DNA of 64,000 nucleotides from a candidate division WOR-3 bacterium (GTDB taxonomy: Bacteria; Hydrothermota; Tepidihabitantia; B3-TA06). The notes under the pieces are model-generated. The model was not told the DNA's origin. It did no database searches and saw only the letters and a program-made list of their open reading frames with translations. The stretch lies in assembly GCA_965649265.1 (NCBI GenBank), contig CBFGKC010000008.1, positions 1 to 64,000 on the forward strand, written 5' to 3'. Both the position numbers and the translations under genes were made by a program. This document shows positions 1 through 64,000 of the stretch, piece after piece (the first letter of the stretch is position 1; every line of letters starts with the position of its first letter).

Positions 1-824
1 TCTCAAAGCTAGTCAAGGCTTCACGCTACGACGCAGGTGAAGCTGGTTTCCTTAACGCATTCATGGACAAGGCGGAGTATCAAACGCTCTATGAATCCCT
101 CATTTCAGCGCAACAACATACGCTGCACGACTTCGAAAAACGGCATTTCTTCGAGGGATGCCTGCCTGTCGAGGAGATAGCGAGAAGAGGCGAGCGTTCA
201 CTCGCTTATGGACCTCTTCGACCGACAGGTTTCAGGGATTCATCAGGTCGTAGGCCGTTTGCCGTAGTGCAACTTCGACCTGAGGATGCCTTAAACTCAA
301 TGTATAATCTCGTGGGGTTCCAGACAAATCTCAAGAATTCCGAACAGGAGAGGGTATTCCGCATGATTCCCGGCCTTGAACATGCCGAGTTCGTACGCTA
401 CGGTCGTATGCACCGTAATACGTACATCGAGGCTCCTAAGCTTATCGAGCCCACACTCGCTTTTCGAAAACAACCTGAGCTCTTTATTTGCGGTCAGCTT
501 TCCGGAGCCGAGGGGTATCTGTCAGCGATCGCTACCGGCCTTGTAGCAGGGATCAATTCCTCAAGAGTCCTTGGAGGGGCCCCCCCCCTGGAATTTCCTA
601 AAGAAACCATGCTCGGTTCTATTCTTTGTTATCTTGCCGGCCAGGGGTCGTCTCTTCTGTCACGCGAACGCTTCACCCCCACAAAACCCATCTTTGGGAT
701 TCTTGCCCCCCTATCTTCACCACCCCGTTCTAACCAGGCTCGAAGGGACGCTTATGTAAAACGCAGCCTGGAAGCACTCAAGGAATTCGCGATATCTTCA
801 GATCTATCGTTACGTAAGGACTAG
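1..824 (+). CDS. trmFO: tRNA (uracil-54-C5)-methyltransferase TrmFO/Gid, 5' part outside window
   Basis: Motifs FFEGCLPVEEIARRG, AVVQLR, LVGFQTNLK, RYGRMHRNTY, GQLSGAEGY; N-terminal FAD motif missing, so gene is truncated by the window edge. Confidence 0.92.
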   Translation, partial: SKLVKASRYDAGEAGFLNAFMDKAEYQTLYESLISAQQHTLHDFEKRHFFEGCLPVEEIARRGERSLAYGPLRPTGFRDSSGRRPFAVVQLRPEDALNSMYNLVGFQTNLKNSEQERVFRMIPGLEHAEFVRYGRMHRNTYIEAPKLIEPTLAFRKQPELFICGQLSGAEGYLSAIATGLVAGINSSRVLGGAPPLEFPKETMLGSILCYLAGQGSSLLSRERFTPTKPIFGILAPLSSPPRSNQARRDAYVKRSLEALKEFAISSDLSLRKD

Positions 825-1171
825 TCTTCCTGAATTTTGGCGTCGACGATCATTTCCTCGACACGAAGCCTTGCTGCAGGCATCTGGGTAGTCTCGCGGA
901 ATTCCTTCTCAACTTCCTTTGAGAAAGCTTCGAGTTCCTCTGCCAACTCCCGGCAGCCGACAGCATCGGACTGGTTGCGCAGGGTCTTGAGCAGGGATTC
1001 GTAAGGCTTGTCGGACGTGTAACGCTCGAGAGTGTAGCGTGCTACGAAAGTCTGGCATTCAGGACAGCGAACGTATACCTTTACATGCTGACCTGGTTCC
1101 ACTCTTACGAGGTTCTCCATTCTGTTGGACTTACATTTGGGGCAGGTTTCCAGTTTTACCGATACGGACAT
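821..1171 (-). CDS. hypothetical protein with two CxxC motifs (zinc-ribbon-like)
   Basis: CPKC...CPEC; AAGGAGG RBS before ATG; follows DASS gene by 21 nt. Confidence 0.75.
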   Translation of the reverse strand: MSVSVKLETCPKCKSNRMENLVRVEPGQHVKVYVRCPECQTFVARYTLERYTSDKPYESLLKTLRNQSDAVGCRELAEELEAFSKEVEKEFRETTQMPAARLRVEEMIVDAKIQED

Positions 1172-1192
1172 AATACCTCCTTACATGGAGGG

Positions 1193-2551
1193 TCATTTAG
1201 GGGTTAGACCCAAGATGGGCCATATTAATACTCCGAAAACAAAAATCAGCACCGCCGCAATTACGGCAACAATTGCTCCAATTCGAATCATGTCCTTTAC
1301 CTTGAGGAGTCCCGAATTGAATGCTATTGCGTTCGGGGGGGTGGAGATAGGCAAAAGCATTGAAGCAGACGCCCCTATCGCCGTGCCAATTATCAAGGAA
1401 CCGCTCTGCGCCCCGAATCCGAGTGTCAAAGGAATTATCAGCGCGGCGGCCGAGGTGTTCGAAATGAAATTTGTAAGAACAATCGCTATAAGCACGAATC
1501 CTGCGAATACTGCGAGGGGAGGGAGGTTCTGCATTCCGAGAGAATTAACGAACCATTTGTCTAGTCCTGAAACCGATACGGCCTTACCTAGGGATAGTCC
1601 GCCGCCCATGAGTATGAGCACGTCCCATCCCAGAGTTGCAAAATCTTTACGCCGCAGAATCCCCAAGGGGAAAAACACTAGTGCCGGAAGGAGTGCCACA
1701 ATGGCATCAGGAATCTTGTGCAAAGGTTCAGTGAACCATCCGACGATGGTCGCCAGCATTGTCGCCACTACTGCCCAGTCTCTCCAGCCCATCTTGCGTT
1801 CCGTCTCCAGTTTGAAATCTACCTGTTTGGCCTTGGGAGGAAAGAGGAGAACCAGAAAGAGCCATGTCAGAACAAGGAGTATTACCACTAGGGGAACAGC
1901 CAGGGCCATCCATTCAAGGAAATTCACGTTCATTCCGTGCTGCTTGAGAGCGGCAATAGCTATGGCGTTGGGTGGTGTGCCTATCGGCGTGCCGATTCCG
2001 CCTATATTAGCCCCGAAGGGGATCCCTATAAGAATCGCGATTCTCAATGGATCGTCCGGGTCAATTGCCTTTACCAGAGGCAAGGCGACAGCTATCATAA
2101 TCGCCGTCGCCGCCGTATTGGACATCCACATCGAAATCAGTGCCGTTACGCCCATGAAGCCTGCAACAATTGCCTTTGGGTTCTTTCCGACACGTTTCAG
2201 GATCGCCGATGCTATGAGCGAATCGAGACCGAAACGTTCAAGTCCTGCTGCCAGTATGAAACCTCCGAGGAACAAGAGAATGGTCGGGGAAAAGAAGGGA
2301 GAGAGGAAGGTCGCATAACCTTCCTTGAGAGTCGGAAGCTTAGGTGTCAAAAAAACGGCGAGGGCTGCTACAATCACAAAAGAAGTAACATGGAGGGGAA
2401 TAGCCTCCGTTACCCAGAGAACCAGAGCAAGGGCAAAGACCGCGAGGCAAACTTTTGCTGGTTGCTCTATTCCCGGTATGGGCGCGAACATTGTTCCAAC
2501 GAATAAGGCTACCGCGAGAGCGGCAAAGATTATTCTGGTGCTTTTTTTCAT
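1193..2551 (-). CDS. DASS/SLC13 family divalent anion:sodium symporter
   Basis: Many TM helices; SMWMSNTA, GTPPNAI, SNTSAA and STPPNAI motifs. Confidence 0.92.
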   Translation of the reverse strand: MKKSTRIIFAALAVALFVGTMFAPIPGIEQPAKVCLAVFALALVLWVTEAIPLHVTSFVIVAALAVFLTPKLPTLKEGYATFLSPFFSPTILLFLGGFILAAGLERFGLDSLIASAILKRVGKNPKAIVAGFMGVTALISMWMSNTAATAIMIAVALPLVKAIDPDDPLRIAILIGIPFGANIGGIGTPIGTPPNAIAIAALKQHGMNVNFLEWMALAVPLVVILLVLTWLFLVLLFPPKAKQVDFKLETERKMGWRDWAVVATMLATIVGWFTEPLHKIPDAIVALLPALVFFPLGILRRKDFATLGWDVLILMGGGLSLGKAVSVSGLDKWFVNSLGMQNLPPLAVFAGFVLIAIVLTNFISNTSAAALIIPLTLGFGAQSGSLIIGTAIGASASMLLPISTPPNAIAFNSGLLKVKDMIRIGAIVAVIAAVLIFVFGVLIWPILGLTPK

Positions 2552-2552
2552 C

Positions 2553-3803
2553 TTACTTGCTTACTATTCTGAATATGTCATTAAAAAGGGAGAGACCAAG
2601 AAGGGCGATCACTAGAATCAACCCGATATTAGAGGCGATAGTCCAGACCTTCTTGCCGAAACGCCGACGGGAGATCTTTTCTATAAGGAAGAATATAATC
2701 CTTCCACCGTCCATCAAAGGGATAGGCACAAGGTTAATTACGGCAAGGCTTATTGAAAGAAGGGCAATAAGTCCAAGTAGACTCTCGAAGCCCATTCTTC
2801 GAGTCTGGGCTGATAGTTGTGCAATGAGTATGGGCCCGCCGAGGTTCCTTACGGATTCTTTACCGATTATCAGTTTTACGATAACGGCGCATGTCTGGGC
2901 GGTAACTACGGCAGTTCTCTGTACGGGCAGCCAAAATACTTCCCCGAAGGTCAAGGGTCTCGTGGGGATATAGACAAGAACACCGATACCTCTTGAAGAG
3001 GTCAATTTGGAGTATTCAGGCTTTATTTTTGCTCTCAAGGTATCACCTTTATGCAGCCAGGCGAACTCAAGAGCCTTAGAAGAATCAGCGGACTTGATTA
3101 TTCCCACGAGTTGTGACCATGTTCTTATGCGAGTGGAATCAATCGATACTACACGATCCCCGGATTTTATCCCGGCACGGTCCGCCGGGGTTTTTGTTAG
3201 TACATGTCCGACGACAGGCGCAAGCATTGGTTCGATTTTAAGCGAATCGCTTTTGGGTAAATTCAACGTATATTCTGTTCCATTGCGAAAAACGGATACA
3301 TTATTTTTATCCCCTTTTTCGATTTTTTCCGCAAATTCGAGGTAGTCCTTTACTTTAGTCCCGTTTACGCTCGTAACGCTGTCGCCAGGCACGAATCCCG
3401 CATTCGTCATCGGCGAATCTTTGGGAAAATCTAAAATTGCATGAGGTGATTCCATTCCCCACCCCAGGCCGATGATGAAATAAAGAACCAGGGACAGGGC
3501 AAGATTTGCGATGATTCCAGCAGCCGTCGTTATGGCCTTGCGCCCGAACGGGAATGAGAAGAATCCTTCCGGGTCATCAAAATCTTCCCCTTTGAACTTG
3601 TTGTAGCCGCCGAGCGGGATTGCCGAAAGTTGATATTCTGTTTCACCTCTCTTCCACTTGACTATCGCCGGTCCGAATCCAATAGAAAACTTCTCAACAG
3701 GTATCTTGGACCATTTTGCTGCCAGGAGGTGGCCAAATTCATGGAAACCGATAAGTATTACAAAGACTAAAATGACGACAAGGATGTCAAGTGAAAACTG
3801 CAT
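2553..3803 (-). CDS. rseP: RIP metalloprotease RseP with PDZ domains
   Basis: HEFGH, FSIGFGP, IPLGGY, NLVPIPLMDGG; directly follows dxr. Confidence 0.93.
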   Translation of the reverse strand: MQFSLDILVVILVFVILIGFHEFGHLLAAKWSKIPVEKFSIGFGPAIVKWKRGETEYQLSAIPLGGYNKFKGEDFDDPEGFFSFPFGRKAITTAAGIIANLALSLVLYFIIGLGWGMESPHAILDFPKDSPMTNAGFVPGDSVTSVNGTKVKDYLEFAEKIEKGDKNNVSVFRNGTEYTLNLPKSDSLKIEPMLAPVVGHVLTKTPADRAGIKSGDRVVSIDSTRIRTWSQLVGIIKSADSSKALEFAWLHKGDTLRAKIKPEYSKLTSSRGIGVLVYIPTRPLTFGEVFWLPVQRTAVVTAQTCAVIVKLIIGKESVRNLGGPILIAQLSAQTRRMGFESLLGLIALLSISLAVINLVPIPLMDGGRIIFFLIEKISRRRFGKKVWTIASNIGLILVIALLGLSLFNDIFRIVSK

Positions 3804-4930
3804 CAGACTCCTTCATTTACAAATTCTCTTGCGAGATGTTGAGCTGTGCGGACTTCGTCTATTGAAGGATCCGCTATGTACTCGTGATTCCTCAGTGCGG
3901 AATCGATAATACTTGGGATTTTATGAAAATCAAGCCTTCCGTCAAGGAATTTTTTCACAACCTCGTGATCAGCCGCTTCGAGGACGGCAGGGGCCGTTCC
4001 CCCAATCTCCATGGATTTATAAGCCAGTTCAAGGCACGGAAAACGCTCATAATCTGGTTCACCGAATTCAAGAGAACCTATTTTCTTCAGATCGAGCTCA
4101 GGTACTATCCCGGGTCCCCTTTCGGGATAACAGAGGGCATACTCAATGGGGAGTCGCATATCCGGCATAGAAAGTTGTGCCATTACTGAACCGTCCTGGA
4201 ACTCCACCATAGAATGCACTATGGACTGCGGGTGAATGACGACTTTAATCCTTTCCGGCTCTATTCCGAAAAGATGGTGAGCCTCAATGACTTCGAATCC
4301 CTTGTTCATAAGTGTCGCCGAGTCAACCGTGACCCTTTCGCCCATATTCCATGTCGGATGGTCAAGCACATCCTTTCTGGTGGCTCCCATGTAGTCTTTT
4401 GTTCTGAACGGCCCGCCCGATGCCGTCAGTATCAATTTTTTTACCGTCGATCTCTCCCGCCCTTCGAGACACTGGTGAAGGGCGTTGTGCTCAGAATCTA
4501 CAGGCAGGAGCTCCCCTCTTCCTTGTACGAGAGCGTCGTTCACGAACTTCCCGAAGCTGACAAGAATTTCCTTTGAAGCCAGTGCTACCCTCTTGCCGAG
4601 CCTCAAAGCGGCTATTACCGCATCGACGGCGGCGGTGCCCGTCATGGCGACAACAACCACGTCCACATCATGATTTTGCGCGAGTTTGACAAGATTATCG
4701 GGACCGCAGGTCACATTTGTCTTGGAAGAGGAACAAAGCAAGGTACATTGTTCTTCATCGAAGACAACGGCTTGCGATGGGTCAAATTTCGATATCTGCC
4801 TGGAAAGAAGTTCAATGTTGCGGTTTGCCGCAAGGGCTGCAACCTTGAAATCCTTATCCAGCTTTTCAATAACTTCAAGCGTAAGCCTGCCGATTGTTCC
4901 TGTTGAACCGAGAATTGCGACTTTTTTCAC
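3803..4930 (-). CDS. dxr: 1-deoxy-D-xylulose 5-phosphate reductoisomerase
   Basis: ILGSTGTIG, LPVDSEH, TASGGPF, HPTWNMG, DSATLMNKGFE; likely start is GTG at 4930, just after the ispD stop. Confidence 0.96.
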   Translation of the reverse strand: MKKVAILGSTGTIGRLTLEVIEKLDKDFKVAALAANRNIELLSRQISKFDPSQAVVFDEEQCTLLCSSSKTNVTCGPDNLVKLAQNHDVDVVVVAMTGTAAVDAVIAALRLGKRVALASKEILVSFGKFVNDALVQGRGELLPVDSEHNALHQCLEGRERSTVKKLILTASGGPFRTKDYMGATRKDVLDHPTWNMGERVTVDSATLMNKGFEVIEAHHLFGIEPERIKVVIHPQSIVHSMVEFQDGSVMAQLSMPDMRLPIEYALCYPERGPGIVPELDLKKIGSLEFGEPDYERFPCLELAYKSMEIGGTAPAVLEAADHEVVKKFLDGRLDFHKIPSIIDSALRNHEYIADPSIDEVRTAQHLAREFVNEGV

Positions 4931-4940
4931 GTTTAAGGTT

Positions 4941-5618
4941 TCAGGGGCAGGACCCTGCCTTGATGAGTTCCTCAGCGAGTTCAAGATCACGCCGGAACGT
5001 TACCTTGAAGTTTTCTTCTCGTCCCTGAAGTATATGTACTTTATCACCCAGCAGTTCGACGTAGCTTGCCTCGTCAGTACCTTTGAAGCCCTCCGATTCC
5101 GCTTTTTTGAGCGCTTTGCGAAGCGTTCCCAGCTCAAAGAACTGCGGTGTCTGAGCCCTGTATATGCTCTCCCTCGGAAGCGTTTGAACTATAACTCGAT
5201 CGTGAATCTTCTTTAACGAATCCGTCGAAGGTATGGCGTATATTACCGAGCCTTTAGATTCGAGAAACTCAAAACCCTTCGTTATATCCTGGTCCCTCAC
5301 AAAGGGTCTCGCAGCGTCATGGACCGCAACAAGACCGTCTTCCGGAAGAACCTTGAGGCCGGCTTTAAGGGAATCGACCCTTTCTGCGCCTCCGGGGACG
5401 ACTGCCTCAATCTTCTCGATGCCTCGTTCCCTGATTTGGCTCTCAAAAAAATCGACACTCCCCTCGTCAGTTACCATCACAATCAGGTCAACGGCCGGTG
5501 ACTGTTCGAAAGCAAGTAAGCTCCACAAGGCAAGAGGATGCCCCCCAAGGAGAACCTTCTGCTTTGGTGTCCCGAAGCGTTCCCCCCGTCCCGCGGCAAG
5601 TATGAGGCCAAACCTCAC
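4941..5618 (-). CDS. ispD: 2-C-methyl-D-erythritol 4-phosphate cytidylyltransferase
   Basis: LAAGRGERFG..PKQ, GGAER, VHDAARP, QTPQFF, TDEAS, KVT. Confidence 0.95.
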   Translation of the reverse strand: MRFGLILAAGRGERFGTPKQKVLLGGHPLALWSLLAFEQSPAVDLIVMVTDEGSVDFFESQIRERGIEKIEAVVPGGAERVDSLKAGLKVLPEDGLVAVHDAARPFVRDQDITKGFEFLESKGSVIYAIPSTDSLKKIHDRVIVQTLPRESIYRAQTPQFFELGTLRKALKKAESEGFKGTDEASYVELLGDKVHILQGREENFKVTFRRDLELAEELIKAGSCP

Positions 5619-5694
5619 AGCGTGTTCCTTTTTTGGTTAGCGCAACAAAGATTGCATACGGATACAGTGAACCGGAGGATAATATTATTAAATT

Positions 5695-6585
5695 TCACGC
5701 TTCTTTCTCCGCTCCACGAGCAACGGGTTTTTCCTTTCCGCGCATCTTGTAAACGGAGACGAAATCGATGAGCTCGCAGCGCGTGCATTCCAGGCACCTT
5801 ATGCATGCCGTGCTCTGTGGGTTCTTGTAGGGCTTTATCTCCATTGGACATACTCTTTCACACATATTACACTTGTTGCAATTTGCTTTGTCTACCCTCA
5901 GTCTCATGAGGCTTACCGGATTCCCGAGAGAGAATATTGCACCCAGCGCGCATATCCTGCAGAAGGGCCTTTTGGAAAAAATCGATAAAACCAGAGTAAC
6001 CGCCAGTATTCCGAGTTTTGTAATGAAAAGCCAGCCAAGAAGCCTGGGCAACTGGTCGTCGAGCAAAATCTGCGGAATTCCGGCTCCAAAGGCACCGGCA
6101 GGGCATAGCTTGCAGAACCACGTCTCACCCGTAAGAAATACGACGATCCCTGCAACTATCACGAGAAAACCGTATTTCAGGCAGTGAGTCCAGTATGGAA
6201 GTTTGAGCTTGAAGGTCCGAATCTTATACAAAAGGTCCTGCAGCCATCCGAAGGGGCAAAGCCAGCCGCAAGGCATTCTTCCTACAATCGCGGAAATCGC
6301 AAGCATGGAGCCTGCGGCGAACCAGGGAACCTGTTTCATTGCGATGAAATGCTGGATAGAACCCATGGGGCAGGCTCCTCCAGCCGTAGGGCAGGAGTAA
6401 CAGTTTAAACCGGGCGCACAAACGTTCTTGGTTGTCAAATCCACCAAATTGTTGCTGGCAGTGACAAGGTTCGCCATGGCCTTGCTCTGGGTCAGCCCTA
6501 GTTTGTCGAAAATTCTTCCGATAAATCCCGGGAAATTGTAGTTTATCACGAGCCACGAGATGAATTGGACTACGAATCGCCTCAT
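5695..6585 (-). CDS. membrane 4Fe-4S binding protein (NapH/MauN-like polyferredoxin)
   Basis: CAPGLNCYSCP, CGWLCPFG, WFCKLCP, CNKCNMCERVCP, CIRCLEC plus TM helices. Confidence 0.88.
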   Translation of the reverse strand: MRRFVVQFISWLVINYNFPGFIGRIFDKLGLTQSKAMANLVTASNNLVDLTTKNVCAPGLNCYSCPTAGGACPMGSIQHFIAMKQVPWFAAGSMLAISAIVGRMPCGWLCPFGWLQDLLYKIRTFKLKLPYWTHCLKYGFLVIVAGIVVFLTGETWFCKLCPAGAFGAGIPQILLDDQLPRLLGWLFITKLGILAVTLVLSIFSKRPFCRICALGAIFSLGNPVSLMRLRVDKANCNKCNMCERVCPMEIKPYKNPQSTACIRCLECTRCELIDFVSVYKMRGKEKPVARGAEKEA

Positions 6586-6601
6586 GTTAATAACTTCCCT
6601 G

Positions 6602-6745
6602 TTATCCTATGCCTATGCAAGACAGACACAAAGTTACCGCGTTACGGATTATTTCATCCAGGTCCCCCTGGGTAATACCCCAGATACATCCACCCACAAG
6701 CAATACGAATATAGGTATCCAAAGCCAGCGCAATAACTTTCGCAT
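6602..6745 (-). CDS. 47-aa membrane CxxC peptide (CD1871A-like); absent from ORF track
   Basis: Translates MRKLLRWLWIPIFVLLVGGCIWGITQGDLDEIIRNAVTLCLSCIGIG*; C-terminal CLSCIGIG; directly upstream of the 4Fe-4S protein. Confidence 0.85.
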   Translation of the reverse strand: MRKLLRWLWIPIFVLLVGGCIWGITQGDLDEIIRNAVTLCLSCIGIG

Positions 6746-6750
6746 TCCCA

Positions 6751-6778
6751 AGCTTACGGATAAGGAGGAAGTTGTCAA
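6751..6778 (-). promoter_or_regulatory. sigma70-like promoter, apparently leaderless
   Basis: TTGACA-N16-TAAGCT-N5-ATG. Confidence 0.6.
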
Positions 6779-6798
6779 GAATGGATATCTTCCATCGG

Positions 6799-8067
6799 CT
6801 ACTTTGAAAGTTCCTTGTTTAGAAAAGGTTTCAATCTCCCCGGAGAAACCTTCTCCACTCGAACCTTGTCCAGACCGTTGAACCTGGCAAGGGCCTTGAC
6901 GGCAGTGGCGAGTTCAGGCAGCAGAGCGTCAAATTCATTGAATTCTTTTTCGAATAAGACGTTACGGATGGTCAATACACCCTCTTTCCTTTCAGCCTTC
7001 GGATCAAGTTTTCCTACTAACTCTTCGCCCCAAAGAATCGGAAGCATAAAGTAACCGTTTTTGCGCTTATCCTTCGGTACGTAGCATTCCAGTTGATAAT
7101 CGAATCCAAAGAGCCTCTTTACCCTTTCTCTCTGAATCACAAGATTGTCAAATGGCGAGAGAAGATACGCTCTTCCCCCTCCCCGAGTTTTCTCTTCCTT
7201 GCCAGTCAGTACTTTTTCCATACTTTCATTTAATGAGTAATACTTTTTATCACCCAATCCCTCCACTTTGACCTCAACAACTTCGTCTGAGTCCAGGAGT
7301 TCCATTATTGCCTTCTCTATTCCCTTCTGATCTGTAAGATGTATGTGGTCGCGTATCTCCTTTGCCGTCGCCAGTCCACCGGCCTTTAATGCCCTGGTTG
7401 CGAGAAAGCGACCTATTTCATCCTTGTCGGGAATCCTCGTATCTACCCATGAGGGGAGAACCCTTTCCGTTAAGTCGTATATCCTTTGAAAGTTGCGCCT
7501 CTCGGTGACCATCAAATCGCCCTTCCAGAAGAGCATCTCCAAAGCGGCCTTTGCCGGCTTCCAGTCCCACCATGTTCCTCTCTTATCGCCCTTGGGATTC
7601 TCGAAATCCGCCGAACCCATGGGACCCTCCTTGCGAATTCTATCCATAACTTGTTTCATCACCGTCCTGTATTTGTCGAATAACTCTTTCGTCCAGTAAT
7701 TCCACCCTTGTGGGAAAGACTTCATCCGTTCCAGATAGTAGCGGTAATCCTTCATGGGCAGGTATGATGCGGCATGTCCCCAGTATTCGAAAATGGTTCT
7801 GTCCATTGCCTGAAGTTCATGGAGCATAGCCGAGTTATAGTCAGGAACCCTTGTCCATATCACGTGGTGGTGGGCTCGTTCAATGACAGAAATGGTATCG
7901 ATCTGTACATAGCCCAGATGCTCGACAATAGAAACCACCCCCTCCTTACCTGATGGTGGGGCGGCCCTTTCGCCGAGCAACTGGCATTCAACGCAAAGAC
8001 GCCTTGCCTGACCTGACGAAAGTGTTGTTGGATTTTCGGTGTCCAATATTCTTTTTGCCGTCATCAT
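6799..8067 (-). CDS. YcaQ/AlkZ family winged-helix DNA glycosylase (crosslink repair)
   Basis: LGYVQIDTISVIERAHH (QxD), FEYWGHAAS, LLSPFDNL, YQLECYVP; start at ATG 8067 or 8064. Confidence 0.88.
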   Translation of the reverse strand: MMTAKRILDTENPTTLSSGQARRLCVECQLLGERAAPPSGKEGVVSIVEHLGYVQIDTISVIERAHHHVIWTRVPDYNSAMLHELQAMDRTIFEYWGHAASYLPMKDYRYYLERMKSFPQGWNYWTKELFDKYRTVMKQVMDRIRKEGPMGSADFENPKGDKRGTWWDWKPAKAALEMLFWKGDLMVTERRNFQRIYDLTERVLPSWVDTRIPDKDEIGRFLATRALKAGGLATAKEIRDHIHLTDQKGIEKAIMELLDSDEVVEVKVEGLGDKKYYSLNESMEKVLTGKEEKTRGGGRAYLLSPFDNLVIQRERVKRLFGFDYQLECYVPKDKRKNGYFMLPILWGEELVGKLDPKAERKEGVLTIRNVLFEKEFNEFDALLPELATAVKALARFNGLDKVRVEKVSPGRLKPFLNKELSK

Positions 8068-8240
8068 CTTGAAGTTACGCACTTGAAAAAGAAAGTCAAC
8101 GGTTCGTTCCCCCTTGTTTCGTTTCTATTTGAGCATTTGCACGATGCCGAGTTTAGATGATAACTCATTCAATGCTTGTAAGTTGACACTTCCAAAACTA
8201 TCGGTATCATTAATGATAAACCAAGCAAGGAGGTTTTCAA

Positions 8241-9296
8241 ATGAAGATTTTTATCAGGAATTCAGTGTTTTTTCTAGCGGTCTTATCCGTAGTCTCATGC
8301 TCACCGAAACTTGTAAGGGAAGGTGACAAAGCACTCGAAGAAGGTGATTACTCCAAAGCAATTGAATCATATAAACAATATACGGACAAACATCCTCAAA
8401 AGGCAGAGCCATTCAACCGTTTGGGGCTTTCCTATGACGGTCAAAGACTCTATGAAGAAGCAGCATTAGCCTTTACTAAGGCAATAGAAATAGAGTCCCG
8501 AAACGCCGCATACTACTATAACAGGGCTAATACTTACATTCACATGAAGGCTTATGACCAGGCCAGACTTGATCTTGAGCAGTCAGTCCGACTCGATACC
8601 ACCAAGGCTGACTATCTGAATGCCCTGGGAAACATATACTTCAATAAAGAAAACTACCAGCAGGCGCGGTTGATATACGAAAAGGTCATAAAGCTTGATT
8701 CGCTGGATTCTGCAGTTTATCTGAATCTTGCTCTCTGTGCCGAAAAGGGAGGTAATACCGACGAAGCTTTAAAGTTTTACGATAAAGCCTTGTCGATAGA
8801 CTCGTCTTCAGCTCTTGCCTACAACAACAGGGGTTATCTTTACGCCGAATCAGGAAGATTTGAAGATGCGGTGGCGGATTACTCGCGTGCAATATCACTT
8901 AAACCCGATTATGCCCTGGCTTACAATAATCGCGGCACTGCCTATTACAGGATGAGCGATTTTGTCCGTGCCGAAGCCGATTATTCGAAAGCCCTGCTTA
9001 TCGACCCCATGCTTACCAGGGCGTATCTGAACAGGGGCAGGGTGTATCTCGACGAGAAGGAATACACATTTGCACTTGAGGATTACAAAAAGGCGCTTGA
9101 ACTTGAACCGACCAGTGATCTTGCCAGGACCAGAATTGCCGAGGTTTACCTTAATCGCGGCAAACAACGTCTCGAAGACGGGCAGAAAGATGCTGCAAAA
9201 GCTGATTTCGAGGAGGTAATCAAGATCGATCCAAAGGGGCCCTTTGCATCCGCCGCAGAGAATTATCTGCAAACAATGAAACCCGTAGACCAGTAG
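8241..9296 (+). CDS. TPR-repeat lipoprotein
   Basis: Lipobox-like VVSC; repeated AYNNRG TPR motifs; AGGAGG RBS. Confidence 0.88.
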   Translation: MKIFIRNSVFFLAVLSVVSCSPKLVREGDKALEEGDYSKAIESYKQYTDKHPQKAEPFNRLGLSYDGQRLYEEAALAFTKAIEIESRNAAYYYNRANTYIHMKAYDQARLDLEQSVRLDTTKADYLNALGNIYFNKENYQQARLIYEKVIKLDSLDSAVYLNLALCAEKGGNTDEALKFYDKALSIDSSSALAYNNRGYLYAESGRFEDAVADYSRAISLKPDYALAYNNRGTAYYRMSDFVRAEADYSKALLIDPMLTRAYLNRGRVYLDEKEYTFALEDYKKALELEPTSDLARTRIAEVYLNRGKQRLEDGQKDAAKADFEEVIKIDPKGPFASAAENYLQTMKPVDQ

Positions 9297-9306
9297 AGGT
9301 CCTTTT

Positions 9307-10719
9307 ATGAAGGGAAAGAGGATAGGAGACGAAGAGAGGCAAGGAAGTCATTTCACTTTCCTCCTCGTAATGATAGGTGTGGCGTTAACCATACATCTGG
9401 CGTTTATGATTCCAGTGTTCAGGGGGGAGTCAAAGCTTTTTATGTGGGCCGATTCTTTCTGTTTTGAAAGACTAGCTGTCAACCTTCTCGATGGAAATGG
9501 GTTTTCATCATCAGAAACGCAGCCTTACAATCCAAATTCAACCATCACACCCGGATACCCCTTTTTTATCGCCGGGGTGTATTCCATCTTCGGACGCAAT
9601 CCTTACGTAGTGGTCGCCATCCAGATAGTATTGAGTATAGGAGTCGCCCTCCTAGTAATTCGCCGGGGTATAAAGGAGAACTCTTTAAAAGTGGGGTTCC
9701 TTGCCAGCATCCTTCTACTTTTAGATATTTGCCTCGCGTTCTACTGCACGCAGATAATGTCTGATGTGCTGTTCGTGTCGTTGGTTGTCCCCGGTTTTTG
9801 GCTGACATTGAAACTTTTTAAAACAGGTTCGTGGAAGGCAGGGATAGGGGCCGGGGCGTGTTTCGGTCTGGCAGCGCTTGTACGTCCCATTGGGCTTTAC
9901 TTACCCTTGGCAATTAGCCTGCTTTTTTTCTTAAAACAACCGGAAGGAAGTCCCAAGCGCCGGATAGTTGGCTATGCTTTGCTCCTGCTCATTCATGTCG
10001 TAATCGTCTCACCGTGGGTTGTTCGAAACAGGACCGTTTTCGGACATTTTTTTTTCTCCACGATTCAATCTTTTAACTTGTCCCATATACATGCAGCACC
10101 TCTAAAGGCATCAATCGAAGATAAGTCTGCCTTCGATGCAGAGCGCGAACTTGAGGTTGCGGCATTTAATAAATACGGGCAGCCTGAAAACGAAGCAGAA
10201 AGGTTTATCTTCGCGGGCCGTGAGGCGGCCTCGTACGTTTTTGCTCACCCCTTGCCTTATTTGAAATTATATTTGACGGGGGTTGCAAGAACAATTTTGC
10301 CAATGGGTCCCGGAGAATTCCGGTTGTTTTATACGTCCTCAAATGAAGGATTTCGAAATCTGACTCCCTTGATCTACGATGCTTTTCTGAATTGGAGATT
10401 CGGCAAGGCCTTAAGTCTGCTTTGGAGCGAGCGGTTTTCACCAGCCAAAGGAGTCTTTTGGTTATACCTCTTGTCTTTCTTATTCAAAATATCGTTGATA
10501 GTAGTATCAATCGTTTGTTTCTTTAGAACAGGCGGATTCAGATCGGTCTTTAATCTCCTTTTTTTAGTAAGCACTATCTACTTTCTCGGTGTCACCGGTC
10601 CTGCAGGGCAATCCAGGCATTTTCTTCCTTTAATGCCGCTTGTCGCGTTGTTGACGGCCCGTCTGATCTTTCTTGAGAAATCAAACAATAAAAAGAAGGT
10701 ATCTCTCAATGAAGAATAA
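9307..10719 (+). CDS. GT-C fold membrane glycosyltransferase (ArnT/PMT_2-like)
   Basis: Multi-TM; TPGYPFF, LAALVRP, PWVVRN motifs. Confidence 0.75.
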   Translation: MKGKRIGDEERQGSHFTFLLVMIGVALTIHLAFMIPVFRGESKLFMWADSFCFERLAVNLLDGNGFSSSETQPYNPNSTITPGYPFFIAGVYSIFGRNPYVVVAIQIVLSIGVALLVIRRGIKENSLKVGFLASILLLLDICLAFYCTQIMSDVLFVSLVVPGFWLTLKLFKTGSWKAGIGAGACFGLAALVRPIGLYLPLAISLLFFLKQPEGSPKRRIVGYALLLLIHVVIVSPWVVRNRTVFGHFFFSTIQSFNLSHIHAAPLKASIEDKSAFDAERELEVAAFNKYGQPENEAERFIFAGREAASYVFAHPLPYLKLYLTGVARTILPMGPGEFRLFYTSSNEGFRNLTPLIYDAFLNWRFGKALSLLWSERFSPAKGVFWLYLLSFLFKISLIVVSIVCFFRTGGFRSVFNLLFLVSTIYFLGVTGPAGQSRHFLPLMPLVALLTARLIFLEKSNNKKKVSLNEE

Positions 10720-12106
10720 GCTTTTTTCTGACAAGACCCTTATAATCCTGGTGGGATGTTTTATTCTTACCAGACTGTTTTTTTCAATCCCAGTTTTTCT
10801 TGACGAGTCTAGAACGTTTGCATGTACGGACGGCATTGCCTATGATCAGATAGCCCTAAATATCCTTGAAGGTCATGGATTCAGCAAAAACCCAAGCGAG
10901 CCCTACGAGAAGGATTCGACCATAACACCCGGGTATCCTTTCTTTCTGGCCTTCATTTACGCTCTGTTCGGTCATTCAAAAACAGTTGTCGTCCTTATCC
11001 AGATTATTCTCGGCTCACTTGTTCTTATCGCGCTTTACCGTTTCGTCTATAAAAGATTCGGCCAAAAGCACTCATTCTGGGTATCTCTTTTGTTAATACT
11101 GGACTTAAACTCAGCTCTTTTTACTACACAGCTCACAACTGAATCACTGTTCACGCTTGTAATCCTGATAACCCTGCTTCTCATTCTTGAGATTTTTGAA
11201 GATGGCCGTCTGGGTAAAACGTTTCTGGCCGGTATTTTTTTAGGGATAGCGACTATAATTCGTCCCATAGCCATCTACTTTGCGTTTCCGATTCTAATCT
11301 ACGTGCTTTTTACGAAAATTAGCTGGAAAAAACTCGGACAGTGGGCAATCATCCTCGGATTACAGCTTTTGTTAATCTCCCCCTGGGTCATACGCAACAA
11401 GATCGTTTTCGGTGAGTTATTCTATACTACTATTTCCGATGTTAACATGCTGCGCTACCAGGCGGCTCCTATGAAGGCCGCATTCGAGCACAAAAGCCGG
11501 GACGTGGCTCAGGAGGAGCTTGAGCGTAATGCCCTTAAAGGCAAGACATGGTCAAACGAGGCCCAGTATTTTCGCATACTGGGAAGAGAGGCCAAATCCT
11601 ACATCGCCAAACACCCTTTTGCATACATTGGTTCACTTGTCATGGGCGGCGCCGCCACGCTTGTTTACCCTCTTCCCTTGAGAGAGACCGGCGTATACTT
11701 CAGGGGTGAAGCGAATCTGCCCAGGCTCAATGTAGCTCAAAGCGTGATACTTGAGGCCTTGAAGGGAAAACTCCTGCCCGCTCTGAAAATCGCCTGGCAG
11801 GAGAGGCTCAGATACTTCGGTCTTCCGGTGTTCATCCTGTTTATCGCGTATACAATCTTCCATATCGTCAAGCTTGCATTCGGACTTAAAGCATATATTA
11901 TTCGGGGAATGCGCGATAAAGCTATGCTTCTATTCCTCATCACAGGTCTATATTTCCTTGGACTTGTGGGATTCGGCATCACGCCGAGGATGAGGGTGCC
12001 TTTGGAACCTCTTCTCGTGGCTCTTGCAGGTATCGGGATAGTGTCCAAAAAAGCAAGGGACGAAATAGTTTCTAAAAAACAAAAGAGTGTTGATGCCGGC
12101 GAGTAA
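10709..12106 (+). CDS. GT-C fold membrane glycosyltransferase, paralog of upstream gene
   Basis: STITPGYPFF, TESLF, IATIIRP, PWVIRN, RMRVP shared with neighbour; start ATG 10709. Confidence 0.75.
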   Translation: MKNKLFSDKTLIILVGCFILTRLFFSIPVFLDESRTFACTDGIAYDQIALNILEGHGFSKNPSEPYEKDSTITPGYPFFLAFIYALFGHSKTVVVLIQIILGSLVLIALYRFVYKRFGQKHSFWVSLLLILDLNSALFTTQLTTESLFTLVILITLLLILEIFEDGRLGKTFLAGIFLGIATIIRPIAIYFAFPILIYVLFTKISWKKLGQWAIILGLQLLLISPWVIRNKIVFGELFYTTISDVNMLRYQAAPMKAAFEHKSRDVAQEELERNALKGKTWSNEAQYFRILGREAKSYIAKHPFAYIGSLVMGGAATLVYPLPLRETGVYFRGEANLPRLNVAQSVILEALKGKLLPALKIAWQERLRYFGLPVFILFIAYTIFHIVKLAFGLKAYIIRGMRDKAMLLFLITGLYFLGLVGFGITPRMRVPLEPLLVALAGIGIVSKKARDEIVSKKQKSVDAGE

Positions 12107-13577
12107 GACCTCTATACTTGTCCTGGGCGCAGGAACGGCAGGGCTTGGGGCCTCCTGTCTCGCGGCCAGGGCCGGGATCAAAACCGAAGTCGTAGAGAAA
12201 CTCTCCATTCCAGGCGGACTTGCCCTTACCCGCCGAACCCCTGACGGCTACTACTACGATTTGGGAGGCCATCGCTACTACAGTCCTTCCCTTTATCTTG
12301 TACCCTTTCTAAAGAAGCTGCTCGGCGACGAGTTGATAATGACACCGCGCAAGAGCCGTTTTTATCTCGATGGTAAGTTTTTCGATTATCCTGTCAAGTT
12401 CACCGACGTCGTCCGCAAGCTGCCCCTTGCACACTCGGCAAAGATGCTGACCGATTACCTTGTCGAGAAGGTTCGCAGCAAGAGGCTGCGCAGTGAGGAC
12501 TCATACGAGGAATGGATGCTGCACCGTTTCGGAAGGGCGCTTTATGAGTTCAATTTTGCCAACTACACGCGCAAGGTCTGGGGCGTTGATCCTAAAACTA
12601 TCTCTGCTGACTGGGCATCATTGAGAATCAAGGGGCTTTCCCTCGGAAAGATACTCAAGGAATTCTTCGTCCGTAAGAGCGACCTGGCAACCCTGGTCGA
12701 TAGATTCCTCTATCCAAGGCACGGAATAGGACAGATATCCCATTATCTCCGGCGGGAGATAGAGCAGAGAGGCGGCAAGGTTCACCTTGGGGAGGAGGTC
12801 GTGCGAGTTCATCACGATGGAAGAAGGATCACGAAAGTCGTGAGCAGGAATACAAGGGGCGTGGAAAGGATTTTGTCTCCCGAATGGGTGGCCTCATCAA
12901 TCGACCTAGATCTATTTGTCAAGGCACTTGATCCCCCTCCCCCCCCAGGCATCATGTCGGCGGTCAACAAACTATCCTACCGGGATCTTGTCATCCTTTT
13001 CATCCGTATCAACGCGCCAAATGTCACAGATGACTCATGGATATACTTTCCGGACGAGCGGGTACCCTTCGGGCGCTGGCACGAGCCAAAAAACTGGAGC
13101 ACCGAGATGGTCCCCGATCCGGATCATTCCTCGCTAGTTGTCGAGTTCTTCGCCAATGTCGGCGATGAATACTGGAACGCTTCTAAAGAAGAGCTCCTGA
13201 AACTGACGCTGGCCACCGGTCAAAAGATCGGACTTCTCAAAGGTCCTGAAATAGGTTCGCTAGAGAAGTTTCTTGCCCCGCGCGCGTATCCTTTCTGGGG
13301 ACTCGGCTACCGCGATGATCTTGCGGTAATCTTCGACTATCTTGACCGGTTCAAGAACCTTTCACTTATAGGTCGCAACGGCCGTTTCTATTACTGTACG
13401 ATCGACGAATCGCTCATCTCCGGTTTTGCCGCGGCTGCGAACTTCCTTGAGGGCCGCAACCTCGGACCCCAACCATTGCCGATAGAAATTCCAGATAACG
13501 CACTGTCCTATCTCGGTCTGTCACCCGATGATCTGGTGGTTGACCAAGAAGCCAGCCGCTGGTCAAGGAATGATTAA
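12093..13577 (+). CDS. FAD-dependent oxidoreductase (HemY/Glf-like superfamily)
   Basis: GAGTAGL, GGLA, DLGGHRY, YTRKVWG, YPRHGIG, IGRNGRF. Confidence 0.8.
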   Translation: MPASKTSILVLGAGTAGLGASCLAARAGIKTEVVEKLSIPGGLALTRRTPDGYYYDLGGHRYYSPSLYLVPFLKKLLGDELIMTPRKSRFYLDGKFFDYPVKFTDVVRKLPLAHSAKMLTDYLVEKVRSKRLRSEDSYEEWMLHRFGRALYEFNFANYTRKVWGVDPKTISADWASLRIKGLSLGKILKEFFVRKSDLATLVDRFLYPRHGIGQISHYLRREIEQRGGKVHLGEEVVRVHHDGRRITKVVSRNTRGVERILSPEWVASSIDLDLFVKALDPPPPPGIMSAVNKLSYRDLVILFIRINAPNVTDDSWIYFPDERVPFGRWHEPKNWSTEMVPDPDHSSLVVEFFANVGDEYWNASKEELLKLTLATGQKIGLLKGPEIGSLEKFLAPRAYPFWGLGYRDDLAVIFDYLDRFKNLSLIGRNGRFYYCTIDESLISGFAAAANFLEGRNLGPQPLPIEIPDNALSYLGLSPDDLVVDQEASRWSRND

Positions 13578-13584
13578 ATGACAC

Positions 13585-13620
13585 CCCCAAGAAATCTCGA
13601 AGAGATTTCTTGGGGACCCC
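13585..13620. repeat. 36-nt REP-like hairpin, copy 1
   Basis: CCCCAAGAAATCTC-GAA-GAGATTTCTTGGGG-ACCCC; perfect 14-bp stem. Confidence 0.8.
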
Positions 13621-13784
13621 GCAGAATTAAATCGAAATCGCTCGAGCATTTCCTTAGTTCACTCGGTGGTTGTCATTTTCGATATTGTCACGTTCTCTTG
13701 ATTCGATTCTGCGCTTGACCGGGGTTCTTTTCGCAATAAACTCAATCAAATCATCTAACCGCAATCGATTTCAAGGAGGAGAAG

Positions 13785-14543
13785 ATGCTCGCTTTAATCT
13801 CGATTCTTTTTTCGATAATTGGAACCGAACCGCCTGAAAGATACAAACCGGGCGACCGCGCCGCAATCAATGTCGATATTAACGGTGACCGCGTCGGCGA
13901 AGTACTCGAAATCGCGAGCAGGGAGATGGAGCCCGATATGGAAGCTATCGGTTTGTTCGACTTCCACATCCTTCTAAAGAACCCGCGCGGCAAGGTGCTC
14001 TATGAATCCGACGAAATCGGTGAACTGGGCTGGTTCAGCCTGGAGAAGGACCTTTTCGAGTTCGAAGACGGGACAAAACGTGAGATAGCACTCGTCCGTA
14101 CCGGTTGTTCGGGCACGGGCGTGCACGTTAACGCCATCTTCCTCTTCCAACCGCCCGATACCGATACCGTTGCAGTCATCTACGAAGGCTCGGAGGGCCT
14201 CTACGATCACGATTCGGACGGCTCAGGCGATATGCTCGTTTCCCGATACCGCCATGACAATCTCGGCATATGGGGCGCGACCTCACCCTGGCCGCCGACC
14301 TTTACCATGCCTTCACTCAATGAGGGTTGGCAATCGGTAGATAAAACCTTTGAAGTTCTTCACAGCGACTCCGGATACCGTAATGAATGGATAGAAGAGC
14401 TTGAACAAACATATGAGGCCCTCTCTGATCCGGAACTGTCCGATGTGAACAAGGATCATCTAAAGTATCTAAAAATGCTCATCGATGCCCTTGACGACAA
14501 CGATACCGGCGAGGCCGCACGCATCTACTATACGAGCTTCTGA
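13785..14543 (+). CDS. hypothetical acidic, probably secreted protein
   Basis: AAGGAGGAG RBS; hydrophobic N-terminus; own TTGACC-N16-TAAACT promoter; no recognised family. Confidence 0.7.
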   Translation: MLALISILFSIIGTEPPERYKPGDRAAINVDINGDRVGEVLEIASREMEPDMEAIGLFDFHILLKNPRGKVLYESDEIGELGWFSLEKDLFEFEDGTKREIALVRTGCSGTGVHVNAIFLFQPPDTDTVAVIYEGSEGLYDHDSDGSGDMLVSRYRHDNLGIWGATSPWPPTFTMPSLNEGWQSVDKTFEVLHSDSGYRNEWIEELEQTYEALSDPELSDVNKDHLKYLKMLIDALDDNDTGEAARIYYTSF

Positions 14544-14644
14544 AAGAATTCCACTCTTCGTGTCCGGATAAAAGCACTAAGTTTTAAAGGGGGGGTATTC
14601 ATTCTGGTACCCGTAAAACGACGCAGGAGCCTAACGGGATATTT

Positions 14645-14878
14645 TTAGTGTCCGCAAGTGGAGCAGCTTCCGCTGCCACATGACGAGCATCCTCCTCCCC
14701 CTCCTCCGGTCGCTACCGGTCTCTCTACCGCTCCGGAAAACCCGAAAACGGAGAGCTGCTGATCGAGATTCTTTGAACCGCACTTGGAACAGGAAAGCTC
14801 GGAATAATCCTCGTCGCTCAGTATCAGAAAGTCAAAACAATTACCGCAGTCGCGGCACTGAAATTCTTTTAATGGCAT
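14645..14878 (-). CDS. FmdB family zinc-ribbon protein
   Basis: MPLKEFQCRDCG..F...CSKCGS, Gly-rich C-terminus with CSSCGSGSCSTC. Confidence 0.88.
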   Translation of the reverse strand: MPLKEFQCRDCGNCFDFLILSDEDYSELSCSKCGSKNLDQQLSVFGFSGAVERPVATGGGGGGCSSCGSGSCSTCGH

Positions 14879-14919
14879 AGGCTACATTATAGGATTCAAT
14901 TTTGAGGAGTCAAGGCTTT

Positions 14920-15600
14920 TTATTCTTTGGGAAGCTTGGCCAGAACCTCTATCTTGCCGTGATAATGGGGGCTGCCGTGGGATATGTCCATCTCGTAACT
15001 CTTTTTGAGGGCTATAACTTCAAGCCCCTTCACAACTGCCTGAACTTCTTCCGGGACAAAGTAATGGACGGTCATTTTCCTTTTAGGTACAAAAAAGGTC
15101 CGTTCCTCTATCTCTTCGAACTCCGATTTGCACGTTTCATATCCAGGATCCTCCGAGGAAAAAACACCCATGTACAGGCAGCCTTCGGGAACAAGTCCCC
15201 TGATTGCCATCTTGATGAGCCCCTCCCTTTCACCTCTCCTCAAAAACATGAGGACCCACGCAGCCACGGCAAGAGAGTAACGTTTGGGTAAAATCGTCAA
15301 AGTGGTTAATTCGTTCTTTATCGCTCTTATCGGGAGTGACCGGTCACTTGCGATTTTTTGCAGGTAAGAGACTGACTCGTTGTCCCTGTCGAAGGCATCG
15401 ACCTCGAATCCGTGTTCGGCGAGAAAAAGGGTGTTACGACCCTTGCCCGCTCCCAGGTCAAGTGCAAAACCCCTGGGAATAATAGATAGATATTGCAGGA
15501 GAAACAGATCCGGTATGAGGCTTGCATCTTTAGATTCCGGATCAACGTCTTTTACCGCACCAATCATTTGAGGATCATTTCTTGCCGCTTCTTCAGTCAT
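14920..15600 (-). CDS. class I SAM-dependent methyltransferase (TehB-like)
   Basis: ALDLGAGKGRNTLFLAEHGFEVDAFD. Confidence 0.85.
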   Translation of the reverse strand: MTEEAARNDPQMIGAVKDVDPESKDASLIPDLFLLQYLSIIPRGFALDLGAGKGRNTLFLAEHGFEVDAFDRDNESVSYLQKIASDRSLPIRAIKNELTTLTILPKRYSLAVAAWVLMFLRRGEREGLIKMAIRGLVPEGCLYMGVFSSEDPGYETCKSEFEEIEERTFFVPKRKMTVHYFVPEEVQAVVKGLEVIALKKSYEMDISHGSPHYHGKIEVLAKLPKE

Positions 15601-15865
15601 GTCCTCATCCTATTCGAAAAATCGATGTAGTCAAGACCTTGAGCGAAGAAGGCTATGTTACAGAAAACCTGGGGAATTTGAGGTTTGGAAAGAATAATGG
15701 TTCTAAAATAAAATTCGATATTTTGTAGAGGAGGCATAAAATTAATGACTACTGTCTCCACAAGGTCATAATGTGCGATTAAACTGTTTAGTAACAGCAA
15801 GTAAATACGTATCTTATTTTTACCCTCTTGACAGTAACGTATTTTTTTTTAGAATGCATCTAAAT

Positions 15866-16417
15866 ATGACCAGTATTGAAGCCGCAATCAGAAAATGTCG
15901 TGAACAGGGTATGAGAATTACCCCACAAAGGATTCTCATACTCAGGGAGCTTTTAGGCAACAGAAGCCATCCCACCGTTGAAGATATCTACCGGGCCGTT
16001 TGCAGGGAATACCCTAACATCTCACTTGCTACAGTTTACAACACCCTGAATATGCTTGTTGAGATAGGTGAAATCAGGGATTTTTCCAACTCCAACGGTT
16101 CAAGGCGTTTTGATCCCAATCTTTATCCACACGATCACGCTATCTGCGAGGTCTGTGGAAGGCTTTTTGACGTAGCCCAGGAGGATCCGGATAAGCTGAA
16201 TATTCTCGCGATGGGCAAGAATTTCAACGTCAAACGAAAGCAAACTCTTTACTATGGCAGATGCTGGATTTGTTCAACCATGGTCGGTGTCAACGGAAAA
16301 ACGGTTGCTGCGGAGAAAGTTACCAAGCAAAAGGACATTGTCGAGAGCTATTTGAAAGAAGAGGAAGCTGGAAAGAGCCCCATCCATAAAGAAAAGAAAG
16401 TAGCACAGGCCAGGTAG
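15866..16417 (+). CDS. Fur family transcriptional regulator (PerR-like)
   Basis: RITPQR, HPTVEDIY, SLATVYNTL, HDHAICEVCG, CWIC; C-terminal extension; start ATG 15866 (15854 possible). Confidence 0.9.
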   Translation: MTSIEAAIRKCREQGMRITPQRILILRELLGNRSHPTVEDIYRAVCREYPNISLATVYNTLNMLVEIGEIRDFSNSNGSRRFDPNLYPHDHAICEVCGRLFDVAQEDPDKLNILAMGKNFNVKRKQTLYYGRCWICSTMVGVNGKTVAAEKVTKQKDIVESYLKEEEAGKSPIHKEKKVAQAR

Positions 16418-16477
16418 GCGCTCGCGGGATCTTTTGTGGAGATATTTTTAAGAATCAACTCATTATTGGAGGATTGA

Positions 16478-16597
16478 ATGGCAGAAGAAGGTAAAACCTA
16501 CGTATGTTTGATATGCGGTCAGGAAGTTAAGGTCGTTAAAGCCGGAGCGGGTACGCTTGTTTGCTGCGGCCAGGACATGGAACTTCAAGAAGAATAA
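16478..16597 (+). CDS. desulforedoxin (stand-alone Fe-Cys4 protein), 39 aa; absent from ORF track
   Basis: MAEEGKTYVCLICGQEVKVVKAGAGTLVCCGQDMELQEE*; CxxC...CCG pattern; GGAGG RBS. Confidence 0.9.
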   Translation: MAEEGKTYVCLICGQEVKVVKAGAGTLVCCGQDMELQEE

Positions 16598-16675
16598 AAC
16601 TTGCCCCGCGGCTTTTAGATTGATGGTTGCCCCGATACGGAATAAAACAAGAGAGATTCACCTCTAGGAGGAATA

Positions 16676-17161
16676 ATGGGTATTAAATTTTCTGGATATG
16701 AGATCGGTGAGATGGCGATACAGATAGAACGCAACGGAAAGGCATTCTACGAAGTTCTTGAGAAGAAGTCCAACGAAAACGATATGCGCGCTTTTTTCAA
16801 GTACTTAGCAGACCAGGAGAACGTCCACATGGAGCGTTTCAAGGAGCTTCGCGATACGCTTTCTAAAGAAGGGTACGTTGCACCTTACGATTGGGATGAA
16901 GCCAGGGATTACCTGTCCGCCCTTGTCTCAAAAGAAGTGTTTTCGGACTCCAATATGGGTGCAAAAATAGCCGAGCAGGCAAAGGACGAGCGCGCCGCCT
17001 TTGATGCCGCGATAGGGCTCGAAAAGGATTCGCTTCTCTTCTACCATGAAATGATGCGCTTCGTAAACGCCCAGGACCACCCCTTAATTGAGTCCATTGC
17101 GGATGAAGAGCGCAAGCATATAAAAGTTCTCACCGAGAAGAAGGCGGAACGGGGACTTTAG
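16676..17161 (+). CDS. rubrerythrin/ferritin-like diiron protein
   Basis: AIQIERNGKAFY, LADQENVH, AIGLEKDSLLFY, EERKH. Confidence 0.88.
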   Translation: MGIKFSGYEIGEMAIQIERNGKAFYEVLEKKSNENDMRAFFKYLADQENVHMERFKELRDTLSKEGYVAPYDWDEARDYLSALVSKEVFSDSNMGAKIAEQAKDERAAFDAAIGLEKDSLLFYHEMMRFVNAQDHPLIESIADEERKHIKVLTEKKAERGL

Positions 17162-17195
17162 CGACTCGGTTAGACCCCCAATAAGGTAATTTTTG

Positions 17196-17228
17196 AGGCC
17201 AACCTTGCGAGTTGGCCTTTCCTTTTTT
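17196..17228 (+). terminator. intrinsic terminator
   Basis: AGGCCAAC/GTTGGCCT stem followed by T-rich tract. Confidence 0.7.
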
Positions 17229-17303
17229 CATACTTTTTGAAAATCTATACGCTTTTCTATTAATCGCTCTTGACAGTTTTACGTAATTTCGTATATTTAT
17301 ATC

Positions 17304-18137
17304 ATGCGGGTTAAGTTTTGGGGAACGCGCGGCTCCATTCCCGTGCCCGGACCGGCAACCATAAGATACGGTGGAAATACAACCTGTGTCGAGGTCGAGA
17401 GCCAGGATGGCACCCTCGTAATAATCGACGCTGGAACCGGAATCCGTTCCCTTGGTTCAGACTTGATCAAACGCGGCAGAACCGACCCCTTGCATCTTAT
17501 TCTGACCCATTATCACTGGGATCATATACAGGGTTGGCCTTTTTTTATGCCTGGATTCATTCCAAAAAGAGAGTTCATCGTCTACGGACGTGCGTCCTCG
17601 CCCGGTGAGCTTAAGAACCTGTTTGGCCACCAGATGCATGCGACTTACTTCCCGGTCGAGTTCAAGGATGTTCCGTCGTGTTTCGAATTCATTCCCTTAA
17701 AAGAGAACTCGTTAAAGATAGGCGGCATTCAAATCCAGACGATAGAAAATTGCCACCCAGGAGGGGCGTTCGGCCTCAAGCTCAAGGAGCAACAGCGCTC
17801 CTTTGTGTTCATGACTGATCATGAGGCCGGACTTAAGGAAAAACTCCCGCATACTTACGCCGATTACGTCAAGTTTGCTAAGGGTGCCGATCTCTTAGTC
17901 CACGACGCACAGTTCACCGACGAGGAACTCGTGAAACGTAAGACATGGGGGCACTCATCTTTCGAAGAGGCACTTAAGCTGGGGCACGACTCCGGAGCCA
18001 GGAGACTTGCGTTTACGCATCATGCACCTGAGCGGATCGATTTCGAGATAGACCGAATAGTGGTTCCATTACTCGAGGGCAAGAGTAATTCACTCGATGC
18101 CTTTGCTCTGATGGAAGGGATGGAGTTTACATTTTAA
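17304..18137 (+). CDS. MBL-fold metallo-hydrolase
   Basis: GTRGSIP, YGGNTTC, DAGTG, THYHWDH, HDAQF, WGHS. Confidence 0.9.
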   Translation: MRVKFWGTRGSIPVPGPATIRYGGNTTCVEVESQDGTLVIIDAGTGIRSLGSDLIKRGRTDPLHLILTHYHWDHIQGWPFFMPGFIPKREFIVYGRASSPGELKNLFGHQMHATYFPVEFKDVPSCFEFIPLKENSLKIGGIQIQTIENCHPGGAFGLKLKEQQRSFVFMTDHEAGLKEKLPHTYADYVKFAKGADLLVHDAQFTDEELVKRKTWGHSSFEEALKLGHDSGARRLAFTHHAPERIDFEIDRIVVPLLEGKSNSLDAFALMEGMEFTF

Positions 18138-18264
18138 CCGGAAATAAATTTTGTTTGTTTGAGGAGTTCTTGATCCTCAGCAAATCGGGTTTGATCTTGC
18201 ATCTTTTACAGAATCAACGCAGTCTCAAAAGGTAATCAGAAACGCGGGAGATTGAAATCCAGAT

Positions 18265-18293
18265 AAAAAAGCAGGCCGGTTTTGCACCGGCCT
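18265..18293 (-). terminator. intrinsic terminator of tldD-pmbA
   Basis: AGGCCGGT/ACCGGCCT stem with T6 on the minus strand. Confidence 0.65.
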
Positions 18294-18364
18294 TGAATAA
18301 TCTTGTTTCTTTATTCAAATCGGCGAGAAAGGCATCGAGTAACCCTCAAGTGAATGAGAGATTT

Positions 18365-19669
18365 CTATTTGCCGACCACTTGCATGGAATCTACCAGAAT
18401 GTAGGGGTAGAAACCTGCGTAGCCTTCGTCGCACTCCTTTGAGATGGCGCGGATCTCCTTGAAGTCTTCGTAAATATTGCCTGAGACCATGGTGTTATCG
18501 AGTCGACCCGTGACCTGGCCTTTTTCCACCATGAAACCAACGGCCTGAACGGCAATCTGGCCCTGGTCATAGTTTGAGGAGTGGAATCCGAGCCCTCCCG
18601 AGAGGATGACGCCCTGGTCAAGCGAGGCTATCATCTCGTCAAGTGAGGAATCTCCGAGTTCGAAGGAAAGGCTCGCGGGCCACGGAGTAGGCAGCATGTT
18701 GGTTCCTCCGCCGAAGAGGGCTCGTTTGAAGCCGTTTCCCGTCGAGCGCGCGCCGAGTTTCGAGGCAGTCCTTAAATCGAGAAGGAAGCTTTTCAATACT
18801 CCCTTTTCTATCAGGGCACGTTTTTCGGTAGGGACGCCTTCATCGTCGAATGCCCTCGCACCAGGTCTCGGGGCGTGAGGGTCATCCAGTAAAGTGAGTT
18901 TCTCCGAGAATATTTTCTTTTCGAATTTATCCATAAGGGGGGAGGTCTTCTTGAAGAGTTCCTCGCCCGATATGCCGCTTGAAAGCGAGAGGGTGAACAT
19001 GTAAACCGCCTGCGGGGTCCAGATTACGGGCATGCGGCCGGTCTTGGGCGTTACCTTATTTTCAGTCCACTTGTAGAAGCGGATGAACTTGTCGATTACA
19101 TCATTTGGGCAATCGAAGGGCGCTATTTCGCTCTTCGAGAAGTATATGCTCGAGCCTGCACCCTTTATGGGTGCGAAAATGCCGAAGCTCAGGTTGGTCT
19201 CGTTGTGTTCGGCCGTTGTTCCGGATGAGGTCGCAATGATCAGACGTTCATCGTCTCTGGAAACAGAAACGTTAAGTGATATATCCGGAAGTTTGCTTAA
19301 GACAATCTCCTTGGCTTGTTCACACATATCAATCATCTTTGCAGTGGGATATGCGGCAGTCTCGGGGGAGTGGTTTTCGATCTTGGCGAACTCCCTGGCC
19401 TGGGTGAAGGAGAAGGAAATCTGGTCGCCGTATTTGGCCGATTCTTGAGCCTCGCGCAGAAGACCTTCCGGCTCGTCGAGAGTGGTTGCCGATGCGGTTC
19501 CGAGTTTCGCATCTTTTTTCACGCGCATCATTATACCGGAAATTCGATTCGACGCGATGGTTCTCAGGTCCCCGTTTCCGTAATTGACCGAGGTGTTCGA
19601 ATTCTCCTTGTAATAGATTTCTGAATCGTCGAAAAGCTCGAGCGATGCGTTGATTACCTTTTCTATCAT
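18365..19669 (-). CDS. pmbA: TldD/PmbA family protein (PmbA/TldE-like)
   Basis: FDDEGVP, STGNG, no HExxH; 4-nt overlap with tldD. Confidence 0.8.
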   Translation of the reverse strand: MIEKVINASLELFDDSEIYYKENSNTSVNYGNGDLRTIASNRISGIMMRVKKDAKLGTASATTLDEPEGLLREAQESAKYGDQISFSFTQAREFAKIENHSPETAAYPTAKMIDMCEQAKEIVLSKLPDISLNVSVSRDDERLIIATSSGTTAEHNETNLSFGIFAPIKGAGSSIYFSKSEIAPFDCPNDVIDKFIRFYKWTENKVTPKTGRMPVIWTPQAVYMFTLSLSSGISGEELFKKTSPLMDKFEKKIFSEKLTLLDDPHAPRPGARAFDDEGVPTEKRALIEKGVLKSFLLDLRTASKLGARSTGNGFKRALFGGGTNMLPTPWPASLSFELGDSSLDEMIASLDQGVILSGGLGFHSSNYDQGQIAVQAVGFMVEKGQVTGRLDNTMVSGNIYEDFKEIRAISKECDEGYAGFYPYILVDSMQVVGK

Positions 19670-21048
19670 CTTGCACCTCCGAGTGTGACCTGGTCAATCT
19701 TGATGTGTGGGGCGCCCTTGCCCGATTTGGCGTTGAGCTGCATGGGGCCTCCCCCTCCCTTGCCGCAACCGCCGCGTTCGCCGAACTCGAGGTCATCGGC
19801 AATCATGGATATGTTATTCAATGTGGCAAAAAGCTCGCCCGACATGTTGATATCCCTGACCAGCTTTCCGAGCTTGCCGTTCTCGATCTCGTAACCGTAC
19901 TGTGCTCCGAAGGTGAATTGATCGCCCGATGTCTGTCCGCCGTGCGCGCCAATGAGATAGTAACCTTTATCGATCGACGCGATCATCTCCTTGAACGATG
20001 AGGTGCCTTTTTCGATATATATATTGGACATTCGAACGATTGGGGTAAACTGGGGCCCTACCGCCCTCATGTTGCCCGACAAGGGTTCTGCAAACTCGGC
20101 GGCGGTCTCCCTTGAATGCATTCTGCCTGCGAGGACGCCGTTTTTGATGAGTTCTGTCCGGCAAGTCTTTACACCCTCATCGTCCACTGCATGCCACCCG
20201 GGGATTCCGTAAATCGTGCCGTCGTCGGTCACGTTAAGAATGTCGCGTCCGAGTTTTTTGCCTATCTGGAGCTTTGCGAGAAATGCCGGGTTATCCTGCA
20301 ATCCGTCGGCTTCCGAAAGATGCCCAAAGGCCTCGTGTATAAACACCCCGGCCTCATCAGGATCGAGTATAACCGGAAAATTGCCGGCAGGAAGCTGGTC
20401 TGCGGTGGTCAGCTCGACGGCGATCCTTGCTTTTTCCAGGAAGGCCTCTTCCCTTGAGAGAAGTTTTCCGTAGTCGTCCGATCCTCCCACCGAGAAGTTA
20501 GTTGACTGAACTACATTGCCGTTCCGTGCCGTTATACGGAAAACGATGTTGGAGATGAGCAGATCATACTCTATGGCCGTTCCTTCGGAGTTGACGAACC
20601 AGCGGCTTGAGTACCACTCGGAGTATCCTCCATTCACGACAACGACTTTTGGAATATCCAGGAGCAAGTCCCTGTAATGCTTTAGAAGCTCGTGCTTCTC
20701 CTCGAGGGGCCACTTTCTGGGGTCTTTCTCGGGATGGACCAGGAACTTACCTTTCAGTGGTTGAGTCGAGGCAAGCGCAAGTTTCTTGTTCCTGTGGCTG
20801 CCCGATACCGACGAGTCGGATGCACACTGTGCAAGCCCTTTTTCGAGATCATCCGCTTTGGAAAAGGAGTGTATGGCCTTACCGCCGTTGGAATAACAAC
20901 GGATGTGACCGCCACGGCTTGTCGGCGTGGAGAAAACTCTTAGTTCTTTGTTCTGGTAGCTTATATTTATCGACCGGTTCTCCTCGTAACGAATATCGGT
21001 GTAATCAGCCTTGGAGCCACCGACCGCCGACTCTAGTCTTTTTAACAT
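19666..21048 (-). CDS. tldD: TldD metalloprotease
   Basis: HEAFGHLSEAD, DDEGV, RMSNIY, GGCGK. Confidence 0.9.
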   Translation of the reverse strand: MLKRLESAVGGSKADYTDIRYEENRSINISYQNKELRVFSTPTSRGGHIRCYSNGGKAIHSFSKADDLEKGLAQCASDSSVSGSHRNKKLALASTQPLKGKFLVHPEKDPRKWPLEEKHELLKHYRDLLLDIPKVVVVNGGYSEWYSSRWFVNSEGTAIEYDLLISNIVFRITARNGNVVQSTNFSVGGSDDYGKLLSREEAFLEKARIAVELTTADQLPAGNFPVILDPDEAGVFIHEAFGHLSEADGLQDNPAFLAKLQIGKKLGRDILNVTDDGTIYGIPGWHAVDDEGVKTCRTELIKNGVLAGRMHSRETAAEFAEPLSGNMRAVGPQFTPIVRMSNIYIEKGTSSFKEMIASIDKGYYLIGAHGGQTSGDQFTFGAQYGYEIENGKLGKLVRDINMSGELFATLNNISMIADDLEFGERGGCGKGGGGPMQLNAKSGKGAPHIKIDQVTLGGAR

Positions 21049-21220
21049 AGATCCTCGCTTTCGTCGAAAAAAACCTCTTCCAACCGGAACAATACTCTTT
21101 ATAGATTGGATGTCAAGTCAATAGAAGATAATGTCACGTTAGTTTCCTTCGGAATCTTTAAGAGTTTACTTTTTAGTTAATTCCAGCTTGACAATATTGA
21201 CCCTCAGGCTATACTTCTGC

Positions 21221-22870
21221 ATGAACAAGATTACACTTCCTATTCTTTTTATCCTCGCCGCTCTAGTTGCTTGCGGGAAAGAGGATGAACGCGTCCTTGC
21301 ACGCGTGGGAGACGAGACGATAAAAGTCAAGGATTTTTTGACCGTTTACAGCCCCAAAGTCTATCCGACCGAGGCCGCCGAGCTTGAGGCCAAGCAGAGG
21401 ATTCTCGATCGTATGATCGACGATAAGTTGATGGTTTCTGAAGCCAGAAGTCGCGGATATGCGGAGGATTCAGTCATAAAAGCTTCCCTTGAGGATGTCA
21501 AGAAGGAAGCGATGATCAGCGCATTGTACATGAGAGAGGTGGTCGATAAATCCAAGGCTTCTCGCAGTGAAATAAAACGTTTCTACGATGCAGATAAAGA
21601 ACTGCTCGAGTTGCGTTTGGTTCACGTCGAAAACGACACGGTTGCCAGCATGCTTCTCAAAGACCTAGCAAAAGGGGTCCCTTTCGATACCCTGGCAGTA
21701 AGGTACTCCTCCGATCCTACCTCACGCAACGGAGGCAAGATAGGCACTATTCCCTTGTCAAGCTTCTTTGGTTTCGATGCCTTTGATCAATTAGCTAAGC
21801 TGAAGGACGGTCAGGCGACAAAGCCTATCAAGAGCGATATGGGTGGTTTCGACATCTTCTACCTGGTCAAACGGACCAAGAAAGAAAGTCAGCCCGAGTT
21901 GACCAAAGAGATGGAAGCAACGCTAAAACAACGGATTGAAAGCATCAAGCAGTCGAAGCTGAGCCAGGAGAGCCTCAAGAGCTTGCTTGCCGAATCGAAA
22001 ATAGATTACAACAGTTCCGGTCTGGCTCTTCTCACGAAACCGAAGGATTCCTTGACCCAGGAGGAACTTTCCACTTGGATTATCAAGATTGACGGAAAAG
22101 TGGTAGATACGGTTGGTTCTATGCTCTCGATTTACTACCAGTTTCCTGAAGGGGTTCCTCAGGAACGTTTGCAACTCATGGCCGAACGAAAAGCCCAGTA
22201 TCCTGCTCTCGTGAAAGCTGCGGAAAGAAGACATCTCGATAAGGATAAAACCGTCAGCGAAGCTATTGCAAGGTTCGTGGATGCAAGAGTTTCAGAGCGT
22301 CTTTACAAAGAGGAAGTTACGAATAAGGTTACCGTAACGGAAGACGAGATAAAAAACTACTACGAAACCCATCCTAACGAGTTTTTTGTCCCCGAAAGGC
22401 GGAATCTTGCAATTATTCGCTCTTCTTCCTACAGCGACGTAGAGCAAGCTTACGCACTTCTCAAGCAGGGCAAAACCTTTGAAGAGGTTGCCAGGCGTTT
22501 TTCAGACCACCAGTCTTCTTCTCGCGGCGGAGCCGTGGGTTTCAAGTCACAGGACGACGTTTCTTTTAAACCCTTTGTCGAACAAGCTTTCAAGCTTCCC
22601 AAAGGATCATATTCCAGGCCTTTTGAGGTCTACAACGGCTTCGGTATCGTAAAGGTTCTGGATATTCAGGCTTCTTATACCAGAAAATACGAAGACGAAC
22701 GCCTTCGACTGGAACGAAAATTAAGAAGTGAAAAAGAGTTGCAAAGGAAGGAAGAGTTCCTCAAGGCTTTGAGGGCCAAGATCCCTATTAACAAGGACGA
22801 GAAACTGCTCTCCAAAATAGCCAAGGTAAAAGAGGAACCTAAACCTCAGGAAAACCGCGTACAAGGATAA
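21221..22870 (+). CDS. parvulin-type peptidyl-prolyl isomerase lipoprotein with two PPIase domains
   Basis: Lipobox LVAC; FDTLAVRYSSDP..GG and FEEVARRFSD..GG; ATG 21221 follows promoter. Confidence 0.85.
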   Translation: MNKITLPILFILAALVACGKEDERVLARVGDETIKVKDFLTVYSPKVYPTEAAELEAKQRILDRMIDDKLMVSEARSRGYAEDSVIKASLEDVKKEAMISALYMREVVDKSKASRSEIKRFYDADKELLELRLVHVENDTVASMLLKDLAKGVPFDTLAVRYSSDPTSRNGGKIGTIPLSSFFGFDAFDQLAKLKDGQATKPIKSDMGGFDIFYLVKRTKKESQPELTKEMEATLKQRIESIKQSKLSQESLKSLLAESKIDYNSSGLALLTKPKDSLTQEELSTWIIKIDGKVVDTVGSMLSIYYQFPEGVPQERLQLMAERKAQYPALVKAAERRHLDKDKTVSEAIARFVDARVSERLYKEEVTNKVTVTEDEIKNYYETHPNEFFVPERRNLAIIRSSSYSDVEQAYALLKQGKTFEEVARRFSDHQSSSRGGAVGFKSQDDVSFKPFVEQAFKLPKGSYSRPFEVYNGFGIVKVLDIQASYTRKYEDERLRLERKLRSEKELQRKEEFLKALRAKIPINKDEKLLSKIAKVKEEPKPQENRVQG

Positions 22871-22904
22871 GGTAGCGGTTTTTTAATCTAGGAGAAATAT
22901 AATT

Positions 22905-23816
22905 ATGAAGAAAAAATGGCTCCCGTGGGTAATTGTCGGCGCGGCGGTTGTTGTAATCGTAGGTGTACTGTTAATCTGGAATCCTCCTTTCGTGCAGGGA
23001 TTATTCGGCCCGTCCGGCGGCAAGGGAAAGGATGACGCTTCAAAAATCGTTGCTCGAGTAGGTTCCTCAAAGCTTTCCCTTGAAGATTACAAGAGCCTTC
23101 TTGATCTTTACGTTCCGATAAATCAGCGCACTCAGGTCGATCCAATGGAAATAATCAATCTTTGGGTCGAGCAGGAGGTTGTATACCAGCAGGCAAAGAA
23201 GCTGGGGCTCGATAAGAAAGATACGGTTCGTATGGCCCTTGAGCAGCTCAAGTTTGCGTACGAGATGAGCCGGAAAAAACTTCTTTCCCAGGTTTGGCTT
23301 GAGGATGAATCTAAAAAGATAGTCGTTTCCCAGGCCGAGCTGGAAAACTATTTCAACGCACATAAGGAAGAGTTTACCTATGAGGTAAAGCTTTCCCAGA
23401 TCATAGTTGCGGATCCCCTGTCTGCACAGAATATCTACCAGCAGTTGAAGCAAGGTGCTGATTTCAGGAAGATGGCCGCACAGTATACCCTGGACTCTCT
23501 CAAGGGAGAACCGAGCAACTACATTCCTCGCGGATCGGGCTTTTTCACACTCCAGATGGAAGACGCGATTTTTGCCCTTAACCCGGGTCAATTCACCGAG
23601 CCTATCAGCGCGCAGGAGGGCGGCCTGACCATGATCTTCAAGCTTGAGGACAAGCGCAAGACAAGAAAAGAAGTAAGCTTCGCAGAGGTCGCCAACTATC
23701 TGCACGGCATGATTCTTTACGAGCGTTCTCAGCAGATCATCGCCAAGAAACTCGATTCATTAAAGACCGCCGCTCAGAAGGATATCGAAATACGCATGGA
23801 TAACATCATCTATTAG
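22905..23816 (+). CDS. membrane-anchored PrsA/PPIase-like chaperone
   Basis: N-terminal TM helix; GADFRKMAAQYT, AIFALNPGQFTEPI. Confidence 0.8.
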   Translation: MKKKWLPWVIVGAAVVVIVGVLLIWNPPFVQGLFGPSGGKGKDDASKIVARVGSSKLSLEDYKSLLDLYVPINQRTQVDPMEIINLWVEQEVVYQQAKKLGLDKKDTVRMALEQLKFAYEMSRKKLLSQVWLEDESKKIVVSQAELENYFNAHKEEFTYEVKLSQIIVADPLSAQNIYQQLKQGADFRKMAAQYTLDSLKGEPSNYIPRGSGFFTLQMEDAIFALNPGQFTEPISAQEGGLTMIFKLEDKRKTRKEVSFAEVANYLHGMILYERSQQIIAKKLDSLKTAAQKDIEIRMDNIIY

Positions 23817-23823
23817 GGATCCT

Positions 23824-25071
23824 GTGCATTTTATTCTAGCTTTTTTGCTCTTTAGTGGAACGGCCGACCGGGTTGTAGCCATAGTCGATAAAGACCCTAT
23901 CCTCGAGAGCGATGTCGAATTAATGTTGAACCTGGCCCAGCTTGAGGGCCAGGTTCCCGATTCCCTCAAGGACTCCCTCAGGATTGTGCTCCTTGATCGT
24001 CTTATCGCTCAGAAGCTCGTTTTCAAGAAGGCCGCCCAGGATACCAACATTCAAATCGATCGCGACGCAATAGGCCAGAACGTTGACGACCAGCTCGACA
24101 GGTTCTATTCCCAGCTGGATACGCTGCCCCAGGAGGCCGAGGAGATGAAAAAAATGGGATTAACTCGTGAAAGGCTCCGCAGTGTGCTCCTGAATCAGGC
24201 AAGATTCGAGGCCACCGTACAGCAGATTCTTCTGCTCGAGGGAAAGGTACAACCATACGTATCCCCGAACGAGATAAAAGATTATTACGATCTCCACAAG
24301 GATTCCCTGGCAAAGGTGCCGGGATACATCGATCTCGCTTACATTGCACTTGGTATAGGGCCTTCAGAAGCGGAACAGGCCAGGATAACGCGTAAGATTT
24401 CCGAAGTCTATGACATACTTGCGAGGGGAGGGGAGTTCGACGTGGTTGCGGAATCATTTTCCGAGGATCCGAAGACGCGTGCAAACGGCGGGCTTCTGGG
24501 CTGGGTGAAGCGCGGCGATCTTTACCCGGAGATAGACAGCGCTATTTTTTCTCTGCCTGTAGGTAAGGTCTCGGCAGTTCAATCCCGGGAGGGGTATCAC
24601 TTGTTTCTTATTGAAAACCGATCGCCGAACAAGGTTTACGCAAGGCACATCCTTTTTGCCCTTCATGTTACCCGAAGCGATACTCTAAGGGTTTTGAGAA
24701 GAGCCGATGACATCAGATCCGAAATCGTATCGGGCAAGCTCTCTTTTGATCAGGCCGCGGAGCTTTACTCGGAGGACTCATCGACCCGCGAAAGGGGTGG
24801 CTTCATCGGAAGGATTCCCCTGGCCGTTCTTCAGCCTCCATTCGATTCCGTCGTAGGCACCATAGATTCCGGCCAGGTAAGCAGACCCTTTGTTTCCGAT
24901 ATCGGTGTATATCTGGTTTACGCAAAAGATAAGAAGAACGAACGCAATCTTTCCTTCGAGGAGGTGCAGGCACCCATACGAAACTACCTTTCATCGACCA
25001 AGCAGGAGGAATGGGTTGCCGATATCGTGGAAGAGGCAAAAAAGGATTTTTATGTCGAAAAAAGGCAGTAG
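23824..25071 (+). CDS. surA: SurA-like chaperone/PPIase
   Basis: DRVVAIVD..PIL SurA N-domain; two parvulin domains (FSEDP..NGGLLG, ARHIL). Confidence 0.78.
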   Translation: MHFILAFLLFSGTADRVVAIVDKDPILESDVELMLNLAQLEGQVPDSLKDSLRIVLLDRLIAQKLVFKKAAQDTNIQIDRDAIGQNVDDQLDRFYSQLDTLPQEAEEMKKMGLTRERLRSVLLNQARFEATVQQILLLEGKVQPYVSPNEIKDYYDLHKDSLAKVPGYIDLAYIALGIGPSEAEQARITRKISEVYDILARGGEFDVVAESFSEDPKTRANGGLLGWVKRGDLYPEIDSAIFSLPVGKVSAVQSREGYHLFLIENRSPNKVYARHILFALHVTRSDTLRVLRRADDIRSEIVSGKLSFDQAAELYSEDSSTRERGGFIGRIPLAVLQPPFDSVVGTIDSGQVSRPFVSDIGVYLVYAKDKKNERNLSFEEVQAPIRNYLSSTKQEEWVADIVEEAKKDFYVEKRQ

Positions 25072-26593
25072 GGAAACCTCAGCTGCAGCGGCAATTGGCC
25101 TAGAAGAGTTGAGACGCCTGGTTGATGTTACCGGGAAGCTATTATCAACGATAGATTTTGACCGTCTGCTGGAGATAATACTCGAATCCGCCAAGGCGCT
25201 TACCAGAAGCGAAGCCTCTTCCCTCCTCCTCCTGGATGAGAAGGTGGGCAAGCTCAGGTTCGCCGTTGCTACGGGTGAGGCCAAGGATTCCTTAATTGCA
25301 CTCTACGTTCCTCTGGGTGAGGAGAGTATCGCCGGCTACGTTTTTCTGAACGGCAAACCGCTCGTCGTAAACGACGTCAAGAAGGACGGGCGCTGGTATT
25401 CCGGCACGGATAGGGCGACCTCGTTTCAGACAAAATCGATCATAGCCGTTCCGCTCGTTCTTGGGGACAAAACCGTCGGCGTGATAGAGGTGCTTAACAA
25501 GGAAGGTGATGAGGAATTCCTTGAGGAGGACGTCAATCTCCTCGAGCTGCTTGCGGGCCAGGCCGCGCAGGTTCTGCGGAATGCTCAGGAGTATATGGAC
25601 CTGCAGGCCTCAAAGAGGGCAATTGAAGCTTCACATGAACTGCGCTACAGCATAATAGGTAACGATCCAAAGCTGCTCGACGCGCTTGATCTTGCAAAAC
25701 GCGTCTCGGCATCCAATACTACTGTAATAATCACGGGAGAGAGCGGAACCGGCAAGGAACTGCTTGCCCGCTTCATACATCTCAACAGCCCTCGATCTGA
25801 CGGGCCTTTCATTGTCTTGAACTGCGCCGCTATTCCGACAACACTTATCGAGAGCGAGCTTTTCGGTTACGAAAAGGGAGCGTTTACCGGCGCTGCCGCA
25901 CGCAAGGAAGGCAAGTTCGAACAGGCGCACAAGGGCACACTTTTCCTTGACGAAATCGGTGACCTGGGCCTTGAAACCCAGGTAAAGCTTCTCAGGTTTT
26001 TTGAGGAAAAGGAGTTCGAACGGCTGGGCGGCAAGGAGCGTCTTACCGTGGACGCGCGAGTGATTACGGCAACCAACCAGGACATTGCTCAACTCATCAG
26101 GGAAAAAAAATTCAGGGAAGATCTCTACTATCGCATCAACGTTTTTCCCGTGGAGCTTCCTCCTTTGAAGGAAAGGCGCAGCGACGTGAAGCTGCTGGCG
26201 CAACATTTCGTAAGGCTTTTCAATACGGAGACGACAAAAGGTATAGAAAAGATCGACGTCGATGCACTCGCGCTTCTTGAGGATTACGACTGGCCCGGGA
26301 ACGTCAGGGAACTTCGCAATGTTATTGAAAGGGCATTTGTGCTCTCCAGAGGTTCATCAATTTCCAAGGACGATATTGTAATAGGTAAGGGGCCGCACTC
26401 CGAAAGAAGCGACTTGTTTGATGAAGTAAGGCCCTGGCTCGAGGCCGTCCAGAATTTCAAAAGGGAATACCTTTTGCACATCCTGAAAGAAAACCGCGGA
26501 AATCATAAGAAAGCGGCCGAGATGCTTGGAATACAGCCGAGTTACCTGTCAAGGTTAAAGAAAGAACTTGAACTCGAAAAGGAGGAACAGTGA
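25052..26593 (+). CDS. sigma-54-dependent activator with GAF domain and Fis HTH
   Basis: GAF; GESGTGKE, ESELFG, GAFTGA, FLDEIG, WPGNVREL; start ATG 25052. Confidence 0.92.
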   Translation: MSKKGSRETSAAAAIGLEELRRLVDVTGKLLSTIDFDRLLEIILESAKALTRSEASSLLLLDEKVGKLRFAVATGEAKDSLIALYVPLGEESIAGYVFLNGKPLVVNDVKKDGRWYSGTDRATSFQTKSIIAVPLVLGDKTVGVIEVLNKEGDEEFLEEDVNLLELLAGQAAQVLRNAQEYMDLQASKRAIEASHELRYSIIGNDPKLLDALDLAKRVSASNTTVIITGESGTGKELLARFIHLNSPRSDGPFIVLNCAAIPTTLIESELFGYEKGAFTGAAARKEGKFEQAHKGTLFLDEIGDLGLETQVKLLRFFEEKEFERLGGKERLTVDARVITATNQDIAQLIREKKFREDLYYRINVFPVELPPLKERRSDVKLLAQHFVRLFNTETTKGIEKIDVDALALLEDYDWPGNVRELRNVIERAFVLSRGSSISKDDIVIGKGPHSERSDLFDEVRPWLEAVQNFKREYLLHILKENRGNHKKAAEMLGIQPSYLSRLKKELELEKEEQ

Positions 26594-27273
26594 ACGAAGG
26601 TAAGCGCCTTCTCTCGGTTTTTATCGCTCCCTCTGCGTTATTTGGAGATATAAAAGAACGTTCACGATGGTGGCTTCCCCTTTTGATACTTCTTGTTGTT
26701 GCTGCGACGGCGAGCGTCCTGCCAAGACTCACGATTTCTCCCGAAGTTTTTCTTGAAGGCATGCGTCAAAATCTGCCTCAGGGCGTCGAAATGAGTGAAG
26801 AACAGTTGAATGTGCTGGCAGAACAGGCGAGTTCTCCGCTTGCCATTATGGGTACAGCTTTGACCGTGATGATAGTGCAGACGATAATAACATTCTTAGC
26901 TGCACTTGCGTTCTGGGCCATTTTCGCGATCTTTGGCGGGCAAGCAAACTTCGGAAAATCTGTTTCCGTAGTCTCGTACACCGGTCTGGTAACTGCACTT
27001 GGTATGATATTTGTCTCTATCCTGAGTGTAATACTGCAAAGAGTAGACATAATAACTTCTCTCGCCCTTCTTCCTTTCCTGGAACCAGGGTCATTTCTCT
27101 ATCGTTTCGCCGCCCAGATCGATTTGTTTGCGGTATGGAGAATCATCTTGATGGGGCTTGGTTTTTCAATAGTGGTAAACGTCTCGAAGATAAAGGGTTT
27201 TCTTCTTGTTATTATTCCTTGGCTTCTAGTTTCTCTCGCGCTGGCTTCCATTAATATCGGCTTCGGTCGGTGA
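26590..27273 (+). CDS. YIP1 family membrane protein
   Basis: About 5 TM helices; P...F..IKE...WWLP; DLFAVW. Confidence 0.75.
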   Translation: MNEGKRLLSVFIAPSALFGDIKERSRWWLPLLILLVVAATASVLPRLTISPEVFLEGMRQNLPQGVEMSEEQLNVLAEQASSPLAIMGTALTVMIVQTIITFLAALAFWAIFAIFGGQANFGKSVSVVSYTGLVTALGMIFVSILSVILQRVDIITSLALLPFLEPGSFLYRFAAQIDLFAVWRIILMGLGFSIVVNVSKIKGFLLVIIPWLLVSLALASINIGFGR

Positions 27274-29468
27274 TCCAATCTGATGTTTTAATTATCGGTG
27301 CAGGGCCGGGGGGATCGGAGGCGGCCTACAGGCTCTCTGAAGCAGGCTTGCGGGTGGTTGTTCTTGAGAAGTTTTCACTCGATCGTGAAAAAGCCTGCGG
27401 TGGGGCGATACAGACCGGCGAGCTGCTTGAGTTCGGACCCCCTCCCCCCAATGTCGTAGAAAGGATTATCAAATCCTCGCGGGTTTTCGGTCCTGGGGGC
27501 TCTTTTCTCGAAATATCCACCGTGCATGAAAATGAATCGGGCATCACCGTCAAGCGATCAAGTTATGACCGTTGGCTTCAGCAAAGAGCCGAAAAAGCAC
27601 AGTTCATCGACAATGCCAATATTGCCAGCCTCATGTATAATAACGGAAAGTGGCTTGCGGTAATCAATACCCCGGTGGGTGATACCGGGGTCGAATCGGC
27701 CCTTCTTATTCATGCTGCTGGTGCCAACTCATCTCTTCTTGATGCAAAACTAGGACTTCCGCCGCACTCTCTGGAAGGTATGGGTATAACCTGCCAGTTC
27801 TGGCTTGATGCGGGAAAAGGCAAACTCGACAGGGCCTTTGGGAACTCGATTGAATTTCATTTCATCCCTGATCGCATCCCTGGAGGGTATTTCTGGCTTT
27901 TCCCGAAAAGGGATATTCTTGTTGCAGGCGTCGGCACCACGCTCGACCTCGTGCGCGAAAGGCGGCTTTCCTTAAAAAAAGAGCTCGAGAATTTCCTTGG
28001 CGAGAACCTGGAACGCCTCGACATCGGCGCGTCCATCTCGCGCATCAGGCAGGATGGAGGAAAGATGCCCATGAGTTTCAGAAAGCCTCTATTCGGCAAT
28101 GGTTTCCTCGTAATCGGTGACGCCGCGGGTGTCGGGTCAATAATACACGGAGGAGGCATATACCAGGCTCGCAAGTCGGCGCTTTTCGCGGCGGACTCCG
28201 CGTTGGAGTTTCTCGAGGGAAAGAAGAATGCTCTGAGCGAATACCAGGACAGGGTTTTAGAATATTTTACGGAGCATGAGAGGAGATGGGACAGCCGGCT
28301 TAAACCATTTCTCACAGAGACCGATCTCGTAAGCCTTCTTCTCGAAAGAAGCAACGCCGATCAATCGGTGCGAGACGGCCTCGGGATACTTCTTTCATCC
28401 ACACAAACCCATCGCAAGTCGTACGAGCTTATTGAAGCGGCATCCTTCGGTCTTATCGCCGGGGAACTCGACGAGATAATAAAAGAAGAACGCGAGGTTA
28501 TTGACAAGGAACTTCGCAAGCTTTTCCCCGATGAAAGCCAGCTTCATCAAATGATCAACGAGGTTTTGCTTCAGGGCGGCAAGAGGCTGAGAGCCGTTCT
28601 TGTTCTTCTGGTCGGCCAGGCTCTCGGTGCCGGGCTTGAGGAACTTCTTCCCGTGGCTATGGCTTACGAGGTAAGTCACACCGCTTCTCTCATCCACGAC
28701 GACATTATAGACGGGGGCGAGTGGCGCAGGGGAGCCAGGACTCTGCATCGCAAGTACGGGGTAGGTCACGCTATAACCGCCGGGGACGCCTTGATCATCA
28801 AGGGCTTCGAGATGATGGCGGACTACGAAGGTCGTGACGGCATCGACAAATCCAAGCTCGTAAAACTCATCAACGTCGGATGTCGTTCCGGGCTTGAGGC
28901 TTCGGAAGGCGAGGTGCGCGACATCAATTTTTCTCCCAAGGAAATAGAACAGAAATCAGTCGAGGATTACGTGGAGCTCATCAGACTCAAGACGGGCGCC
29001 CTTATAGAGGCTGCAACCGAGGCCGGAGCTTTGATATCAGGAGCTTCCCCGGAAGTCTCTCTCTCCATGCGAGAGTTCGGGAGGGATCTCGGCATAGCCT
29101 TTCAAATCTACGATGATGCTAAGGATCTTCTTGCGGCATCCACCGTAAGCTTGAAATCGAGGTTTACTGATATAAAGAAGGGCAAACTTACTGCGCAGCT
29201 TATACATACCGTTCACGCCGCGTCAAAAGATGACCGCGACAGGCTCCTTGATCTTTTATCCCTTGGAACCCTGGACGGCGCAGATGAAATAATCGAGCTG
29301 TACAGGCGATACGACGCACTCGGTTTTAACCAGAGGCTTTCGAGCGAGTACCTCTCGCGGGCATCAAAAAAAATCGCGGCCCTCCCACCGTCACGTTACA
29401 GGCAAAAACTCGAAGGGATACTTAGGGTTCTCGGTTACTGGACGAAACTGGCCCCGGATACCGCATGA
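27270..29468 (+). CDS. fusion of geranylgeranyl-reductase-family flavoprotein and polyprenyl diphosphate synthase
   Basis: N-half GAGPGG, KACGG, GYFWLFPK, GDAAG, GGGIYQA; C-half GGKRLR, HDDIID..RRG, KTGAL, FQIYDDAKD. Confidence 0.88.
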   Translation: MIQSDVLIIGAGPGGSEAAYRLSEAGLRVVVLEKFSLDREKACGGAIQTGELLEFGPPPPNVVERIIKSSRVFGPGGSFLEISTVHENESGITVKRSSYDRWLQQRAEKAQFIDNANIASLMYNNGKWLAVINTPVGDTGVESALLIHAAGANSSLLDAKLGLPPHSLEGMGITCQFWLDAGKGKLDRAFGNSIEFHFIPDRIPGGYFWLFPKRDILVAGVGTTLDLVRERRLSLKKELENFLGENLERLDIGASISRIRQDGGKMPMSFRKPLFGNGFLVIGDAAGVGSIIHGGGIYQARKSALFAADSALEFLEGKKNALSEYQDRVLEYFTEHERRWDSRLKPFLTETDLVSLLLERSNADQSVRDGLGILLSSTQTHRKSYELIEAASFGLIAGELDEIIKEEREVIDKELRKLFPDESQLHQMINEVLLQGGKRLRAVLVLLVGQALGAGLEELLPVAMAYEVSHTASLIHDDIIDGGEWRRGARTLHRKYGVGHAITAGDALIIKGFEMMADYEGRDGIDKSKLVKLINVGCRSGLEASEGEVRDINFSPKEIEQKSVEDYVELIRLKTGALIEAATEAGALISGASPEVSLSMREFGRDLGIAFQIYDDAKDLLAASTVSLKSRFTDIKKGKLTAQLIHTVHAASKDDRDRLLDLLSLGTLDGADEIIELYRRYDALGFNQRLSSEYLSRASKKIAALPPSRYRQKLEGILRVLGYWTKLAPDTA

Positions 29469-30835
29469 GCACGATCAAAGAAAAAGTAATAATCAAACGC
29501 ATCGAAAAATACGATCCTGAGGCAATCAGGAATTTTACCACACAGGCAATCGGGGCTCTTGGCATCAAGCTTTCCGGCAGGGCATTCATCAAGCCGAATC
29601 TGGTCCACGGTCCCCGTTACGCCGAACACGCCTATACGAACGCCGAGTTCATGAGGGGGGTGGTTCAAGGTCTCGGTCAATCAGGCTTCGGTGAGAAGAT
29701 TCTCTACGAGGACTGCGGGTTGATGGTTCCTCTTCGATACGTAGCCAGGAGGTCGGGGTACGATAAATTGTGTCGGCAAGAGGGGCCTCGGTTCCTCAAT
29801 CTCTCTGAATCCGTTTTCGATGCAAGCCTTAAGGTTCCTTCAGGTCAGGTCCACCGCGAACTGCCGCTTCCTTCTATCCTTACCAGAGAAGGTCTGCGAG
29901 TGTTCGTTCCAAAACTCAAGGTTCATTCCCAGACCGATATAACGGGTGCCTCAAAACTCCTCATAGGCATCATCAAGCGGTCCATAAGGCTTCGCAGGCA
30001 TCATTACGACCTTGGATACAAGATTGCCGACGCCCTTGCCGCATATCCGCCCGATCTGATTTTGATAGACGCAATCACCATCGGCGTCAACGGTGTGGGG
30101 TGCCCTGACCCGCGGGATCTAGGTGTAGTAATCGCATCCCGCAACGCGGTGGCTGCGGATGCAGTAGCGGCGTGGCTGCTCGGATTCCTTCCGTCAGAAA
30201 TAGATCACCTGAGGATTGCATCGGAGAGGGGACTTGGTCCTGCAGATTTGAATAGCATAGAGATCATCAATCCAGACGGGGTTAGACCAGCATCTCCGGG
30301 CGCATTCGGAGAGAAGCCGGCCGGAGAACTGAATCCATACATAAGCTACTTTGAAGGTGAGGTGCATGTCGACAAAGAATCCGGCAATTCGAGGCGCTGC
30401 CGCGGCGGGTGTATAGGATTCGTTTCGGAGGCCGTTCACTATATCAACCATTACCGTGATTGGCGTAAGTTAGAAAAGCCGAATCCCGCGGCAAGAGCGC
30501 TTTTTTGGTTTCTGGGACAGGAACCTTATCAGGAGAGACCGAGGAAAGTCGGTGTGGTCGTCGGCAACTACAATGGAAGAATCCCTGATGAACTCAAGAA
30601 AAGTCTGATCTTTGTGGGCGATTGCACAAGAGCGGACGGATATAAACCGATGGTGCATCTCAAGGGATGTCCTGTATACATGGCGCGCAAAGCGTTCACT
30701 TTTGCCGCTCGTGCGCACCTTCTTAATCCCTACATTGACGTTATGGAAGGCATTCCCTTTATTAGAGCCTTTATGGAGGAGCAGTTTATGAGAGTATGGA
30801 ATATTGCGACCTATCATTTGAGGAGGTACAGATGA
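29465..30835 (+). CDS. DUF362 family Fe-S protein
   Basis: IKPNLV, PKLKVH, DAVAA; C-terminal CRGGC, GDC, GCP. Confidence 0.8.
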   Translation: MSTIKEKVIIKRIEKYDPEAIRNFTTQAIGALGIKLSGRAFIKPNLVHGPRYAEHAYTNAEFMRGVVQGLGQSGFGEKILYEDCGLMVPLRYVARRSGYDKLCRQEGPRFLNLSESVFDASLKVPSGQVHRELPLPSILTREGLRVFVPKLKVHSQTDITGASKLLIGIIKRSIRLRRHHYDLGYKIADALAAYPPDLILIDAITIGVNGVGCPDPRDLGVVIASRNAVAADAVAAWLLGFLPSEIDHLRIASERGLGPADLNSIEIINPDGVRPASPGAFGEKPAGELNPYISYFEGEVHVDKESGNSRRCRGGCIGFVSEAVHYINHYRDWRKLEKPNPAARALFWFLGQEPYQERPRKVGVVVGNYNGRIPDELKKSLIFVGDCTRADGYKPMVHLKGCPVYMARKAFTFAARAHLLNPYIDVMEGIPFIRAFMEEQFMRVWNIATYHLRRYR

Positions 30836-31851
30836 CTGGAATATACGTAGCTTTGGGAGCGGTCGTCTTGCTCGCGGTTATACTCCTCGTTGTCGTTCTT
30901 CGCTTATCGGCATCCGAGCGCAGCGCGCGCGCGGAGCAGGAGAGAATCAGGCAAGAGGAAAAAATTCAGCAGGAAGCCATCAAGGAGAAGCTTATTAAGC
31001 TTGAAGCGCTTGCAGAAAATCCGATGGAGATGAAAACACTTGCCGAAATCAATAAGCGTCTGGACGCCACTACGAACCTTTTCGGCGATATACGCAAGGA
31101 CCTGGGAGCGATGCAGGAGGCCGCAAAGGGAATGCATGATATCGGCAAATCCATTTCTTCTTTCCAGGAGCTTCTTCTTTCGCCCAAGGTGAGGGGGGGC
31201 TTCGGAGAAATACTCTTGAATGATCTCATCAAGGACATTCTCCCCGAGGCTCACTACGCATTTCAATACGCTTTTCGCGACGGGAGCAAGGTAGATGCCG
31301 TAATCAAAACCGAGGATCGCGTCATCCCGATAGATTCCAAGTTTCCTCTTGAGGAGTTTCAGCGCATGGCCGCTGATGAGGTCGACGAGGAGACTTTCGA
31401 AAAGCGTTTCATCCAGATACTGAGGCCGCGCGTAACAGAAGTCAAGCATTACATCAAACCTGACGAGAACACGACCAATTTCGCGCTGATGTACATTCCT
31501 TCCGAGAAAATCTACTCTCGCCTGGCGGCTATGGACAACCTCATGACGGCGTTGCGCCGGTCCCGGGTTTTTCCGGTTTCACCTTCGACCTTCTACCAGT
31601 TTCTCGAGACCATTCTTCTCGGGCTGCGCGGCCTGGCAATCGAGAAGGAAGCGCAGCGAATACTCGACAGCCTTAACAGACTGGCCAAGGAGTTTGACAC
31701 CGCGCAGACAGAATGGGAGGTCGTGGGAAAACATCTTTCCAATGCCCGCACCAAATACGATGAGGTCTCTAAACGTCTGGAAAGGATTAACGACAACATT
31801 AAAGCCCTTGAGGTAAGAAGCGAGAAGGGCCAGAAGGAGATTCCCTTATGA
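30832..31851 (+). CDS. rmuC: DNA recombination protein RmuC
   Basis: N-terminal TM plus coiled coil; RGGFGE, PIDSKFP, ALMYIPSE, SPST. Confidence 0.9.
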   Translation: MTGIYVALGAVVLLAVILLVVVLRLSASERSARAEQERIRQEEKIQQEAIKEKLIKLEALAENPMEMKTLAEINKRLDATTNLFGDIRKDLGAMQEAAKGMHDIGKSISSFQELLLSPKVRGGFGEILLNDLIKDILPEAHYAFQYAFRDGSKVDAVIKTEDRVIPIDSKFPLEEFQRMAADEVDEETFEKRFIQILRPRVTEVKHYIKPDENTTNFALMYIPSEKIYSRLAAMDNLMTALRRSRVFPVSPSTFYQFLETILLGLRGLAIEKEAQRILDSLNRLAKEFDTAQTEWEVVGKHLSNARTKYDEVSKRLERINDNIKALEVRSEKGQKEIPL

Positions 31852-32570
31852 AGCTTCTTGAGATGAACACTCACGAATTTGCAAAGCTCGAGCCCGGGCT
31901 TTGCTTCTGGCCGGTCGGGACAGTAGAAGCACACGACATGGGTCCCTTGGGAACCGACGTGATAGCGCCCGAGAAACTTGCCGCTGACCTTAGCGTCGAA
32001 TTCAAGGCGCTCCTCATTCCAACACTCCCTTTCGGTCTCGTATCATCTCTCTCGGGGTACCCGGGGGGGATGTGGATGTCCGATGATACTTACAAGACGC
32101 TCATATTCGAATTGCTTTCATCTCTTGCTGTTTCGGGTGTTGAATCCGTAATAATCTTCAACGGTCACGGCGGAAATACGAATGCTCTTTTCTCGGTTCT
32201 TCCCGAAGTCTGGAAGGAGACCGGGCTTAAAACAGCTTTTATCGACTGGTGGACCGCAGGGAAAGACTTGGCTGAGGAGCGCTTTGGTTCGGCGACCGGT
32301 CACGGCGGCGCTGACGAACTGGCACTCGTCTATGCAGCATCCCCCTCCTCCTCTTTCATCCCATGGGACGGTTCCAGTTCCTTCCTCCACCGTGAAGGGG
32401 TTAAGGCCTATCCATCTCCTCGCTCGTCCATCCGTTACACCGGTTTACCTCCGGTTCCGCTTACTTCCGAATCTGCGCTGGCCTTCTACGACGCCTTGAA
32501 AGACATTATTCGAAAAGTGCTTAAAGACATCCTGTCGGGATGGGAAGAATTCTCGAGGTTAGGACAATGA
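31848..32570 (+). CDS. creatininase family amidohydrolase
   Basis: PVGTVEAH..PLGTD, NGHGGN, HGGADE. Confidence 0.88.
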   Translation: MKLLEMNTHEFAKLEPGLCFWPVGTVEAHDMGPLGTDVIAPEKLAADLSVEFKALLIPTLPFGLVSSLSGYPGGMWMSDDTYKTLIFELLSSLAVSGVESVIIFNGHGGNTNALFSVLPEVWKETGLKTAFIDWWTAGKDLAEERFGSATGHGGADELALVYAASPSSSFIPWDGSSSFLHREGVKAYPSPRSSIRYTGLPPVPLTSESALAFYDALKDIIRKVLKDILSGWEEFSRLGQ

Positions 32571-33352
32571 TAGCGAGGGCGACACACGAAGACAGGCTGC
32601 GAATTGCCGGTCAGATTCGCAGCGAACTGAAAAAATCACTAGGCGACGACCTAAGGGCTTTCGTCATCTTTGCCTCGACGGCAAAGGGTGAGGACGGCCC
32701 GTATTCCGATCTCGAGATGATGGCCATAATGAACGATGATTACGAGGAAACCGCCTGCGGATTCATGCGCGACGGCGTTTACTGCGAGATTTACTACGTT
32801 CCGTTCATGAAGGCTCTCAAAGAGGCTGCTAAGATCGATTCCGAGTGGCCGGTCAACGCCGATCAGTGGCATAAGATGCTGCCCCTGTACGTCAAGGAAG
32901 CAGATGACTGCATAGGTCATATCCAGATGGCTGCATGGCAATCGCTCAATAAGGAAGACGAGTTCATGGCGAACGTACGCTGGGGTATGTTCTCTCTCAG
33001 AGAAGCAATCTCGCAGCTCATGAATTCATGGGAAAAGGGCATCCGCTCCGACATCAACACGTATCTCTACAACTTCTCCTATGGCGTGGTCAAACAGATT
33101 TCCTTCGTTAACCGCTACTTTTACCCGAGCCACCGCAACGCCTGGGAGGAGTCCAAGAAGCTTGCCAAATTACCGAAGGATTACGTCGAGCTCATCGAGA
33201 TAGTCCACGGTGAGACTTCGGCGCCGCTTGAAGTCCGCTACGTGACTGCATTCGGTCTCTGGCAGAATGTGCTTGACTGGATGGATGAAATGGGAATCAA
33301 CTGGCAGGAAGAGGGAAAGTTTAAACTGCCGAAAAAGTTGTCAAGGCGTTGA
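32567..33352 (+). CDS. kanamycin nucleotidyltransferase-like protein (ANT(4')-I/KNTase family)
   Basis: THEDRLRIA, FASTAKGEDGPYSDLEMM, WP motif and helical C-domain resemble KNTase. Confidence 0.75.
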   Translation: MIARATHEDRLRIAGQIRSELKKSLGDDLRAFVIFASTAKGEDGPYSDLEMMAIMNDDYEETACGFMRDGVYCEIYYVPFMKALKEAAKIDSEWPVNADQWHKMLPLYVKEADDCIGHIQMAAWQSLNKEDEFMANVRWGMFSLREAISQLMNSWEKGIRSDINTYLYNFSYGVVKQISFVNRYFYPSHRNAWEESKKLAKLPKDYVELIEIVHGETSAPLEVRYVTAFGLWQNVLDWMDEMGINWQEEGKFKLPKKLSRR

Positions 33353-33359
33353 TTTGCAG

Positions 33360-33976
33360 TTGGATCCTCAAGAATCGTTAAAAAAACTCTTATCGGGACT
33401 CGAACGTTCTCTTACAGAAAACAGGACATACGGTTCAGGCGTTGACCTGAAGCGTCGCCTCCAGCTTTAAGAAAACCAGCGTCCTTATGCAATAATCCTG
33501 ACGTGTTCAGATTCTCGCGTTGTTCCGGAATACATATTCGACGCAGGTCTTGGAGACATCTATGTGTGCAGAAGCGCGGGCAACGCTGTTAATGAACATA
33601 CTCTCTGATCTATTGAACTCGCCGTGAAGCTCACTGCCTGTCCTCTTCTTTTAGTTCTCGGACATACAGGATGTGCTGCAGTCAGAACATCCATATCGAC
33701 TTATCCTGCCAGTTTCGTCGAGGAATCGAGAAACATTAGCGCTGTCATCAATTCAATTAAACAATTAAACAATCGATATCATCGGCAGGGATGCCTTCAA
33801 AGTACCGTGATGCAAAGAATCCCGAAGAGTCGGCGATATTCAATAACGTAAGTAATGCATGTCGCGTGGTCAAGGAAGAGAGTCCGATTATCAAAAAGTT
33901 GACAAACGCACATGAGCTTGTGGTTGTCGGGGCCATTTACGACATTGTAAGCGGAAGGGTAGAATTTCTGGATTGA
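33360..33976 (+). pseudogene. beta-class carbonic anhydrase pseudogene
   Basis: CSDSRV.PEYIFD, AGN, LGHTGCAAV, GAIYDI..G.V all present, but TAA at 33468, TGA at 33606 and an 8-bp duplication frameshift at 33754-33769. Confidence 0.9.
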
Positions 33977-34084
33977 CTCTTCAATCCTTATCAGTACAAT
34001 ATTTCCGAATAAAGATGTCAAGGGTAAGTTAAAGGTTAAAACCCAGATTTTTAAAAACCAAGGAAACACAACCTAGGAGATTCG

Positions 34085-35200
34085 ATGGCGAAATACAAGA
34101 TCGCGGTGCTTCCAGGCGACGGAGTCGGCAACGACGTCACCGAAGCCGGGATGATTGTATTAAAGAAAGTTGGACTCGACGCCGAATACATCTACGGTGA
34201 CATAGGCTGGGAGTTCTGGCGCAAGGAGGGCAATCCACTCCCGCAGCGCACGATAGACCTCCTCAAATCAACCGACTGCTGCCTCTTCGGCGCTATAACA
34301 TCAAAGCCAAAGCAGGAAGCAGACGAGGAACTCGACCCCTCACTTGCTGGAAAAGGACTCGTGTATCGCTCTCCGATAGTCGGACTGCGGCAGCTGTTTG
34401 ATCTGCACACCAACATGAGACCGTGCAAGGCTTACCCGGGCAATCCTCTCAACTACAAGGAGGGCATTGACCTCGTGGTTTTCCGCGAGAATACCGAATG
34501 TCTCTACGCCGGCATAGAGTGGCACCCGGTGCCCGAAAACGTGCGTGCCGCGGTCGATTCGCACCCGGCGGCCAGGAAATTCAAGGATACCTCCAACGAG
34601 GATATGGCGCTCTCGCTGCGTCTCTTTACCCGCAAGGGCTGCCAGAGGATTCTTCGTTCGGGCTTCGAGTTTGCGAAGAAATTCAACCGCCGTTCCTTGA
34701 CCGTCGTAGAAAAGCCAAACGTCGTCCGCGAGACCTCCGGACTCATGGTTCGCGAGGCGCGCAAGATGGCAAAGGAATACCAGGGGGTCCCCCTCTGGGA
34801 GGCCAACATCGACGCCATGTGCATGTGGCTTTTAAAGAATCCTCTCGACTACGACGTGCTCGTCTCCTCCAACATGTTCGGCGACATCATCAGTGACCTC
34901 TGCGGACAGCTCGTCGGCGGGCTGGGCTTTGCGGCGTCAGCGAACATCGGCGACAACTATGCGGTGTTCGAACCCACTCACGGCTCTGCGCCAAAATACG
35001 CGGGTCAGTACAAGGTCAATCCCCTGGCCATGATTCTGACAATCAAGCTCATGCTCGACTGGCTGGGCGAGAAAGACAAGGCGGCAGCGTTAGAGAAAGC
35101 AATCGCGGCCGTTATCGCCGAAGGCAAGGTTCGCACCTACGACATGGGCGGCGGCGCCACGACGCTCCAGATGGGCGAAGCGGTAGCGGCAAAACTATAG
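34085..35200 (+). CDS. isocitrate/isopropylmalate dehydrogenase family protein
   Basis: PGDGVG, RENTE.LY, NMFGDIISD, FEPTHGSAPKYAG, TYDMGG; substrate not resolvable. Confidence 0.9.
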   Translation: MAKYKIAVLPGDGVGNDVTEAGMIVLKKVGLDAEYIYGDIGWEFWRKEGNPLPQRTIDLLKSTDCCLFGAITSKPKQEADEELDPSLAGKGLVYRSPIVGLRQLFDLHTNMRPCKAYPGNPLNYKEGIDLVVFRENTECLYAGIEWHPVPENVRAAVDSHPAARKFKDTSNEDMALSLRLFTRKGCQRILRSGFEFAKKFNRRSLTVVEKPNVVRETSGLMVREARKMAKEYQGVPLWEANIDAMCMWLLKNPLDYDVLVSSNMFGDIISDLCGQLVGGLGFAASANIGDNYAVFEPTHGSAPKYAGQYKVNPLAMILTIKLMLDWLGEKDKAAALEKAIAAVIAEGKVRTYDMGGGATTLQMGEAVAAKL

Positions 35201-35251
35201 ATATTGCTTCCTTTTCGCTCTAAGCGAAAAGAATCGCAAAGCATGAATTTG

Positions 35252-35276
35252 GAAGGCCGGTTCGAATCGGCCTTTC
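35252..35276 (+). terminator. putative terminator hairpin
   Basis: AAGGCCG/CGGCCTT stem downstream of the dehydrogenase. Confidence 0.5.
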
Positions 35277-35412
35277 TGCTCTTGTCGACAAATCATGAGA
35301 GACTATCAAACTCGATGATTTATCAAAGTATGCATGCATTTACTGCGATCTTTTTCGATGGAGAAGGAGCAATAAGTATTGACTCCCCCGCCCTCCTCAG
35401 TAAACTTTCTGT

Positions 35413-36030
35413 ATGAAGTCGTCCACCGCAAAACCCCCAGTACTCCTAATCGAAACGCACCCTGAGCCGTCGGCTGAAAAGCTCGCGCCTTATATCCACT
35501 GGCTCGAGCCGCACTTCGAGGTCACAAACGTATACGTGGCCGCGCTCGAATTAACCTCTGTCTCCCAGGACGCGATAGTCGTTACCGGCTCCGAATGGGA
35601 GATACTCAAGAATCCGGTACCCGACGTCCTCCTCCGATTGTATAAAGAGACACTTAAACCCCTCCTCGGAATATGCTGGGGACATCAGACACTGGCACTC
35701 GCGTGGGGAGCCTCGATAATCTCTAAGCCAATCATCCAGACGATAGAAAAGATGCGTGTCCTCAAACCGGACGAGTTCCTCCATGGCGTGGGGGAGACGT
35801 TCTACGGGTTCGAATCGCACTACGAGCATGTTGTCCGCAATCCCGCACTCCTCGAACATTTCGACATCCTTGCCACCTCCCCCTCCTGCGAGGTCGAGGC
35901 AATTCGCCACAAGACTCGTCCGCTCTGGGGTACGCAGTTCCACCCCGAGCGCTCGGGCGAGCTGGGCCTTCCTTTTGCCGCTAATTTTGCCACCATCGTC
36001 AGACAATTAACCCGACGCCAGGCCTATTGA
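35413..36030 (+). CDS. class I glutamine amidotransferase domain protein
   Basis: LGICWGHQ, QFHPE. Confidence 0.88.
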   Translation: MKSSTAKPPVLLIETHPEPSAEKLAPYIHWLEPHFEVTNVYVAALELTSVSQDAIVVTGSEWEILKNPVPDVLLRLYKETLKPLLGICWGHQTLALAWGASIISKPIIQTIEKMRVLKPDEFLHGVGETFYGFESHYEHVVRNPALLEHFDILATSPSCEVEAIRHKTRPLWGTQFHPERSGELGLPFAANFATIVRQLTRRQAY

Positions 36031-36060
36031 CTTAATCTAATCCCGAAGTAAACTCACAAT

Positions 36061-36657
36061 ATGAAACCTTCAGTCCTCCTCATCAATAGTTACACATCTC
36101 CGGACGATGCGCGACTCCAGCCTTTCATTGACTGGCTTTCGCCTTACCTTGAGGTGAAGACAGTTCACCTGGATAATCTTGGAGCAGCAGAGGTCAAAGA
36201 GGACGGAATCGTAATCAGCGGTTCCGAGCGTTTGATAACGAGCGAGCACGTTCCACAGGCGCTGACAAAACTTGTTCTGGAAACCGGAAAACCTGTTCTT
36301 GGAGTCTGTTACGGTCACCAGGCGCTTGCCGTGGCCTGGGGCGCTAAGATAGCAAAAAAGAAAAACATCGAGGAGGAAGAAGTCATCCGCGTAACACACA
36401 GCAAGGGGCTCTTAAGCAACCTTGGGCTTTTCTTCAACGTCATCGAATCCCACGCCGAGCATATCGTCCATGACAAGCACTTGACGAAGAACTTCGAAGT
36501 GATGGCATACTCCGATTCCTGCAAGGTTGAGGTGATAAGGCATCTTGAGCGGCCGTTGTGGGGAGTGCAGTTTCACCCCGAGCGCTCCGGACAGGTGAGT
36601 GTGCGTCTTGCCTCCAATTTCGCACAGCTTGTCGCCGCCCCCTCTGCCAACATTTAA
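36061..36657 (+). CDS. class I glutamine amidotransferase domain protein, paralog
   Basis: LGVCYGHQ, QFHPE. Confidence 0.88.
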   Translation: MKPSVLLINSYTSPDDARLQPFIDWLSPYLEVKTVHLDNLGAAEVKEDGIVISGSERLITSEHVPQALTKLVLETGKPVLGVCYGHQALAVAWGAKIAKKKNIEEEEVIRVTHSKGLLSNLGLFFNVIESHAEHIVHDKHLTKNFEVMAYSDSCKVEVIRHLERPLWGVQFHPERSGQVSVRLASNFAQLVAAPSANI

Positions 36658-36745
36658 CCCGTAACACCTACCCGTAACACCTACCCGTAACACCCACCCG
36701 TAACACCCACCCGTAACACCCACCCGTAACACCCACCCGTAACAC
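36657..36745. repeat. 13-bp tandem repeat, 7 units
   Basis: ACCCGTAACACC(T/C) x6 plus a final ACCCGTAACAC. Confidence 0.95.
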
Positions 36746-36937
36746 ATCACTCCACATGTATGTAAGGTTTTCTGCCAGGTGGAGAATCAAAGCCTTGGGA
36801 TGAGTTTCCGCACCATGGGTCATTTTCGAACTTGAGTTGAATCACATGGCAATTGCTTTTGAACCTTTCCATTTTGTTTTCTCAACATGAGGCCTTTCTT
36901 TGCCTTGACAGGACGGGGAGGGCTTATATACTTCCTC

Positions 36938-38362
36938 ATGAATAAGAGATTGATTGCATTAGCTTTGTTCGTAGTAGCGTGCGGGGGGAAACAGGTATTC
37001 AAAGAGACCCCCATCAAGCCGGGTGAGGACTGGATGGGTATCTATATCAAAGATCAGAAGATCGGCTACATTTACTCCAGGGAAGAGGTCCGAAACGGCA
37101 ATTACACCTTCATGCAGAAGTCGACCATGAAGCTCGAGATGCTTGGCTCGATAGAAACCTTTGCCACAACACTTAAGGCCACGACCGACGCGTCTCTCGA
37201 TCTCAAGGAATTTTCTTTCGACATCGCCTCGCGACAGACCAGCTTTTACGCTGAAGGCAAGAGACAGGGTGATAAGATTCTCATAAGCGTCGAAACCGCC
37301 GGCAGAAAGGAAAAGAGAGAGGTGGCACTCAAGGGGCCGGTTCTCATAACACCGGCGCTCGGTCACTGGGTCCTCGCGCAGTCGCCGAAACTAGGTGATA
37401 ATCTCAAAGTGGACGTGTTTGATCCTACACTTCTCAAGACGGTGCCTGTCACTGTAAAAATGCTTTCAATAGATACTCTCGATCTTGGCGGAGGGAAGAG
37501 AATGGTCACGAGTCATTTTGAGACCCGCATGATGAACCTTTCGTCCGAGGTCTGGCTCGATTCGACCGGTGTGAGCGTCAAGGAACTCCAGCAGCCAGGG
37601 ATCGTCATGATTCGCGAATCGCGCGACAAAGCGCTCGAGATCGAATCAAACATCGAGAAGCTTGACCTTCTGAGCTTCTTCGCGGTGCGCCCAGATTCCT
37701 CGATAACCAGCCCGAGAACTATCAGGGAGTTGAAGATCAAAGTCGAAGGTATTGGTCCCGAAGACAGCCTTTCGCTTACTTCGCCGACGCAAAGACTCTC
37801 GAATACCACTAATGGGTTTGAACTCACCGTAGTGTCTCCCGATACATCCGGATTGAAGCGCACGACCATTCCCATGAGCGAACCTGCGGAGTTCCTTGCC
37901 TCATCCGTCTACATTCAGACCGGCGACAGGGAAATCAAGGAAACGACATCCCGCATAATCGGTTCCGAGACTGACGCGCTCAGTGCATCGAGAAAGCTCG
38001 TCGACTGGGTATACAAGAATTTGAGGAAGAGAGCGACCGCTTCGGTTCCGTCCGCGGTCGAGGTTCTTCACACGCTTGAAGGCGACTGCAATGAGCACGC
38101 CATACTTCTTGCTGCACTTGCCAGAGCTGCGGGCATACCTGCAAAGATAAACGTCGGGCTAGTCTACCTTGAAGGCGCTTTCTACTATCACGCATGGAAC
38201 TCGCTTTACATTGGCGGTACATGGCTGCCTGTCGATGCCACCTTCGGTCAAATCCCTGCCGATCCCACGCACATCCAGCTTCACGAGGGAGAACTTGACG
38301 AGCAGGCCAAGGTGCTCTCGGTGGTCGGCAAAATAAAGATCGCCATCCTTTCCTACAGATAA
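36938..38362 (+). CDS. transglutaminase-like domain lipoprotein
   Basis: Lipobox VVAC; GDCNEHA, YHAW, PVDAT catalytic triad; ATG 36938 follows TTGACA-N16-TATACT. Confidence 0.88.
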   Translation: MNKRLIALALFVVACGGKQVFKETPIKPGEDWMGIYIKDQKIGYIYSREEVRNGNYTFMQKSTMKLEMLGSIETFATTLKATTDASLDLKEFSFDIASRQTSFYAEGKRQGDKILISVETAGRKEKREVALKGPVLITPALGHWVLAQSPKLGDNLKVDVFDPTLLKTVPVTVKMLSIDTLDLGGGKRMVTSHFETRMMNLSSEVWLDSTGVSVKELQQPGIVMIRESRDKALEIESNIEKLDLLSFFAVRPDSSITSPRTIRELKIKVEGIGPEDSLSLTSPTQRLSNTTNGFELTVVSPDTSGLKRTTIPMSEPAEFLASSVYIQTGDREIKETTSRIIGSETDALSASRKLVDWVYKNLRKRATASVPSAVEVLHTLEGDCNEHAILLAALARAAGIPAKINVGLVYLEGAFYYHAWNSLYIGGTWLPVDATFGQIPADPTHIQLHEGELDEQAKVLSVVGKIKIAILSYR

Positions 38363-38364
38363 CC

Positions 38365-40743
38365 TTGCTGCTCTTTCTATTGCTCGTTGCACAGCTTGAC
38401 AGTTTACCTCCTCCCCCTGGCTCTGCGGCGGACAGCGCGGTAACGGATTCCACATTTCAGGATACCCTGGGTAAGGGCGTCTCTGTTGTAAAGTTCAAGG
38501 CCGATACCATCATATTCTACGCCGACACCAAGGAAGTGCTTCTCTTGCACAATGCTTTGATCGAATATGGCGACATAAAGGTTTTCTCGGATTCTATCAG
38601 GTTTTCGACTTCAAACCGCCAGCTTTCGGCTTACAAACAAGTGAGATTCCTCTCGACAAATGACAGCGTTGTTGGTTCTCACATGGTCTACGACGTGGAA
38701 TCCAAGAAAGGCGTGATGGAGGGGGGGAGTACCCAGATCGATAATGGGTACTGCTACGGCCAGGGCATATGGCTAGTTAGGGAAAACACCCTTCATGTCA
38801 CCAACGGTTACTATACCACGTGCGAGCACAAAAACCCCCATTACGATTTCTACGGTCCTGAACTCAAGGTGATACTCGATGACATGGTCATTGCACGTCC
38901 GGTATTCCTTCGGGTGTTCAAGATACCGGTTCTTGCCGCTCCGTTCTGGTACCTGCCTATCGGGAGCAGCAGAAAATCGGGTTTTCTTCCTTTCCAGCTG
39001 AGTCATAACAATGTCGAGGGTTGGTTCATTAAAAAGGCCCGTTATTACTGGGTCATTAACGATTACATGGATGCGCTCTTTTCGGCGGACATAATGACTA
39101 GGACCGGCATAAAGCCAGGGGCGGTCGTCAACTGGGTCTGGGGGCCTAAAGATGCCCCGTACCTCTCAGGCGGTGTGAATGGAAGTTACATCAATGAACT
39201 CCAGACAGGTTACAAAAGATGGGAGTTTCATTTAACCGACCGGACGAAAATCCCGGACGGAACGAGTATTTCTGCCAACATCAACTTCGCAAGCGACGGC
39301 ACATACAAGTTGGACTACCTGGATAATCCAGACAGCACGCCTGTCGTTCTTGACCAGACTACCCAGTCTGATATCTCGATAAGTCGCAGTATCTTCGGCA
39401 GACCGGTTTCGCTCTCGGCGTCGCGAACGGACAATCTCAAGGATTCAACATACACCATGAAGCTGCCTAACTTTAATCTCTCCTGGCCAGCGGTTAATCT
39501 CTGGGATTTCTTTTCTATATCTTTTGGGAGTTTCAACGTTGATAATAGTTATAGCAGAGCAGTAGTCCGGGTGCCGGATACGATCTCCGGTGACAGCGTA
39601 TCAACACTTGTGGACAGCCGGACGACGGCATTCTCCCAGCCCCTGAGCCTTTCCTGGGCATACACTCTGTTGGGAGCATACACCTTCTCTCAATCCTGGG
39701 GAGCGGGACAGAGTCTTACCTTGACCCAGGACAGCATCATTCGCGGCGGCAGTTACTCGCTCTCCAATTCGGTTCGCACGACCCTTTACCGGCTTTTCAA
39801 TCTTCCGATTCAGGGAACCAAGGGCCTTTTGCACACGGTAACGCCCTCGCTGACCTATTCCATTACGCCTGCGACAGGCCTGATCTATCCCTGGCTGGCC
39901 TACCCGAGATTCGACACTTCCCTTGCGTCACATACCGTTTCCATGAGTGTGGGACAGTCCTTTCAAACCAAGCTCCGTTCACGCAGTGATACCACCGCTT
40001 TCAATAAAAAAACCCTCCTGGACCTGGGAACAAATATCAGTTATGATCTTAAGACGAACATTTTTTCGCCTGTTTCAGCGACTATCAACCTGCCGTCCGG
40101 ATTGCCGATATCTGCATATGGATCTGTGAGTTACGACCTTTACAATCATAACACTAAGTTTACTGCATATTCCTCTGTGCAGTTTGAGGATATCATCTTC
40201 CCGCTTCTGGGCCTCAAAAACAAGACGGCCAATGATACGTCCGGAAGAGATTCGGCGTATAACATCAGCCCGCCGGGCGATACGACAACGACAGACACAA
40301 CCGTATCGGACAGCTCCTCTCTCGATTCCCTGAAAACAGTGCCAAAGAAGGAAGAGGAAACCTACGTCGATCGCCTCGTAAAAAGCACCTTGAGTCTGAC
40401 TTACAACTGGGGTGTTACCTTGACCGAATCAGGAACCCAGAGTCCGACCGATATGCTGGTTTTCAGTTCAGACATCTATCTTCCTCTCGATTTCGAAGTT
40501 CTTCTCAAAGCTTCGGCCAATTTTGGAACACCCCAGAGCGACTGGCGGAATTACATCCTCTCGCCAAGTCTGACCCTGATCAAGGGGCTTCACTGCTGGG
40601 AGGCCCTCGTCGAGGTAAAGCCGAAATCAGGAGTAGTGTCTCTCAATCCCGACAGCCTTGAATGGAATTTCTATCTTCGCATCAAGGAACTGCCCGATAT
40701 AGAGATAGGTACCAAGCTCTTCGAGCGGCTCGGCGGCGGATAA
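38365..40743 (+). CDS. lptD: putative LPS assembly protein LptD
   Basis: Signal peptide; OstA-like N-domain; YTTC...PHY, RKSGFL; beta-rich body; LHCWE near C-terminus. Confidence 0.72.
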   Translation: MLLFLLLVAQLDSLPPPPGSAADSAVTDSTFQDTLGKGVSVVKFKADTIIFYADTKEVLLLHNALIEYGDIKVFSDSIRFSTSNRQLSAYKQVRFLSTNDSVVGSHMVYDVESKKGVMEGGSTQIDNGYCYGQGIWLVRENTLHVTNGYYTTCEHKNPHYDFYGPELKVILDDMVIARPVFLRVFKIPVLAAPFWYLPIGSSRKSGFLPFQLSHNNVEGWFIKKARYYWVINDYMDALFSADIMTRTGIKPGAVVNWVWGPKDAPYLSGGVNGSYINELQTGYKRWEFHLTDRTKIPDGTSISANINFASDGTYKLDYLDNPDSTPVVLDQTTQSDISISRSIFGRPVSLSASRTDNLKDSTYTMKLPNFNLSWPAVNLWDFFSISFGSFNVDNSYSRAVVRVPDTISGDSVSTLVDSRTTAFSQPLSLSWAYTLLGAYTFSQSWGAGQSLTLTQDSIIRGGSYSLSNSVRTTLYRLFNLPIQGTKGLLHTVTPSLTYSITPATGLIYPWLAYPRFDTSLASHTVSMSVGQSFQTKLRSRSDTTAFNKKTLLDLGTNISYDLKTNIFSPVSATINLPSGLPISAYGSVSYDLYNHNTKFTAYSSVQFEDIIFPLLGLKNKTANDTSGRDSAYNISPPGDTTTTDTTVSDSSSLDSLKTVPKKEEETYVDRLVKSTLSLTYNWGVTLTESGTQSPTDMLVFSSDIYLPLDFEVLLKASANFGTPQSDWRNYILSPSLTLIKGLHCWEALVEVKPKSGVVSLNPDSLEWNFYLRIKELPDIEIGTKLFERLGGG

Positions 40744-40966
40744 TCGCCCCCCTCCCTCTCAGTCATTTTATCCAGGAGAAGCTTTTTTGTCATTGATCTT
40801 TCGTCCAACTCAGGCCTGGTTCTCCGTAAGCCTCGTGTGTTTACTTGTGACAAATGACTCTCTGGCTTGCCGTCATTTGATGGATGTCGTATTTGGGAAA
40901 GCCTTTATATGATATACCCTTAACCACAGGCTTGACTATTCAATAAGGTTCGTTAAAATGTTAATA

Positions 40967-42247
40967 GTGAATTGTTATATCAAGGTTTACGGTTGCCAGA
41001 TGAACGCGGCGGACTCCAGTGTCCTGTCGCGCCTTCTTGCGGATGCAGGTATCGACGAGACGTCTGAAGAGACGAATGCCGATGCCGTAGTTCTTCTTAC
41101 GTGTTCGGTAAGGCAGCACGCGGAGGAGCGGGCACGAGGATTCGCGCGAACCATGAGGGGGATGGGAAAGAAAGTGATCGTGGCGGGCTGCATGGGCAAG
41201 TTGAGGGCCGGGGAGCTTGTTGAAGCAGGGGTTGCCGATTACGTGGTGGGTCCGGACGAATACCGCCTGATTCCCCGATTACTGGCCGATGATGCACCGC
41301 AAACACATCCTCACCGGGAAGACCTTGAGACCTACGAAGACCTGCTGCCCAGGGCCCAGGGCACGGTCAGCGCATCGCTGGCAATAACGCGTGGATGCAA
41401 CAATTACTGCACCTACTGTGTAGTTCCCTACGCCAGGGGGGCCGAGCGCAGCATACCCTATGAATCGATTGAGAGACAGGTACGTCACTTCGTCGAACAC
41501 GGCGCGAAAGAGATATTTCTTCTCGGGCAGAACGTTCTCGCTTATAACCACGGGGATTTGCGCTTCATCGATATCCTAGAACGGCTGAGTGATATCCGTG
41601 GTGTCGAAAGACTGGGCTTTTTAACGTCCCATCCTCGCGACCTTTCAAGGCAGGATCTCGAGCGCATGGCAGAGCTTCCCAAGCTTCTCGAATTCTTCCA
41701 CCTGCCTCTCCAGTCGGCGTCCGACAAGGTTCTTGCCTTCATGAATCGCGGGTATACATTTGGGGAATACGAGATAAAGATTGCGTGGATTCGTGAGTTG
41801 TTCCCGAATCCCTACATCACTACCGATCTCCTCGTGGGCTTTCCGGGAGAAACGGACGAAGACTTCCGGACAACCCTTGATGCGGTCAAAGGTATCGGTT
41901 TTGATTTTGCATACATGTTTGCCTATTCCGAGCGTCCGGGGACCAGGGCGGAGCAAATGCCTTGTAAGGTTCCCGATGGAGAAAGAGGCGGGCGATTGAG
42001 CGTTTTAATAGATCATGTCAACTCCGTCACCAGGGAAAGAGCCTCCAGGCTCGTGGGCAGCGAAGAAGAAGTCTTCATAACCGCGCCCGCCCCTCGCGGT
42101 GACGGAGCAATGCTTGCAGGACTTAGAAACCACCGAAGCGTCATTTTTAAACAAACCGCGATGCCGGGTGAACGCCTTAATGCGCGAATCGTACGCCTTG
42201 AAGGTCTCACCTTGCTCGCCGAACCATTAAGAAAAGAGGTGGTATGA
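40967..42247 (+). CDS. miaB: tRNA methylthiotransferase MiaB
   Basis: YGCQMN, TCSVRQHAE, GCNNYCTYC, HLPLQS, VGFPGET, YSERPGT, TRAM domain; GTG start at 40967. Confidence 0.9.
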   Translation: MNCYIKVYGCQMNAADSSVLSRLLADAGIDETSEETNADAVVLLTCSVRQHAEERARGFARTMRGMGKKVIVAGCMGKLRAGELVEAGVADYVVGPDEYRLIPRLLADDAPQTHPHREDLETYEDLLPRAQGTVSASLAITRGCNNYCTYCVVPYARGAERSIPYESIERQVRHFVEHGAKEIFLLGQNVLAYNHGDLRFIDILERLSDIRGVERLGFLTSHPRDLSRQDLERMAELPKLLEFFHLPLQSASDKVLAFMNRGYTFGEYEIKIAWIRELFPNPYITTDLLVGFPGETDEDFRTTLDAVKGIGFDFAYMFAYSERPGTRAEQMPCKVPDGERGGRLSVLIDHVNSVTRERASRLVGSEEEVFITAPAPRGDGAMLAGLRNHRSVIFKQTAMPGERLNARIVRLEGLTLLAEPLRKEVV

Positions 42248-42603
42248 GAATATTACTCTGGATAGTGGTGCTTGTTGCATCAGCCGTAATGATAGTAATC
42301 TTCGCCGGTTTTAATTCGGGCAACCCGCTAGCTAATCCGCCCGTGGCGCCGGTTCTAGTTGATGTGAAATTCTTCGGCGAGTACAAGATTCCCATTGTGC
42401 TCCTCGGTCTTATCGCATTCGGTCTGGGCGCAGCCGCCTTGTTCCTCATCACCATCGTAGAAGAGGTAGCGCTCAGAAGCCGTATTCATCGCCTTAAGAA
42501 GGAAATGGAAGCGATGCGCAAGGAGATAAACGCGCTTCGCAACCTGCCGCTCGCCGCCGAGATTATGACCAAAGATATAGAAAAACCTGAAGGTGCAAAA
42601 TGA
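42244..42603 (+). CDS. lapA: LapA family membrane protein
   Basis: Two TM helices plus coiled coil ending LRNLPL; upstream of LapB-like gene. Confidence 0.75.
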   Translation: MRILLWIVVLVASAVMIVIFAGFNSGNPLANPPVAPVLVDVKFFGEYKIPIVLLGLIAFGLGAAALFLITIVEEVALRSRIHRLKKEMEAMRKEINALRNLPLAAEIMTKDIEKPEGAK

Positions 42604-43709
42604 ACCTGCTGTGGCTCATTCCTGCACTCGTTTTTGCAGTTCTTTTAATAATCATAATCGTCTTCCTGGCCAAACGTCGCACTCAGCCGCCGGTGAACAT
42701 TTATCAGGATGCTTTGAAGGCGCTTCTTGACGGGAAAGAACTTGAGGCGATGAGACGACTGCGGGACACCGTGATGCACGACACCGATAACGTTGACGCC
42801 TACATAAGGTTAGGCCGGCTTATACGCGAGAAGGGTGACGCAGAAAAGGCTGCAAACATTCACCAGTCGCTTACGGTCAGGCCTACCCTCAAAAGGGATG
42901 AGGAACTGAGGATATACGAGGAGCTTATTGAGGATTACTCGGCAATGGGCAGGGTCGAAAAGGCGGTCGATCTCTTGAAGGAGATAATCCGGCTTGCGCA
43001 TGACAAGCTTCCATACCTCAGAAGACTCCTCTCGATGCTCGTCACCAGGCACCGAACGGACGAGGTCTACGAGATTCTCCGCAAACACGAGAAGATGCTT
43101 TCGGACAAAAAAGAAGCCGCGTCATGGTATGCCGAGAATGCCAGGATTCAACTCGAAAAAGGCGACATCAAGGCATCAGAGAGCCTCAAGAACGCACAGA
43201 GGCTTTCAAAAGATCACCCTTACGTAATAATAGTGCAGGTTCAGCAGTTCATTAAATCTGAACAGCTTGCGAAGGCGAAACCTCTGCTAGAGAAATTTCT
43301 TAAGCTCTATCCGGAGGAAGCCGAGAGTGTGCTCGACCTCGTTGAACAGGTTTACTTCGAGCTGGGAATATACGAAAAAGTCGTTGCGCTTTATGAAGGC
43401 CTCCTAAAAAAATATCCGCAGAAACGGGATGTGCGGTTAAGGCTTGCCCGGATAAGAACCAAGGAAGGTTCGGAGGAGGAGGCTGGAGCTCTCATCGACG
43501 CCGCATTGCTGGAAAATCCCGGCGATGTGCCCTTCATTATCGAAAGGGTAAGTCTCTATCTTGCCGACGGGAAGCTTGACGCGGCGCGAGATACCTTCGA
43601 AAGACTCGAAGATATTGTGGTCTCGTCCGCTTCAGTTTGCCCTGAGTGCGGAGAAGTGCTTAAGCCTGAAAGCTGGTTCTGTTCAAGCTGCGGTGTGCCC
43701 GTAAACTGA
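42600..43709 (+). CDS. lapB: LapB-like TPR protein with C-terminal rubredoxin-type motif
   Basis: N-terminal TM, LG.L.RE.GD..KA..IHQSL, CPECG...WFCSSC. Confidence 0.78.
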   Translation: MNLLWLIPALVFAVLLIIIIVFLAKRRTQPPVNIYQDALKALLDGKELEAMRRLRDTVMHDTDNVDAYIRLGRLIREKGDAEKAANIHQSLTVRPTLKRDEELRIYEELIEDYSAMGRVEKAVDLLKEIIRLAHDKLPYLRRLLSMLVTRHRTDEVYEILRKHEKMLSDKKEAASWYAENARIQLEKGDIKASESLKNAQRLSKDHPYVIIVQVQQFIKSEQLAKAKPLLEKFLKLYPEEAESVLDLVEQVYFELGIYEKVVALYEGLLKKYPQKRDVRLRLARIRTKEGSEEEAGALIDAALLENPGDVPFIIERVSLYLADGKLDAARDTFERLEDIVVSSASVCPECGEVLKPESWFCSSCGVPVN

Positions 43710-43711
43710 AT

Positions 43712-44455
43712 ATGATTATAGAGCTTCTTCTGGCCGTAACTCTTTCAGAGGGACTTGTGGCCGTGAACGCAGGCGATTACGAGAAGGCGCAAAAAACATT
43801 TGCTCAATTTATAAGTGAACATCCCAGTGATGCGGGACTTGCCCAGGCCACTTTATGGCTTGCCAGGCTTGAACAAAACCCTGAGACTTCACGTAAGATT
43901 TATCTTCAGGTTGTAGATAGTTACCGTCAATCCCCATATGCGGATAGTGCTTTTCTTGAAGCCTCTTCAATCGATTACGCTTTCGGTCTTTATCAGCAAG
44001 CTGCGACCAAGCTCAAGCAGCTTGTAGTTCTCTACCCCAGGAGTCCACTCATCCCGGAGGCGTGCTACTGGCTGGGACTATGCTACTGTATACTCGGCGA
44101 CAGAACTTCGGCAGAATCTATTTTTAAACAATCAAGAGATTCAGGCGTGGGAAGTCTTTGGGGATCTCTGGCGCAGCAAGAGCTCGATGCTCTCAATAAG
44201 GTCACTACCCCTCCCCCCCTGAATGAAGGCGGGTTTGCCGTGCAGGTGGGATCCTTCTCCGATCGCAGCCGGGCAGAAAAGCTGCTTTCGGATTACAAAA
44301 CAAAGGGCCGTGCCGGTGAAATCAAGGAAGTGGGTGTATCAGGAAGCACGTATTACCGCGTATGGCTGGGGCCTTTCAACACGGAGGCAGATGCCAGGAA
44401 CTATGCCGAGACCCTTAAAGCCCAGGGCACAGCCGCGATGGTCGTCAAGCGTTAG
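43712..44455 (+). CDS. TPR + SPOR domain periplasmic protein
   Basis: CpoB-like TPRs; FAVQVGSF..YRVWLGPF SPOR domain. Confidence 0.85.
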   Translation: MIIELLLAVTLSEGLVAVNAGDYEKAQKTFAQFISEHPSDAGLAQATLWLARLEQNPETSRKIYLQVVDSYRQSPYADSAFLEASSIDYAFGLYQQAATKLKQLVVLYPRSPLIPEACYWLGLCYCILGDRTSAESIFKQSRDSGVGSLWGSLAQQELDALNKVTTPPPLNEGGFAVQVGSFSDRSRAEKLLSDYKTKGRAGEIKEVGVSGSTYYRVWLGPFNTEADARNYAETLKAQGTAAMVVKR

Positions 44456-44461
44456 GTCGGT

Positions 44462-47038
44462 TTGAACTTAGATTCCACTCCCCTTTTAAAACAGTACCAC
44501 GAGATAAAGAAAAAGCACCCCGACGCGTTGCTTTTCTTCAGGATGGGCGATTTCTACGAGATGATGTACGAGGATGCCAAAACGGCGGCAAGGATTCTTG
44601 GCATCGCGCTCACATCCCGGAATTACGGCAGCACCGGAGGGATACCTCTGGCCGGGGTGCCCGTAAAAAGCTACGAGCAGTACCTGACGAGGCTCGTGAA
44701 GGCGGGCCTCAAGGTAGCCATTTGCGACCAGGTTGAACTTCCCGACCCCCGAAAGAAACTTCTGCAGAGAGAGGTCACCGAGATAATAACCCCTGGAACT
44801 ATTTCGTCGGCGGAGATGCTCGATTCCACGAAAGGCAACTATCTTGCCGTTCTCATCAAGGAAGCAAAAGAAGCCGGTCTTGCGTACGCCGACGTCTCAA
44901 CAGGCGAGTTCACATGCGGGCAGGTTACCCTTGACGAAGCTGAGGAGCATCTTGCCAAGATATATCCAAGCGAACTGCTTCTTGCCGCCACGGAGACCTG
45001 GAGGCCTGTTCTGTTTGAAGCAAGAATCCAGGGCATAGACGATTATCTTTTCGATCCTGACATGGCTGCAGAAAACCTTACCAGGCATTTCAACGTTGCG
45101 AATCTTGAAGGGTTGGGGCTCGCAAACAAACCGTTAGCTTTGCGGGCGGCAGGTGCGGCGCTCAGTTATCTGACGGAGCAAAAGAAGAGTGTCTTGCCGC
45201 ATATCGAAACGCTTCGGGTTTTCGATGGGTCCAGGTATCTTGCCGTCGATGAGTTTACTCAGCGCAACCTTGAGCTTCTCGAACGCCAGCGCGATCGCTC
45301 AAGCCAGGGTTCGCTTTTCTCCGTACTCAACAAAACACTGACACCTTCAGGGACGAGGCTTCTGGCGCGCTGGATTATATTCCCCCTCAGTTCAAAAAAT
45401 GAAGTGCGGGAGAGGCTTGACGCTCTTGAGGAGTTATTAAAGAGGAAAGATATGTCACAGACCGTCAAGGAGCTTCTTGAGGAAGTCGGTGACCCGGAGA
45501 GGCTGGTTTCCAAAGTCGCCACCCAGAAGGCCAATCCAAGGGAAGTGCTGCGGCTCGCGACGGTTCTTAAAACAGGTTCGCTAATGAAAAAGCTCCTGGG
45601 TTCCGCCGAGTCTGCAATGCTTGCGGGGCTGGCTTCGAGAATTGAAGACTTCGAAGAGCTTGCCTCTGAAATAGAGCGAACGATCGCCGACGACCCGTCC
45701 ATAGCACTTCTTGAGGGCGGGATCATTCAACATGGTCTAAGCGCCGAGCTGGACGAACTCCGCGACCTTGCACACAATGCCAGAACTCATATTGCCTCTC
45801 TTCAGGCGAAAGAACGCCAGGCCACGGGCATTGAAAAGCTCAAGGTGGGCTACACGAGCGTCTTCGGCTACTACATCGAAATCCCGCGCAGCCTTTCCTC
45901 AAAAGTTCCTTCCCACTACATCCGCAAACAAACCCTCGTGAATGCGGAAAGGTTCTTTACACCCGAACTCAAAGAGCTTGAGCAGAAGATCCTTTCGGCC
46001 GAGGACCGCTCGAGAATCATTGAATACGAGATGTTTCTTGCGTTTCGCGAGAAGCTTTCGACCCATTCCGCTTCATTTCGGGCGCTTGCCGGAGCGATTG
46101 CAGAGATAGACGTTCTCCGGTCACTCGCCGAGGCCGCGCGCGAGAACGGCTACGTTAAACCTGAAATTACCGAGGACACGGAGATCCGAATATCGGGGTC
46201 GCGCCATCCGGTCGTGGAGAAGCTTCTCTCCGAGCGCTTCATACCAAACGACGTCAGGCTCGATACCGACGAGAATATGATACTTCTCGTGACCGGTCCG
46301 AACATGGCCGGCAAGTCGACCTACCTGCGCCAGGTTGCCCTGACCGTCATCATGGCGCAGATGGGTTCGTTCGTACCCGCATCGAGTGCGCGAATCGGGC
46401 TCGTGGACAAAATATTCACCCGCATCGGAGCGTCCGATGATCTCTCGCGCGGCGTATCGACGTTTCTCGCCGAGATGGCCGAGACCGCAAACATACTGCG
46501 TTCGGCGACGCCCAGGAGCCTCGTGATTCTGGACGAGATCGGCAGGGGGACCTCCACCTACGACGGGATGGCCATCGCCTGGGCGGTAATCGAGTACCTG
46601 CACAACTCGCCCGATCTGCGGCCCAAGACGCTTTTCGCTACCCATTACCACGAGCTGACCGAGCTTTCCTCGCATTTCCGCGGGCTGCGCAACGTGAGCT
46701 TTTCCGTCAAGCGCACGCCGGAGGGCATTCTATTCCTTCGCAAGCTCCGCTACGAACCTTCAGACCAGAGCTATGGAATCGAGGTGGCGCGCCTTGCAGG
46801 TCTGCCGAAGGCAGTCGTCGAACGCTCCCGCATGCTGCTCGACAGGATATACAAGGGCGAAACCGTTTCGATAGACGAAATTCTTACCGAAAAGAAACTT
46901 CAGCTGCGGCTCTTTACCGGCGCCGTTGAGGACGAAATCGCCAAGGAACTCGCCGAGCTAGACCTCGATGCCCTTTCACCCATCGAAGCGCTTCAGAAAC
47001 TCATCGCCTGGCAAGATAAAATTAATAAGTCCGAATGA
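44462..47038 (+). CDS. mutS: DNA mismatch repair protein MutS
   Basis: FFRMGDFYE, TGPNMAGKST, STFLAEM, DEIGRGTST, ATHYHEL, SYGIEVA. Confidence 0.97.
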   Translation: MNLDSTPLLKQYHEIKKKHPDALLFFRMGDFYEMMYEDAKTAARILGIALTSRNYGSTGGIPLAGVPVKSYEQYLTRLVKAGLKVAICDQVELPDPRKKLLQREVTEIITPGTISSAEMLDSTKGNYLAVLIKEAKEAGLAYADVSTGEFTCGQVTLDEAEEHLAKIYPSELLLAATETWRPVLFEARIQGIDDYLFDPDMAAENLTRHFNVANLEGLGLANKPLALRAAGAALSYLTEQKKSVLPHIETLRVFDGSRYLAVDEFTQRNLELLERQRDRSSQGSLFSVLNKTLTPSGTRLLARWIIFPLSSKNEVRERLDALEELLKRKDMSQTVKELLEEVGDPERLVSKVATQKANPREVLRLATVLKTGSLMKKLLGSAESAMLAGLASRIEDFEELASEIERTIADDPSIALLEGGIIQHGLSAELDELRDLAHNARTHIASLQAKERQATGIEKLKVGYTSVFGYYIEIPRSLSSKVPSHYIRKQTLVNAERFFTPELKELEQKILSAEDRSRIIEYEMFLAFREKLSTHSASFRALAGAIAEIDVLRSLAEAARENGYVKPEITEDTEIRISGSRHPVVEKLLSERFIPNDVRLDTDENMILLVTGPNMAGKSTYLRQVALTVIMAQMGSFVPASSARIGLVDKIFTRIGASDDLSRGVSTFLAEMAETANILRSATPRSLVILDEIGRGTSTYDGMAIAWAVIEYLHNSPDLRPKTLFATHYHELTELSSHFRGLRNVSFSVKRTPEGILFLRKLRYEPSDQSYGIEVARLAGLPKAVVERSRMLLDRIYKGETVSIDEILTEKKLQLRLFTGAVEDEIAKELAELDLDALSPIEALQKLIAWQDKINKSE

Positions 47039-47382
47039 ATTCACTAGTCAATTCTATCTATAACTCTATTATCTGCTGGTAACTTTATCAAATCTACGCA
47101 AGATAACCTTAAGCGTGGCCAGTGTTTCCATAGAAACCTTCATGGCCTTTTCCTTATATCCTTTCTTTATCTCGCTCACCTTGTGTGTCTTTCCCTTTTC
47201 TGCTTTTTGCTCTCTTCAATGGTCTTCGCCCATATCCTGTTTATCTTGTCGTAGTAGTCGAAGAGCTTTCCTGCAATTGTTGGAAGTGCCGCACCCAAAA
47301 ACCATGAATCCCTTCTTGTTGTGCTATCTTCAACAGTTTATCGTCTAGTTGTAAAACTTAGAAGAAGATTACATAGTCTAAG

Positions 47383-48012
47383 TTATGGATCCGATTCGAT
47401 TTCTTTAATTACTGTTTTTACGCTCTTTTTTGCGTTCGTAGTTTCTTCCAAAGCTTTAGTGAGTAACATATCCGTAGTCGTGGTGGACCTTATGAAACAC
47501 TCTGAAGCCTGAGATTCGTTTTCTGTTGCTTCGTGACCTTCTGAAGCATTTTCAATTGTTGCATTTGTTTCGGCATCTTCCCTTACTTGCTTTTGAATGG
47601 AGGAATATTCAGAATTTACCGCTTCTAATGCATCATAAGCATAGTGTAAGTTTTTAATAAGTTCAGTATGGAAGCCTGAGACTGTGGGAAGTACATCAAC
47701 TAGTTTTGGAAATATGTCTACTTTTGTAAAGATTGGTACTCCACTTCTAGTTATAATGTCAACCATTGCATGGTTGTTAATAGCATTTTCTAGCAAGGTG
47801 ATATTATGGTCGAGTTCATACTCCACAGTACGGAGGTAGTAGAGTAGTTTTTTCAAGTCATCTCTGCGTTTAATTTTTCTTCGATGGCTTTCTATTAGTA
47901 ATTGGGTCATATAACCAACGGCCCCGGCTACAAGACCACCGAGAACTACTCCCCAGAATTTTTCCCAATCAACCGAATATAAAAATTGGACAACTGAACT
48001 CCAAAAGTTCAT
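47383..48012 (-). CDS. hypothetical membrane-anchored helical protein, AT-rich
   Basis: 209-aa ORF with N-terminal TM; 4-nt overlap with upstream gene. Confidence 0.65.
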   Translation of the reverse strand: MNFWSSVVQFLYSVDWEKFWGVVLGGLVAGAVGYMTQLLIESHRRKIKRRDDLKKLLYYLRTVEYELDHNITLLENAINNHAMVDIITRSGVPIFTKVDIFPKLVDVLPTVSGFHTELIKNLHYAYDALEAVNSEYSSIQKQVREDAETNATIENASEGHEATENESQASECFIRSTTTTDMLLTKALEETTNAKKSVKTVIKEIESDP

Positions 48013-48650
48013 TCCTGCTCCTTATTCCACGTTGCTTCCCAGCGGCAGCACCCGTCGCCCTTGTGAACGCACAGCGTCTCCTTCACCGCAAGGTTCTTAA
48101 GGTTCTGGTTCTTCCCGGCAGTGAAAAGCCAGGCCTCGAACTGCGGGCACAGCAGAGGATCGACCGCAGGGAAATCGTGAAGCTCTAGCGCAACCATGCC
48201 CACCTCGCCCTCCTCGCCCTCCTTGCCCTCCTCCTCGCCTCCCTCGCCTTCTATAGCCTTTTCAAATACCTGCATGGTGCCTGGTCGATAGAACTTTTTC
48301 CACAGCGATGCGGCTTGCTTCAAAATCAAGTGTAAGGGGAGGTGCTTCATTATCCCGCGCAGGAAGGTGGACTGTTCGAATGTAGAAGTGTAGAGCCCGA
48401 GTTCGAACGCAGCTTTTCTTGCGTCCTGCGGGTTGAACCTGGCCGCTACCCTGGCTCTGAGGTCACGGATTATTTCCACAGGATACCACTCTGCCCTGTT
48501 AGCCTCCTGAACGATCCGTGAATGCTCCACGGGCAGATGCGACAAAAAAGTCACGTACCCCTCCTCATCCAGATGTTCCCTGACGTACTCTCTCACCGCA
48601 ATTATCGCAATGCCGCGAACGAGTACGGCCGGTTCAATACGCTCCTCCAT
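48009..48650 (-). CDS. stand-alone V4R-like protein (DUF2378/TIGR02265-like), paralog 3
   Basis: VRGI...REYV, EWYP, W..FY..G, ETLCVHKGDGCCRW. Confidence 0.7.
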   Translation of the reverse strand: MEERIEPAVLVRGIAIIAVREYVREHLDEEGYVTFLSHLPVEHSRIVQEANRAEWYPVEIIRDLRARVAARFNPQDARKAAFELGLYTSTFEQSTFLRGIMKHLPLHLILKQAASLWKKFYRPGTMQVFEKAIEGEGGEEEGKEGEEGEVGMVALELHDFPAVDPLLCPQFEAWLFTAGKNQNLKNLAVKETLCVHKGDGCCRWEATWNKEQE

Positions 48651-48688
48651 ATGAAAAGATTATATTCAACATTTTTTATGGGGCAAGT

Positions 48689-49291
48689 CTATTCGTGAAA
48701 CCCGGGAGGGGGGCTCTTCCAGGTAACGGCCCAGGTGCAGCATTCATCGCCCGTGTGTATGCAGCTTTCCTTTTTCGTAGCGACATCCCTGAAGCCTGCT
48801 GTCGAGAAAACCCTTTTAAACCACGCCTCGAGCAGCGGGCAGAAAAGCGGGTCCGAGTGGAAATCGTTCAAATGGATCAAAACGCCGTTACTCTTGCGAA
48901 CGGCATTGAGGGTGCCCTGGTTATAATATTTCTTCCAGATCAGATTGACGTTGCCGAGAATGAGATGAAGTGGTACGTTTCCCAGCATTCCTTTCAGGAA
49001 CGTCGATATCTCGTAACTGGCCGCAAAGAGTCCTGCTTCGAAAATAGCTTTTTCGGGGTAGTGGGGGTTAAAGTGGTTTGCGATTGCCTTGCGCAGCTTG
49101 CGCTGCAAGAAAAAAGGATACCAGGAACTCCTTTTTGCGTTCATGATCGTATCGAAGTCTGCCGGAAACATGTGGGTCATGAAGTGCCCGAACTCCATCG
49201 GGTCGAGATTTGCGCATACGTATTCCCTCAGGGATATGATCGAAATGCCTCGCACCTTGAGCGGCGAGTTGTGAGAGCCCTCCATGAGCAT
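48689..49291 (-). CDS. stand-alone V4R-like protein, paralog 2
   Basis: VRGISIISLREYV, SWYP, WKKYY..G, ESCIHTGDECCTW. Confidence 0.7.
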   Translation of the reverse strand: MLMEGSHNSPLKVRGISIISLREYVCANLDPMEFGHFMTHMFPADFDTIMNAKRSSWYPFFLQRKLRKAIANHFNPHYPEKAIFEAGLFAASYEISTFLKGMLGNVPLHLILGNVNLIWKKYYNQGTLNAVRKSNGVLIHLNDFHSDPLFCPLLEAWFKRVFSTAGFRDVATKKESCIHTGDECCTWAVTWKSPPPGFHE

Positions 49292-49330
49292 ACTGCATTA
49301 TAATAGAAAAAAACCCCGGTATTGTCAAGT

Positions 49331-49906
49331 CTACTTCCAGTCAACGTTCCATCTCCAGCATTCGTCGCCTTTGTGGATGTTTGCCGTTTCCCTTACCCGC
49401 GCATCCTTGAGTTCCAGCATCTTTGCAGCCACAGTGAGCCACGCGGTCACGACAGGGCCGAAAAGCCTGTCTGCCGGAAAATCCACGAGTTCGAGTACCG
49501 CCTTTTTGTCGTCCGCAACAGTGCGCATGACCCCCCGGCTGTAATACTTGTCCCATACCGTCGCCGTTTGTTTGAAAACGAGCTTGGCGGGCAGGAAGTT
49601 CATTATCGCGCGCAAAAAGGTGGACATCTCGTACTCCGCGGTGTAAAGGCAGGCCTCGAATACCGCCTCTTCAGGGTCCCCGGGATTGAATTTCTGGACT
49701 ATAAGTTCCCTCATTTTTTTCTGCAAGTCGAATGGATACCACTCCGCCTTGTCTACGTTAAGGACGGCGTGTTTGTCCTCATCGGTCAGGGGCGAAAGGA
49801 AAGCCTTGAGGGACCCGCCCTCCAGTTTGGTCCGCACATACTCACGAAGCGCAAACAGCGAGACGCCTCGAACGAGCATTTCCGATTCATTACCACTTCC
49901 AGACAT
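49331..49906 (-). CDS. stand-alone V4R-like protein, paralog 1
   Basis: VRGVSLFALREYV, EWYP, WDKYY..G, ETANIHKGDECWRW. Confidence 0.7.
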   Translation of the reverse strand: MSGSGNESEMLVRGVSLFALREYVRTKLEGGSLKAFLSPLTDEDKHAVLNVDKAEWYPFDLQKKMRELIVQKFNPGDPEEAVFEACLYTAEYEMSTFLRAIMNFLPAKLVFKQTATVWDKYYSRGVMRTVADDKKAVLELVDFPADRLFGPVVTAWLTVAAKMLELKDARVRETANIHKGDECWRWNVDWK

Positions 49907-50038
49907 ATACCGCTGGTAGTATCTCTAATCCAGGCCGTTTGTCAAGAAAAAAAACCGTCGAAGGGTGGGGGTGTTATTGCGGCCGTGGGAATTTTCTTTT
50001 GCTCTCCACCCAATCCGGGTCTTGCCCGTCGAAACAAG

Positions 50039-50061
50039 GAGGCCGGCTGCTAACCGGCCTC
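50039..50061 (-). terminator. hairpin downstream of kbl
   Basis: GAGGCCGG/CCGGCCTC stem. Confidence 0.5.
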
Positions 50062-50115
50062 TAAAATATTCATAATCCTGCTAGCCTTTTTCGTTTTACG
50101 AAAAAGGGAGCATTT

Positions 50116-51363
50116 TTATTGTCCGTACTTCTCTATGATTTCCTTCTTCTTTAAGCCGAGTATGCCGTACTTCTCGCCTATTTTCTTGAACGCGGCGATG
50201 GCCTTATCGAGATGCTCCTTCTCGTGCGCGGCCGAGAGCTGGGTGCGTATGCGCGCCTGGCCCTGCGGCACCACTGGATAAAAGAAGCCAATCACGTATA
50301 TGCCTTCGTAGTACAAGTCTCTTGCCATGTCCTGCGAGAGCTTGGCGTTGTAGAGCATAACGGGCACGATGGGCGTCTCTCCCGGCCTTATGTCGAACCC
50401 GGCCTCTTCCATCTTCTCGCGGAAGTAGCGGGTGTTGGCCTCTAGTTTGTCGCGGCGCTCAGTGGTTCCTGAGATAAGATCGATCACCTTGTTTGCAGCC
50501 GAGACGATCACGGGGGGCATGGTGTTGGAAAAGAGATAGGGTCTTGCGCGCTGCTTGCACATCTCGACGATTTCCTTGCGGCCCGATACGCAGCCGCCGG
50601 AAGCGCCGCCGAGAGCCTTGCCCAGGGTCGTCGTGATGATGTCTATCTTTCCCACTACGCCGAAGTGCTCGTGGGTTCCACGGCCGGTCTTGCCTATGAA
50701 GCCGGTGGAGTGCGAGTCATCCACGAGGATCATCGCGTCATACTTCTCGCAAAGCTCGACCATCTTATCGAGCGGCGCAAGATCGCCGTCCATGGAGAAC
50801 ACGCCGTCCGTGACCACGAGTCTGATGCGCTTGTCCTGGTGCATGGCAAGCTTCTCTTCAAGGTGTTCCATGTTCATGTGCTTGAAGGAGTCGTACTGCG
50901 CCTTGCAGAGGCGGATGCCGTCTATGAGCGACGCGTGAACGAGTCTATCGGAAATTATCACGTCTTCTTCGCCCAGCACGGCCTCGAACACGCCCGCGTT
51001 GGCGTCCATGCATGAGGGGAAGAGCACCGTGTCCTCGGTGCCCAGAAACTTCGTTATCTTGTCCTGAAGCTCGCGGTGAATGTCCTGGGTTCCGCAGATG
51101 AAGCGCACCGAACTCATTCCGTAGCCTCTCGAATCGAGGCCCTCGTGCGCGGCCTTGATCACGTCAGGATGCGATGAGAGCCCGAGGTAGTTGTTGGCGC
51201 AGAGGTTGATTACTTCCTTGAGCTCGGCGCCTGTCGGGAACTCGACCTTTATCTCGGCGCCCTGCGGCGAGTGGATGAAGCGCTCTTCCTTGAACAATCC
51301 GTTTTCGCGGATTTCCGAGAGAGTCTTCTGGTAGTAGCCGCGGAGCTTTTCGCTGTATGACAT
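50116..51363 (-). CDS. kbl: glycine C-acetyltransferase (2-amino-3-ketobutyrate CoA ligase)
   Basis: CANNYLGL, SSVRFICGTQDIH, DGVFSMDG, TLGKALGGASGG (PLP Lys), QRARPYLFSN, RIRTQLSAAH. Confidence 0.93.
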   Translation of the reverse strand: MSYSEKLRGYYQKTLSEIRENGLFKEERFIHSPQGAEIKVEFPTGAELKEVINLCANNYLGLSSHPDVIKAAHEGLDSRGYGMSSVRFICGTQDIHRELQDKITKFLGTEDTVLFPSCMDANAGVFEAVLGEEDVIISDRLVHASLIDGIRLCKAQYDSFKHMNMEHLEEKLAMHQDKRIRLVVTDGVFSMDGDLAPLDKMVELCEKYDAMILVDDSHSTGFIGKTGRGTHEHFGVVGKIDIITTTLGKALGGASGGCVSGRKEIVEMCKQRARPYLFSNTMPPVIVSAANKVIDLISGTTERRDKLEANTRYFREKMEEAGFDIRPGETPIVPVMLYNAKLSQDMARDLYYEGIYVIGFFYPVVPQGQARIRTQLSAAHEKEHLDKAIAAFKKIGEKYGILGLKKKEIIEKYGQ

Positions 51364-51627
51364 TTACGCCCCCTTGAAGCGCTTCACGAGCTCTACTATG
51401 CGGTTTACGGTGTCGAACGCGTCGGGCGAAGCGTCCTCATCGGGTATCTTTATCTCGTACTTTTTCTCAAGAAACACCTTGAGCGAAACCATCGAGAACG
51501 AATCCACTATCCCGCCCGAGATGAGGGGCGTGTCGGCTGTAAGCGCCTCGGCCTCGTCTTCGTCGTCGATGTACTCGTTCTTGACGTATTTAAGAACCGT
51601 ATCCTTCAACTGGTTTTCATCAAGCAT
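51364..51627 (-). CDS. acyl/aminoacyl carrier protein (phosphopantetheine-binding)
   Basis: 87 aa, acidic; TPLISGGIVDSFSMV; stop codon abuts the kbl ATG; AAGGAG RBS. Confidence 0.9.
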   Translation of the reverse strand: MLDENQLKDTVLKYVKNEYIDDEDEAEALTADTPLISGGIVDSFSMVSLKVFLEKKYEIKIPDEDASPDAFDTVNRIVELVKRFKGA

Positions 51628-51686
51628 CGCTGCTCCTTGGTTTGGTTTTCAATCTCCACGACCTTCCTCCTCACACGACGAAAAGA

Positions 51687-51714
51687 AGTATATCCGACAA
51701 TCGGTACTATGCAA
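51687..51714 (-). promoter_or_regulatory. putative promoter of carrier protein-kbl unit
   Basis: TTGCAT-N16-TATACT on the minus strand. Confidence 0.5.
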
Positions 51715-51722
51715 CTATACAA

Positions 51723-51758
51723 CCCCAAAAGAACGTGAAGCGTTCTTCTGGGGACCCC
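51723..51758. repeat. 36-nt REP-like hairpin, copy 2
   Basis: CCCCAAAAGAACGT-GAA-GCGTTCTTCTGGGG-ACCCC. Confidence 0.8.
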
Positions 51759-51832
51759 TCATTCCATCGTGATGGGGAGGGGGGAGGGCGGAGGGCTCTT
51801 GACACGGCATAATGCCGTTCTATATTAGACTT

Positions 51833-52252
51833 ATGAATAATCTCACCGTCGAAGCCTATTTCGCTGCATTGCCCGATGACAAGCGGCACGCGCTCGAGGC
51901 GCTCAGGCAGATTATAAAAGAAACCTTAGCTTCCTCGCCCGCCCCGCCGCCGGGGGCCTCGCCCGTCTCCCCGCTGGGAGCCTTCCAGGAGGTCATCAGT
52001 TACCAGATCCCGACGTTCAAGTACCAGGGGTACCTCGTGGCCATTTCCGCCCAGAAAAACCACATGAGCCTGCACACGATGAGCAAGGCGCTCATGGCCG
52101 CCATGAAGGACGACCTCGAGCATCTCGATAAGACCGTCGCGTCCATCCACTTCCCCTACGACAAGCCTCTGCCGAAATCGCTCATCACCAAGATCATCCG
52201 CCATCGCATGAAGGAGAACGAGGAACGGATGAGGAACAAGAAGAAAAGGTAA
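51833..52252 (+). CDS. DUF1801 (YdhG-like) protein
   Basis: TVEAYFAALP..R.ALE.LR, ISYQIPTFKY, IHFPYDKPLP; ATG 51833 follows TTGACA-N16-TATATT. Confidence 0.85.
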   Translation: MNNLTVEAYFAALPDDKRHALEALRQIIKETLASSPAPPPGASPVSPLGAFQEVISYQIPTFKYQGYLVAISAQKNHMSLHTMSKALMAAMKDDLEHLDKTVASIHFPYDKPLPKSLITKIIRHRMKENEERMRNKKKR

Positions 52253-52466
52253 AGATTGATGCGTTCCCTGAAAAGGAGTTTTCCCCGCCCCCTTAAAGAC
52301 TCCTGAGGAGGATACCCCTCACACTAGAGAGGGGAGCCCTTTACCGAGGTCGTTCCTTTCTCCCGCGCTTCCTTGAAGCGCACCCCTTACCCCGGAAGTA
52401 GTTGGTAATCCTGCGCGCCTTTTTGGAGAGGGTTGACATGTTTATGCTAAAAGTTATAGTTAATTA

Positions 52467-53102
52467 ATGGAACCCACTTCCAAAGAAAATAAGAAGGCTC
52501 AAAGGACTCAAATATTTATTCTTGTGGTCAGTATTGCTTCAGTACTGGTTGCTCTTCTCATCGGTTTTGGAATTATACGTCCTATCTATACACCTTCAGA
52601 ATCGGAACCAGATACAATTATGGATTTATCCGTGGGGATTGATAAGTCGCATGACGATACAAAATTGACTTCTATTAAAGAAGCTGCAAAGGATTCTACA
52701 GCACAAACCGAAGAAAACCAAATTCCGAAGGTGGAATACAATCAGATCAGGAAAGGAATGACTCTTACCCTGCGCGGGGTTTCTTTTGATTCTGCCAAAT
52801 CGACAATCAAACCTGAGAGTTATCCTGTTCTTGACGAAGCCGCGAAAATTCTCAAGGATAACCCAACTATTCATGTCGAAATTCAGGGGCATACTGATTA
52901 CATGGGTTCTTACGAATACAACCAGAACCTTTCCAAGGCTCGTGCCACAGCGGTGGTTAACTACTTCATCATGAATCACAATATTGATGCCAATCGCCTA
53001 GTTGCACAAGGGTATGGTGAAACAAGACCTATAGCTGATAATAGGTCAGAGTCAGGACGCGAGCTTAATCGAAGGATTGAATTCGTAGTTATCGGTGAAT
53101 AG
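52467..53102 (+). CDS. membrane-anchored OmpA-domain protein
   Basis: N-terminal TM; FDSAKSTI, IQGHTD, NQNLSKARA, GYGETRP, NRRIEF; AT-rich. Confidence 0.9.
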   Translation: MEPTSKENKKAQRTQIFILVVSIASVLVALLIGFGIIRPIYTPSESEPDTIMDLSVGIDKSHDDTKLTSIKEAAKDSTAQTEENQIPKVEYNQIRKGMTLTLRGVSFDSAKSTIKPESYPVLDEAAKILKDNPTIHVEIQGHTDYMGSYEYNQNLSKARATAVVNYFIMNHNIDANRLVAQGYGETRPIADNRSESGRELNRRIEFVVIGE

Positions 53103-53277
53103 TAAATAGGTATGAGGTAATGACAAATATATCAACTCTCTCTCGCCATTCTGGGCCACTTTTTTTTCAGGTTATTGCTTCATTCCTTGCTCATACCTAA
53201 CCTCGGACCAATCTTGATCCAGTGAAGTTTGTCAACCTAAAAAGAATGTCGGAGAAAAACTTCTAACGACTTGCGAT

Positions 53278-53655
53278 TCAGCTCACCGCCTTCTTTACGA
53301 GCGCGCTTATCTTTGTTTCTTCGACGGTTGTCAAATCCTTCAGTGCGAAGGCGACCGGCCACATGACGCCATCGTCGAGCTTCGCCTTGTCGTTGAATCC
53401 GAACGTCATGTACCTTTCCTTGAATTTCTCCGGGCTGCGGAAGAAGCAGACGATCTTGCCGTCCTTTGCGTACCCGGGCATGCCGTACCAGGTTTTTGCC
53501 TCGAGAGCCGGTGCGCTTGCCTTGATGATTGCATGCAGCCGCTCACCTATTGCGCGATAGGGTTCCGGCATGGCAGCGATTGCCGAGAGCACGTCACTTT
53601 CCCCGCCCGCCTTATTCGCTCTCGCGGACGATTTCCCTGTTTTTTTCTCATCCAT
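53278..53655 (-). CDS. DUF1801 protein (second subfamily)
   Basis: [47 protein letters not shown]. Confidence 0.85.
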
Positions 53656-53932
53656 TTTGCGATCTCCTTTTCTTTATAATTTCCTAGTAATATTGTAGTG
53701 TTACAGTCTGTCTTGTCAAGGAACCGACGTTGAATCTACTATGTCGTTTTGATTCAGGTTGCCCTCAGCCGGGAAAGGTCAAATCCCCCCTACCCCCCTT
53801 AATAAGGGAGGGCCGATCTCTCCGCCTCCTACCCTCTGGCCACGAGCGGGTGCCCCTTCGAGAGGCGTACTCTGTCTGCCAGGGAGGGGGAGGTCTTTTA
53901 CCTCCCAAAAGGTCGGAAATCCCCCCTTTTTT

Positions 53933-54100
53933 ACCCCAAACGTCCGCTGCGCATACGTCCGGGGACCCCGGTTTTGTCCAACTTTTTCCACCCCAAACGT
54001 CCGCTGCGCATACGTCCGGGGACCCCGGTTTTGTCCAACTTTTTCCACCCCAAACGTCTGCTTCGCATACGTCCGGGGACCCCGGTTTTGTCCAACTTTT
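53933..54100. repeat. 57-bp tandem repeat x3, each containing a 36-nt REP-like hairpin (53934, 53991, 54048)
   Basis: ACCCCAAACGTCCGCTGCGCATACGTCCGGGGACCCCGGTTTTGTCCAACTTTTTCC; third unit has two substitutions. Confidence 0.95.
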
Positions 54101-54193
54101 GACCATCTTTTGACCAACTTTTTTTTCCCCGAAAAGTACTCAAAAAGCCCGATTTGTCTATCTTTTGTCCCACTTTTGTCCAGCTTTTTTTTG

Positions 54194-54273
54194 CCCCACA
54201 AGATCGCGTTGCGCTCTTGTGGGGACCCCGAACTCAACCCCACGAATCTACTCCATAGCTTCGCGGGGACCCC
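54194..54273. repeat. two further 36-nt REP-like hairpins (54194-54229, 54238-54273)
   Basis: CCCCACAAGATCGC-GTT-GCGCTCTTGTGGGG-ACCCC and CCCCACGAATCTAC-TCC-ATAGCTTCGCGGGG-ACCCC. Confidence 0.8.
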
Positions 54274-54281
54274 AATTTTCT

Positions 54282-54309
54282 AAAAAAAGAGTGCGCAAAA
54301 TGCGCACTC
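54282..54309 (-). terminator. intrinsic terminator after acsA
   Basis: GAGTGCGCA/TGCGCACTC stem followed by T7 on the minus strand. Confidence 0.75.
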
Positions 54310-54360
54310 ATCAAATCTTGGATTAGATAAAAAACAGATAAACTGTTTCTTGTCTAATAG

Positions 54361-56067
54361 TTATACATCGTCGTTCACGAGCGTGGAGATGTCACCTATA
54401 TCCTCGCCCCATTCCTGGGCGCGAAGAACGCGGCGCATGATTTTTCCCGATCTCGTTTTTGGAAGCGAACTTACAAACTCAATCTCCTGCGGCATCGCGA
54501 GAGGGGAGAGCTTCTTGCGAATGAAGTTCATTATCTCAAGTTCAAGATCTGTCGAGACTTGGAAGCCCGGTTTAAGCGCCACGAATGCCTTGACGACCTC
54601 CATGTTGACGGGATCGGGCTTTCCGACCGCCGCCGATTCCGCGACCGCCGGATGCTCAAGTAACGCAGATTCGATCTCAAACGGCCCAACTAGGTGACCG
54701 GCGGTGTTGATGACATCATCATCCCTGCCGACGAACCAGAAGTAGCCGTCCTTGTCTATGGACGAGCGGTCGCCGCATATATACCAGCCATTCTTGAACT
54801 TATTGTCGTAGGTCTCCTTGTTGTTCCAGTACATTCTGAACATGGAGGGCCAGCCAGGTTTGAGTGCAATGAGTCCGACCTTGCCGGGTTCCTTGATTGG
54901 TTCATAAGTCTTTAAATCCACAACAGTTGCAGTGATGCCCGGAAACGGTTTGCCCATGGAGCCGGCCTTAATCTCCATGCCGGGGAAGTTCGTGATCATG
55001 ATGGCGCCGGTTTCGGTCTGCCAGTACGTGTCGTGGAACGGCAGGCCGTACGCTTCCTTTGACCAGTGTACGGCTTCCGCGTTCAGGGGTTCGCCCACGC
55101 TTGCAAGGTGCCGTAAAGTCGACATGTTATACTTCTTGACGATCTCGGTGCCTTCCTTCATGAGCATTCTTATCGCAGTCGGAGCCGAGTACCAGACCGT
55201 AATCTTGTGATCCTGGATAAGCTTGTACCAGCGGTCCGGGATAAACCCTGCATCCAGAACGATTTGTGTGATTCCCAACGACCAGGGACCTATAACCCCG
55301 TAAGAGGTTCCTGTTACCCAGCCCGGGTCGGCCGTACACCAGTAGATGTCGTCATCCCTGACATCGAGCACCCAACTCGTCGTAACGGCCTGCGCAAATA
55401 TCGAACCGTGAACGTGTTGGGCGCCCTTGGGCTTGCCGGTCGTTCCCGACGTATAGTGAAGCAGGGAGGGGGTCTCAGGGGTGCAGGGGTGGCTCTCGAA
55501 CTTCTCGACCTTTTCTGCCTTTTCAAGTTCGAACACTATCTCGCCTTCGCCCTTTTTGCTGGGCTCGCCGTCAACGACAATTATGTGCTTGAGATTGGGA
55601 AGATCGGGCTTTATCTGACGAACCTTCGAGACATGCTTCTTGGTTGTGATCACGGCCACCGTACCCGCATCCTCCAGACGCGTCATCAAAGATTCGGGTC
55701 CGAACGCGGAGAAGAGCGGCTGCGCCATTGCGCCGAGCTTTAATATCCCCAGAATCGAAAAGTACAAATCGGGAATCTTGTCCATGAATACGCAGACGCG
55801 GTCGCCGACCTTAATTCCCAAATCCTTGAGATACTGGGCATAGGTATTTGTCACAAGTCTCAAATCATTGAAGGTATAGCGCTTGACCGTGCCGTCCGAA
55901 CCTTCCCAGATAAGGGCAAGTTTATCCTTCTTGCCCCGCTCGCATATTCTGTCCGAACAGTAATAACCGATATTTAAAAAATCACCTTCCTTGTAGCCCA
56001 GGAGTTCGCGCGCCTGAGTCCAGTCGAAGTCCTTGTAGCGATCCTCATAAGAGCCTATGTTACTCAT
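54361..56067 (-). CDS. acsA: acetate-CoA ligase (Bacillus AcsA-type adenylate-forming enzyme)
   Basis: YTSGTTGKPKG, WCTADPGWVTG, SVGEPLN, DTYWQTETG, GRDDD, PKTRSGKIMRR. Confidence 0.9.
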   Translation of the reverse strand: MSNIGSYEDRYKDFDWTQARELLGYKEGDFLNIGYYCSDRICERGKKDKLALIWEGSDGTVKRYTFNDLRLVTNTYAQYLKDLGIKVGDRVCVFMDKIPDLYFSILGILKLGAMAQPLFSAFGPESLMTRLEDAGTVAVITTKKHVSKVRQIKPDLPNLKHIIVVDGEPSKKGEGEIVFELEKAEKVEKFESHPCTPETPSLLHYTSGTTGKPKGAQHVHGSIFAQAVTTSWVLDVRDDDIYWCTADPGWVTGTSYGVIGPWSLGITQIVLDAGFIPDRWYKLIQDHKITVWYSAPTAIRMLMKEGTEIVKKYNMSTLRHLASVGEPLNAEAVHWSKEAYGLPFHDTYWQTETGAIMITNFPGMEIKAGSMGKPFPGITATVVDLKTYEPIKEPGKVGLIALKPGWPSMFRMYWNNKETYDNKFKNGWYICGDRSSIDKDGYFWFVGRDDDVINTAGHLVGPFEIESALLEHPAVAESAAVGKPDPVNMEVVKAFVALKPGFQVSTDLELEIMNFIRKKLSPLAMPQEIEFVSSLPKTRSGKIMRRVLRAQEWGEDIGDISTLVNDDV

Positions 56068-56132
56068 ATCTCTCCTTAAATTTGAAAGCGATGAAGAAAG
56101 CCTGCATCGCCGATTTTACACATCCTGAACAA

Positions 56133-57254
56133 TTATTTTTTCTCACCGAGACGTTTCCTTGCAGCAGCCAGTTCGTCTTTATCCGGGAAAAGTACGACCT
56201 TTGCCGCAAGGCGCGGAACCGCAAGAAGCATCTCGAAGCCTTTCTCGAATTCATCAAGCGCCATAACGTGAGTTACTATAGGCGATATATCCAGCCGCTT
56301 TCCTGTCAGCAGATTACGCATCCTGTACCACGTATCGAATAACTTTCTGCCGTTGATGCCGTTAATTTGAGCGCCCTTGAAAACGATTCCGTTGTTATAA
56401 TCGATAGGCACCTTTGCTTCAGACGCGACGCCGAAAGCGGTCAGGCGTCCGCCTTTTCTTAAATGGGTGAAGGCTTCCTCTATAGGTTTTTCTCCGCCGA
56501 CCATCTCGACCGAGACATCCACTCCGAAGCCGTCCGTCGCATCCAGAACAAACTTGTGACGCTCCTCAAGACTCGTCTTCTTTATATCGAGCGTGTAGTC
56601 AGCACCCATGCGCCTGGCAATGTCCATCGCGAAGTCCGAATATCCCACTACGAATATCTTCGCGACCCCTGCGGCCCGGGCGACGCCGGTTGCAAAAAGG
56701 GCGGTGGGTCCGTCGCCCACTATAACCATCGTCTTGCCGGCAACGTCGGCATCCTCGCCCAGCACGGCATAGACTCCGTTACCCATGGGTTCCTGCACGC
56801 ATGCGAGTTCCGGAGGAATCGCGCGGTCGTTGCGCCAGCAAACGCGTTCCGGTACGGCCACGTACTTGGCGAATACCCCGTCGCGGTCCACGCCCAGTAT
56901 CTGCATATGCTCGCCGATATGCCTCTGGCCGAGCAATGACGTAAGATCGCCCGGATCGTAAATGTGAGTTTCGCAGGATACGTAGTCGTCCTTCTTTATA
57001 CTTCTGACCGCCTGACCGACCTCAACCACCTCTCCGGCAACCTCATGTCCAAGTATCTGGGGAAGTTTTTTTTCTCCCATTCTCCTCTGCGCCCATGGAT
57101 TCCACTCGTATATGTGAACGTCGGTGCCGCAAATCGAAGTTGCCTGAACCCGGACGAGAACCTCGTCCGGGCGAATAGTCGGGGTGTCAACGTCCTTTAA
57201 TTCCGCTCCGCCCTTCTCCGGCCTTATCTTGACTACCGCTTTCATTTTTGACAT
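56133..57254 (-). CDS. tdh: L-threonine 3-dehydrogenase-like zinc MDR enzyme, divergent
   Basis: ICGTDVHIYEW, GHEVAG, EPMGN.V, GINGRKLFDTWY; start ATG 57254 with GGAG RBS. Confidence 0.78.
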   Translation of the reverse strand: MSKMKAVVKIRPEKGGAELKDVDTPTIRPDEVLVRVQATSICGTDVHIYEWNPWAQRRMGEKKLPQILGHEVAGEVVEVGQAVRSIKKDDYVSCETHIYDPGDLTSLLGQRHIGEHMQILGVDRDGVFAKYVAVPERVCWRNDRAIPPELACVQEPMGNGVYAVLGEDADVAGKTMVIVGDGPTALFATGVARAAGVAKIFVVGYSDFAMDIARRMGADYTLDIKKTSLEERHKFVLDATDGFGVDVSVEMVGGEKPIEEAFTHLRKGGRLTAFGVASEAKVPIDYNNGIVFKGAQINGINGRKLFDTWYRMRNLLTGKRLDISPIVTHVMALDEFEKGFEMLLAVPRLAAKVVLFPDKDELAAARKRLGEKK

Positions 57255-57320
57255 TGTTACTCCATTTTGACAAGTATCTTTTATCTTATGTAACAAGGGG
57301 ATTCTGTCAACAGCCCAGCC

Positions 57321-57490
57321 CCCCCTCAGCCTTCCTCAGCTCCCCTCAGTAGCAACCTTCACATAAAAATATCCATGAACCTTCCGGTCGAACGAAGTTC
57401 GACAAGCGACATTCGATGTCGCCGCCCTCCCTCCGCCCTCCTCCGCCCTCCTCCGCCCTCCTCAGGCATCCTCAGGCATCCTCAGGCATC
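57321..57490. repeat. 10-bp-period simple repeats and two short hairpins
   Basis: (NNNCCTCAGY)x3, (CTCCGCCCTC)x3, (CTCAGGCATC)x3; GTCGAAC-GAA-GTTCGAC and GCGACAT-TCG-ATGTCGC. Confidence 0.85.
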
Positions 57491-57721
57491 CTTGGATCAC
57501 ATATTTTGACCTTGCTTTACTGAGATGAACTCATGCGCTTCCGTTACTAATCCACATTTTCTCAAAGGAGTGCTGTTCGTTAAGCCAGGTAAAAATTTGT
57601 TGCAGCATGACGCAGCAGGGTCTTGACAAACCATGTGGACTGGCTATGCTATTTGTGCCGAGCGAATGACTCGGTTCGAGAACAGTGTGAAATTGACTAA
57701 AGAGACCAATAAGGAGGAGTA

Positions 57722-58537
57722 ATGAAAAAACTTCTGGTCTTGCTTCTAGGTGCGGCATTCATAGCGGGATGTGGCCTGATACCTGATGAAGAAGCTATAA
57801 AAAAACTCTTGACAGAAGATCTCAAAGTGGCGGCGGAGCCCACGGACAAGGGCGTGAAGATATATATATCCGGCATGCCGGCTGATCTGCCGAACGGCCT
57901 GGACGGCCTGAGCATATTTGTCACCGGTGATACAAATAATCTGGGAACGGCTGTTGAAACCGGATTGACGAAAGATGATACCGTAGTCACCGGAAACCTG
58001 CTTAATGGTGAAGCAACCTCCGTTGTCGTCCGCGGCGAGGTTGGCGGTCAGGTTACCGCCTACGGCTTTACACGTGGTTTCTATCCCAGACCTGGAGGCT
58101 TCGGCGATTACCTGGGTTTCGATCCGGGTGGTCAAGTGGACAGCGGTGGAGTTTACTTTGATCGTTCAACCGGTGTTCCAACATCGACTTCGGGTTCTTC
58201 CGGCAGTTTAGATTTCGTCTTCTATCGCGACGCTGACAATCTCTATCTGGCTAAAAGACCCGGCATGATACCTGGTGGTGTTGCAGTCGCAACGGAGTCG
58301 ACAGAAGCATGGCTGGATGTCCAGGATGCTCCTGGGGCTACTAGTTATGGAGATTCTGTCAAAATCGAATCCGGCAAGATATACCAGTTTATGACCGGTG
58401 ATGACACGCCTTACTATGGCAAATTTGCAATAGACTCGGTTAAGCTGGTTACAAGTGCGCTTGCCGGTTCGGGCGACGCAATAAAGGTCTGGCTTCGTTA
58501 CGCGTTCCAGACGGCACAAGGTGTTGGACACTATTAA
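57722..58537 (+). CDS. hypothetical lipoprotein
   Basis: MKK + lipobox IAGC; AAGGAGG RBS; TTGACA-N16-TATGCT promoter. Confidence 0.8.
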   Translation: MKKLLVLLLGAAFIAGCGLIPDEEAIKKLLTEDLKVAAEPTDKGVKIYISGMPADLPNGLDGLSIFVTGDTNNLGTAVETGLTKDDTVVTGNLLNGEATSVVVRGEVGGQVTAYGFTRGFYPRPGGFGDYLGFDPGGQVDSGGVYFDRSTGVPTSTSGSSGSLDFVFYRDADNLYLAKRPGMIPGGVAVATESTEAWLDVQDAPGATSYGDSVKIESGKIYQFMTGDDTPYYGKFAIDSVKLVTSALAGSGDAIKVWLRYAFQTAQGVGHY

Positions 58538-58562
58538 TTCATAAATCCGTCACCAAAGTTTG

Positions 58563-58602
58563 AAATTATGAGGGGATGCCTTAAGGCATCCCCTCATAAT
58601 TT
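58563..58602. terminator. perfect 40-bp palindrome; probable bidirectional terminator
   Basis: AAATTATGAGGGGATGCCTT|AAGGCATCCCCTCATAATTT between convergent genes. Confidence 0.8.
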
Positions 58603-58621
58603 TACATTTTATCAAAAATGT

Positions 58622-61600
58622 CTACTTATCTTCTAAGGTGAGGCGATGGCTGTCGATTCCTCGTTCTATAAGATTATTTCTTACCAGTGCGGCATTCTCC
58701 TTGGAGAGTTTTTCAAGGATGACATCTGCTGCTTTTGCGGCCTGGTTTTCATACTTCGTCCACCTGGAGAAGTCGATTGGATGCATGACTCTCGAGGAAA
58801 AGGAAGGGGTCATGGTTCCTTGTTCATTTTTTTTGAACAGCAGGCTTTTTCCTGCAACTCGGGATAGAATGAGATTTGCCGAAAGAGAAAACCAAAGAAG
58901 ATCAGATTCGACTGCGGCTTCAATTACCTTAAGAGCGTAGCTCTGGGCTTCGTCCATTTTACCTTCTCCGTAATAGGCCTCGGAAAGGAGCAAGTAAGTC
59001 GAGAGACATTCCCTTGCGGCCATTTTATCGCCCACATCCTTTTCGACCTGAAGAAGAATCTGGATTGCAGAGGCGAACATCCCATTGGCAAGGTTGATCC
59101 TTACTGCGGTAAGAAGCGAAGTGGTAGACGAAGCCGTATTCTCCAGTTGATTCGATAATCCCTGCAAATCCATAAGATCGACGACTGCAGTCTCCAGATC
59201 CTTGGATTCAATCAGGTTATAGATCCGGGCGGCAATGGCAGACATGAGCAAATCCTGAGTCTCGTATCGCTTTGCAAGCTCTACCGCCTTGCCTGCGGCA
59301 TTCAATCCCTTTTCCAAGAGGCCCATTTCCGCATATGTATTGGCTCGTAGTATCAGGGCTTCTATTTTCAACCTCGTCATTTCAGGTGAGCCGCTTACAT
59401 CTTCAACATAGTCCAATGTCTGAAGCGCCTCTTCATATAGGGCGAAATCCAGCGAGGCTTCTGCATAACGCATCGAGGCTTCAACCTCACCCCAAATGTC
59501 ACCCGAGCTTTTGAAAAGCTCACGGGCTTCCTTTATCTGGGAGAACCCTTCCTTGAATCGTCCCGAATTCCTGTTGGTCGAAGCAAGGGTTGCGAGCGCT
59601 TTCGCCGACCCTTGCGGATTACCTAATTCCGAGAATATCCTGTAGGCTTCCTCAAGGTGCGGCATTGCTTCGTCGAGCTTACCAAGTATCTGCAAAGTGT
59701 TTCCTACGTGGGCATGCGCATCGGCTATCCTCTGAGGTTCACCGACCATTTTGCGGAGCCTCAGGGCACTTTTATAAGATTCAAGAGCCTCCTCCGGTTT
59801 TCCCATGTAGTAAAAAATATGACCTTTGTTTAGATCTACCTCTCCTGAAAGCTCCGGATTCTGTAATTCCTCGGCCCTTATTGTCGCCTCTTCCATTCTT
59901 GAGTAAGCTGTATCCAGGTCCCCTTTCATGAGGTATACACCCGCAAGTTCTATCGTGCACTTAATGATGTTTTCCCTGTGGCCGATTTCTATTGCCGCCT
60001 TGAGAGCTCTTTCAAGATAGCTTTCGGCTTCCTGTGTTTTTCCGAGTTGCAAGAGAAGTCTTGCCAGATTGAGGATATTTGTCGTCAGGAGAAGCTTGTC
60101 ATCCGATTTCTCGGCCAATGCGACGGCCTTCTGATAGTAATCGAGTGATTTGTCCGGCTGTCCGAGAAATCTGTTCAGGGTTGCAAGATTGTTTAAGGCC
60201 CTGTTCGTTTCCTCTATATCGCCAATAACTTGGGCCGCTTCAAGCCCGGTCTGGAAGTCAACTTCTGCTTCTTCATGACGTCCCTGTCTGGCGTAACCTG
60301 CTCCTCTTTCTATATGCGCTACCGCCATCCCTTTTTTGTATCCCAGGGTTTCCGATTTGCGCATTGCTTCCTCGGAGTATTCAAAGAGATGATCGAAATC
60401 GGCAAGGAAGCGCGAAACGTAAGCTAACTTGTTGAGGGTATCAACCTCTCGCTCCTGCATGCCGGTGCGTATGGACAGGTTCCGGGCGGAGGAATATTGC
60501 TTTGCCGCTTCAACAAAACGACCCTGGTATTCATAAACCTGCCCGAGACCGAAGTAGGCGGTGTAGAGATCCTCGCTGTGACCTTCGCCGAAGTGTTCCT
60601 GCCATATATTTACCGATTTTGCAAAGTCTTGTTCTGCCGCTTCATTCCTGAAGAGGCGGCGGTTTTCCTTTGCAGAACGGATGCTGTATGTGAAGGCATT
60701 TTCCCAATCACCCGACTCGGTGAAGTGATGGGCAAGAATCGCCGAGTAACGCTCCAGGGAGGATTTGTAAAGATTCTCAATGGCGCGGGCAACCTGATTG
60801 TGATAACGCTCCCTTTCTCCCCGGAGAATGGAATCGTAGCAAACATCGCGAATAAGGGTCTGGTTGAATACGTAATCCACCTCACCCGCTTCAAGAGTGT
60901 AAACAAGACCTGCAGAGACCGCAGGGTTCAAAAGCTCTCCCAGATTTTCAATTCCAAGGATATTAGAGATTATGGGTGCCGGGAAGTGCATGCCGTATAC
61001 CGCGCCAAGCTTCAACGCTTCACGAACGTTCTCGGAAAGCCTGTCCAGTCTTGAAAACACCAGACTGTACAAATCGTCCGGTATCTCCTTGAAATCGACA
61101 TCCCCCTCCATCTCCCATGTCTCATCTTTTTTGGAAATAAATCCCTTGTCTGTCAGGTAACCGATCCATTGCTCAAGCACGGTAGGGTTCCCAAGGGCTC
61201 TTTCGTAGAGAAACTGGTGTAGTCTGTCGGATGCTTTCGCGCCCAGGAAAAGTTCGGTCAAATCCCTGGATTCCGATGCCGACAGCGGAGAAAGAATTAT
61301 CTCCTTAGCCTTACCCTCGGAGACAAAAACATCTTTGAAAACCTGTTCGTACTCTTTATCGTAGGCGAACAGAAAGAAGATTCCTTTAGGCTTGAGCCTG
61401 GGCAGTGTCCTGGCCGCAAAAGAGAGCATCTCAAACGATCCGGAATCGGTCTTTGAAAGGTCGTCCACTACTAGAGCAAGGTTACCTCCGGCGGACCTCG
61501 CCAAGAGGTAACTTCTGAAAGCGTCCAGCAAGTTCTCAAGCCTTAATTCAGGCGAATACGATGCTATTTTTGCCTGCTCTTCCTCAAGTCCGAAGAGCAT

Positions 61601-63157
61601 TGCGGCAATAAAAGGAAATCTCTTAGTCAGTTCGCGGCCCCTGTCATCACCTGCGTTATCACCCCCTATTGACTCCAAATGCTCCTTCAACTTCAGGCGT
61701 TTTGTTAGAGGATCATCCTCTTCCTTTATCTGGGATGCAAGAACCAGTATCCGGCGAAATACCTGATAAGGTGCTTCCCTTTCTTCTAGTGAGAGTTTTA
61801 TCACTTCGTGGGTTGAGGTCAATTCCTTCGTCGCCCTCTGCAGGAAACGGCTCTTACCGATACCCTGATCGCCAGTGATTCCAGCCGTGAGGCTTTCCTG
61901 AGCGGCTAACTCGAGAACTTTCTTGAGTTCATCAGAGTGGGTAGTCCACTCGGCTTTCAAACCTGAGACCTGGGTTTTGGCTCCGGTTAGTCTGAATCTT
62001 TTGTGTTTGATTCCTCTCACCTCCACCGACAAAAGCTCTTCAGTTTCGTAAATGTCGGCAAATTTCTCACTGGCTTCGTCGGTGATAACGAATTCTCCCG
62101 GTTGCGAAGCGGCCATTATTTTAGCGGCGCTGTTTACCCTCTGTCCTATGACCGTGTACTCCTTTTCGCTTCCGCCTATATAACCTGCGAATACCGCTCC
62201 ATACGAAAGTCCGGCGGTAAGCCTGAACGGTGATTTCATCTCCGAGAGCTCTTTGAAACATCTGGCTGCGTCTGACCTGTCCGTCTCATGACTTAGGGGG
62301 GCCCCGAACAGGATCAGATACTTGTTTCCGCTCGTCGAGATATCGATCTTATTGATGGTCCCTTTATGGCTTTTTACAAGCCTGTAAATGTCCAGATAGA
62401 AGTTGTTAAGGCTTTCGAAATGCGGGTTTTGACAATCGTAGCCGTCAACGTTCAGAAAGCATGAAGCCGCGACCCTGTACTCTCCTCCCCTAGATAACGT
62501 GGTTTTTCCACTTCTTCCGAGAGGAAGAAACGAGCGGGTCTGTTCTGCAAGCCTTACCCTTTCTTCTTCTTTAAACTCCGGATACTCCTCTTCAGGAAAA
62601 ATAATATCGTTAAGCCCTCTTTTAACAACCAGTTCTCCAGGACCTAGAGTTTTTTCCGCATACGCGAGTTCCTCAATAGTAATACCCAAAGGAAACCAGT
62701 CTGTTTTTTCTTCCGAACCGAGTATAGCCTCGTAATACTCCCCTCCACCAAGTATCGCTTTCATGGACAGAGTAAAATCGCCGCGCTTGGTTTTGACAGT
62801 TGGATTTTCCTTGAACCAGTCCAGCATTTCCCACGCTGCCTTTGTCCCTCGGTCGACCGCGTCCTTTCCCGAAAAACTCGCGAGAAGCGAATCGCCTCCC
62901 AGCTTGAGCAGAATCCCCTTGTAGTTAGCTATTATTCTCGAGAGCCTTCCGAAATGGTCGTTAAGGATCGAAGTTACTTCCTCAATACCCTCTTTTCCCT
63001 CCTGGGTTAATGTCTCGGTAAGAGCGGTGAAGCCTGAAATATCCGTGTAGAGTAATACCGACTGTCTTTTTGTGATGCCAGGAATCACAACTCCTTCACT
63101 GCCTATCTTCGCAAGTACATGAAGTGGAATCTGAGGCAGAAGTATCTCGTTGGCCAT
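58622..63157 (-). CDS. class III adenylate/guanylate cyclase (tandem domains) + STAND/AAA NTPase + TPR protein
   Basis: YTDISGFTALTE, KLGGDS; second domain ILFGAP, EYTVIGQRVNSAAK; Walker A GDQGIGKS, Walker B VVDDL, GNP, SRLDRL; long TPR tail; start ATG 63157. Confidence 0.88.
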   Translation of the reverse strand: MANEILLPQIPLHVLAKIGSEGVVIPGITKRQSVLLYTDISGFTALTETLTQEGKEGIEEVTSILNDHFGRLSRIIANYKGILLKLGGDSLLASFSGKDAVDRGTKAAWEMLDWFKENPTVKTKRGDFTLSMKAILGGGEYYEAILGSEEKTDWFPLGITIEELAYAEKTLGPGELVVKRGLNDIIFPEEEYPEFKEEERVRLAEQTRSFLPLGRSGKTTLSRGGEYRVAASCFLNVDGYDCQNPHFESLNNFYLDIYRLVKSHKGTINKIDISTSGNKYLILFGAPLSHETDRSDAARCFKELSEMKSPFRLTAGLSYGAVFAGYIGGSEKEYTVIGQRVNSAAKIMAASQPGEFVITDEASEKFADIYETEELLSVEVRGIKHKRFRLTGAKTQVSGLKAEWTTHSDELKKVLELAAQESLTAGITGDQGIGKSRFLQRATKELTSTHEVIKLSLEEREAPYQVFRRILVLASQIKEEDDPLTKRLKLKEHLESIGGDNAGDDRGRELTKRFPFIAAMLFGLEEEQAKIASYSPELRLENLLDAFRSYLLARSAGGNLALVVDDLSKTDSGSFEMLSFAARTLPRLKPKGIFFLFAYDKEYEQVFKDVFVSEGKAKEIILSPLSASESRDLTELFLGAKASDRLHQFLYERALGNPTVLEQWIGYLTDKGFISKKDETWEMEGDVDFKEIPDDLYSLVFSRLDRLSENVREALKLGAVYGMHFPAPIISNILGIENLGELLNPAVSAGLVYTLEAGEVDYVFNQTLIRDVCYDSILRGERERYHNQVARAIENLYKSSLERYSAILAHHFTESGDWENAFTYSIRSAKENRRLFRNEAAEQDFAKSVNIWQEHFGEGHSEDLYTAYFGLGQVYEYQGRFVEAAKQYSSARNLSIRTGMQEREVDTLNKLAYVSRFLADFDHLFEYSEEAMRKSETLGYKKGMAVAHIERGAGYARQGRHEEAEVDFQTGLEAAQVIGDIEETNRALNNLATLNRFLGQPDKSLDYYQKAVALAEKSDDKLLLTTNILNLARLLLQLGKTQEAESYLERALKAAIEIGHRENIIKCTIELAGVYLMKGDLDTAYSRMEEATIRAEELQNPELSGEVDLNKGHIFYYMGKPEEALESYKSALRLRKMVGEPQRIADAHAHVGNTLQILGKLDEAMPHLEEAYRIFSELGNPQGSAKALATLASTNRNSGRFKEGFSQIKEARELFKSSGDIWGEVEASMRYAEASLDFALYEEALQTLDYVEDVSGSPEMTRLKIEALILRANTYAEMGLLEKGLNAAGKAVELAKRYETQDLLMSAIAARIYNLIESKDLETAVVDLMDLQGLSNQLENTASSTTSLLTAVRINLANGMFASAIQILLQVEKDVGDKMAARECLSTYLLLSEAYYGEGKMDEAQSYALKVIEAAVESDLLWFSLSANLILSRVAGKSLLFKKNEQGTMTPSFSSRVMHPIDFSRWTKYENQAAKAADVILEKLSKENAALVRNNLIERGIDSHRLTLEDK

Positions 63158-63161
63158 GTTA

Positions 63162-63962
63162 TTACCTGAACTGGAGTTCAAATCTCAAGGATGGTGTGAG
63201 AAGAGGTTCCACTTTTGATTCCATCAATTCATCGAGAAGTGAACGTTTCTTAGGTATCTCTACCAGTTTGGGGGTTCCCTTCATCCCGCATAGTTTCGCT
63301 AAAAGCTTGTGCGCATCCTCCCTGGTTCCCAGTGTATCGACAAGACCCAGCTTGTAAGCCTGTCTGCCCGAGAGAACTCTTCCGTCGGCTATGTCCCAGA
63401 CACTATCCCGCGGAAGCTTGCGCCATGTGATTACCTCGTCGAGGAACTGCTCGTACACGTCGTCGATCATCGCCTTGAGCAGAAGGGTATCCTGTTCGGT
63501 CGGCAGGCGGGTTCTTGAACCTATGTCCTTTTCCGCTCTCGATTTGATGGTGTACATCTGGATACCAAGCTTGTCCAGGAGACCTTTGTAAACCGGGAAG
63601 TTGAGAATCACACCAATCGAACCCGTTATTGTCGAGGGCAGGGCGACAATTCTATCGGCGGGTAGAGATACGTAATAACCGCCCGAGGCAGCAACAGTCG
63701 ACATCGAAACCACAACCTTCTTACCGGCGGCCTTGAGCCTTTTTATCGCCTCGAATATCTCCTGGCTTGGGCCAACTGCCCCACCGGGAGAGTTAACAAC
63801 CACAAGTACGCCTTTTATTGAGGAATCCTCTTCGAAAATCTTCAGGTTCTTGACCACCTCCTCCGACGAAACGAGAGCACCCTCTATCTTGACCAAGCCT
63901 AACCTATCGCCCTCGCATCCCGCGAGTATAGCAAGGAATGCCAGAAGAAGAAACTTCTTCAT
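63162..63962 (-). CDS. sppA: signal peptide peptidase SppA (short type)
   Basis: NSPGG, AASGGYY, TITGSIGV, ADGRV, GLVD; lipobox-like LAGC. Confidence 0.92.
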   Translation of the reverse strand: MKKFLLLAFLAILAGCEGDRLGLVKIEGALVSSEEVVKNLKIFEEDSSIKGVLVVVNSPGGAVGPSQEIFEAIKRLKAAGKKVVVSMSTVAASGGYYVSLPADRIVALPSTITGSIGVILNFPVYKGLLDKLGIQMYTIKSRAEKDIGSRTRLPTEQDTLLLKAMIDDVYEQFLDEVITWRKLPRDSVWDIADGRVLSGRQAYKLGLVDTLGTREDAHKLLAKLCGMKGTPKLVEIPKKRSLLDELMESKVEPLLTPSLRFELQFR

Positions 63963-63970
63963 ATTCAAAC

Positions 63971-64000
63971 TGGGCCTAAATGGAGTCGAACCATTGACCT
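63971..64000 (-). tRNA. 3' end of a tRNA, probably tRNA-Ile; truncated by window edge
   Basis: Minus strand AGGTC-AATGG-TTCGACT-CCATT-TAGGCCC-A: T-arm with TTCGA loop, acceptor strand and discriminator A; CCA not encoded; anticodon outside window. Confidence 0.8.

Follow-up and report, generated by a model that had tools for sequence, protein, structure and literature searches.

Four genes on the minus strand make up the locus studied here within the window (the whole stretch of 64,000 nucleotides that was analysed), and their common orientation, claimed in the sequence-only reading, is borne out by the open reading frames. The most upstream gene (tdh-like, 56133..57254) encodes a zinc-type (MDR) dehydrogenase with ADH_N and ADH_zinc_N domains. 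Its longest open reading frame covers 56133-57296 and begins with a TTG at 57296; judged from the point where related proteins begin, the ATG at 57254 is likely to be the true start. It is followed by acs (54361..56067), a short-type AMP-forming acetate ligase according to NF003313, for which a role as acetate:carrier-protein ligase is proposed. The second pair consists of acp (51364..51627), coding for a dedicated carrier protein of 87 residues with a PF00550 match and an invariant GIVDSFSMVSLK motif, and kbl (50116..51363), coding for a Kbl-type alpha-oxoamine synthase (TIGR01822) of a carrier-linked clade. The acp stop indeed abuts the kbl start, with TAA followed by ATG at zero distance. 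On the same strand, one terminator-like hairpin lies 3' of acs (54289..54309; a 9-pair stem with 6 G-C pairs, then a T run) and another 3' of kbl (50039..50061; a 10-pair stem with 7 G-C pairs), both of them consensus matches only.

The two pairs are separated, as had been noted earlier, by accessory DNA and the terminator-like hairpin past acs: a repeat-rich insert of 2,733 bp lies between the stop codon of acs and the start of acp. Its non-coding part holds a 57-bp tandem repeat (53926..54100; 3.1 copies, TRF score 322, 96% matches), which carries GGGGACCCC palindromes. The palindrome occurs 85 times genome-wide, and partial copies of the repeat unit are found on other contigs of the genome. 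The coding part comprises a DUF1801 protein on the minus strand (53278..53655; PF08818, 28.5 bits) and, on the plus strand, an OmpA-like lipoprotein (52467..53102; PF00691, 87.6 bits) and a further DUF1801 protein (51812..52252; PF08818, 47.9 bits). The best NCBIfam match of the lipoprotein is of the YiaD type, at 126 bits, which is below the cut-off of that model.

The module is flanked by mutS, an array of small ORFs without a Pfam family, a cyclase-AAA-TPR protein and an S49 peptidase; in agreement with the earlier reading, no gene of fatty acid, polyketide or nonribosomal peptide synthesis is present among these flanking genes. An Rfam scan of positions 49800-57800 of the window gave 0 matches at E <= 1, and the same scan of 17 other module loci returned 6S RNA alone, in three loci of family f9, with no hint of regulation or of the direction of the pathway. 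The listing of sequencing runs for this DNA contains eight DNA runs with small shares (0.10-0.14), with no RNA run among them.

Gene order in other genomes

The search with the carrier family returned more than 567 species-level genome loci and, at the protein level, at least 8,000 protein clusters. The best 80 loci were examined for gene order, their genes being placed by tblastn mapping; they span at least 16 named phyla, with hosts in the FCB group, the Acidobacteriota and related phyla, and almost all of them come from MAGs. Among these 80 best loci of more than 567, all from other genomes, kbl lies directly downstream of the carrier gene in 77 and acs directly upstream in 72. This arrangement is far beyond chance, and the association of the carrier with its two partner genes, suspected from the window, is thereby confirmed. 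An AcpS-type PPTase is encoded within the locus in 41/80 cases, with PF01648 confirmed by Pfam in L022, L021 and L068. A second, carrier-less Kbl paralogue is found within 25 of the 80 loci, a gene of the acetate-permease family stands 3' of kbl in nine, and tdh is present in just ten. The surroundings of the module show no conserved genes for tailoring or lipid functions.

Within the class of the window genome, acs, acp and kbl are contiguous in all nine of the most distant carrier-bearing loci. Seven of these nine show the full order tdh, PPTase-sized ORF, acs, acp, kbl, so that the linkage of all four genes sought by the sequence-only reading does exist in relatives; Pfam confirms the PPTase identity for one of the seven ORFs. 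Read against this gene order, the four genes of the window represent a conserved module, [tdh]-[AcpS-type PPTase]-acs-acp-kbl, in split form. In eight class loci a DAO-family flavoprotein (glycine- or sarcosine-oxidase-like) is encoded 3' of kbl. In its distribution the ligase is tied to the carrier: an acs orthologue (at least 69% identity) was found in 19/19 carrier-bearing class genomes versus 1/22 others. Each carrier-bearing class genome has one Kbl, which adjoins the carrier and scores 587-633 bits; in carrier-less class genomes the Kbl scores higher, at 628-672 bits, and in five cases it is an immediate neighbour of tdh. In this class the module occupies the site at which sister lineages have the classical tdh-kbl pair. 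In the complete relative G027, tdh is reduced to a remnant; an SDR-type substitute for Tdh was sought in its neighbourhood and none was found, the neighbouring genes being ribF, truB and nrnA.

Public databases label the proteins of this carrier family merely with the generic name 'acyl carrier protein'. Since the family is large and carries just this name, the module genes are probably mis-read in metabolic reconstructions, namely as ordinary acetate activation and threonine breakdown in many sediment and wastewater phyla. On the strength of these genome comparisons, the module appears to be common to hundreds of little-studied bacteria. No published account of it, and no description of a carrier-dependent Kbl, was found in the literature searched.

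Properties of the four proteins

The carrier matches PF00550 marginally, with 21.4 bits against a gathering cut-off of 20.8. Its attachment motif is of the DSF type, and D42 and S43 are invariant in 27/27 sequences. The AlphaFold model (pLDDT 87.6) predicts a helical bundle with helices at residues 4-19, 23-28, 43-57 and 74-85, in which Ser43 would open helix 43-57, the second long helix, as expected for an attachment serine. The nearest folds of the model in a Foldseek comparison are the stand-alone carriers PigG, PltL and DltC (TM 0.71-0.84). The protein is distinct from the housekeeping AcpP of the same genome, which is encoded on contig C20. A PPTase, whose presence in the genome had been raised as a point to verify, is encoded once, as an AcpS on contig C9, and none lies within the window. 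A complex predicted for the carrier and a Kbl dimer reached a score of 0.23 against a mark of 0.32, in a prediction run without controls.

The ligase scores 781.4 bits on NF003313 (acetate--CoA ligase, short type; cut-off 729), and its closest solved chain is an acetyl-CoA synthetase (9g79, 569 bits). Its residues were mapped through alignment with 2p2f to S. enterica Acs, in which we take V310, T311, V386 and W414 to form the acetate pocket and K609 to be the catalytic lysine. Of the corresponding positions, the pocket residues V251, T252 and V324 are kept in 69/69 carrier-linked homologues, the tryptophan W349 in 67/69 and the catalytic lysine K542 in 68/69. The fold, the pocket residues and the catalytic lysine are shared with AMP-forming acetyl-CoA synthetases (9g79, S. 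enterica 1pg4/2p2f and SaAcs1). A long-chain acid ligase was considered and rejected, as the long-chain models remain below their cut-offs and the acetate pocket is conserved. The motif E-G-x-R-x-x-R is described, in the accessible part of PMC13404658, as the CoA-binding loop of long-type Acs. At these positions acs reads K144, H145, S147 and R150, where K144, H145, K148 and R150 belong to a basic stretch conserved within the clade. The solved short-type 9g79 is likewise devoid of the loop, so that its absence is compatible with either acceptor.

The synthase is of the Kbl type. It reaches 609.2 bits on TIGR01822 (glycine C-acetyltransferase) against a cut-off of 493, and 474-476 bits against the solved Kbl chains 1fc4 and 7bxp. 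The alignment shows TLGKALGG and QARIRTQ unchanged between this protein and 1fc4; the former presumably contains the PLP lysine and the latter the arginine motif for the substrate carboxylate. K249, R371 and R373 are invariant in 27/27 sequences. Identities as a sphingolipid synthase (Spt), BioF, ALAS or CqsA were tried and discarded, all these models falling below their cut-offs (252-331 bits versus 500-670 for the Spt models). The carrier-adjacent Kbls form one clade (SH-aLRT 98; 80 rows against 24 paralogues) and possess a conserved C-terminal tail that is missing in 20/24 paralogues; kbl is the only Kbl of the window genome. The adjacent carrier in 77/80 loci, the separate clade and the tail argue for the carrier as the thiol partner of this putatively specialised Kbl.

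In the textbook view, Kbl and Acs work with CoA. As acs passes the NCBI equivalog cut-off for acetate--CoA ligase and kbl that for glycine C-acetyltransferase, both may simply use CoA, with the carrier otherwise employed, perhaps as a subunit for regulation or scaffolding that never bears an acetyl group. The score of about 475 bits for kbl against the solved E. coli Kbl chain points the same way. Furthermore, acs is the sole Acs detected at E <= 1e-80 with the acs query in carrier-bearing genomes, and may therefore also have to serve CoA. Against such a division of labour stand the near-universal order acs-acp-kbl, the AcpS-type PPTase in 41/80 loci, an attachment serine that is invariant across phyla together with its surroundings, and the distribution of the Kbl clade and of the acs orthologue, each of which goes with the carrier. 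We consider it very unlikely.

The dehydrogenase scores 347.3 bits on TIGR00692, below the cut-off of 458.35; the tdh encoded in the operon of family f9 exceeds it with 483.7. Among solved structures it comes closest to L-threonine dehydrogenases of archaea, at about 309 bits. It retains the Cys, His and Glu of the SICGTD and GHE motifs, whereas the four Cys of the lobe that we take to bind structural zinc are gone, the lobe reading HIYDPGDLTSLLGQRHIG. Its Rossmann strand beta-2 ends in a Gly where canonical proteins have Glu or Asp, an acidic residue that, as we assume, usually specifies NAD.

A sub-threshold Tdh score, an altered zinc lobe and an altered cofactor site raise the question of whether threonine is the product at all. 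The module could yield some other small amino-ketone or amino-alcohol, as a building block or signal, if another short acid or amino acid were used or if the product decarboxylated to aminoacetone; related alpha-oxoamine synthases do produce varied amino-ketones, and 70 of the 80 wider loci have no linked tdh. On the other side, 67/69 homologues retain the tryptophan by which the pocket confines Acs to acetate, kbl reaches its 609 bits on the model of true Kbl while the Spt, BioF, ALAS and CqsA models fail, and conserved tailoring or lipid genes are missing nearby. A product of this kind is quite unlikely.

Acetyl transfer through the carrier and its direction

It is probable that the acetyl group passes through the carrier in one direction or the other, and a carrier-dependent connection of acetate, glycine and threonine is supported. 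The version we favour, with a probability of roughly 0.4, is assimilatory: the Kbl reaction would run on a private carrier protein in place of coenzyme A. The PPTase, in the window genome the single housekeeping AcpS, would make the holo-carrier. The Acs-type ligase would adenylate acetate and move the acetyl onto the phosphopantetheine thiol of the carrier. The carrier-linked Kbl would then convert acetyl-carrier and glycine to 2-amino-3-ketobutyrate, releasing free holo-carrier, and the Tdh-like dehydrogenase would reduce this intermediate to threonine. The net reaction would be acetate + glycine + ATP + NAD(P)H to threonine. The synthesis of threonine from an acetyl-thioester, glycine and NADH is about 9 kJ/mol uphill, as a rough estimate. 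A small private thioester pool, fully charged by the conversion of ATP to AMP + PPi, would provide the push and leave the acetyl-CoA pool untouched.

Several observations are consistent with the assimilatory direction. The window genome has AckA and two PTA_PTB-family genes, which already cover the formation of ATP from acetyl-CoA. The carrier-less second Kbl paralogue in 25/80 loci, the acetate-permease-family gene 3' of kbl in 9/80, and a Tdh-like protein without the acidic residue usual for NAD point in the same direction. A characterised counterpart that loads a specialised ACP from the free acid (the AasR-AcpR-Spt trio; PMC9386255, in its accessible part) does so as well. On the other hand, tdh accompanies the module in only 10/80 wider loci and is a remnant in G027, the site of the module is that of the classical catabolic tdh-kbl pair in sister lineages, and the DAO-family flavoprotein after kbl in eight class loci can be read as a sign of glycine consumption.

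The host metabolism bears on the direction in a similarly divided manner. The genome check for threonine genes showed that thrB, thrC and hom are missing in the window genome and its family. Because ilvC, trpB and argH are also missing from the family, this absence alone is no argument for biosynthesis; taken together, these gaps indicate a broad auxotroph, probably an amino-acid fermenter, which would suit threonine breakdown equally well. Nor is there an anticorrelation of thrC with the carrier within the class: thrC is above its cut-off in 8/19 carrier-bearing genomes versus 10/22 other class genomes, and in families f5, f6 and f9 the genomes with the carrier retain it. The module does not replace thrC within the class, which weighs against the assimilatory version. 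Glycine reductase (PF07355) gave no match, and equally none in the control genomes, so that its absence carries no weight.

The same carrier-dependent module could also be run catabolically, with a gain of ATP. Tdh would oxidise imported threonine, Kbl and holo-carrier would yield glycine and acetyl-carrier, the reversed ligase would convert acetyl-carrier, AMP and PPi to acetate, ATP and holo-carrier, and glycine would enter the glycine cleavage system. The position of the module where sister genomes have a canonical tdh-kbl pair, a broadly auxotrophic host family with Ptb/Buk-like genes, AckA and gcvT, the flavoprotein 3' of kbl, and the retention of thrC in f5, f6 and f9 all fit this direction. 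The reverse ligase reaction is, by estimate, thermodynamically tight, and the carrier brings no obvious gain over CoA in breakdown. Moreover, AckA and the PTA_PTB-family genes are already at hand in the window genome, and the carrier-less Kbl paralogue beside the module in 25/80 loci would make it redundant. AMP-forming Acs working in the ATP-forming direction is nevertheless documented for Syntrophus (PMC4992975; PMC13404658, both as far as accessible), with SaAcs1 as the Acs able to run towards ATP (PMC13404658). Collectively, the catabolic direction is possible but doubtful; if it holds, the flow towards acetate and ATP would conserve energy at the substrate level in a new way.

Returning to the assimilatory direction, a flow towards threonine would, if true, represent a new amino-acid biosynthesis route. 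Its strongest form, an unrecognised ATP-driven biosynthesis of threonine from acetate and glycine via a private acetyl-carrier, serving as the sole threonine route where hom, thrB and thrC are missing, is offered tentatively and appears rather unlikely. For either direction, carrier-protein insulation, if real, would extend beyond lipids, polyketides and peptides to a two-carbon step of central amino-acid metabolism.

Relation to known systems

The classical Tdh-Kbl pathway (E. coli kbl-tdh) uses free CoA. The module resembles it in a Kbl that passes the equivalog cut-off and in a tdh that belongs to the operon in class relatives, and the plain tdh-kbl pair persists in carrier-less sister genomes. 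It differs in the PPTase, ligase and carrier placed between tdh and kbl, and in a Kbl that belongs to a clade of its own and is extended by a C-terminal tail. A precedent in central metabolism for charging a dedicated ACP with acetate at the expense of ATP is CitC of citrate lyase (acetate:SH-ACP ligase). CitC differs from acs in its ligase fold, and the ACP that it serves forms a subunit of the lyase complex and bears a different prosthetic group.

A close parallel in architecture and in the proposed logic is the AasR-AcpR-Spt trio, which according to the accessible part of PMC9386255 has been demonstrated experimentally in Caulobacter and other 'Rhodobacteria'. There, a specialised ligase of the ANL type takes the free acid and charges no ACP other than its own specialised one, and the alpha-oxoamine synthase favours acyl-ACP over acyl-CoA (PMC9386255). 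The likeness lies in the adjacency of ligase, ACP and alpha-oxoamine synthase, known here from the genes, with the ligase of the window displaced by 2.7 kb. In contrast to the trio, which, in the same part of that source, joins long-chain fatty acids and serine to 3-oxo-sphinganine for sphingolipids, the module combines an acetate-type Acs with Kbl, and its carrier belongs to a different family. Because the Spt and long-chain models score below their cut-offs and the acetate pocket is conserved, the module is not a member of the AasR-AcpR-Spt group, although it would be alike in its working.

The stand-alone carriers PigG, PltL and DltC, the nearest structural neighbours of the predicted acp model, hold amino acids (for prodiginine, pyoluteorin and teichoic-acid alanylation, respectively), and none of them feeds a Kbl-type alpha-oxoamine synthase. 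According to the titles of the structure entries, PigG and PltL were crystallised trapped with their adenylating enzymes, PigI and PltF.

Four genes and the spacer that divides them

The module lies on contig C8 of a 27-contig, 2.74-Mb genome with an estimated completeness of 96%, and its four ORFs are all on the minus strand. The tdh-like ORF (56133-57296, with an ATG at 57254 that matches the start position in relatives) encodes ADH_N and ADH_zinc_N domains and reaches 347 bits on the tdh model TIGR00692, below its cut-off of 458. The acs gene (54361-56067) passes the model for short-type acetate--CoA ligase, NF003313, with 781 bits (cut-off 729), and the kbl gene (50116-51363) that for glycine C-acetyltransferase, TIGR01822, with 609 bits (cut-off 493). 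The carrier gene acp (51364-51627), with an AAGGAG box upstream of its start, matches PF00550 at 21.4 bits (cut-off 20.8); its top NCBIfam model, ornithine-lipid ACP, reaches 66 bits where 130 are required. The TAA of acp is directly followed by the ATG of kbl. Spt, BioF, ALAS and CqsA-type identities for Kbl were rejected, every such model remaining under its own cut-off.

The gap of 2,733 bp that divides acs from acp encodes two DUF1801 proteins and an OmpA-like lipoprotein, and its non-coding stretch contains 3.1 copies of a 57-bp repeat unit. A terminator-like hairpin (54309-54289) stands just after acs, and a second one 3' of kbl. The module is flanked by mutS, four small Pfam-less ORFs, a cyclase-AAA-TPR protein and an S49 peptidase, with no fatty-acid, PKS or NRPS gene among them. 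The sequence-only reading, which had described four co-oriented genes, the abutting acp and kbl, the 2.7 kb of accessory DNA with a terminator and the lack of such biosynthetic neighbours, is thereby confirmed in every detail of its observation.

Small repeats are abundant in the acs-acp spacer (53760-54290 and 51750), namely the 57-bp unit, of which contigs C1, C7 and C27 hold partial copies, and GGGGACCCC palindromes. The latter occur in 85 copies in the 2.74-Mb genome versus about 10 expected by our own estimate, and six of the seven in the window fall within this spacer; the repeat has the look of a dispersed, REP-like element, and the spacer that of a hot spot for rearrangement. Between mutS and kbl (47383-49906, minus strand), the four Pfam-less ORFs are arranged in tandem (191-213 aa) and give tblastn matches to each other and to similar arrays in two related loci (L013, L014); ORF 49322-50053, which overlaps them on the plus strand, is probably a shadow ORF. 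The 1,519-aa protein encoded at 58622-63181 (minus strand) is a MalT-like signalling ATPase in which an adenylate/guanylate cyclase domain and an AAA_16 ATPase domain are joined to numerous TPR repeats.

Gene order and co-occurrence

Close homologues of the carrier (E <= 1e-23, 59-100% identity) are present in 19 of 41 class genomes, the window's own included, while weaker matches (33-40% identity) are probably housekeeping ACPs. Fifteen of the 19 carrier loci were fetched and mapped. The contiguity of tdh, acsA, acp and kbl that had been proposed as a check is found outside the window's family: acs-acp-kbl is contiguous in 9/9 loci of three other families, and in seven of these tdh comes first, followed by an ORF of 116-119 aa and then the trio. 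This short ORF encodes an AcpS-type PPTase (PF01648 confirmed in L022 and L021), and the tdh of L022, with 483.7 bits, clears the cut-off of the tdh equivalog model. In L019 tdh is located 4 kb upstream of the module, and in L021, from the complete genome G027, it is reduced to a C-terminal fragment (12242-12430) upstream of PPTase-acs-acp-kbl. Since no other MDR-type tdh was found in G027 at E <= 1e-60, the module there persists without its dehydrogenase.

Within the window's own family, acp abuts kbl in 6/6 loci, and the distance between the two pairs varies: 2.7 kb here, about 3 kb in three of the six loci, all of genus g3, and 11 kb in G002, with the pairs on separate contigs in G001 and G004. 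Despite this drift, each pair holds together, the tdh-like gene with acs and acp with kbl. The accessory genes at the internal junctions differ from genome to genome; those in the tdh-like/acs gap of same-family genomes include a GmrSD-type restriction endonuclease (L016:3044-4978) and a DUF559 endonuclease (L017:5111-5554). In family f9, a 6S RNA gene (73-80 bits) lies shortly before the module on its tdh side (L022:14910-15063, L024:4964-5117, L026:4938-5092), adjoining an RNase Y gene (annotated in L022).

An acs orthologue (>=69% identity) accompanies the carrier in 19/19 genomes and occurs in one other, G007, a 93% complete member of the window's family that has the tdh-like and acs genes and whose assembly lacks acp-kbl. 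Among the other 21 class genomes, 12 have only acs homologues of 37-46% identity, the best in 633-658-aa ORFs of the long type, and nine have none at E <= 1e-80. Each carrier-bearing genome has one Kbl above cut-off, beside the carrier (587-633 bits), whereas in 18 of the 22 carrier-less genomes Kbl scores higher (628-672 bits) and in five of them directly adjoins tdh. Judging by this distribution, the module is an alternative to the plain tdh-kbl pair within the class.

A scan with one genome per species yielded more than 567 confirmed carrier relatives, of which the best 80 loci were mapped by tblastn; at least two of these duplicate contigs already fetched (L029 = L018, L030 = L017). Relatives of the carrier do co-occur with both partner genes: kbl (>60% identity) lies directly 3' in 77/80 loci (71/73 where the downstream DNA suffices) and acs directly 5' in 72/80 (67/74 where the upstream DNA suffices). 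The arrangement is not due to chance. A PPTase is found in 41 of the 80 loci, a second Kbl paralogue of 45-62% identity in 25, tdh in ten and a GPR1/FUN34/YaaH acetate-permease-family gene in nine (PF01184 confirmed in L093). The 80 loci cover 16 named phyla, 22 loci having no phylum label. A carrier profile search of a protein collection returned at least 8,000 clusters at E <= 1e-10; where named in the sources, these proteins are called 'acyl carrier protein'.

Features of the four proteins

Kbl aligns with the solved Kbl chains 1fc4 and 7bxp at 474-476 bits, its PLP-lysine and arginine motifs being identical to those of 1fc4. In a quick tree search rooted on the genome's two other alpha-oxoamine synthases, the 80 carrier-adjacent Kbls (the window copy and at least two duplicated contigs included) form one clade apart from 24 paralogues (SH-aLRT 98). 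Clade members share a conserved C-terminal tail of 13 residues, which 20 of the 24 paralogues lack; the four that possess it each stand in tandem behind a clade member.

The closest solved chain to the ligase is the acetyl-CoA synthetase 9g79 (569 bits). As mapped by alignment to S. enterica Acs, the acetate-pocket residues V251, T252, V324 (each 69/69) and W349 (67/69) and the catalytic lysine K542 (68/69) are conserved. A conserved basic stretch (K144 65/69, H145 66/69, K148 68/69, R150 69/69) replaces the E-G-x-R-x-x-R CoA-binding loop described for long-type Acs (PMC13404658). Because 9g79, the closest solved short-type Acs, likewise lacks the loop, its replacement does not decide which acceptor is used.

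For the carrier, the median net charge is -9, and 27 columns show no variation among 27 sequences, D42 and S43 included. Its predicted model (pLDDT 87.6) is a helical bundle in which helix 43-57 begins at Ser43, and the nearest folds are the stand-alone carriers PigG, PltL and DltC, the first two crystallised trapped with their adenylating enzymes PigI and PltF. The genome also encodes a housekeeping AcpP (107.8 bits, contig C20) and, answering the suggested search for a PPTase, one AcpS on contig C9.

In the tdh-like protein, the Cys, His and Glu of the SICGTD and GHE motifs are kept and the four-cysteine lobe is lost. Where Rossmann strand beta-2 ends, Gly replaces the canonical acidic residue, with no basic residue closely after; judged from sequence, this is only a hint of a relaxed or NADP(H) preference. 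In the Zixibacteria locus L070, a relative with 60% identity lies upstream of the PPTase and acs genes.

Proposed acetyl transfer and its direction

We consider acetyl transfer through the carrier, in either direction, to be probable (about 0.7). No description of an acs-acp-kbl carrier module was found in full-text literature searches, in which relevance was judged partly by title or abstract start. New from this window are the split module that lacks a PPTase gene of its own, the either-or pattern of module and plain tdh-kbl pair in one class, the strict co-occurrence of acs and carrier, the negative thrC test and the altered tdh-like enzyme.

The direction of flow is less clear. Assimilation of acetate and glycine into threonine is a tentative reading, held at somewhat under even odds. 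Threonine synthesis is slightly uphill by estimate, and a charged private pool would drive it; the coexistence of carrier-less Kbl paralogues with the module in the wider loci and the altered tdh-like cofactor site point the same way. Further support comes from the closest known system, AasR-AcpR-Spt of sphingolipid synthesis, the only such trio demonstrated by experiment, whose ligase charges the carrier from free acid (PMC9386255). The module works alike, but it falls outside that system on substrate-defining features, as judged by model scores.

Breakdown of threonine by the module is held to be a little less likely than assimilation. In its favour, the module takes the place of the catabolic tdh-kbl pair of sister lineages, the host resembles an amino-acid fermenter, a gene for a DAO-family flavoprotein (nearest to soxB and ThiO) lies 3' of kbl in eight class loci, and a reverse-running Acs is known in Syntrophus (PMC13404658). 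In a host that already has AckA and PTA_PTB-family genes, a carrier would bring breakdown no evident gain, which favours assimilation. The genome has AckA, gcvT and two PTA_PTB genes; one of these directly adjoins an AckA/Buk-type kinase match (82 bits; contig C2:189679-191213, outside the window), which suggests a phosphotransacylase-kinase pair for fermenting branched or short acids.

The proposed search for thrA, thrB and thrC was answered in part: the genome has no homoserine dehydrogenase and no thrB or thrC above cut-off. Across the class, thrC shows no association with the carrier either way (above cut-off in 8/19 carrier-bearing and 10/22 other genomes). As ilvC was not found in any of the 41 class genomes, nor trpB and argH in any of the 11 genomes of the window's family, that family is a broad auxotroph.

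The genome's only weak 'thrC' match (26.5 bits) is explained by a cysteate synthase (TIGR03844, 523 bits, cut-off 325) on contig C18, outside the window (7976-11602; L108:166-3792). It is preceded by a YeiH-family transporter and followed, after 6 bp, by an alpha-oxoamine synthase resembling Spt and BioF; this group may encode a sulfonolipid pathway of the capnine type.
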